NCBI GenBank assembly: GCA_951406725.2
Contig: OX597825.1
Coordinates: 75,578,001 to 75,642,000, forward strand
DNA: 64,000 nucleotides
Source: Octopus vulgaris
Taxonomy: Eukaryota
Direction of reading: 5' to 3'
Part shown: positions 1 to 64,000 of the stretch, one piece after another
How positions within the stretch are numbered: the stretch's first letter is position 1
How the letters are laid out: each line of letters opens with the position of its first letter
The notes under the pieces: model-generated
What the model saw: the letters and a program-made list of their open reading frames with translations, nothing else
Database searches by the model: none
Told to the model about the DNA's origin: nothing
Translations under genes and position numbers: made by a program

Positions 1-356
1 TGAGGTCAAAATTTCCATTTTTGAACTTCGCATACCTATCATGAGCAGTTCTTTAAGCTATGACACCTTCTCCATACACAACATAAATGTCACGAGCAGC
101 TTTTGCAGCCTTAGAACCTTGATTAAAAGCAAAACGAAGGAGGTGTTGAAAATGCTTGTTTTTCTTAACTTGACATTCCATTTTAATGATCTGAAAATAA
201 ACAAAAATTAACTAAAATTAACTAGAAAAAAAAAACAGAATAGATTCCAAAATGATTCAAAAATAGAATTCTCTAAAAAAATAGATTCCAAAATTTAAAA
301 ACACAATAAATTCCAAAATTTAAAAAAATGGCAGAAACTTAGTTGTCAACCCAAAT
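1..356 (-). mobile_element. Tc1/mariner transposon 5' end (TIR plus decayed transposase N-terminus), runs off window
   Basis: Minus strand from ATG at 181 reads MECQVKKNKHFQHLLRFAFNQGSKAAKAARDIYVVYGEGVIA*RTAHDRYAKFKNGNFDL, a mariner HTH region with an internal stop; TIR-like TTGGGTTGACAACTAAGTTTCTGCC at ~330-356. Confidence 0.8.
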
Positions 357-1026
357 ATCTCTATAATATAAATTGGACATGGTCAATCATTGTATCCTTT
401 CTTGTCTTGCGGTTCACAGCCAAACGGCTGGGTGGATTCACGTGGAAAATGGCACACATGCGAAGACAGGTACATAGATTGGAATGTGGTTTGTAATTTT
501 TTTCTTGCCCACATACTTACTGAGAAAATCGATTAAAACCTTTTCTAATGGAATTCCCCTGTTTGTTCAGCCATTAAAACATCCAGTTGCTCACACAGCC
601 GGCATATACCATTTCACTAGCAACAAGGGGAGTACAGCATGACAGTCAGCCAAAACTTTCACTACACTGTCTCTCTTCTTTCACCTCTTTGTGAGCTAAA
701 TAATCTTAATCTTTAGTTACAGTTTCTCATTCAAATTACATAATAGACAGAATTGATGGATTAAGACAGTAGGGTGTTTTGTGGGAGATTTGGCTGCTAT
801 TTCTACCAGGTCTACCTACCATGTAGAGGTCTGAACTTAATTTTCATTCACATATTTGCATTTCAAAAATTTAACATAATCTTTTCCATTAATCAACTAT
901 CGTAAAAATTTTATATGATGACCTCACATTTTCTATGCATGTGTGTGTACCTTAAAAGACATCAGTCATCACAACACTCACCTTCACTCACTCACTTTAT
1001 CTCTCTTTCTCACCCTCTTTTTCTCT

Positions 1027-1060
1027 CACATACACACGCACACACACACGTGCACACACA

Positions 1061-1115
<55 letters not shown>

Positions 1116-1135
1116 ACATACGTACATACACATAT
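1027..1135. repeat. (CA)n microsatellite
   Basis: Direct reading. Confidence 0.95.
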
Positions 1136-1249
1136 CCATTTCATATATCTTCTTTCAATTTCTGCTCTCTGCAAATAAAATTTTTTGCGGATACAACTGC
1201 GTACAAAAATAGGGATTAATGTATAATTTCTTTCTATGTTCATAATTAA

Positions 1250-1530
1250 ATCACCGTTTTACTAATTTGAGATAAACAAACTCTCATTTCCTCATCAACA
1301 CAAAGGGTCTTGGAGACTAATGCCTCTCTGTATATAAAATAGTGCATTGATATAATATTTGGATTTATCTTTCTGATGGTTGCTGCCAAGCCTCTCGCTT
1401 TCCTTGTCATACTTGGGGCACCATCCATGCAAATTCCAATACAAGAATTCCACGAAATCGTAACCTTTTCAAAATTCTCAGGCAGGGCTTGAAAAATATC
1501 TTCCTCCTTAGTACATTCTGAAAACGATAA
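1250..1530 (-). mobile_element. hAT (Charlie/SPIN-like) transposase fragment
   Basis: SWNSCIGICMDGAPSM...NPNIISMHYFIYREALVSKTL matches the hAT DGAxxM and HCxxHREAL motifs in decayed form. Confidence 0.75.
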
Positions 1531-2341
1531 AATGGTGAAACAGGTCAGTTCATCTCAAATTCTTTGTAAACTCCTAAATATATCTCCTTCTGTGTATATA
1601 TATACACCACCAACATATGACCTTTTTGAACTTATAATTTTCTGTGTATATATATATATAGATACTTCCTAACAAACATGATTTTTAATGAAATCCTAAT
1701 ATTTTTAATAAATTTTTAAATATTTTCTCAAGATTTTTCCTATCCAGTTCAGAAATTTAGCATGTAAATATTGCATTGAAAAACCCTTTTGGATAGAATT
1801 AGTCAAAGGCTTTGAGGTATTCTGAAAATAAGAATTAATTCACATTCTCTCAAAAGTTTATAGAAAAATTATTATGACATCAACAACATATGATTTTCAT
1901 TGGTAAGAATAAAGCTTCTAAAATGGATATAAAAGTTTGAATGATTGCTTTGGTCCAGTGGTAGAACATCTGTCAAGTCTACAGGGGAAATTAGATTGAG
2001 TCCTAAGACAGCCTTTCACTTATTTTTTTATCCAAAAGGGATTTCCAACCTAACATTTACATGCTCTTATTTATAACTTTATGTGTGCGTGTGCTTTGAG
2101 ATCTGCTGTTCCAAAAAAGCACTGTTTCAAATTCTCTTCAAAGTTTATAAAATTTTTGACATCAAATCTAAATAAATTGTAAATGAAAAGAAATGTAATA
2201 AATCTATGGTGAAATGTTTTCCAATCATATTCTAATAATTTCATTTTTAATTTCCCTCCTTACATAACAATTATTCTTTTATGTTTATTAATTTAGAAAT
2301 TTTGTTGCCATTAATGTCAAGATTTTTCTATTACCTTCTAG

Positions 2342-2547
2342 GGGTACGTTGGAACATTGCAGTTTTATTCAGTGAGATGAAGTTCTCTTGTCGTAATTCT
2401 TTCAATATAAAACCTGATGTGACACGCTATATAAAATTTAGAACAAATTCTAGAACATCAAATACATCATTCTTCCTTCCAAAGGAAATGAATACAAAGC
2501 CAAGAATAGAGTTATTGACTACAGGAATATTTTGGTTAGACACAATT
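2342..2547 (+). CDS. Candidate host-gene exon (phase 1 to 0), xVRWNIAVLFSEMK...IELLTTGIFWLDTI
   Basis: Acceptor ttaccttctag, donor gtgagt, open frame of 68 codons, phase matches next candidate exon. Confidence 0.6.
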
Positions 2548-2924
2548 GTGAGTAATTTATTTTATTTATTTATTTTATTTATTTTTTTGGTTTGAAAGGA
2601 GTATTAGTATTTGTTTGCAGGGTTTCTGGATTTGAGTAAATGAGATATGTTACAGACATGTATGCACATATATAATTCAGTAAAACACACATATGTATTA
2701 ATAATTTCTTTTTAGAAAGTAGATGATTTGGATGAATCACTCAACATCACTTTTCTGTGTTCACTTTATGCTAGGTCTAAAGTTTTGGTTTTTATTAAAA
2801 TGGATAATAGCAAAGCACTTTTTCAATTCTGTAGTCTCAATCACCCTAAAAACTGTTTTTATTCACAGTCAAAAGAAATGTCATTAGTTATGTAAGTTGT
2901 GTTATGTTAACATGTTGAAATATT

Positions 2925-3130
2925 GATTTCAAATTTTGGCACAAGGCCAGCCCATTTTGGGGAAGGGAGTTAAGTCTATTTCATTGACTCCAGTACTTAT
3001 TTTATCAACCCCTGAAAGGATGAAAGGTAAAGACAACTCCTGTGGAATTTGAACACATAACATAAAGATGAACGAAATACCACTAAGCATTTTCCCTATG
3101 TGCTAATGATTCTGCCAGCTCACCACCTTA
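2925..3130 (-). mobile_element. tRNA-derived SINE (family S1)
   Basis: Reverse complement resembles 3648-3812 and 12774-12990 (gagctggcagaa..ttagca..gttcaaattc..ctttcatcctt..gataaaataagtac). Confidence 0.75.
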
Positions 3131-3647
3131 TCATGTTGAAATATTAATAAGGGAAAGCAATTAATTCAAAAATGTTTATTTATAACACTAAACACATTTA
3201 ATATATATATATAGATACATAACATACAAATTGTTAAATACATTATGTGTGTGAATTAAGAAATAATAAATTGTCAAATGTTTCTTTATAAATTAGAATA
3301 TAATTATCAGTTACTACAGGAACAATCTCTAAGAGAGAAGGTTAAAGGTTAAAAATTATATTATCAGATATGGATGGAAAGGATGAAAACTATTTTATCA
3401 AATGTGAGCCAACAGACACATGGCCTCTGGCTGTAATAAGAAAAAAATCACAAAGAAACTTGAATAACAGGGTTTTATAAACCCACCAAGAAGTTCTAGA
3501 ATATTCCAGTAAGCTTTTAGGTGTGAAAATTCAACTTTTCTTTCTTTACTTTCACTGATGTAACAGGTGCTTGGTTGGATATTACCAAATATAATATTCT
3601 TTTATTCACCATTGGCAATATTCTTTAGTCAATATAGCCAAATATGT

Positions 3648-3812
3648 AAGGCAGTGGGCTGGCAGAATTGTTAGCATTCCAGACAAAATGCTTAGCAGCA
3701 TTTCTTCTGTCTTTATGTTCTGAGTTCAAACTCTGCCAAGGTTGACTTTGTCTTTCGTCCTTTTGGGGTCAATGAAATAAGTACCATTTGAGTACTGGGG
3801 GTCAATGTAATA
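3648..3812 (+). mobile_element. tRNA-derived SINE (family S1), 3' part cut by mariner
   Basis: gggctggcagaattgttagc (A-box-like), gagttcaaactc (B-box-like), shared body with other copies. Confidence 0.75.
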
Positions 3813-3836
3813 CATATGTGTGTGTGTCCCTATATA

Positions 3837-5101
3837 TCAGGTTGAGTAAAAAGTAAGCAACGTTTTGAACCATGAAGAATTTGTACTGGATTTTTGCAGA
3901 ATTTTGAATTTTTTAAAAATATTTTATTGCAATTTTCTGATAATACAGACATTGACTTTCTCAAATGCACCAATAAAGTAACATTGATATTCTTTTCACC
4001 ATTGTTGCAATCATCTGAAATGGAACTGTCAAACTATTTCAGCAATTTTGCTATTCAACTTCAAAAAAGGGCATAAAGAAGCTGAAACTGCTTGTGATAT
4101 CAACAAAATGTTTGGTGGGGAAATGACCAGTGAGTGGTCAGCTCAAAAATGGTTTAAACTATTTCACAGTGGAGAACTGAACCTTGAAGATCATGAGCAA
4201 AGTGGACGCCCATCTATTATTGATGATGGTCAATTAAAGATTGTCATTGAGAAAGATCCATGTAAAACCACTTGAAAACTAGCAAAAGAACTTCAAGTTA
4301 GCCAGAAAACTGCCTGCATCCATTTGCATGCGATTGGAAAATACAAAAATCTCAACAAATGGGTACCACACGATTGGAATGAAAATCATAAAACTCGCAG
4401 AAATGAAACTGGCTCATTGCTTCTTCTCTGTAACCAGACCAATCCATTTCTCAATCACATTGTAACTTGTGATGAAAAGTAGGTTCTGTACAATAATAAA
4501 ATACGTTCTTCATAGTGGTTGGACCAAAATGAAGCACCAAAATTTTCCTTAAACCTGAGCACTTCAAAAAGAAGGTTATGGTGACTGATTGCTGCTGTAC
4601 TGCTGGACTCATCCACTATAACTTCTTGAAATCCAGAAAGACCATTACTGCAGAAACATATTGCCATGAAATTGCCAAAATGAACGAAAAACTGCTCCCC
4701 CTCCATTCCAGACTGATCAGCAGGAGAGGGCCAATCATTCTTCATGGCAATGCTTGACCACATGTTTCACTAATGATGCTCCATAAGTTGGGGGAATTTG
4801 GCTACAAACTTCTTCTACACTCAGCTTATTCCTCAACCCTGTCTCCTACTGACAACCACTTTTTCAAGCACTGTGAAGGTTTCCTATGAGAGGAGTTCAA
4901 AAATCAAACTGATGCTGAAAGTGCATCTAAAAAGTTTATCAGGTCCAGAACTCCAGATTTTCATGTTAACAAACTTGTAACTCAGCAAAAATATGTTGAT
5001 TGTAATAGTGCTTACTTTGATGAATAAAATTTCTGCATTGTTCAAATATATTGTGATGAATTTCATGTTGCAAAACGTTGCTTACGTTTTACTCAGCCTG
5101 A
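3837..5101 (+). mobile_element. Full-length decayed mariner transposon (~1.27 kb)
   Basis: 31-bp TIRs TCAGGTTGAGTAAAAAGTAAGCAACGTTTTG (3837-3867 and 5071-5101, 2 mismatches), TA flanks; transposase remnants FNFKKGHKEAE, WVPHD, IVTCDEK*, HGNA*PH, SPTDNHFF with stops and frameshifts. Confidence 0.92.
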
Positions 5102-5170
5102 TATATATATATATACACATACATACATACTTATACCTATATCTATCTATCTATTGATATATATATATAT

Positions 5171-5620
5171 CATCATCATCATCATCATCATCATTATCGT
5201 TTAATGTCCGCCTTCCATACTGGCATGGGTTGGATGATTTGACACGTGCTGGCCAGGTAGAAGACAACACCAGGCTTCTGTGTCTGTTTTGGCATGGTTT
5301 TTACAGCTGGATGCCCTTCCTAACACTAACCACCCTGTAGAGTGGATGGAGTGCTTTATACGTGGCACCAGCACAAGCAAGATCAGTTTTGGCATGTTTT
5401 TTACAGCTGGATGCCCTTCCAAATGTCAATAACTTCACAGTGTGGTCTTCGCTTTCTATGTGGCACCAGCACTGAGAGAGTCACCAAGTAACTTGCAAGG
5501 CAAGGAATTTTGAGAAGGTACAGGGTATTGGATTGGGAGATCTCATGTCAGATGATGAAAGGTGTGACAGAAAGACAGAGAGGCAGAAATAGGTATCTTG
5601 CTATAGAGGCTACCCAACCA
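5171..5620 (-). mobile_element. RTE-related non-coding 3' fragment with (GAT)n tail
   Basis: (CAT)n followed by cgtttaatgtccgccttccatactggcatgggttgg, same 3' end as RTE copies at 10036 and 59717. Confidence 0.7.
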
Positions 5621-5769
5621 GAATGAGAGAAGAGAGAGACAGGAAGAGAGAGAAAGAGAGGGAGGAGATGAGAGAGGCAAGAGAATGAGAGTGACGGGGA
5701 GAGAGAGAGTAAGAGGAAAAGAGACCAAAAGGAAGAGCTAGAGGGAAAGAAACAGAGGTAAAGAAAGAT

Positions 5770-5777
5770 AAATAGAT

Positions 5778-5850
<73 letters not shown>
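5770..5850. repeat. (TA)n(GA)n compound microsatellite
   Basis: Direct reading. Confidence 0.95.
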
Positions 5851-5854
<4 letters not shown>

Positions 5855-6959
5855 AATGTACACAATATATAAAAGATCTACTAATAATTTCATGCTGTAA
5901 AGATATAATAATTTTGCAGATTTATATAACACAAGTGAAATCTGTAAATATTTCATGGAATTCATGGTAAACCTATTGGGTTATTCCAGAAAACTTTATC
6001 CAAAAAACCTGAAAGTGTACCTTGTGTCTATATGGAAAGATAGTTGCTCATCTGCTATTCAGTGAAATGTAAAAGAAACTGGAATACGAGGATTACATAA
6101 TGCACTTTGTATATAGACTTTATATACTTTATGCACAAATTTATAGACTTAATTCACTGCACTCAAAATAAATATTCACTTTTATTTTTCCATTTTTACC
6201 ATAAAGAAAAATATCCAATACATATGATACAATCTTTAGTTAAATTGCATACATCTGCCATGTAAATAATCATGAATATTTCACGGAATTGCACTTAGGT
6301 GCATGTGTTAAGTGATAGGTGATATATAAAAACTTAGTTCAATTAAGAAACAATACACTTTTCACTATCCAATCACCACTGCCACCTCCACCACCATCAC
6401 CACCACTGCCATCTCCTCCTCCACCACCGGTGTCACTCTGTCATTCCCTCTATCTCTCCTTCATCTCCCCTCCTCTCGCTTTCTCTCTGCCTTTATTTAA
6501 CATCACCATCAGAACACCACCTGTTTGCTCTGCCTTCAACTAACTTTTCAACCACATAATAAATATTACATTCCCTCTACCTCACATCATGGACTCTTCC
6601 CTCTCTCCCACATTTTCTTCCTCCCACTTTCTGTCTCTCTCTTTGCCTTATCCTCTTTTCTCTATCTCCTCTTTCTTTCTCCTCTATTTCCTTTCAATTA
6701 ATCATGTAAAAATGTTACAATTACATTCTCTCCATCTCATGTCATGGACGCTTCTCTCTCTCTTTTTCCTCTCCTCTTTTTCTCTTTACCTTGTTTTCTC
6801 TCTCCCTCTTTTCTTTCTCCCTCTTTTTCTCTAATCATGTGAAAACATTACCAACGGGCTAAGTAATGCAATGACAAGCAGTATCATTATAAGATGCCAT
6901 TTGTCTCCAAGAAATCTATCTGGTTTAGTACATACTATGTGATTTATTTGAAAACCAGA

Positions 6960-7660
6960 ATGCTGATCTATGAGAAAACATGAAAATATATGAGAAAAAC
7001 TGAGAAGAAAAACATGAAGAAGGTTCGTGTAAAAGTGGAATGAGAAAAAAGAAAGAAAAGTAAGGAAACCAAGTCTTTGTTCCCTTTGTTTGTAGAAATC
7101 ATGATTAATCAATCTGGCGTAGAATAATATAACAGAGAGGAGGCCAAAGTCTGTGAGATAGCTACTCAATATGAAGAGGGTGGTGTTTTCCAGTTTGATA
7201 GTAGAAACTTGTCCATGTGCATGCATTTGCTAAAAATTTTGGTTCTGGAATTCAGTGGTGTTTGAATCTAAAAAGAATGTGTGACCTTTTAACTTGACAT
7301 AACTTGCATCTCTTTGATCCATGCATATATGGCATAGATTTCTCCATGATTCTCCCTGTGATTGTATGTGGCATGCATTTGGTTTTCAAATCTCATATAT
7401 GGTTATCCATGCAGGCACATGGACAAGTTTCTTTTGTTGAAAAGGAGGAAACCACCCAATCTGGATTGAGTAGCTATCTCAAAGGCTCTGGCCTCCTCTC
7501 CAAAATATTATTCAACTCAACTTAGATTAATTATGATTTCTACAGCCAAAGTTGATGAAGCTCTTAGTTTTCCTACTTTTCTGTCTTCTCATTCTACTTT
7601 TTGCTTCAACCTTCTTGTTTCCCATTTTTCTTATAGACTAGTGTCCTGGTTTTCAAAAAT
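6960..7660. repeat. Old imperfect inverted repeat (arms ~6960-7230 and ~7405-7660), foldback/MITE-like
   Basis: gagatagctactcaat..gaaacttgtccatgtgcatgcat mirrors atgcaggcacatggacaagtttc..attgagtagctatctc; 7670-7740 also mirrors 5865-5935. Confidence 0.7.
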
Positions 7661-7799
7661 GGAGACACACAGTATGTTATATACATCTGCCAAATTATTG
7701 TATCTCAACAGCATGAAACTATTAGTAGCTCTTTTTCAAAATGTGTAATTTAAATGACATTTATCTCTAGTTGGATAGAACATTTTCTTTGCTGAATCT

Positions 7800-9997
7800 A
7801 CCTAGAATGGAACAGTAACTTGTGGCGCGCGAGAACTCAGGGTGGACTCAATGCCTAATTTCACAGCTTGCCATGACTCTTGGCAAGAGAGGTAGAGTGC
7901 TGTGAAGGTGCCATCACGGTGGTGGAAGCAAGGGATGTGATGGCAGGATGCTTGAGGGACAAATCGCTGGGTTTGGATGGTCTGCCCTACAAGTTTTACA
8001 AATGTATGCCAGACTTGTTTGGAAATGTCTTGGCAGCAGTGTACAGCAACTGGCAGTAGAATGGGAGCATCCCCAGTTTTGTGAGCTGAGCAGCCGTAAT
8101 GCTGCTGAAGAAAGATCCAAACAAGGGGGACGTAATAGATAACTTTCAACCCATCACTCTGCTCAATGCAGACTTGAAAATTTTGGCCAAGAGGTTGGTG
8201 CATGTAATCGAGAAACTGGTCAACAAGGTGCAAAAGTGTGTCATGCCAGGCTGGAGCATCCATGAAAACCTCCATCTGATGTGCTACATCGTAGACAGGG
8301 TATTTAAGGAATCTTTATGGGTGGGGCCATGATCAATTTAGATCAATCCAAAGCTTTCGTTAGGGTAGACCATCAATACTTGGAGGCTGTCCTCAGCAGC
8401 CGGTTTTGGTCCTGTATTCTGCAGCCAGATGGTTGCTTTGTACAGAGGCATCCATTTAGTAATTCGCATGAATGGGCATCTATTGAGACCTTTCGACATT
8501 GCACGTTTGGTCCGTCAGGGATGCCCCCTCTCACCACTTCTGTATGTATTGACTCTCAAGCCACTACTGTGCAAGCTGCTGACACTGAGGGGTATACCAT
8601 GAGAACTGGGGTGCAGGATGAGTGTGTCCACATATGCGGACGACGTCACTGTCATAGTGTCTAGCCACGAGCAGATCGAGCTGGTTGGTGAGACACTGAA
8701 AGACTACGAAGAGATGACAGGAGTGAAAATCAACCTGGAAAAGTTGGTGGGCTTGTGGCTCGGCACCTGGAGAAGCAAGCTCATGCTGTCCAGCAGCACC
8801 ACAGTAGTGGGATGCTGGATGGACGAGCCAGTCAAGTTGCTTGGGGTCTGGTTCGGTCCGGACCTGCAAATGGAGAAGAACTGGGATGAGATAATGAGTA
8901 GGGTGGCCACTCTCTCCCCACAATGGGCCAAGAGGAAGCTGTCCCTAAAAGGTCATCTACTACTGCCTCCCCATCGTGACTTGTCCCGACCCTACCATCA
9001 CCAAACTGGAACACATCCTCTTCTACTTCTTGTGGAAAGGAAGCGTTCCAATGGTCAGGTGATCCATTTGTTGTCAACACCATCTGAAAGGAGGGCTGGG
9101 CATGCCATAGTTGATGATACGCAGACAAGCGCTGAGAGTGCGACATCTCCGGCTCTACGTAGACGATGGGGAACAGGTGTAGTCGCCGTTTGTGTGATGT
9201 GCTTTGCTACAGCTCATGTCCATGACCAAGCTGCAGTCATGGATCAAGAAGAGCCCAAGGAAGGGCAAATGGCACCATGAGTGTTGCGTTGCTCTCGAGC
9301 AACTATACCATGCCCGGGTCAACCTTTAGCGACTGCATCACAACCAAAGCATTCTATAGGGGATTAGTAGAGGGGAGCACCTATTCAAGACGACTTTTGG
9401 GCCGGGATCTATGGGCAACTTCCAGAGATCTCTGGCCTGGCATTGCTACCGAGAAGTGCTACCCATTCAGGATAAGCTCTATAGATACGGCTCGAGAAAC
9501 ACGGGCGTATCTGAATAGATTAGAGACAAACACTTTCCTCTCTGGTCAATCTCCTCAACTTTTTCAAGTATCACTTGAAAAGGAAGGTGAGAGTAGAGAG
9601 GCAAGTTTTGTCTAGTGAATGTTTCAAAAACAGATGGCTGAATGTAGCAAGGATGGCATGTATGAATGACAAAGCCACCTTGAGCATGATCCTATCAACT
9701 GGAAAAAATTTAAAACAGAGAGTTACTTGTAAATAAATATGTTAATACGTGACATTATTTCCCAAGGTTACCATGGTCTTTACATAGATTTTTCTTTCAA
9801 CGGATAAACCTCCCCATTTCTTGGGAAATTTTTGTACTATTTTGATTTTTTTTTTTGTGTATATCCCAAGCAATTTCAATCGTTGTCCCTAATTTTGTTT
9901 CTTTTTTTACTTTGTTTTCACCCACCTCAAAAAGAAAAACTCGACATTGTATTTGTACCCTCTGTGTTAAACCCTATGTGGCCAATAAAGAAAGCTA
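7800..9997 (+). mobile_element. Decayed L1/Tx1-clade LINE, RT to 3' end
   Basis: LLKKDPNKG..NFQPITLLNADLKILAKRL, INLDQSKAF.RVDHQYL, VRQGCPLSPLL, TYADDVTV across shifted frames; AATAAA near 9984. Confidence 0.85.
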
Positions 9998-10035
<38 letters not shown>

Positions 10036-10036
<1 letters not shown>

Positions 10037-11050
10037 CATCATCATCATCATCGTTTAACGTCCACTTTCCATGCTAGCACAGGTTGGACGATTAATTGAG
10101 GGCTGGCAAGCCAGATGGCTGCACCAGGCTTCAATCTTAATCTGGCAGAGTTTCTACTGCTGGATGCCTTTCCTAACACCAACCACTCCAAGAGTGTAGT
10201 AGGTGCTTTTACGTGCCACCAGCACGGGGCCAGTCAGGTGGTACTGGCAACGACCTTGCTCGAATCTTTTTACACATGTCACTGGCACAGGTGCCAGTGA
10301 GGCGATGCTGGTAATCATCACGCTTCATTGATGTTTTTTACATACCACCGGCACAGAGGCCAGATAGCCGCTTTGGCAATGGTCACGCTCAGATGGTGCT
10401 CTTAATACCCTACTAGCACGGGGCTCGAGTGCCAGTAAGGTGACGTTGGTAATGATCATGCTCGAATGGTGCCTTTTAAGTGCCACTGGCATGGAAGCCG
10501 GTTAGCCACTCTGTCAATGATCACACTCGTATGGTGCTCTTTGCACCCTGCTAGCACGGACGCCAGTCATCGAATTTGATTTTGATTTTGATTTCACTTG
10601 CCTCAACAGGTCTTCGCAAGCAGTGTTTTAGTGTCCAAAGAAGGAAAAGATATGCATAAGTGGGCTGGTTACGCCCGTGGCATAGGCCACGAGATTATGG
10701 TCTCATTTGGCTTGCCGGGTCTTCTCACGCACGGCATATTTCCAAAAGTCTCAGTTAGTAGTCATTTCCTTGGTGAGGCCTAAAGTTCGAAGGTCGTGCT
10801 TCACCACTTCATCCCAGGTCTTCCTGGGTCTACCTCTTCCACAGGTTCTCTCAACCGCTAGGGTGTGGCACTTTTTCACACAGCTGACCTCATCCATTCT
10901 CATCACATGACAATACCAGCGCAGTCATCTCTCTTGCACACCATATCTGATGCTTCTTAGTTTCAACATTTCTCTCAAGGTACTTACACTCTGTTGAGTA
11001 TGCACACTGACATTACACATCCATCGGATCATACTGGCTTCATTCCTATC
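10036..11050 (-). mobile_element. RTE-clade LINE 3' fragment with tandemly repeated 3' UTR
   Basis: Minus strand LRWYCHVMRMDE..CVKKC..GRGRPRKTWDEVVKHDL (RTE C-terminus); ~60-65-bp tandem units at 10210-10570; (GAT)n tail. Confidence 0.85.
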
Positions 11051-12460
11051 TTTATATATATATCAGTTTGCTAGCTATATATTTGTTCTTCTATGATTGC
11101 ATGAGTTAGATGAATACCTATTACGAAGGCATTACTTTACAACTGGGTGTTCTTCTTGTCAATCCTTACTTGTGTTGTAGATGAGAGAAATTTCATTCCA
11201 CTTGTCTTAGAAAGTGCAGAGATACTGGACAACTTTCTGGCAAAGAATAGTCAACAAACCTCACCATATCTAGCTCACCTCTGTGCAGAATGTAATCAGT
11301 TACATGGACACACACATGATAGGGAGACTCTCATGTTCTTCATAAGACTAAGAGGTCATCTTCACCCTATGCTATCTTCAGTTAATTGCTAATCCAATTA
11401 AAAAGTACGCTAGTTGCATTTTGTCATATTACCAAAATTAATGAGATTTCCTAGTTTATGCTGTGTGTCTGTTCACTTAATGCAATGTGAGAAAGCGGGT
11501 GAATGATAGAGCGGTGGTGGGAGAAACTAGGATGTGTTTGCGTAAAGGAGAAGTGTATGGTGGCAGTAACAGAAAGACTAAGGTGAAAGGTGGATGAAGA
11601 GAAGGTAAAGAGAAGGAAGAGTGATGGGTGGGTGAAGAGAAGAGTGAGAAGACTGAAGAGAAGAGTGAAGGAAGAGTGACTGTATAGAAAGGAATGATGG
11701 GATGGTTGTAGGTGGGATTGAGACTAGATGGTTCCAGGCTGAATGGCACAGAGTAAGGAGAGAGGGTGAGTATCTCAAAGACAAGAGGCTAGACAAAGCC
11801 AACAGCATCCCTACATTAGCTACTTGATACAAAGAAAAGGAAGGATTCACTACTATCCTTAGTTACACATACACCAGAGCAGAGTGACTAGAAGAAATGA
11901 ATGGTGAACTGAGTGTGAGTAATAGAGAGATGAATGGGACAGAGCTGATAAAGAGGTGAGATGGTATATAAAAAGGCAGGTTAGATAGCCTATGTAGACA
12001 CAAAAGGGGATATAATAGGGATACGACCCAAATGTAGACATATTATATCTACCATACTCCATCACTACCTCTGTTTCTACATTCAGTTCTATATGAATTT
12101 ATGATTTAGAATAGAGTAATATTTTCAAGTTGAATATACTCAGGTGACAAGACCAGGCTCCTTCCCTGCTGCCATTATTTGTGAATTTATATAATTATTC
12201 TATGTTGTTTTAATTTCTTAACGAGTAAATCTGAACAGCTCAGCTCCTGTAAACACGGTCTTGCTTGACTCTAAAGCTATCAATATTTGAAAAAAAAAAA
12301 AGACTTTATGTGAAGTAGAGATAGAATTGCTGAATGGATAGATAAATTAGATATTTCTCATCTTTGTAATTACAAGATCAAGAACAAATTGACTAATCTC
12401 CAAACTCATGTAATTCCTGGACACATAATTTTCTATTTTTCTCTTTTCCTTTTACTTTAG

Positions 12461-12557
12461 GTCACACTGAAAAACATGGAAACTTCCAAAATATATTCCT
12501 GTCTATATCTTAATTATACTTCTCAAATTCCTTACCACGAGTGTTCATTGACAAATG
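12461..12557 (+). CDS. Candidate host-gene exon (phase 0 to 1), VTLKNMETSKIYSCLYLNYTSQIPYHECSLTN
   Basis: Long polypyrimidine tract ending tttactttag, donor gtaagt, 97 bp open in frame 0, phases fit both neighbouring exons. Confidence 0.65.
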
Positions 12558-12773
12558 GTAAGTTGATGAAAGATATTTCTTATTTCACTTTATTAGAAAT
12601 TATGAAATAGGTCTGCCTTTCTGCCTGTGTGACTTTTACTTGATGTTATTGTTTAAAAGGTGATTGAGCAAAATGAATTATAAATGACTGTATTGATGTT
12701 ACCACAAAGAATTTAATCCTCCCATTAATGCCAGTTTCCAAAGCCACATTCATGATAATATTTCCATAGTAGA

Positions 12774-12990
12774 AGGAAGCAAGCTGGCAGAAACATTAGC
12801 ACATTGGGCAAAATGCTTAATGGCATTTCGTCTACCTTTATGTTCTGAGTTCAAATTCTGCCTTGGTTGACTTTGCCTTTCATCATTATGGAGTCAATAA
12901 AATAAGTACCAGTTGCAGACTGGGGTCAATGTAATTGACTTATTCCCTCCTCAGAATGTGCTGGCCTTATGCCAAAATTTGAAGCCAATA
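12774..12990 (+). mobile_element. tRNA-derived SINE (family S1)
   Basis: aagctggcagaaacattagc..gagttcaaattctgcc..gactttgcctttcatc..aaataagtacc. Confidence 0.75.
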
Positions 12991-13024
12991 TTTCCTTGGT
13001 AGTGTTTGGAATTTTGCTTCTTAA

Positions 13025-13172
13025 ATACATGATTTCATGTTCAATCTCACAGTCTGGTACATTGGACAAGTGTCTTCTACTATAACCTCAGACACACCAA
13101 AGACTTGTGAGTGGATATGGTCAACAGAAACTGAAAGAAGGCCATTGTATATATGTATATACATACATATAC

Positions 13173-13213
<41 letters not shown>

Positions 13214-13490
13214 CAACCCATGCCAGCATGAGAAACATGTTAAATGGTGATGATGAGGATGAAGATGATACATATGTGTGTGTGTGTTTGTGTGTGCATT
13301 CCCCAACAACAGTTGATGTTGGCGTGTTTACATCTCCATGGCTTAGTGGTTTGGCAAAAGAGACCTATCAAATAAGTACCAGGCTTATAAAAAATAAATA
13401 AAGTATTAGAGATAATTTATTCAACTAAACTTTTACAAGGTGGTACCCCAGTATGGCCACAGTCTAGTGTCTGAAACAGTAAAAGATTAA
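13025..13490 (+). mobile_element. SINE (family S2) with internal TA/TG microsatellite and LINE-like 3' tail; small RTE-type tail inserted at 13211-13270
   Basis: Head gttcaatctcac..ttggacaagtgtcttctactata (antisense copies at 13640-13720 and 61145-61230); 3' end ggtggtaccccagtatggccacagtctagtgtctgaaac matches LINE A/B 3' UTRs. Confidence 0.7.
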
Positions 13491-13539
13491 AAAAATAGTG
13501 AGACATATACTTACATCAGATTTGAAATGAAGAACACCA

Positions 13540-13720
13540 CTTGTATGACAGTGGTGGTCATTTACAGTTATTGCTCAGACAAGGAAACACAAGCACCCTT
13601 TCCACACACACACATGTATACACATATATATATGTCAATTTTCTTTCACTTTCTGTCTACCAATTCTACTCTCAAGTCTTTGCTTGGTCAGAGGCTATCA
13701 TAGAAGGCATTTGCCCAAGG
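13540..13720 (-). mobile_element. SINE S2-related fragment
   Basis: ctttctgtctaccaattctactctcaagtc..tagaaggcatttgcccaagg is the reverse complement of the S2 head. Confidence 0.6.
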
Positions 13721-14199
13721 ACCCACCCAAAAAAACCTTCCTCAAATCTGAACCTGGAATATTTAAGTTTAAAAGTCAAAACCACTGATGAATAATAGTA
13801 TTTTTGGTAATAATAACCAGAGCTATTTTGATTAGAATCCTGAACTCTATTATAATACCCCTCTAACATTTTTTCCAGTTAATTATCTTTGACATTAGTT
13901 TATGAGAGGCAGAGAGAGCGAAAAAACAAAGAAGTAACTTTATTTTAGCACCTAAAGGCATCATGGAATATTCTAAAATGTTTTGGTGGACTTACAAAAA
14001 TCCTAGAATTCAGCTCTCTGTAGAGACCCTTCTTGTTGCTACTGAAAGCCTTTTGTCTTTGGATCCTCAATGAAAACTATTTTATTGAAGATAATTTTCC
14101 TTCCTCAACTTCCTCTCCAAGAAATTATTCTTATTGTAACTGACAACTATGTTTTAATTTATATGAGATATTCTTGCTTCCATCTTTTGACATATTCAT

Positions 14200-14712
14200 T
14201 AGATGTCTTGCAAACAACTTGTACATGCAAGTGCTACCAGTCAAAAACTCCACATACCGGAAGCCAGCAAGTGTATGGTGTCATCAGGAGAGGATGCATG
14301 CCATTTCGGGGCCTGCATCTCAATGGCATCACTGCGCACCGGCCCCACTCACTGATATGAGGCCCCGCTTGCTAGATCAGCTGGTTATCAAATAAAGCTC
14401 AATATTCTTCTAGCCATCGCTCATCATCTCTTTTTAACCAAATCCAGTGGCTAGCCTTCTCCACTGTAGTTTGGATATCGGTCATGGTGGTATTGACTTT
14501 ACGATGAGTTAGGCCTAACGATAACAACAGTCATCTCACACTGTGCCCAACGAACCCTCTACATCCGACTTCAATTGGAAAATGTTCTGCTTTCCAGCAT
14601 GCATCTTCACATTCCTTGAGGAGGTTTACATAACGGTCAGTCTTTTGAGCCTGAGTAGCGACCATATTATCTTCATGAGGAACCGTTAACTCGACTAGAT
14701 TTACAACTTACC
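14200..14712 (-). mobile_element. RLE-type non-LTR retrotransposon 3' fragment (HERO-like)
   Basis: My translation: VVNLVELTVPHEDN..KTDRYVNLLKECEDACWKAEHFPIEVGCRGFVG..*..VEKASHWIWLKRDD, the restriction-like endonuclease C-terminus. Confidence 0.8.
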
Positions 14713-14989
14713 TTCTTTCACACTCAGTAGCAGAAAGGATTGACAAAAGCATAAATGACAAACTCTTCTCGCTCCCTTTTATTTATAGTCGTTGTTTGGA
14801 TGAAGTAGAGAACACTTAGCTATAAAGATCATGTTTTAATCATTTGCTCTGTTTTGTTACTTTTTAGGTGCAATTTGTCCCTTAGACAATAATGCCAAAT
14901 TAATCGATCAGCCAATCAAATGCTCTCAAATAGATCACATGTTCTCTTGGTGGAAAATCCTTACACATCACTGTGGAGCCTAGCAACTT

Positions 14990-17345
14990 GAAATGAAATA
15001 ATAATGAAATTATTGTATACAGTACTTGGGTGCACGACAACTTGTCAAAAGTGCATATAAAACATATGCAGTTATGTACAAATGTCTGGGAAATGAACAG
15101 TGTATGAGTCAGATACATGCTTGCGTGTGTATAGAGGGGAGAAAATCAGGTGTAGTGCTGCCGAATCTCAGGAAGCATGGAAGTTTTGATGGATGCAGTG
15201 CTCCGACCACTAACAACTGATGCTGGCAGTTTGCTCCTTGCTTCAGCAACTCTTAGCGTGAAAAAGTGGGAGCTGTGCTGTTTTCTGACTTTGTAAACAT
15301 GTCCATGGGTGTTAGACAGGTGGAGTTTGAAAAGGTGCTCAGAGTTATTGTTAGTAAGAGGGTTAATAATTTTATGGGTGTCTGCCAAGTCAACTGCCAG
15401 ACGTCGGAGATTCAACATATCCATGCCCAGGGAAATAAGGCATTCAGAATATGGCAAATGCCTGATGGAGGTTATTCTCTTGGTTGCACGTTGCTGAATG
15501 GTTTCCAGGCGATTAATATCCTGGGCAAGATAGGGGTTCCAGACCAGTGATGAAAATTCCAGGTGAGGCCACACCATAGCTATATAAAGCCTCAGATTCT
15601 TGGCAATTTTAACAATGTGTTTTGTCCAACGCAAATCACTGTCGACAATAATGCCCAGGTCATGTTCACAAGAAGACTTTTTGAGATTAGTGTTGTGGAG
15701 GGAGTAGGTAGATGCTGGGTGGTTTTTCTTCCCAAAATGCATGGTGGTACATTTGTCCACAGCCAGCTTGAGTTGCCAGTCCATGACCCACTGTTGCATT
15801 GTGTCCAATTCTGATTGCAATAAAAATCTATAGTGTACAGGATCTGTCCTCTTTATTTCAAGGTACAGCTTGATATCATCTGCATATTTCAGTAGTGTAG
15901 CATTCTTTAAGTTGGCATCTATGTCATTAATATATGCAACAAATAAAAGGGAGCCAAGAACAGATCCCTGTAGTACACCAGATGTCATCTCATAGGGTGA
16001 AGAGTGCTGTCCTAGAACTGTGACGACGTCTTTTCGGCCAATAATGAAGGATTTCAACCAGTTATAGAGATCATCTCTTACACCTATTGCAGAGAGTTTC
16101 ACCATAAGTCTTTTGTGTGGCACAGAATTAAAAGCCTTAGCAAAGTCCAGGTAAACAACATCCACCCAGGATCCACGATCAGTGTTATGGGTATTGTCCT
16201 CAAGAAACGTGATGAGTTGATTACAGCAGCTGGAGTTATGAATAAATCCAAATTGTGATGGCTGGATGAGGCTGTGATACTTCCAGAAGTTCCAGAGGGT
16301 TTCTGTGACACACAATTCCATTAGTTTGGCGATGCAGCTAGTAAGACTGACAGGGCAATAGTTGACAGGCAATGTGCAGTCACCTCTTTTGAACAGAGGG
16401 ATAACACTGGCAGTTTTCCACTGCTCTGGAGTAACACCATTGCCAAGACAGAATTGAAAGTTGGTTTAGAATAAAGTACCCACTGTGTTTGAGAAGTATG
16501 TATGTAACACCATCAAGACCAAGAGAGGCATAGTTACATTTATTCTTAAGGTGATGTTGTAGCATTACTGGTGTAAATTTCATAGTGGTTACAGAGTCCA
16601 GTGTCAGATGTGATGGAGATGGAACATTTTGATCTTCGACAGTAAAGATGCCTGCATAGCATCCAGCAATGATTTCTGCACATTCTTTGGGATTGTCAGT
16701 AATCTGGCCTGTGTGGGGATTGTGAAGGGGGCTAGCTGGAGAGCGATGTCTCTGTTTTGAATGTACATACTTCCAGAACACTTTGCTGTCAGGCTTGGTT
16801 GCTATGCACTGTTCAAATTCAAGCACTACCTTTTTTTGTCACCTGCTTGAGATGGTTAGATGATCTATTGTGATTTTTCTTGTTGATCTCTGATTTATGC
16901 ATTTTGTATTCCTGTTCTGCAATGCAGCATTCTTTCCTGGCACGTCGGACTGCTGCAGTCTCCCAAATTGCATTATTGGGTAGTTTGTTGTGCTTGCGTG
17001 GTACTGATGCTGTTCATGCCATCTATACTGAATTCAGAATGTTCTGAAGTATAGTGTTCACATCTCCAGAGGAATAAAATTCAAGCCAGTTTGGGCGTCG
17101 CAGCTCAGTACAATAAGAGATCCAATCTGCTTTATTCCAGTCGAAGTGAGCAGTTTGAGGATGGTTGTGGTTTTTGTTACAACCAATCAGAGACAAGTTG
17201 GCCATGATCATGGAATGATCAGAGTCACCTAAAGGTTCTTCAGTAGTGATACTTATAAATGTTTCAGGAGAAGCGGTAAATAGCAGATCCAAAGTGCTGA
17301 TACATCTTGTGGGGGAGGTAACGACTTGGGACCAATTTGAATTCA
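14990..17345 (-). mobile_element. Old CR1-clade LINE (APE end, linker, RT), frameshifted
   Basis: LDLLFT..LGDSDH (APE); [32 protein letters not shown] (RT) in ORFs 17023-17292, 16380-16826 and 15146-16372. Confidence 0.9.
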
Positions 17346-18459
17346 GCTCCAGTTCAAGTTAAATAGATGAATTTCTCTCCGTTTAGGGAGTTTAGCTTGC
17401 GTTTGCACCAGGAAACTATTTGCTCACTTTCTCCACATTACAACACAATGAAATTCATCACCGCTGATATCACTGCTACCAGCTCTTACTGTATCTAATA
17501 CTGACATCGACAACATCATAATTCATCCTCGCATATGTAAACTCACAAAGTGAATATAACTTCTAGTGTTCCCACAGAAACCTTCATTTACCTTATATGA
17601 TGTTTAATGTTGTTTTACATTCATGTTGAATTATGCATCAATCTTATGTTCTCTTCAGAGAACACTTGTAATGTATGTATTACCAGTTCTTTTGGTGTAG
17701 TAGATTTTTGCTATTCTTGTTTATGTCTCCTCACTTACATGTATATTCTAACAAGTCGCTCCTTAAATTTCGCATCTCCCTTGTTCGATAAACACTGAGT
17801 TAAACTTGCAAAGCTGTTTATTTTCTCCTTTCAAATTTTAATGTTTAGTTTAGCAGATTATCAAGCTCTCAGTTTGGTCTCCCTGCTAAAATTCATTATT
17901 CATTATTCATTATTTCATATATAACATACAAACAACAAATTGTATATTACATATATTATAAATGTTTAATGTTATTAAACATTGTTGATGATAATTCTTT
18001 CTTTCATCAATTATTTGACTCACTAAAGATAACACAACCATAAATGTTACAACTATCATTTCTTTATTTCTTTATTCTTTTGATACCAACCTGCCTGAAA
18101 CTATTTAAGTTCTATGATACAAATTCCTTATCTTAAAGTGATCTGAATGAAATACTTCTGTCAAAATTTCATATTAATTTATATTCCAAACAAATGCTTA
18201 AAAGAAACAAAGTTACTTAATAAATTCTTCCTTATTCTCAAAATTAATTGAAACCAAGACATTGTATTTCAACAGAAACATGGTAAGAAAAAGGTTGATG
18301 TTAAGAAAATCAGTCATCTTTTGTTGAGAAATAACTCAAATCTCAAAATATCAAGTAATTCACCATTTTTCACAGCACATTTCTTTTTTTTTTTCAATGT
18401 ATTACAACTACTACACCATCTTTTTTATTGCTTTGTTTATTTTATTCTTTCTTTTCTAG

Positions 18460-18689
18460 ATACTGTGTGGAAAATAGAACTAACTTCTTGCCAAGAACTA
18501 ATTAGAGATATAAAAGTACAAATGTTTGTTAGAGTGACTGGCAGAGAAACAAATATTTCACGAAGTCTGATGTTCAAAAAGTTAGCTTATCTCCCAACAT
18601 TTTCTGCTTTTACCAATATTGGAAATATAAACATTGGTGAGATTGAAATATCCTTTGGAAACGAAAACAAATCTATTGACATATCCAAA
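18460..18689 (+). CDS. Candidate host-gene exon (phase 1 to 0), DTVWKIELTSCQE...VRVTG...IGEIEISFGNENKSIDISK; divergent PLAT/LH2-like
   Basis: Acceptor cttttctag after long pyrimidine tract, donor gtgaga, 76 open codons; residue pattern resembles PLAT beta-sandwich (inference). Confidence 0.6.
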
Positions 18690-19228
18690 GTGAGAACTTT
18701 TACCTTCTTGAATTCCATTAATATTTTAAAAAATTTTAATTGTTTATTTATTTATTTATTTATTGTAATTGTTGCTATTATTAATGACTCCCTAGGTTTT
18801 CTCAGCCTTGACTGAGAAAACCTGGGGATCAAAGACTTTCCAGAATGGACATCAAGTTGTTTTCTCAGAAGCATATACCTAAGGTCTTAATTCAGTTTTT
18901 TCTTTTTTCCTAAGACAATATGGTGAGTCTTAAAGGAGATTTGGTACCTATTTCTAGTAAGTCTAATAATCAGATGCAGGCTTACCTTATTCCCTGGAGT
19001 TATTTTGCATGTATCGGTGTGTATTTGTTTTTGTGTGTGTGTGCATATATATATAGGAAGGTGTACTATCATCACCATCATCAGCAGTGTCTTTACCACC
19101 ACCACCATCATCATCATCATCATTTCCTCTTTGGATTCTGAGATATTTTGGATGGGTTTATCATAGTATAAGACAACTATTATTCACAGTTAGTGTTCTC
19201 GTTACATATGTGTGTGTGTATGTATATG

Positions 19229-19265
<37 letters not shown>

Positions 19266-19309
19266 GTGTGTGTGTATGTATATATGTATATGTATTTATA
19301 TATATACAT

Positions 19310-19358
<49 letters not shown>

Positions 19359-19407
19359 TATATATACATATATATGTACGTATATATATATATATATATA
19401 TATATAG

Positions 19408-20812
19408 ATAAGAAAGTTGGTTTGTGAAAGCACGTGGGTGAATATATAGAAAATAGTAAAGAGTGAAAAAACTACAGAAGGCATAAATGTTAAAAAATAT
19501 TTGCGTCAATATGTCTGAAGAATATTAGAAAATTTTTTTTTTTTTTTTTTTCTCTTATAATGACATAATTTAAAAGAAGGACCAGTTTTGCATGTAGCTT
19601 TTCAAATTTCTTGCGACGTTATGTTTATGTTGAATAGAGTTTTCGTTATGTTTATGTTCAGGAGAGTTCTAAATAAGGGAAGGTAGTGAGTGATTTCTTC
19701 CGGTGTAAGGGAGATAATTGCTTAAAAATTTTTTCCTTTCCCTTGTGAATTTCTCTGTATCAGTATGTTCGGATTGTTGAGTCTGGGCTTGTACTTTTCA
19801 ATGAAGAATGTTTCTTTGTTTAGTCTAATTTGTGTTGATGATCCGAAAGCACATTGGTAAAATGGAAAGATTAAAAATTGTGGTAGTAGTTGTTTTGCAC
19901 ATTTCTCAATGTGCTCACTAAAAGGTATCATTCTATATTCTGGGAATGCAATCTGTTGTCGATGCAGTGTGCATCTACGTCTGAGTGATAGTCCCGTGGA
20001 ACCCACGTAGTCTTGGTGGCAGCCCGAGCATTTTATGACATAAATTATGTTTTCAGAGGCACAAGTAAAGTTAGATTTGATCTTGAATTTCTGTCCCTCT
20101 TTAAAGAGGAATTCTGGTCCTTCTAGCAGGTTAGGACATGTTGCACAGTTCGATCTACCACATTTTTTTACTTTTGCATCCGTAATTTCAGAAGACAATA
20201 TTGCCTTTGTGAGAATCTTTTTGAGTGATTTAGGCTGTTTGTAGCTTTTAATGATTTGGTGTATGTTTAGAATTTCCTTTAATTTGGGGTCTTTATGAAG
20301 TATTGGTAAATTCTGGGTGATGATGGTGAAGGCTTCTTTGTTTCTGGGGTTGTATGTAGATATGTAAGGTAGTATTTTCGGGGAAGGTGTGTTGTTGTGT
20401 TGAACTTTTCTTAAAGTTTCTATGTTGATTGCTGTTGCACGTCTGATCCCATCCTCTATGAGTTGAGCTGGGTAATGTCTGTCAATTAAGGTGTTTTTGA
20501 GTTCTTGCAGTCTAAAGTTCCTGGTATTCTGTTCTGACACTATTGTGCATATCCTTCTTGCAAGGTTGAAGAGGATGTTTGTTTTAGTGTGTCTTGGGTG
20601 GCATGAATTAAAAAGAAGGTATTGTTTGGCGTCTGTGGCTTTGTAAAAGATGTCTGTTTCTATTTTAAGGCTAATTTTTTTAATTAGTATATCCAAGAAT
20701 GGGAGCTCCTTTTGGTTGTATTCCATTGTGAACTGTATATTGGGTTAATGCTGTTCAATAGGTTTTTAAATTTTAGGAGTTTATCTGTGTTTTCATTCCA
20801 GAGAATAAAACA
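19408..20812 (-). mobile_element. Penelope-like element (Neptune-type), 5'-truncated just after the RT DD motif
   Basis: ORF 19722-20726: LPFLDI, SCHP, CGRSNCATC linker, FTCASENIIYVIKCSGC..YVGST GIY-YIG; TA tracts on both sides. Confidence 0.9.
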
Positions 20813-36690
<15,878 letters not shown>

Positions 36691-37164
36691 TACTTTGATA
36701 CTTTGATACTTTGATAGGTTTCGGCCATTATTGGCCCAGGCCATGTCTAACTTAATAGCACCACCTGGTGAAGTCTTTCAAGTCAGAATTTGGGCACTAT
36801 GGCCCACTCAAGTAGAGAGTTATTGTTTACAGAGACATATCCGGGTGTAGGGGGTTTATCCGGGATTTCTTGAAAGAATATGTCCAAAGACTTCTTGAAC
36901 CCTATAGGGTCAGTTTCTGTTTTAATGTGTTTTGGTGTAATGTTAAAGAGAGCGGGGCCAATTGAGGTGAAATAATTGTGCCGTATTGTTGTTATGAGAT
37001 GAGAGTGCGATTTTTGTTTTGGGCGGATGGCACGGGGCCCAAGCCTTGGATGTACCTTAAAGGTGATGCCAACATCATTTGGGCAATGCTGATGGAATAT
37101 TTTCCACATCATGCACATGATGTAGCGCTCACGACGACGTTGGAGAGAATAGAGTTTTAGCTTT
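36691..37164 (-). mobile_element. LINE family C copy C2 (3' 470 bp)
   Basis: Near-identical reverse complement of 25700-26168, tail (TATCAAAG)3. Confidence 0.95.
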
Positions 37165-38101
<937 letters not shown>

Positions 38102-40353
38102 TGGCCTGAATGTCTCTCCTCGCCAGACATCGACGTGAAACTTCAACAATTCATGTCTGTAATGCAAGCCATATGCTACAAATGTGTCCCAGAGAGAAAG
38201 GCCACTGTACACAAGAACAAAATCCCCAGAGAGAGGAAAATTTTAATGAGACGGCGTACGAAATTTTCAAATCGCCTAAACAAACAGATTGAAAGCAGTG
38301 AAAAGTCCCGCCTAAAAATAAAACTGTTGGAAATCGAAAAATGTCTGCAACTCTCCCATGAAAAAGAAAGAGCAGACAAAGAAGCCTGGGCTATAGAAAA
38401 CATAAAATCTAACCCCAGAGCTTTCTACAGGTATGCCAAAGAAACAGCTACAGTGCACTGTAGAATAGGGCCACTCCTCGAAAAGGATGGCACACTTACA
38501 GGAAAACCAATGAGGGTAAGTGAAATACTGAATGAGCAATTCAAGAGTGTTTTCACTCCACCCCTTGGGCATCTCCAAATCACCAATCCAACTGACTTTT
38601 TTACCACTGCAGATATAAAATCAGAGGCGGCGACGATAGATTACATCGATATAAATGAAGACAATGTAACCAAGGCTATAGATGAAATGAAAACAGACTC
38701 AGCTACTGGCCCCGATGGATTCCCGGCAATCCTCCTAAAAGCATGTAAGAGAGTCCTAGCAAGACCACTGCAGTTCCTCTTTCAGAGCTTCCTTGCAGCT
38801 GGCAAACTTCCAGGAAAACTGAAGGAAGGTAAAATATGCCCCATTCATAAAGGAGGTAGCAGAGCGGAAGCCAAGAACTATAGACCTATCTCTCTGACCT
38901 CACACATCAGCAAGGTCATGGAACGAATAGTCAGAAGGAAGCTGATCACCTTCCTTGAAGAGAATGACTTGCTGCCCGACACCAAACATGGTTTCCGACC
39001 AGGGAGAAGCTGTTTAACTCAGCTCCTACAACACTATGACTGGGTGCTGAAACGCCTGCTCAACCACTCAAATGTGGAAGTGATATATCTCGACTTTGCA
39101 AAGGCCTTTGATAAAGTCGATCATGGAATGATATGTCACAAACTGCGTGATCTCAACATAGTTGGAAAACTGGGAGAATGGCTTCATGACTTTCTGAAGG
39201 ATAGAAGTCAGGTGGTAGTAGCCAATGGGGCCACCTCCATTAACACACAAATAGTGAGCGGTGTTCCGCAGGGCACTGTTCTGGGACCACTACTGTTCAT
39301 AATGGCCCTCTCAGACATGCCCTCAGCCACGCAGAGAGCCACGATCACAAGTTATGCAGATGATACAAAAGTTTCACAGGCAATACAGAACCCTGAGGAC
39401 ACTAAACACCTGCAATGTGAGCTGGACGAAATATACAAGTGGGCTGAAAAGAATAGCATGCAGTTCAATGCTGGAAAGTTTCAAGCTTTATACTATCAGC
39501 ATGCAAAACTGAATGCAATACCCAATGAATACACTGGACCCGGAGGGATTGCAATCCCAGAGGCACAATCAGTGCGTGACCTGGGTATTCACATGAGTGA
39601 TGACGCGACCTTTCATGTACATGTTGCTAAACTGACAATGAAATGTAGACGGCTGGCTGGCTGGATTCTTAGAACCTTTAGAACAAGAGAACAAGAAACC
39701 ATGATGGTCCTCTGGAAGACACTTGTCCTAAGCCACTTTGACTATTGCTCTCAGCTATGGTCACCATCCAGTGTCAAGTTGATCACAGAACTTGAGGCGA
39801 TCCAACGAAGCTACACAAAGAAGATAGCCTCTATGCAGAATGTAAGCTACTGGGAAAGACTCAAGAGATTAAAATTATATTCCCTGGAGCGTAGGCGGGA
39901 AAGATATGCCATAATATACATCTGGAAGATCCTGGAGGGAAGTGTCCTGAACTTTGGCATCGAGAGTTACGCAAATGCCAGAACTGGGCGCCACTGCGTG
40001 GTGCCTAGGACTCCAAACCTGCCATCAAGATGTAGGACAAGATACTGTGATAGCCTGGGCTTCCGAGGCCCACAGCTCTTCAATATCCTCCCGAAGAACC
40101 TGAGAGACCTGCATGGGGTGGATACAGATGTCTTTAAAATGAAGCTGGATCTCTTCCTGTCAGGTGTCCCAGATGAACCAACTTCACGGCAGGAGGGGCA
40201 GATGAGGGCAGCTGCATCGAACTCTCTCATGCACCAAATAGCAGTTGCTAGAAAGCCTCCATGAAGTGAGACCAAGTAGCAACACCAAATGGCGGTGCCC
40301 CAGCATGGCCACAGCTCATAAGCTGAAACTAGAATCAATCAATCAATCAATCA
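38102..40353 (+). mobile_element. LINE family B copy B2 (5'-truncated, uninterrupted RT frame to 40264)
   Basis: [31 protein letters not shown]; (ATCA)n tail. Confidence 0.96.
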
Positions 40354-41193
<840 letters not shown>

Positions 41194-41273
41194 AAGTTGA
41201 GTTGTGGGGTATCGCACGAGTGGGATTATATAAGAAAAAAGGTTTGAAAATGCAATTTAAACGATGTTTATTT

Positions 41274-41314
41274 ACTTAACCGGTTTCACTCTTTGGTAAA
41301 AGATTGTCAAAAGT
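41274..41314 (-). ncRNA. Minimal hammerhead (U3-A8 variant), inverted copy
   Basis: Reverse complement of 46024-46064. Confidence 0.6.
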
Positions 41315-41330
41315 TACATTTAAGGAAACA

Positions 41331-41555
41331 TTGAATAATATGGGTTCAAAAAAGTTTTTTACATAATTGTCACATTGAATATTATGCATTCAAAAAAGTT
41401 TTTTACATAATTGTCACATTGGATATTATGGGTTCAAAAAAGTTTTTTACATAATTGTCACATTGGATATTATGAATTCAAAAATGTTTTTTACATAATT
41501 GTCACATTGGATATTATGAATTCAAAAATGTTTTTTTATACATAATTGTCACATT
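41331..41555. repeat. ~44-bp minisatellite, about 5 units (mirrored at ~45780-46008)
   Basis: Unit ttcaaaaaagttttttacataattgtcacattggatattatg. Confidence 0.9.
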
Positions 41556-41969
41556 ATTTGGGAAAATTTGGCAGAAAAGGATAAAACAAATATATTATTG
41601 GGAATTGGTTGCGTTAATTATTGGTTGTCGCAAATTGTCACATTACATGTATATATATACAATCTTTGGTATATATATACAGCGTTTTGACAGCAAAAAT
41701 TAAAATGGCTTTTTTGTACATCTCAGAATATTTTAAGTATGTTTTTACTGACCTGTCAGTATTAGCAGAAAGGCTGAACTGAGAGAACAGAAGAAGTAGC
41801 CAATGTGGTGTATACTTCCCCTTTATGCATGAATGATTTTGGGGTTATCAGGAGGTTAGTATGCGGGTGTGAATAGATGTGTCCGTGCCTGCTGGTCAGA
41901 CAGCATCTGTTTGTCACACACATATATATACACACAAACACACACACACACAACAACACACACACACAA

Positions 41970-43967
41970 ATTTTGCGATTACATCTCCAACTTCCCTTAT
42001 GGTGAACTCCCACAACCTAAACTCAAACCCAACACCAGTAAAAGAGAATGGGAAATCATCCATACGCTACGAGACAATCATGACGTCACAATAAAGGAAG
42101 CTGATAAGGGTAGTAAGGTCGTTGTTATGAATACTGAGCAATATAAAAACTCTGTATCTCTCCTTTTAGAGGATACCACATACTACGAAAGAGTAGTCGA
42201 CTACCAGCAATCCAAAACAATGACCAATCTGAAGGCACTCATTTACCAACACCGGAATGACTTGACAGCAAAGGAATGCGACTACATTACTAAATTTAAT
42301 TGCAAAACCAGCACACTCTATGGGCTTCCAAAATACACAAGAGTCAAATTATCACAGAAGCTTGCAAAAAGTCCACTTCAACCTGCATCACTATACCACA
42401 TCCCACTGATCTCAAACTGAGACCAATAGTGGCAGGCCCAAGTTGTGAAACACACAGACTTAGCAACTTTATAGATATCATCTTAAAACCAATACTGAAA
42501 CACATTCCAAGTATTGTAAGAGATGACCTGGACCTATTAAACCATCTCCCCAAACATGCCGATAAAGACACCTTAATCGTTTCTTTTGATGTTATTAATC
42601 TTTACACCACAATCCCACATGAATTTGGACTGGAAGCCATTAAATTCTGGCTGGATAAATATCCCAATGAGATCCCGGAAAGAATTAAAAAAGAATTCAT
42701 AATTGAGGGCCTCAAATTTATTCTGCAAAACAACTTCATGTATTTCCACAACAACACTTACAGACAGGTCTCAGGGACTGCAATGGGTACGAAAGTTGCA
42801 CCTACCTATGCAAACCTGGTGATGGCCTACCTGGAATCACATATCTATGAAAAATCCAAATATAAGTACGGCCAGTCTTTCCACAAATACCTGTTGGAGA
42901 ACTGGAAACGCTACTTAGATGATTGCCTCATCCTATGGTCCCACACACTCGACCAACTTATAGACTTCAAAAACCTTATCAACAGTGTAAATAACAACAT
43001 TCAATTCACAATGGAATATAGTCAGGACCAACTCCCTTTTCTTGACATCCTAATCATTAAAAAAGGCGTCAACATTGAAACTGACATCCATTACAAACCC
43101 ACTGACTCTAAACAATACCTTCTATTCACCTCCAATCACCCAAAACACACAAAGACAAATATCCCCTTCAACCTAGCGAGAAGAATCTGCACTATTGTCT
43201 CAAATGACACAACACGAAATAGAAGACTCCGGGAACTAAGGGCAATTCTTCTCGAAAGACATTACCCGGCATCACTAGTAGACAACGGAATAGAACGGGC
43301 CAAATCAATCAACATTCAAGACCTTCGAAAACCCAAACACATCCACAGTACAGTCAATAGCCTCCCTTATCTCTCAACACACAACCCAAGGAATGCAGAA
43401 GCTTACACTATTATATACAACAACATTCCACAACTAAATCAAGACCCACGCCTGAAAAAAATACAGGCAGCTCATAAAATAATAAAAAGTAAGAGACAAC
43501 CTAAATCCCTAAAAAACCTCCTCACCAACGCAAAATTACACAACACAAACCCACCGCCCACCATCAAAAAATGTGGTCGCCCCAACTGTAAGACCTGCAT
43601 CCACCTCATTGAGGGATCGTCGTACAAGTTCCACTCGGGACACACATTCATCATAAAAAATAACTTCACGTGCGCATCAAAAAATTTACTCTACGTCATA
43701 AGGTGTGAAGGATGCCACGAAGACTACATAGGGCAAACGAGCCTTACCCTCAGAGACAGAATGACAGTTCACCGACAACAACTGAGGGACCCCTCCACAA
43801 GACAGATACCACTAAGTGGACACTTAGACCTTTGTGCACACAATAAGTCCCCCAAATTCTTAGTCTTCCCACTATACCAATGCTCGGACAACACCACAGA
43901 CCAAACACGAATAAATAAGGAAAGTAATCTTATTCAAAAATACAGACCACAACTAAACATACTCTAA
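41970..43967 (+). CDS. Penelope RT-GIY-YIG polyprotein, 5'-truncated, one frameshift at ~42331
   Basis: IKEADKG, LYGLPK/IHK, LRPIVAGP, SFDVINLYT, GTAMGT, RYLDD, CGRPNCKTC, LLYVIRCEGC..YIGQT. Confidence 0.92.
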
Positions 43968-44118
43968 CATACCCCCTGGAAGCACATCCAGAGCAAGCAC
44001 ACAGGGACGCGCGCACGCTCACAGCATATCGTGCGGGCGGGCACATGCGCGCATCGGCACGCATAGGACACACTAGCGGGCATTGACCGCACACATACGT
44101 GGCATGCACACGCATGCA

Positions 44119-45163
44119 TTATATATATGTAGGTGATGTATGTGTGTGAGTGTTGTGTGTGTGTGTGTGTGTGTGTGTGTGCACACTGTGTGCGTGTGTG
44201 TGTATATGTGTGTGTGCGCGCGTTGTTTGTGTGTGTGTGTGTGCACGTGTGTATATATGTGTGTGTGTGCACTGTGTGCGGGTGTGTGTGTATGTGTGTG
44301 TGTGTGTGTGTGAGCATTGTGTACGTGTGTATGTATTTACATATGTATCTGTTTTTATATATATATATATATGTGTGTGTGTGTTGTGTGTGTATATGCA
44401 TGGTATGTGTGTATATGTTAGTACTTTGTTTGTGTGTATGTGCGGCATGTAGAGATATATTTGAGTGTGTACGCTATAGGTTTGTAATTTGTGTGTGGGG
44501 GGGGGGGGGGTGAATTTTTTATATATATATATGTGTGTGAAAAAATATATGTATGTGCATGTATGTATGTATGTATGTGTGTATATATATATATATGTGT
44601 ATATATATGTGTGTGTGTGTATGTGTGTGTGTGTATATTTATTTGCATGTTTATGTGTGTATAAACATGTACATTATTTGCATGCGCATTGTGTATATGT
44701 ATATTGTATGTATGTGTATTGTATATGTACGTGTACAATTAAGTGTATATATTTGTGTGTATGTGTGCACTGTATATATGTATATTGTAGGTGTGCTATA
44801 TGTGCATGAATACATGTATATGCATTGCGTGTATATATATGTATGCATTGTGTGTGTATGTATGTTATGTGTGTGTGTGTGTATATATATATTATATGTA
44901 TGCGTATGTGTATGTGTATGCATTGTATGTATGTGTGTTGTGTGTATATGTGGTACATCTATGTATGTGTATGTAAACACTATTTATATGTATATGCATT
45001 GTCTATATATATATATATTATATGTATGTATTACGTATGTATATTGCATGCATATATTGTGTATGTATATTACTTACATGCTGTATGTGTGTATTGTATG
45101 TGTGTATATATATGCTAGGTGTATTTGTGTGATATTTATATTATGTATGTATGTGTGCGTGTG

Positions 45164-45218
<55 letters not shown>

Positions 45219-45420
45219 TTATATATCTGTGTATGTTATATATAGATACATGTTATATTTGTGTGCTGTGTGTATATGTGATATATGTGGGTGCGTTGTG
45301 TGTGGGTGTGTGTGTTCTGTGTGTGTGTGTGTTGTTTGTATGTGGTGTGTGTTTGTATACTATGTGTGTGTGTGTGTGTGTTGTTGTGTGTGTGTGTGTT
45401 TGTGTGTATATATATGTGTG
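44119..45420. repeat. Degenerate (TG/TA)n array inside the Penelope 3' region
   Basis: Direct reading. Confidence 0.9.
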
Positions 45421-46023
45421 TGACAAACAGATGCTGTCTGACCAGCAGGCAAGGACACATCTATTCACACCCGCATACTAACCTCCTGATAACCCCAAAA
45501 TCATTCATGCATAAAGGGGAAGTATACACCACATTGGCTACTTCTTCTGTTCTCTCAGTTCAGCCTTTCTGCTAATACTGACAGGTCAGTAAAAACATAC
45601 TTAAAATATTCTGAGATGTACAAAAAAGCCATTTTAATTTTTGCTGTCAAAACGCTGTATATATATACCAAAGATTGTATATATATACATGTAATGTGAC
45701 AATTTGCGACAACCAATAATTAACGCAACCAATTCCCAATAATATATTTGTTTTATCCTTTTCTGCCAAATTTTCCCAAATAATGTGACAATTATGTATA
45801 AAAAAACATTTTTGAATTCATAATATCCAATGTGACAATTATGTAAAAAACATTTTTGAATTCATAATATCCAATGTGACAATTATGTAAAAAACTTTTT
45901 TGAACCCATAATATCCAATGTGACAATTATGTAAAAAACTTTTTTGAATGCATAATATTCAATGTGACAATTATGTAAAAAACTTTTTTTGAACCCATAT
46001 TATTCAATGTTTCCTTAAATGTA

Positions 46024-46064
46024 ACTTTTGACAATCTTTTACCAAAGAGTGAAACCGGTTAAGT
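46024..46064 (+). ncRNA. Minimal hammerhead (U3-A8 variant) in Penelope 3' end
   Basis: ACTT-TTGACAA-TCTTT TACC AAAGA-GT-GAAA-CCGG-TT-AAGT; palindromic stem III. Confidence 0.6.
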
Positions 46065-46103
46065 AAATAAACATCGTTTAAATTGCATTTTCAAACCTTT
46101 TTT

Positions 46104-56061
<9,958 letters not shown>

Positions 56062-56346
56062 TATCAACAATTGAGGGTAAAATTAATTAGTTATTAATCA
56101 ATTTCACCAAGTATTCAGTATGTAAAAGGACCATCCAAGGCGAATTCAAAATATTACATTATATAATTAGGGCTTAGTAAAATAAATTACTTTGCCACAT
56201 ACTGAATTTGCTAGAAATAGCAGCCAAAAAAGTTTTTTTGCCATTTCCACTACTTAAAGAAAATTTCTCTCAGATAATGTTTACTCAAAATAACTCACGA
56301 AGGTATGGAGGTAAAAACAGAAAAATATCACAAGTACAAAGATTAT

Positions 56347-56407
56347 TTGAGAACGTTAACGTTTCTAGATTAGCCAAATAAACTCAGCATTTCTTTCGTC
56401 AGCTCAA
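56347..56407 (-). ncRNA. Type I hammerhead ribozyme, canonical core
   Basis: TTGAG-CTGACGA-A[AGA..GCTGAG TTTA TTTGGC..TCT]A-GAAA-CGTTAACG-TT-CTCAA. Confidence 0.85.
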
Positions 56408-56910
56408 CATTTCTTATTTTGGATTTGGAAGCACTAAAAAGAAAGAACATACCCTTTGGCGACTTATCACCTCAGATGACCCGTTCAGACTGCCAGTACC
56501 AACAAATTCAAAATGTGCAAGCGAAGATTCCCTGCTCTCCTCTTCCACCCACGTGGGTTATCTAGCAAACATTATATTTTAACGGTGAGAACCGAGGCAA
56601 TATGACAGAGAGAAATGAATTATAATATCAACAATTGAGGGTAAAATTAATTAGTTATTAATCAATTTCACCAAGTATTCAGTATGTAAAAGGACCATCC
56701 AAGGCGAATTCAAAATATTACATTATATAATTAGGGCTCAGTAAAATAAATTACTTTGCCACATACTGAATTTGCTAGAAATAGCAGCCAAAAAAGTTTT
56801 TTTGCCATTTCCACTACTTAAAGAAAATTTCTCTCAGATAATGTTTACTCAAAATAACTCACGAAGGTATGGAGGTAAAAACAGAAAAATATCACAAGTA
56901 CAAAGATTAT

Positions 56911-56971
56911 TTGAGAACGTTAACGTTTCTAGATTAGCCAAATAAACTCAGCATTTCTTTCGTCAGCTCAA
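56911..56971 (-). ncRNA. Type I hammerhead ribozyme, second copy
   Basis: Identical to 56347-56407. Confidence 0.85.
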
Positions 56972-57016
56972 CATTTCTTATTTTGGATTTGGAAGCACTA
57001 AAAAGAAAGAACATAC

Positions 57017-57343
57017 ACACACATACATATACATATACATATACATATATATACACATACCCATGTACGTACACACAGATACACATATACATACATATAT
57101 GTATACATATATGCATTTGTATATATATGTGCGAGTGGGTATACATATATGTATGTATATGTATGTATATGTGTATCTTTGTGTACGTACATGGGTATGT
57201 GTATATATATGTATATATATGTATATGTATATGTATATGTATGTGTGTGTATGTATATATATATGTATGTATATGTGGGTATGTATGTACATGTATAGAT
57301 ATATGTGAATATGCGGGTGTATATATGTGTATATATATATATA
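57017..57343. repeat. Degenerate TA/CA/TG microsatellite
   Basis: Direct reading. Confidence 0.9.
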
Positions 57344-58820
57344 AGGAGTAGTTTATAGAGCCAAGGTGCAAGTGGAAGGCTCATCGGAATACAAGACATA
57401 CACAGGGGCTTCAGAAAATTCATTTAAAACAAGATTTTATTCTCATAAGAATTCTTTTAAATACCCAGAGAATAGAAAGAAAACCAGCCTAGCAAAATAT
57501 GTCTGGGAACTAAAAGAAAAGGAAGCCCCACCTTTCAACGTGACATGGAGCATTCTGGACAGGGCGGCACCATACAGGCATGGAGCTTACAAATATAATT
57601 TCAAGTGCAGGCTTTGCTTATTAGAAAAAATGCATATATTATTCAAAGACAATAATTCTTTGAATCAAAGAAGTGAATTAATGAACTTATGTAGGCACAA
57701 GGCTAAATTTAAAATGTCGAATATAAATATACCATATGGATAGAGTATATATTTTGTATTTTGATTTTTTGATTTTGATTTTGACTCTTGAGCGCTACAA
57801 CGGACCTATAGCAAAGTCTTATTGTTTCTACATATATATTAGGAAAAACCTACAAACTTTGTTTTCATGTTATTGTATTGCATAAGATTACCTTGATTAT
57901 TTATATTACCTTGATTATTTATAAATGACCCAAAATAGGATGTTATATTTTATTTTATAGGTCTTTCGTATATATTTTTATTAATGCACCCATTTTTTAA
58001 AAGCAATGTTTTTTTATAAAAAAAGCAATGTTGTCAAATTTAGAATGTTTATATAAGTTTGTGTATAGCAAAGCATATGTATTTGTAAGCATGCGTATCT
58101 GTGTATGTGTGAGTGAAAGTATGCTTGTGCTTAAGCACACATATACACGACGGTATGTATATGTATCAATTCAAACTTGTGTATGTATACAGGCCTCTAT
58201 AGATGCCAAATAACATCGCTACAATTTTTTTCCCCACCCCTCCTCCGTTCCTTTTTCTCTCTTTCCCTTTCTTTCGTTCCCCCTCCTTGCTCAGTATATG
58301 AGAATTGCTACATAGATGAATTTTAGCTTGCGTGCGAGACGGTTTGCGTGAATATATGTACACATGCTTTTATGTGTATAATTTAGATTCATATTCATAC
58401 GTCTGTATATGTATGTATGGCGTTTACGCGCATCCTTTTGTGTATGTTGATATATATATGTGGATTTTAATATAAATATGTATTGCAGTATTTATAACAG
58501 GTTTAATTTCTATGCATTAATTTGTACTGTCTTCATTAACGGCAACAGGTTTTTTCCTCGGTATTTTCCTCGGATTTTATAATTTTTATAAGTTTTTATA
58601 TATATATACATATATTTTTGACCTTTTTGTTTATCGCTCGAAGATTGACCGTTTTTTCTAAAGGGCCAATCAAACAAGTCCATTTCTTTTTAAAGGTGTA
58701 GCGTTTGTAAGAGTATAGATTGAATTAATATATATGTTCCATTCTAGCAAAAACTGTCTGATGAACGGCAACGAGAAACTCAGAGTAACAGATTTTGTTG
58801 ATTTTTCTGCTGCATAAAGT
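57344..58820 (+). mobile_element. Penelope-like 3' fragment (GIY-YIG domain plus 1.1-kb 3' UTR), same type as 34848-35568
   Basis: GVVYRAKV..YTGASENSFKTRFYSHKNSF..TSLAKYVWEL..CRLCLLEK..LNQRSELMNLCRH. Confidence 0.87.
58745..58800 (+). ncRNA. Type I minimal hammerhead ribozyme
   Basis: TAGCAAAAACTGT-CTGATGA-A CG GCAA CG A-GAAA-CTCAGAG-TA-ACAGATTTTGTTG; 13-bp stem I with one mismatch. Confidence 0.85.
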
Positions 58821-58837
58821 ATATATATATATATATG

Positions 58838-59716
<879 letters not shown>

Positions 59717-61010
59717 CATCATTATCATCGTCATCGTTTAACATACGCTTTCCATGCTGGCATGGGTTGGACGCTTTGACTACAGACTGGTGATCCAGAT
59801 GGCTGCACCAGGCTCCAATCTGATCTGGCAAAGTTTCTACAGCTGGATGCCCTTCCTAATGACAACCACTCCGAGAGTGTAGTGGGTGTTTTTATGTGCT
59901 GTTGGCACAAGGTCCAGTCTGGTGGTACTGGCAATGACCACGCTCAAAGGTGTTTCTTACTTGCCACCTGCACAGGAGCCAGTCTGACGGCACTGACAAC
60001 AACCACACTTGAATGTTGTTTTTCCCATGCCACTGGCACATGTACCAGTAAGTCGATACTGGCAACGATCACGCTTAAATGGTTATTTTTACATGCCACC
60101 GGTACAGGAGCCAGTCAGCAGCTCTGGCAACGATCACACGCGTATGGTGCTTTTAACGTTCCACTGGCACAAGTGCCAATCAGGTGGTACTGCCATCGGC
60201 CATGTCAGTGATTTTGATTTCACTTTCCTCAACAGGTTTTTGCAAGCAAAGTTTATTGTCCAATGAATGAAGGTTACTCATAAGTAGGCTGGGTATACAC
60301 CACTGCCATAGGCCATGAGAAATAGTCTCACTTGGCTTGCCGGATCTTCTCAAGCACAGCATATCTCCAAAGGTCTCAGTCACTAGTCATTGCCTTTGTG
60401 AGGCTCAATGTTTGAAGGTCATGCTTCACCATCTCATGTCAGGTCTTCCTGGGTCTACCTCTTCCACAGGTTCCCTCAACAGCTGTCCTCATCCATTTGC
60501 AACACATGACTATACCAGCACAGTCGTCTCTCTTGCACACCATATATGATGCTTCTTAAGTACAACTTTTCTCTCAGGGCACTTGCACTCTGTCATGTAT
60601 GCACACTGATATTGCACAGCCAGTGGAGCATACTGGCTTCATTCCTTGCAAGCTTATGCATGTCCTCAGCATTCACGGCCCATGTATCATGGCTATTCAT
60701 ACACATGAATCATACAGTCTACCTTTTACTCTGAGCAAGAGGCCCTTTGTCACTAGCAGAGGTAGGATCTGTCTGAACTTTGCCCAAGCTATCCTTACTC
60801 TAGCACCTACTCTTTCACAGCATCCACCTCCCACTACTGACTTGGTCACCTAGGTAATGGAAGCTATCAACTACTAGTTTTTCTCCCTGGAATGTGGCAG
60901 AAGTTGTTCTCTGCACATTTTCAGTGTTTATTGCTCCTGAGCATCTACCACATACAAAAACTGTCTCCCCAGTTAGTATTTGGTCTTGATAGCCATTCAT
61001 AACTGCCTCA
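59717..61010 (-). mobile_element. Decayed RTE-clade LINE 3' portion
   Basis: FVCGRC..VVDSFHYLGDQVSSG, RLCWYSHV, GRGRPRKT*; tandem ~60-bp 3' UTR units 59880-60200; (GAT)n tail. Confidence 0.85.
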
Positions 61011-61144
61011 ACAAGTTGGCATAGTACTCTCCATTGATGGTGTGGCCCTTTTGAAGACAGTCTCTGACTCAAAGCAGTAAAGTCAAGATTTCACGGCTCT
61101 AGCATCACTACTGCATAGACAGACTATGGATTTCAACCCACCTT

Positions 61145-61232
61145 CATAGCAGAAGACACTTGTCCAAGGTGCCATGTTGTGGGACTGAACCCAAAATCAT
61201 GCAGTTGGCAAACTTCTTACCATACTGCCACA
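61145..61232 (-). mobile_element. SINE S2 head fragment
   Basis: agaagacacttgtccaaggtgcc..gggactgaaccc (antisense B-box and body). Confidence 0.65.
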
Positions 61233-61329
61233 TCTGTGCTCAGACAACCCATTCTACAAGTCCTAAATAATGGGATAAGTTATGTGTGCCTTGGATGAAT
61301 GGTATAAATGCATAATTTAGTATTTTGTT

Positions 61330-61913
61330 ATATTTTGGAATGGTCATATTGCCAGTTTAGCCAATGAAAACACACGCACTATATATTTGGTGTTATTTTG
61401 CTTCAGTGATATTTATTTTTTACATTAATCTTAATCTTATTTCGGCCAGAGTTCTTTCGTCACACTCCTGTGACCGCATCAGTGGTCCTTTGTTTTCTTC
61501 TTTCGTATTTGTGTCTCTCCTTACTAACAGTCAGCCATTTTGTATTTCTATTGTATGTCTTCATTTGCGCATGCTTATATCTCTATATGCGTCTATGTTT
61601 ATTTAGTGTGTGTGTGGGGGGATGCCTGTAATATTTGTATCTTCTGTTTATATACATTCATGTAATTTGTATTTTGTTTTTGTTGTTGTTGCTTTTGTTC
61701 TAATTTTGTTCATGTGTTTACATCCACCCAATATTATCATTACATATGCTTGTATGTATGTATAACAACAATATTAGTAATAATAAAAATAAATCTAATC
61801 GAAAAAAAAATATATACACATATATATATACTCATATACATATACATATATATATATATATATACATATATACACATATATACATACATATACATACATA
61901 TATACATAGATAC

Positions 61914-61960
<47 letters not shown>

Positions 61961-64000
61961 CATATACATACATATATACATACATAGATACATATACATA
62001 TATATAGTTATTCATTTCTATTTGTTTATTTATCTGTGTATTTATTATGTTTTTGGTATCCTCTATCGTCATATGTTGTGGTGTGTGCTATTGCTCCATT
62101 CTAGTTTTCTATTCAGGCTAGGTTTATTTTCTATTATATGTGTAGCCTCTGTAATTTGTCTAATTGTTGCATCTGCTCTATGTGTGGACAATTTCTTAAT
62201 CTCTATGTTATTGATTGATCCCCCGTGTTCCTGTTCGGCGTGTTGGTACAGAATCGATGAGCTTTTACCTTCCTTGAGTTGTCTCCAATGTACATTCACC
62301 CGCTTTCCTATGCTTCTTGCCGTTTCCCCTACGTATGTTATTGTCTTGTTACTGCATCATCCCTCTATACATCTTATACTATAGACTACATTTCTGGCTT
62401 TACAGTTTGTTTGTGGGCTAAATCTACATACAGTGCAATAGTTATCCGTACAGGGGGTTCTACTAAAAGGATAGGTTCTACCAATTATAGATTTGATAGG
62501 GTTGCCTGGCTTTTCAACAACCTTAATTCTTAGTTTAAGTTTATCTAGGGTCCTTCTAAAGCGGTACGCCAGTTCACCTCCAGGGGTGGTGTCAACGAAC
62601 ATGACACTCTGGTATTTATGGCTATCATACCAAGTGTTGGCCTTCCCTATTTTCTTTTTTGTCCTTTCTATAGTGTTCCATGACTTGTTCCTATAGAGTG
62701 GGCAAATCCCATTCCTATCATTACATAATATATTATCAAATTTCTTCATGGCTCCTTTGTATACTCTGATCCTTTCTTTATGGCTGTAACCTGAGAACTG
62801 CATGCGGTGAATGAAATACTGTATGTGTCTCTTTAATTCTGTAGGCTCGCACATGCGTGACACATTTCTCATTATTCTGACGAGGTCTGCCATCAAAATA
62901 TTGAATTTGGCATTGCCCGCAATGGCTGAGTTCCGGTGGATCAGGTATTTTGAGGCCATAGGTTTGGCATAGTAAGGATTTGGGTTTTATTTTTCACAAT
63001 TTCTAGCCAGAGTTCAGTGTCTAGTACTGGTAGTCTATGGTTGGGGTGTTTAGTGGGGTAGTCTATTGTGACCTTAATACTCTGGTGGATGGAGTTAGCT
63101 ATTTGCTGGATGCTCTCCATAGTGTTAGTTTCTATTACTATATCAACATTACTCTCTTGTGGGGGTGCCTTTACCACTATGTTGATATCATCAACATAGC
63201 GAGAGTACATGTTTACGAGTATGGATTTTTGCAGTAGGCGTTCTTTAAGCCTTCTGTTCCACCATACCATGAAAAGGTTGGCCACATCACCAGCGATACT
63301 AACACCGATGGCTGCCCCCTCGTCCTGGGCATATACTTTATTATTAAATTTAAACGTGTGGCCTTTTAGGGTAACTCTTATACTAGCTCCTAGTGCATGT
63401 GCGATCATTTTCTTTACCTGATGGACATTTGCGGGGCTCCATATGGCTCTGGTCCATCCGCGCCATCTTTCTATATGAGTCTTCCTAGCCATAGAAGTAA
63501 TTGTAGGCAGTCTACCTCTTAAACATCTACTGGGGCAGAAACTACTATGATTATGTTTATCTAAGTATTCATTATTACATGTCAGTCTAAGTAGGAGGCC
63601 CAGTTCTTCTGTGTTGACATTACAGAACTCCACCTGGCTCTCGTTGATCATCTCCATGCACTTCTCCACTGCAAAATCTACGTCAATCGATGGGTATAGG
63701 GATACCACATCCATGCTACCTACTATACATCCTGTCAAGTCACAAGTTTTGTTACAGTCACTGATCCTGCTTAGGAGATCTTCTGTGCTGTCACACACAT
63801 CAGGTGACATCCTGATTATAGGGCGTATGATCATTGAGAGGAAGTAGGAGATTCTGTAATTGCTAGCGATATTCGCTCCACAGACTGGTCTTGTTGGTGG
63901 TCCTGCTATAGGGTCAGTAAAAACTTTATGGTCCTTGCGAAGTCCATACAGTGCCGGGATATCATTGTTCCAGGCTTGGAAATTATTCGCAGTACGTTTC
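61330..64000 (-). mobile_element. Penelope-like element, Naiad-like (RT plus C-terminal GIY-YIG), runs off window; left boundary approximate
   Basis: [74 protein letters not shown]; frameshift ~62965; ORF ends 62069. Confidence 0.88.
61444..61488 (-). ncRNA. Degenerate hammerhead in the Naiad-like 3' UTR
   Basis: GGACCA-CTGATGC-G GTCACA GGAG TGTGAC-GAAA-GAAC-TC-TGGCC; perfect stem II, weak stems I and III, A9 changed. Confidence 0.55.

What the first reader, a model, noticed from the sequence alone, without database searches (positions are those of the whole stretch)
40270..40353. Co-varying two-hairpin 3' signal shared by LINE families A, B, C and a SINE
Seen: hairpin 1 is GGY-G-GTGC CCCA GCAT-G-GCC in A and B, with a longer-loop version in C (26102-26128). 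Hairpin 2 differs in sequence but always pairs and is followed by AAAC: B CAGCT-CATA-AGCTG, A GGCC-TTCG-GGCT, C GGCCA-ATAA-TGGCC, SINE at 13439-13478 CAGTC-TAGT-GTCTG. Each LINE family then has its own tail repeat (TTTAAGGA, ATCA, TATCAAAG). Known: L2/CR1-group RTs recognise 3' stem-loops, and SINEs borrow partner LINE tails (eel UnaL2/UnaSINE1). Inference: this is the RT recognition element, and these LINEs mobilise SINE S2.
Basis: partly seen in the sequence, partly recalled or inferred. Interest (0 to 1): 0.7.

Follow-up and report, generated by a model that had tools for sequence, protein, structure and literature searches.

The report
Shared two-hairpin tail of CR1 retrotransposons
Three families of jumping genes, probably from an octopus, and one parasitic short element end in the same pair of back-to-back RNA hairpins, most likely the handle their reverse transcriptase grabs; this is a known kind of signal, here in an apparently undescribed form.

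Summary
The observation largely holds. All 9 LINE copies with a 3' end (A x2, B x5, C x2) carry two directly abutting hairpins, then (G/A)AAAC, a family-specific tail repeat and a (TA)n array. On five sequences, 57 of 60 stem cells pair and 4 of 12 pairs change on both sides. With only four lineages this is modest evidence (P 0.007-0.2 per comparison). 'Always pairs' is overstated: SINE hairpin 2 has a U·U mismatch, and A's hairpin 2 is unstable in context. A, B and C are CR1-group LINEs of one subclade. One outside member, L001, shows a similar fold, but a window-only covariance model misses it. This fits a stringent-type RT recognition tail, as shown for UnaL2/ZfL2 and proposed for bivalve CR1/SINE pairs. 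The SINE tail derives from the A/B lineage, not C. It is equidistant from A and B, has its own terminal repeat and does not sit in (TA)n, so its partner was probably a sister family. Beyond the finding, these LINEs look (TA)n-targeted, which I did not find reported for CR1. Nothing is functionally shown.

The parts
40290..40311 (+). Family B (copy B2) hairpin 1: 4-bp outer stem, G·G mismatch, 4-bp inner stem, CCCA loop
40312..40325 (+). B2 hairpin 2: 5 bp, 4-nt loop, abuts hairpin 1; followed by AAAC 40326-40329
40333..40352 (+). B2 terminal repeat (AATC)5, joined directly to a (TA)n array
40353..41188 (.). (TA)n array at the B2 3' junction
38102..40352 (+). LINE B2, 5'-truncated, 720-codon uninterrupted RT frame
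32507..34682 (-). LINE B1, 5'-truncated, frameshifted; hairpins 32539-32574; apparent 13-nt target-site duplication marked by an AA interruption
46884..50211 (-). LINE B3, longest copy, frame in two pieces (506 and 555 codons); hairpins 46911-46946
50466..51487 (-). LINE B4, 5'-truncated; hairpins 50496-50531 with U-G in place of U-A; apparent 15-nt target-site duplication
51968..55027 (-). LINE B5, uninterrupted 990-codon APE+RT frame (P0001); hairpins 51994-52029
54056..54100 (-). Basic stretch between EN and RT (P0001 residues 310-324); candidate tail-binding region by analogy with ZfL2 (inferred)
   Evidence: PMC4176376
21605..22726 (-). LINE A1; hairpins 21638-21673; tail (TTTAAGGA)3
28333..31014 (-). 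LINE A2 (795-codon RT frame, P0002); hairpins 28359-28394
22902..23933 (-). B-like fragment (95% to B), endonuclease part only, no 3' end
24657..26167 (+). LINE C1, frameshifted; hairpin 1 26100-26130, hairpin 2 26131-26144; tail (TATCAAAG)2
36693..37162 (-). LINE C2, 470 nt; hairpins 36723-36767
12996..13490 (+). SINE S2, single decayed copy: tRNA-like head and CORE-like motif (clearer in partial copies at 61146-61240 and 13614-13718), internal microsatellite, A/B-type tail
   Evidence: head and CORE assignment by inspection; ARAGORN and Rfam found nothing
13437..13477 (+). SINE tail core: hairpin 1 13439-13458, hairpin 2 13460-13473 with a U·U mismatch, then AAAC

Best explanation
The element is the stringent-type 3' recognition signal of a subclade of CR1-group LINEs. 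SHOWN (sequence): each intact 3' end reads stop, short UTR, hairpin 1 with a central mismatch, abutting hairpin 2, (G/A)AAAC, a short family-specific repeat, then (TA)n; the copies are young, independent, 5'-truncated insertions. INFERRED (from UnaL2/ZfL2 experiments): ORF2p binds the folded tail through the basic EN-RT linker, reading helix shape generally and loop bases specifically. The APE endonuclease nicks a (TA)n array, the AT-ending terminal repeat anneals at the nick, and reverse transcription starts in the repeat with slippage, giving variable unit numbers. The two helices probably stack coaxially. A tRNA-derived SINE captured a tail of the A/B lineage and was mobilised in trans by an A/B-type family, probably not the exact copies present here and not C.
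For: 9 of 9 intact LINE 3' ends carry it, and nothing else in the window scores above 10.7 bits. Hairpin 1 is more conserved than synonymous sites (19/22 vs 129/240, P=0.0014). 57 of 60 cells pair; with partners slid by 1-3 columns only 23-46% pair; 4 of 12 pairs change on both sides. A and C each keep 12 of 13 B pairs despite 7-8 stem substitutions. The architecture occurs in A/B, C and L001, three separate branches of one 78-row clade with SH-aLRT 98, and in 6-17 of 1000 dinucleotide shuffles. In all five sequences the junction base extends either helix 1 (A, C) or helix 2 (B, SINE, L001), so no linker opens. A basic EN-RT stretch is visible across the clade. Precedent: PMC4176376, PMC1636434, PMC4824008.
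Against: Only four independent lineages in the window. Null simulations give P 0.007-0.08 for LINE pairs and 0.04-0.20 for the SINE, and the shuffle control ignores relatedness. Hairpin 2 is outcompeted in context for A and the B4 variant. A and the SINE fail the whole-UTR fold test. The window-only model does not detect L001 (0 matches at its 3' end). The descriptor that does was written after seeing L001 and also hits 1 other of 57 loci and 16 other window sites. No functional data.
Confidence: 0.8

Rival explanations
1. Only hairpin 1 is the recognition signal, as in single-stem UnaL2/ZfL2 or amniote CR1 tails. Hairpin 2 is a loosely constrained spacer, or serves RNA stability or 3'-end formation.
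For: Hairpin-2 pair probabilities fall to 0.04-0.15 (A) and 0.0-0.05 (B4) in some contexts. The SINE copy has a mismatch there. Hairpin-2 identity between A, B and the SINE is only 5-6 of 12.
Against: Hairpin 2 holds 2 of the 4 two-sided changes and 19 of 20 cells pair. C and L001 keep it despite deep divergence.
Confidence: 0.25
2. One reading: families A, B and C themselves mobilise SINE S2.
For: The SINE shares the CCCA loop and 18 of 22 hairpin-1 bases with both A and B. In ZfL2 the loop sets specificity (PMC4176376), so A or B proteins might still accept it.
Against: No similarity to C above shuffles (342 of 1000). Different terminal repeat, no (TA)n flank, equal distance from A and B, and a decayed copy, whereas LINE copies are 98.5-99.6% identical within family.
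Confidence: 0.2
3. The shared tail is neutral common descent, and the pairing is chance in a short G+C-rich stretch.
For: Small sample; per-comparison P up to 0.08 for LINEs under a high transition bias; loose descriptors hit about 1 site per 6.6 kb.
Against: Excess conservation over four-fold sites; architecture kept between A/B and C, whose RT segments share only 54% in the best segment and 28-38% in two others; strict terminal position in 9 of 9 copies.
Confidence: 0.07
4. On the (TA)n context: the arrays are not endonuclease targets but are synthesised by the RT, are a passive sink for any element, or are inflated by assembly error.
For: Penelope-like elements sit in the same arrays. Only one window was seen. 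L001 is not followed by a TA array. Interruptions are 55 TT to 10 AA on the + strand whatever the element's orientation, which could be a sequencing bias.
Against: Each copy has its own 5' truncation point. None of the 10 LINE pieces splits another element into matching halves, although pure TA runs are only 29% of 20813-55947. B1 and B4 show the same interrupted TA stretch on both sides, as a target-site duplication would.
Confidence: 0.25

Closest known systems
Eel UnaL2/UnaSINE and zebrafish ZfL2-1/ZfL2-2 (L2 clade, stringent type; PMC1636434 abstract, PMC4176376 parts 1-3 of 5)
   Same: 3' stem-loop with an internal mismatch, terminal repeat, tail shared with a SINE, basic region between EN and RT.
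   Different: As described in the parts read, these have one stem-loop; here two abut. The sequence is unrelated, the protein here is CR1-like, and function is shown there but not here.
Oyster CR1-14_CGi with BivaV-SINE2 and BivaCORE-SINE1 (PMC4824008 section 11; PMC4758252 passages; PMC11481361 passages name CR1-Zenon rather than CR1 as the likely partner of V and Core SINEs)
   Same: Mollusc CR1-group LINE and tRNA-derived SINEs sharing a tail with conserved stem loops and compensatory mutations; the same argument as this finding.
   Different: The motif CATGGCC was found once in the one searchable supplement file, in a SINE head and not a tail (file 1 and the figure were not seen). Zenon elements have poly-A tails (PMC13343379 section 15); these have microsatellite tails.
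Amniote CR1 3' UTR: hairpin plus octamer microsatellite (PMC4316615 passages)
   Same: CR1, heavy 5' truncation, hairpin followed by a short tandem repeat (8-mers in A and C).
   Different: One hairpin and one conserved octamer there; here two hairpins and a different repeat in each family.
Octopus tRNA-CORE SINEs OR1/OR2 (named in PMC4824008 and PMC4758252 passages; abundance of tRNA-Core SINEs in PMC8967140 passages)
   Same: tRNA-like head, CORE-like motif, probable octopod host.
   Different: No octopus SINE appears in the SINE/LINE pair review PMC3747384 ('octopus' 0, 'OR1' 0 occurrences).
Microsatellite-targeting retroelements: Tx1, R1 and RLE clades (PMC4640811 passages); Naiad Penelope-like elements for (TA)n (PMC8557442 passages)
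   Same: Insertion into simple repeats, hard-to-see target-site duplications.
   Different: Those belong to other clades; PMC4640811 lists Tx1 and R1 as the APE clades with target specificity.

Membership tests
CR1-group LINE | ORF2 with APE endonuclease followed by RT | tested here: met
   Pfam PF14529/PF03372 and PF00078 on B3 and B5; RT on A and C
CR1-group LINE | RT groups with named CR1 references | tested here: inconclusive
   Tree of 195 rows holds no named CR1/L2 reference; the CR1 label rests on recalled C-terminal motifs. PDB has only L1 and R2 as near relatives
CR1-group LINE | 5' truncation and 3' tandem repeat rather than LTRs | tested here: met
CR1-Zenon | Poly-A tail | tested here: not met
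   Tails are 4- or 8-nt repeats; definition from PMC13343379 section 15
CR1-Zenon | No ORF1 | tested here: inconclusive
   No copy can be shown to be full length; B3 has only about 70 nt before its long frame
Stringent-type LINE tail | Conserved stem-loop just before the terminal repeat | tested here: met
Stringent-type LINE tail | Tail shared with a SINE | tested here: met
   SINE vs A and B: 0 of 1000 shuffles; vs C: 342 of 1000
Stringent-type LINE tail | Statistically significant covariation | tested here: inconclusive
   4 of 12 pairs two-sided, four lineages only
Stringent-type LINE tail | Tail needed for retrotransposition and bound by ORF2p | not testable with these tools
   needs assays
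tRNA-derived CORE-SINE (OR1/OR2 type) | tRNA-derived head with A and B boxes | tested here: inconclusive
   Box-like motifs by inspection in the 61 kb copy; ARAGORN and Rfam gave 0 hits
tRNA-derived CORE-SINE (OR1/OR2 type) | CORE domain | tested here: inconclusive
   CCTTGGG, named as conserved in CORE in PMC5786205 (passage), is exact in 1 of 3 copies; no CORE consensus was available
Target-specific non-LTR retrotransposon | Most copies inserted in one repeat type | tested here: met
   9 of 9 3' junctions and 10 of 10 5' junctions in (TA)n, one window only
Target-specific non-LTR retrotransposon | Holds genome-wide and is set by the endonuclease | not testable with these tools
   no host genome available

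The most novel reading that the evidence does not exclude
A deep, little-described CR1 subclade, marked by a basic IPR..LMRRR linker and a C-terminal PDEP..SNSL extension, recognises a coaxially stacked two-helix RNA. Hairpin 1 is the shared handle and hairpin 2 plus the tail repeat are the family barcode. In octopods this lineage has become (TA)n-specific, so repeated nested insertion with target duplication builds kilobase TA-array/LINE clusters. It is also the previously unnamed partner lineage of an abundant octopus tRNA-CORE SINE.
Probability: 0.3. Interest if true: 0.62.

Novelty: new member of a known kind. Interest (0 to 1): 0.38.

Why it matters
The principle (stem-loop tails read by the RT and borrowed by SINEs) is established, including for mollusc CR1/SINE pairs, so the core claim would not surprise a specialist. 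The locus has three smaller values. First, it points to the LINE lineage behind an octopus-type SINE; SINEs make up about 11.6% of the O. vulgaris genome (PMC13282606, part 1), and I found no partner named in the papers searched. Second, A and B share the hairpin-1 loop but differ in hairpin 2 and tail, while C differs in the loop. That is a natural set for testing which part gives family specificity in a CR1, where tail binding has been mapped for L2 (PMC4176376). Third, if (TA)n targeting holds genome-wide, it adds a CR1-type element to the short list of target-specific APE LINEs and helps explain long TA arrays.

Tried and rejected
Rfam at gathering thresholds: 0 matches in 64 kb. ARAGORN: 0 genes. 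The first covariance model R1 had hairpin 2 mis-registered by one column and included a misaligned L001; it was never used. Alignment A4 misplaced C and was dropped. Counts on A2 (64 of 72 cells paired) are depressed by MAFFT's misalignment of L001, so A5 without L001 was used. Model R2 over 80 related loci gave 4 matches, all E>=1.6 and none at a LINE 3' end; on L001 and L002 without filters it gave 7 chance matches and missed the L001 tail. Of 80 loci only L001 and L002 fall in the subclade, and L002 ends before its 3' end. Tandem duplication as the source of the B copies was rejected, because their 5' ends differ. No convincing target-site duplication for the SINE. The first column comparison for A was off by one and was redone. 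The tree left out RT segments under 200 aligned residues (150 for window elements), used SH-aLRT only, and placed C on 162 residues. Literature: the 16-nt motif was found in 0 papers. Searches for CR1 with TA-repeat targeting and for octopus SINE partners listed nothing describing this system. Repbase, Dfam, SINEBase entries, Ohshima and Okada 1994, and the supplements of PMC13282606, PMC3531059 and PMC4824008 file 1 were not seen and may already hold these families. Source names and host range of the unnamed protein relatives stayed unchecked, as did viral and metagenome contig collections.

Full report
SETTING. The window is eukaryotic, repeat-rich DNA. The nearest named protein relatives of the LINEs are from Argonauta hians: P0007 is 57% identical to family B and groups with A and B at SH-aLRT 100, and P0077 groups with C at 94. 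An octopod cephalopod host is therefore inferred; the resemblance of the window's SINEs to octopus SINEs is recalled, not tested. Between about 20.8 and 56 kb lie ten pieces of APE/RT LINEs separated by (TA)n arrays of 166-2165 nt: A1, A2; B1-B5 and a B-like fragment without 3' end; C1, C2. Copies are 98.5-99.6% identical within family over their 3' 900 nt (C: 463 nt), and A and B about 75%. B5 holds an uninterrupted 990-codon frame. Each copy starts at a different point of the longer copies, so they are independent 5'-truncated insertions, not tandem duplicates.

OBSERVATION. Local folding gives hairpin 1 and hairpin 2 in A, B and C, abutting with no linker. Pair by pair, the hairpin-1 base is U-A (B), C-G (A), A-U (C), A·A (SINE). 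The G·G mismatch is common to all four window lineages. One inner pair is G-C in the LINEs and A-U in the SINE. The innermost hairpin-2 pair is U-A (B), U-G (B4/B5), C-G (A, C, SINE). On alignment A5 (B2, B4, A1, C1, SINE) 57 of 60 cells pair, 4 of 12 pairs change on both sides, 1-5 of 500 shuffles reach four of the five measures (102 of 500 for the fifth), and slid controls pair 23-46%. The tool warns that these shuffles ignore relatedness. Taking B's own predicted structure as the hypothesis, A and C keep 12 of 13 pairs with 7 and 8 stem substitutions (P 0.013-0.080 and 0.007-0.056, depending on transition bias) and the SINE keeps 11 of 13 (P 0.04-0.20). Hairpin 1 is also more conserved in sequence than neutral sites: 19 of 22 between A and B against 129 of 240 four-fold sites, P=0.0014. 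The structure is therefore likely real, but covariation is suggestive rather than significant.

RESULTS AGAINST. The SINE's hairpin 2 contains U·U, and its fold is no better than shuffles (z -0.58). In 80-, 150- and 300-nt contexts hairpin 2 of A has pair probabilities 0.04, 0.64-0.72 and 0.13-0.15, and that of B4 0.84-1.0, 0.04-0.05 and 0.0-0.01; B2, C and L001 keep it. In whole-UTR folds 3 of 5 sequences show the architecture, against 6-17 of 1000 shuffles.

OUTSIDE EVIDENCE. A scan of genome contigs returned 80 loci, which I read as eukaryotic LINEs lodged in microbial assemblies. In a 195-row RT tree, A, B, C, L001 and L002 fall in one 78-row clade (SH-aLRT 98), with A/B, C and L001 on separate branches. 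The clade has a basic EN-RT stretch (strict pattern in 22 of 74 clade proteins, 0 of 23 outside) and a C-terminal PDEP..SNSL-type extension (25 of 74, 0 of 23); the low in-clade counts partly reflect divergence and partial proteins. L001 (40% identical to B), the only outside member with a 3' end, folds into a long hairpin 1 with a 2x2 internal loop, an abutting 5-bp hairpin 2, GAAGAC and a tandem repeat like C's (z -1.55). However, a covariance model built from window sequences alone does not find it. The descriptor that does was written afterwards and hits 2 of 57 loci with at least 100 nt after the stop, plus 16 other window sites. L001 therefore supports an old shared architecture only weakly. 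The more distant loci end in other stem-loops or none (output partly cut).

THE SINE. Alignment with two partial copies shows that the element begins near 12996 with a decayed tRNA-like head and a CORE-like motif (by inspection, with CCTTGGG named as a CORE hallmark in a passage of PMC5786205). Its similarity to the LINEs covers only the last 39-50 nt. It is significant for A and B (0 of 1000 shuffles each) but not for C (342) or L001 (628). It is 29 of 41 identical to A and 30-31 of 41 to B, as far as A is from B. It ends in its own A-rich repeat and is not flanked by (TA)n. Only one tail-bearing copy exists in the window. It carries an A/B-lineage tail; which family moved it cannot be told, and a sister family is more likely than A, B or C themselves.

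MECHANISM. In zebrafish ZfL2-1/2-2, deleting or swapping the stem-loop abolishes retrotransposition, the loop gives specificity, and a basic region between EN and RT binds the RNA (PMC4176376, parts 1-3 of 5 read). In UnaL2 a bulge and a U-U mismatch in the stem are required (PMC1636434, abstract). By analogy, hairpin 1 with its central mismatch is the main handle, and residues 310-324 of P0001 are the candidate binding stretch. In all five sequences the junction base lengthens either helix 1 or helix 2, so the helices always abut; coaxial stacking is a reasonable inference. Tail repeats vary in unit number between copies and run into the target through AT-type overlaps, as expected if reverse transcription starts in the repeat after annealing to the nicked target. 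All of this is inference; none of it was assayed.

(TA)n CONTEXT. All 9 3' junctions and all 10 5' junctions lie in (TA)n, in both orientations. Pure TA runs are 29% of 20813-55947 and 0.35% of 1-19000, and no LINE piece splits another element into matching halves. B1 and B4 carry the same interrupted TA stretch on both sides (13 and 15 nt), which reads as a target-site duplication. Interruptions are enriched within 20 nt of junctions: 14 in 400 nt against 51 in 10,444 nt, P=9e-8. Against targeting: only one window, Penelope-like elements share the arrays, L001 has no TA array, and the TT-over-AA strand bias (55 to 10) is unexplained and may be technical. PMC4640811 (passages) names Tx1 and R1 as the APE clades holding most target-specific families; five searches listed no TA-targeting CR1.

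COMPARISON AND NOVELTY. It works like a stringent L2/CR1 tail. A mollusc precedent with stem loops and compensatory mutations exists: CR1-14_CGi with two bivalve SINEs (PMC4824008, section 11; PMC4758252 and PMC11481361, passages). It fails the poly-A criterion for Zenon (PMC13343379, section 15). Exact clade membership is unresolved, because no named reference was in the tree. PMC13282606 (part 1 of 3) lists 13 recently active CR1 families in O. vulgaris without describing tails in the part read. Also seen: PMC3747384, PMC4316615, PMC8557442 and PMC8967140 as passages; PMC3531059 as a search listing only.

VERDICT. Real feature, known kind of signal, probably undescribed instance; partner claim only loosely right. 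Interest 0.38; the (TA)n-targeting, stacked two-helix reading has probability about 0.3 and would merit about 0.6.

Noticed in passing
window 20813-55947: Ten CR1-type LINE pieces and several Penelope-like pieces all sit between long (TA)n arrays; apparent (TA)n targeting, with visible target-site duplications for B1 and B4.
   Followed up: partly
window TA arrays 20813-55947: Interruptions are 55 TT to 10 AA on the + strand whatever the orientation of neighbouring elements, and are about 7-fold enriched near LINE junctions. Unexplained; may be technical.
   Followed up: partly
window 41242-46096: Penelope-like element: 555-codon RT frame (42300-43967) with a GIY-YIG-like C-terminus by inspection, framed by 671-bp inverted repeats at 99.7% that hold a 44-bp minisatellite; typical inverted pseudo-LTR layout.
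   Followed up: partly
window 19722-20810, 34849-35568, 57350-58820, 62000-64000: Further Penelope-like fragments (by inspection; 19954-20781 is 66% identical to 42955-43780), several abutting TA runs; 386-bp direct repeat at 56067-56452/56631-57016.
   Followed up: no
window 22902-23933: B-like fragment (95% to B) that lacks the whole 3' part and breaks straight into (TA)n, in line with and upstream of A1; deletion, template switch or assembly join.
   Followed up: partly
window 15146-17400 (-) and 7800-9500 (+): Older decayed RT-bearing LINEs of other lineages, not in TA arrays and without this tail.
   Followed up: partly
window 2917-3146, 3658-3811, 12756-12994; 5140-5472, 10036-11047, 59717-60646: Two other dispersed repeat families (72-81% identity between copies), SINE-like and RTE-like by recalled appearance.
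   Followed up: no
window 3839-5099: Decayed mariner-like element with 38-bp inverted ends; the mariner label is by inspection and recall.
   Followed up: no
window 39119-39165 and equivalents in B1, B3, B5, A2 (29512-29559): An internal RT-coding site also folds into two abutting hairpins in both A and B; within the descriptor's chance rate.
   Followed up: no
P0001 C-terminus; L001 2200-2284: The subclade has a C-terminal PDEP..SNSL-type extension absent from 23 outside proteins; it could co-evolve with the two-hairpin tail.
   Followed up: partly
L001-L080: Many bacterial and archaeal genome records carry contigs with eukaryote-type LINEs (240 matching stretches), most likely contamination.
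   Followed up: no

Follow-up and report, generated by a model that had tools for sequence, protein, structure and literature searches.

The locus and its hammerheads

The element studied here occupies positions 56061-57016 of the window, by which we mean the whole 64-kb stretch of Octopus vulgaris DNA that was analysed. As stated in a first-pass annotation of this DNA, it consists of two near-identical direct repeats of 392 bp that flank a single-copy segment of 172 bp (56453-56624). The repeats (56061-56452 and 56625-57016) have a period of 564 and one mismatch (56175/56739); six-frame translation of 56061-57016 likewise yielded no meaningful ORF. In terms of units the length of the element is 956/564 = 1.70. 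The features of the locus are as follows.

56061..57016, minus strand: single-arm retrozyme insertion of 1.70 units, beginning at unit position 464 and reaching its long end at 291
56902..56980, minus strand: 5' type I hammerhead with CUGACGA, A·A at 10.1/11.1, long stem II, palindromic stem III and GUU; predicted cut after 56916
56338..56416, minus strand: 3' type I hammerhead, identical to the 5' one; predicted cut after 56352
56352..56915, minus strand: 564-nt monomer bounded by the two predicted cleavage sites
56453..56624, minus strand: single-copy 172-bp part, mostly within the least conserved half of the unit
56621..56816, minus strand: conserved structured domain, internal copy, with three hairpin or stem modules; it contains both start sites
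56715..56724, minus strand: short start site, internal copy, unit about 192-201, after CCCUAAUU
56061..56150, minus strand: tail from the short site to the long one (unit 291, after CCCUCAAUUG), the start site at which this insertion ends
about 55028..56060, no strand: (TA)n target tract adjoining the 3' end of the insertion (56061)
57017..57342, no strand: CA/TA/GT microsatellite with an inverted repeat, joined to the truncated 5' end
57343..58826, plus strand: Hydra A, neighbour of the retrozyme insertion; a copy truncated at its 5' end, from a very young Hydra-type Penelope family whose unit of 3,361 bp has a 711-aa ORF

A second copy of the short site, at 56151-56160, was not used in this insertion, whose 5' junction, read by eye, looks like microhomology. 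Both repeats carry two adjacent variants not found in 26 other copies. A near-identical copy of the locus with the same left flank is present on a small contig (L019, G000:C74:20530-21252), and represents either a second haplotype or an assembly duplicate.

Each repeat holds a type I hammerhead on the minus strand: CTGACGA starts at 56966 and 56402, and downstream of each copy there follows GAAA-CGTTAACG-TT and, directly after the predicted cut, CTCAA. With 56916 and 56352 as the last bases before the cuts, double cleavage is predicted to release 56915-56352, the 564-nt product that had been proposed. The description of these hammerheads as canonical is too strong, because stem II opens with an A·A pair (10.1/11.1) and is lengthened by an internal loop plus a second helix. 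None of the 34 Rfam matches at E<=1 in 54000-59000 was to a hammerhead; only microsatellite-driven miRNA matches were obtained. A custom motif scan of the 64-kb window recovered four hammerhead-like motifs, including the two of the retrozyme. Judging from this rarity and from its conservation across subfamilies, the motif is not a chance occurrence.

The core is retained across subfamilies, with C, U or A at N7 and U or A, never G, at H17; at 10.1/11.1 the window copy has A·A and the sister subfamilies have A-U, U·U or G·U. Among 15 distinct hammerheads 94.7% of 285 cells are paired, versus 31-48% when the partners are slid, and 12 of the 15 unpaired cells fall at 10.1/11.1. The covariation score was reached by 0 of 500 shuffles; the number of stem pairs changed on both sides (2) was reached by 448 of 500, and is thus not in excess. 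The preserved core and the compensatory stem changes among subfamilies indicate that the ribozyme is under selection. According to PMC3088659 the 10.1-11.1 pair is the most conserved of the hammerhead after 15.1-16.1, with U·U as a natural variant, and an active axolotl ribozyme with U·U at this position is reported in PMC7229834; A·A would not pass the filter described in PMC3088659, and may slow cleavage. There is no significant pile-up of 5' ends at the cut (7 observed against 3.7 expected, P 0.08), so that they carry no direct mark of cleavage in vivo; conservation of the motif supports self-cleavage of the RNA.

For the 564-nt monomer a circular fold of -145.8 kcal/mol is predicted (z -5.3 vs 25 shuffles), and in the 4 of 8 subfamilies that were folded (25 shuffles each) the predicted z ranges from -5.3 to -7.6. 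In the fold predicted for the window copy the core pairs with stem III (56384-56402 and 56352-56362, minus strand). Such an alternative would be inactive and could protect the circle; the sequence required for it is missing in subfamilies with CUGAUGA or CUGAAGA cores.

A dispersed family with two fixed 3' ends

The element is an animal non-LTR retrozyme, a known class, and belongs to an abundant, non-coding family of mobile repeats with a hammerhead motif. In the 2.8 Gb of genome searched (227 contigs) the unit had 2,292 candidates at first look, 40 of which were scored. Exact matches numbered 4,132 for an 18-mer of the tail, 1,414 for the hammerhead 18-mer pattern, 886 for another pattern of the family, and 456 for the long-end/TA junctions of one subfamily group, against controls of 0 in every case; among the first 100 tail matches listed, 8 were passengers in the 3' UTR of a second Hydra family, Hydra B. 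Copies are dispersed as monomers, dimers and multimers, in permuted arrays with variable 5' ends that are not LTR-bounded; the permuted multimers for which a genome-wide check had been suggested are therefore present, and include an array with 13 units.

From 120 full units, 8 clusters (subfamilies) of 546-565 nt were derived, which are 77-100% identical to the window copy. Between subfamilies identity is 0.885 in unit 160-295 vs 0.723 in 296-564. The conserved domain is predicted to fold into three modules (z -3.8, 0/200 shuffles), and its enclosing stem contains one compensatory change. Old dispersed repeats that lie outside these families also contain the TTTGGCTGCTATTTC motif of its hairpins (window position 788, L156:7480, L157, L170:4880, L403, L125). 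The family was also found in sequencing runs of four organisms (A-D), and thus extends to related species; it is present as contigs in four runs guessed to be RNA, and contigs cannot show transcription, ends or circles. Neither this retrozyme family nor the pairing counts given below were found described in the literature, where supplements or Repbase/Dfam may list the family; the words 'hammerhead' and 'Hydra' are absent from the main text of an octopus repeat annotation (PMC13282606).

Arms were mapped in three sets of loci (L001-L030, L081-L180, L211-L300), which after removal of duplicates gave 190 insertions. We left out 20 that were cut by the locus edge, were Hydra B passengers, or had <80% identity; the remaining 170 comprise 118 inverted insertions, 51 single-arm insertions and 1 other. 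Their 3' ends fall at two fixed sites, unit 185-210 (short) and 288-299 (long), which are about 94 nt apart, at +201 and +295 after the cut. A TA run follows 251 of 272 standard 3' ends, in agreement with the insertion in TA that had been noted at the locus. The inverted insertions combine a long with a short end in 101 of 118 cases, two long ends in 3 and two short ends in 2, while 12 have an odd (non-standard) end: pairs of like with like are thus 5/118, and 17/118 lie outside the long/short rule. Of the 106 insertions in which both ends are standard, 101 have one site at one DNA end and the other site at the other. Most loci were selected via the long-end motif, by which short/short cases are hidden; among loci chosen without it, 25 of 26 insertions with two standard ends were long+short (P 4e-7). 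Single-arm copies (n = 51) have the long end in 41 cases, the short end in 7 and another in 3, most of their loci having also been picked via the long end. Only a slight rise was seen in long arms that halt at the short site (24 stops at 60-120 nt).

An optional tail, head-to-head inversions, partial tandems and 5' truncation are Penelope-type hallmarks, here on a retrozyme. The tail, which is Penelope-specific, and the head-to-head inversions support the earlier proposal of mobilisation by a Penelope-type enzyme. The most informative feature, missing from that proposal, is the presence of two fixed start sites. Since a Penelope tail has been tied to two RT start sites (PMC11167929), the long/short pattern is a known Penelope hallmark that is here found on a retrozyme, longer and counted. 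The near-strict pairing counts and the anatomy of the insertions are new; the retrozyme class and its link to Penelope elements were already published.

Penelope-like elements and the search for a partner

The family had been predicted to be independent of any Penelope ORF, and in none of the 170 insertions analysed does the element form the end of such an ORF as its terminal repeat. This was checked by tblastn with the Hydra A protein in L001-L030 and L081-L180, where no ORF continuous with a retrozyme arm was found; L211-L300 were judged via their ends and flanks.

One candidate for a partner was the neighbouring Hydra A copy, which lies head to head with the retrozyme across the microsatellite. 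Its family is young, as more than 100 of 150 scored matches are 100% identical over a 126-aa query. The 711-aa ORF has RWK, DKT, a CxCx5C linker, CxxC and CxH, and no CCHH; together with the TA target and the hammerhead, this motif reading places the neighbour at 57343-58826 in the Hydra clade. A Pfam search of the Hydra ORFs returned 0 families. The short hammerhead of Hydra A, at 58758, likewise has A·A at 10.1/11.1. A single chimeric insertion of retrozyme and Hydra A fragment is unsupported, as 326 bp of microsatellite lie between the two and the case is not repeated in 51 single-arm flanks read by eye, and Hydra A was set aside as a partner since it has no nucleotide similarity to the retrozyme. 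Hydra B was also dismissed, as it has its own hammerhead and ends and contains only a passenger piece of the retrozyme: a small inverted insertion that is fixed in its mostly microsatellite 3' UTR of ~3 kb (L191:3795-4007; L147, L164, L142, L136, L138). The retrozyme was therefore active before Hydra B spread. Some Hydra B derivatives end at the long site of the retrozyme; in L136 and L138, which have the short site in inverted orientation, this is true of both arms.

BLAST and profile searches returned no partner match of their own in Hydra D, in 19 more distant Hydra loci or in a young Neptune family; three weak profile matches turned out to be older relatives with no ORF attached. A relaxed search for the end motif retrieved only non-coding families (30 loci, about 23 distinct), and a contig branch at 56607, followed as a route to a partner, led to sister subfamilies. 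Among the families sampled, in a genome that holds further ones, there is no autonomous partner that shares the 3' ends. Pairing of a long with a short end is nonetheless common to the young autonomous families: 16/16 inverted copies examined in Hydra A (ends at +38 and +108), 11/11 in Hydra B, and 6/6 with both ends seen in Neptune. The tails of Hydra A, Hydra B, Hydra D and Neptune measure about 70, 71, roughly 85 and 48 nt, and none equals 94 nt. On circumstantial grounds, namely TA targeting, hammerheads and longer tails, the Hydra clade is our first guess as mobiliser.

Other elements of the window were recorded in passing. On the plus strand, a Hydra B 3' end at about 58830-59131 has a hammerhead at 59074 and terminates at its own short site in TA; a third Hydra family, with a damaged hammerhead, is represented at 34865-35500; and at about 42300-43960 and downstream (also L384-L403) there is the young Neptune-type family, with a unit of about 5.8 kb, an ORF of 776-847 aa and a 48-nt tail, in which the motif scan recognized no hammerhead. 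The minus strand carries an older Neptune-type fragment (19932-20738), a decayed Hydra piece (7267-7449), a frameshifted Penelope-like element with a C-terminal GIY-YIG (62000-64000), and a LINE, apparently of CR1/L2 type (50480-55027), of which ~1 kb of the 3' part is duplicated (50480-51490 and 51975-52985) with TA tracts between. Many further non-coding hammerhead families in TA were seen elsewhere in the genome (L071:400-1015, L208:4900-6480, L394:1766-2251, L404-L433; units of 485 and 535 bp); their AU-rich stem II regions are at most about 60 nt, and several have an end architecture with two sites. At least 4 distant non-coding families have the same start-site architecture, with a spacing of 94-104 nt; since the regular expression for the start sites matched 5 of 20 loci tried and missed the retrozyme family's own copies, this wider occurrence is only a lead.

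Template, mechanism and relation to known systems

The reading that we favour, with a probability of about 0.62, is that of a non-coding hammerhead retrozyme, with long and short 3' ends paired in its inverted insertions, that is copied from circular RNA by a borrowed Penelope-like RT, which would prime once at each of two sites. The course that we infer starts with transcription of a copy with two hammerheads, such as the one in the window; double cleavage and ligation of this RNA would give a circle of 564 nt. The conserved hairpin domain would then be bound by an RT/GIY-YIG protein of Penelope type, probably dimeric and in all likelihood from the Hydra clade, which would cut both strands of a TA tract. 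Priming on this one circle would use the +201 site for one DNA end and the +295 site for the other, and the two cDNAs would be joined head to head. Failure or loss of one arm would leave a single-arm copy, as in the window. The Poseidon protein is reported to cleave and extend both strands, to use two internal start sites that define the tail, and to be a predicted dimer (PMC11167929); points in the same source that weigh against our reading are the lack of strand preference between the two start sites in vitro, and insertion that is independent of ribozyme cleavage, with no reads ending at the cut. Among Xenopus retrozyme dimers, likewise, only 1/9 is given as cleaving in vitro (bioRxiv 10.64898/2026.07.22.740005).

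That both arms derive from one template is suggested by their sequences: they belong to the same subfamily in 52 of 53 pairs (arms >=150 nt), though several subfamilies are young, and they differ from each other at 131 of 17,281 sites (0.76%), while units inside an arm differ at 89 of 15,395 (0.58%), and separate insertions of one subfamily by a median of 2.5% (nearest 1.1%). It has been proposed (PMC8557442) that priming occurs only once, the second arm arising by fold-back or template switch on the first cDNA, and that the endonuclease resolves the product at the other TA-like site, with a one-sided tail as the outcome. The similarity of both sites to the TA target agrees with this scheme, as does the nesting of one arm in the other in 56 of 95 two-arm insertions; in 17 of these 95 the junction is near-palindromic, in that the arms stop <=10 nt apart on the template (4.1 on permutation), a coincidence that could come from a shared RNA end or from fold-back. 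In the other 39 of 95, however, neither arm fits within the other, as many as independent lengths predict (39.9 by permutation); fold-back cannot give such pairs, which point to two separate RT runs. Each site is also found alone as the 3' end of single-arm copies, and biochemistry shows two RT starts (PMC11167929), so that we regard single priming as improbable.

The nature of the template is less direct. A cleaved linear monomer is not the main one, because arms extend across the cut site (154/272) and exceed one unit (85/272), and 5' ends are not enriched at the cut. It might be argued that the same non-autonomous element, with the same two start sites, is copied from an uncleaved linear read-through of a tandem copy, the ribozyme being slow or serving at a different step. 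This is a possibility that we consider unlikely, although it would account for the missing pile-up of 5' ends and for the A·A mismatch in stem II, unprocessed RNA is described as the main Poseidon substrate (PMC11167929), and arrays of source length exist in the genome. The distribution of variants speaks against it: among 5,758 sites covered at least 3 times in 38 insertions, 63 variants occur in all copies and 64 only once; a further 2 are specific to a unit and present so in both arms, and 9 show some other pattern. An aged multimer would pass unit-specific variants to both arms, and about 17 of these would be expected instead of 2, an estimate (0.29% x 5,758) that assumes sources as old as the sampled copies. 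Repeated 5' truncation would moreover shrink the arrays at each generation, yet arms longer than one unit are frequent, and subfamilies that differ by 23% have kept the ribozyme. The sharing of variants among units is what a circular template predicts, and agrees with repeated reading of a single unit; young source arrays, or gene conversion between repeats, could mimic the pattern. The circular RNA template proposed in the first-pass annotation is thus favoured indirectly, by a genomic signature of arms across the cut site and variants common to units. A circular template was proposed earlier (PMC4209133, PMC7229834). There is, finally, only a very slight chance that what we describe is an autonomous Penelope element's tandem pseudo-LTR, or a satellite that multiplied at the DNA level. 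Pseudo-LTRs have hammerheads, tails and inversions, a low-copy partner could escape sampling, and unequal crossover may lengthen arrays; this reading is largely refuted by head-to-tail units with no intervening ORF, by the lack of an arm-continuous ORF in L001-L030 and L081-L180, the sole ORF link being the inverted passenger in the Hydra B 3' UTR, and by dispersed copies with precise 3' ends and variable 5' truncation.

A more general and more tentative idea, to which we give somewhat less than even odds, is that viroid-like circular RNAs of this genome form a superfamily with a common folded 'double-primer' domain, from which a Penelope-type dimer would prime both ends of a cut TA tract on one circle. 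The domain would consist of the CUGCUAUUUC motif and a stem around the short CCU-AUU site, followed by a hairpin and, 94-104 nt further on, the long ACCCU-AUU site. If this is true, a single mechanism explains the Penelope tail, the inversions and the tandem copies, and the domain is a portable RNA signal for putting circular RNA cargo into microsatellites. The family provides counts (near-strict long/short pairing, arms from the same template, a variant pattern compatible with a circle) that bear on how retrozymes move, on the copying of circular RNA by Penelope-like elements, and on the origin of tails and inversions. The anatomy of the insertions renders the open mechanism of mobilisation testable: the RNA signal is narrowed to a domain of about 200 nt, and the same genome has Hydra and Neptune ORFs, about 710-850 aa long, that are young and intact, so that a trans-mobilisation assay is easy to design.

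These results can be compared with four known systems. Animal non-LTR retrozymes (Cervera and de la Peña 2020, PMC7229834; Li, Clavereau and Pollet 2026, bioRxiv 10.64898/2026.07.22.740005) are described as non-coding tandem units, each with a type I hammerhead, of low GC and with strong predicted self-pairing, which occur in monomer-to-multimer copies together with Penelope-like elements; all this holds for the present family. Mobilisation by those elements has already been proposed in the two studies, the second of which argues that animal retrozymes are non-autonomous Penelope derivatives. The unit of 564 nt exceeds the circles of 170-400 nt given in PMC7229834 and is within the 51-972 bp of bioRxiv 10.64898/2026.07.22.740005. 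Stem II differs in that it begins here with A·A and is extended, and the fixed start sites, tail, inverted arms and TA targeting seen here have no description in the available text of either study.

With Hydra-clade Penelope-like elements (Craig et al. 2021, PMC8557442) the retrozyme shares insertion in (TA)n, a hammerhead near the 3' end, inverted and partial-tandem insertions and a one-sided tail, and with the young Hydra families of the same genome the long/short pairing. In contrast to them it lacks an ORF, is unrelated in nucleotide sequence to the Hydra families examined, and has a tail of about 94 nt; its hammerhead is of full size and has a long stem II, where those of Hydra A and B are short. 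Non-autonomous Chlamys elements such as MRC1 (PMC8557442) are also head-to-tail, multicopy and targeted to microsatellites, but they do not have canonical hammerheads and generally share the 3' end with a known autonomous family, while for the retrozyme none was found. A parallel for the ends is Poseidon of Anolis (PAc; Frangieh et al. 2024, PMC11167929), for which two internal RT start sites downstream of the hammerhead are reported to define the tail, on an AT-rich target and with both DNA strands extended, features that the insertion sequences suggest for the retrozyme as well. PAc is described as autonomous, with a tail of 30-40 nt inside the ORF, whereas the retrozyme template is non-coding; and while PAc in vitro is reported to have no preference of strand for site, the DNA ends of the retrozyme differ in site in 101/106 insertions.
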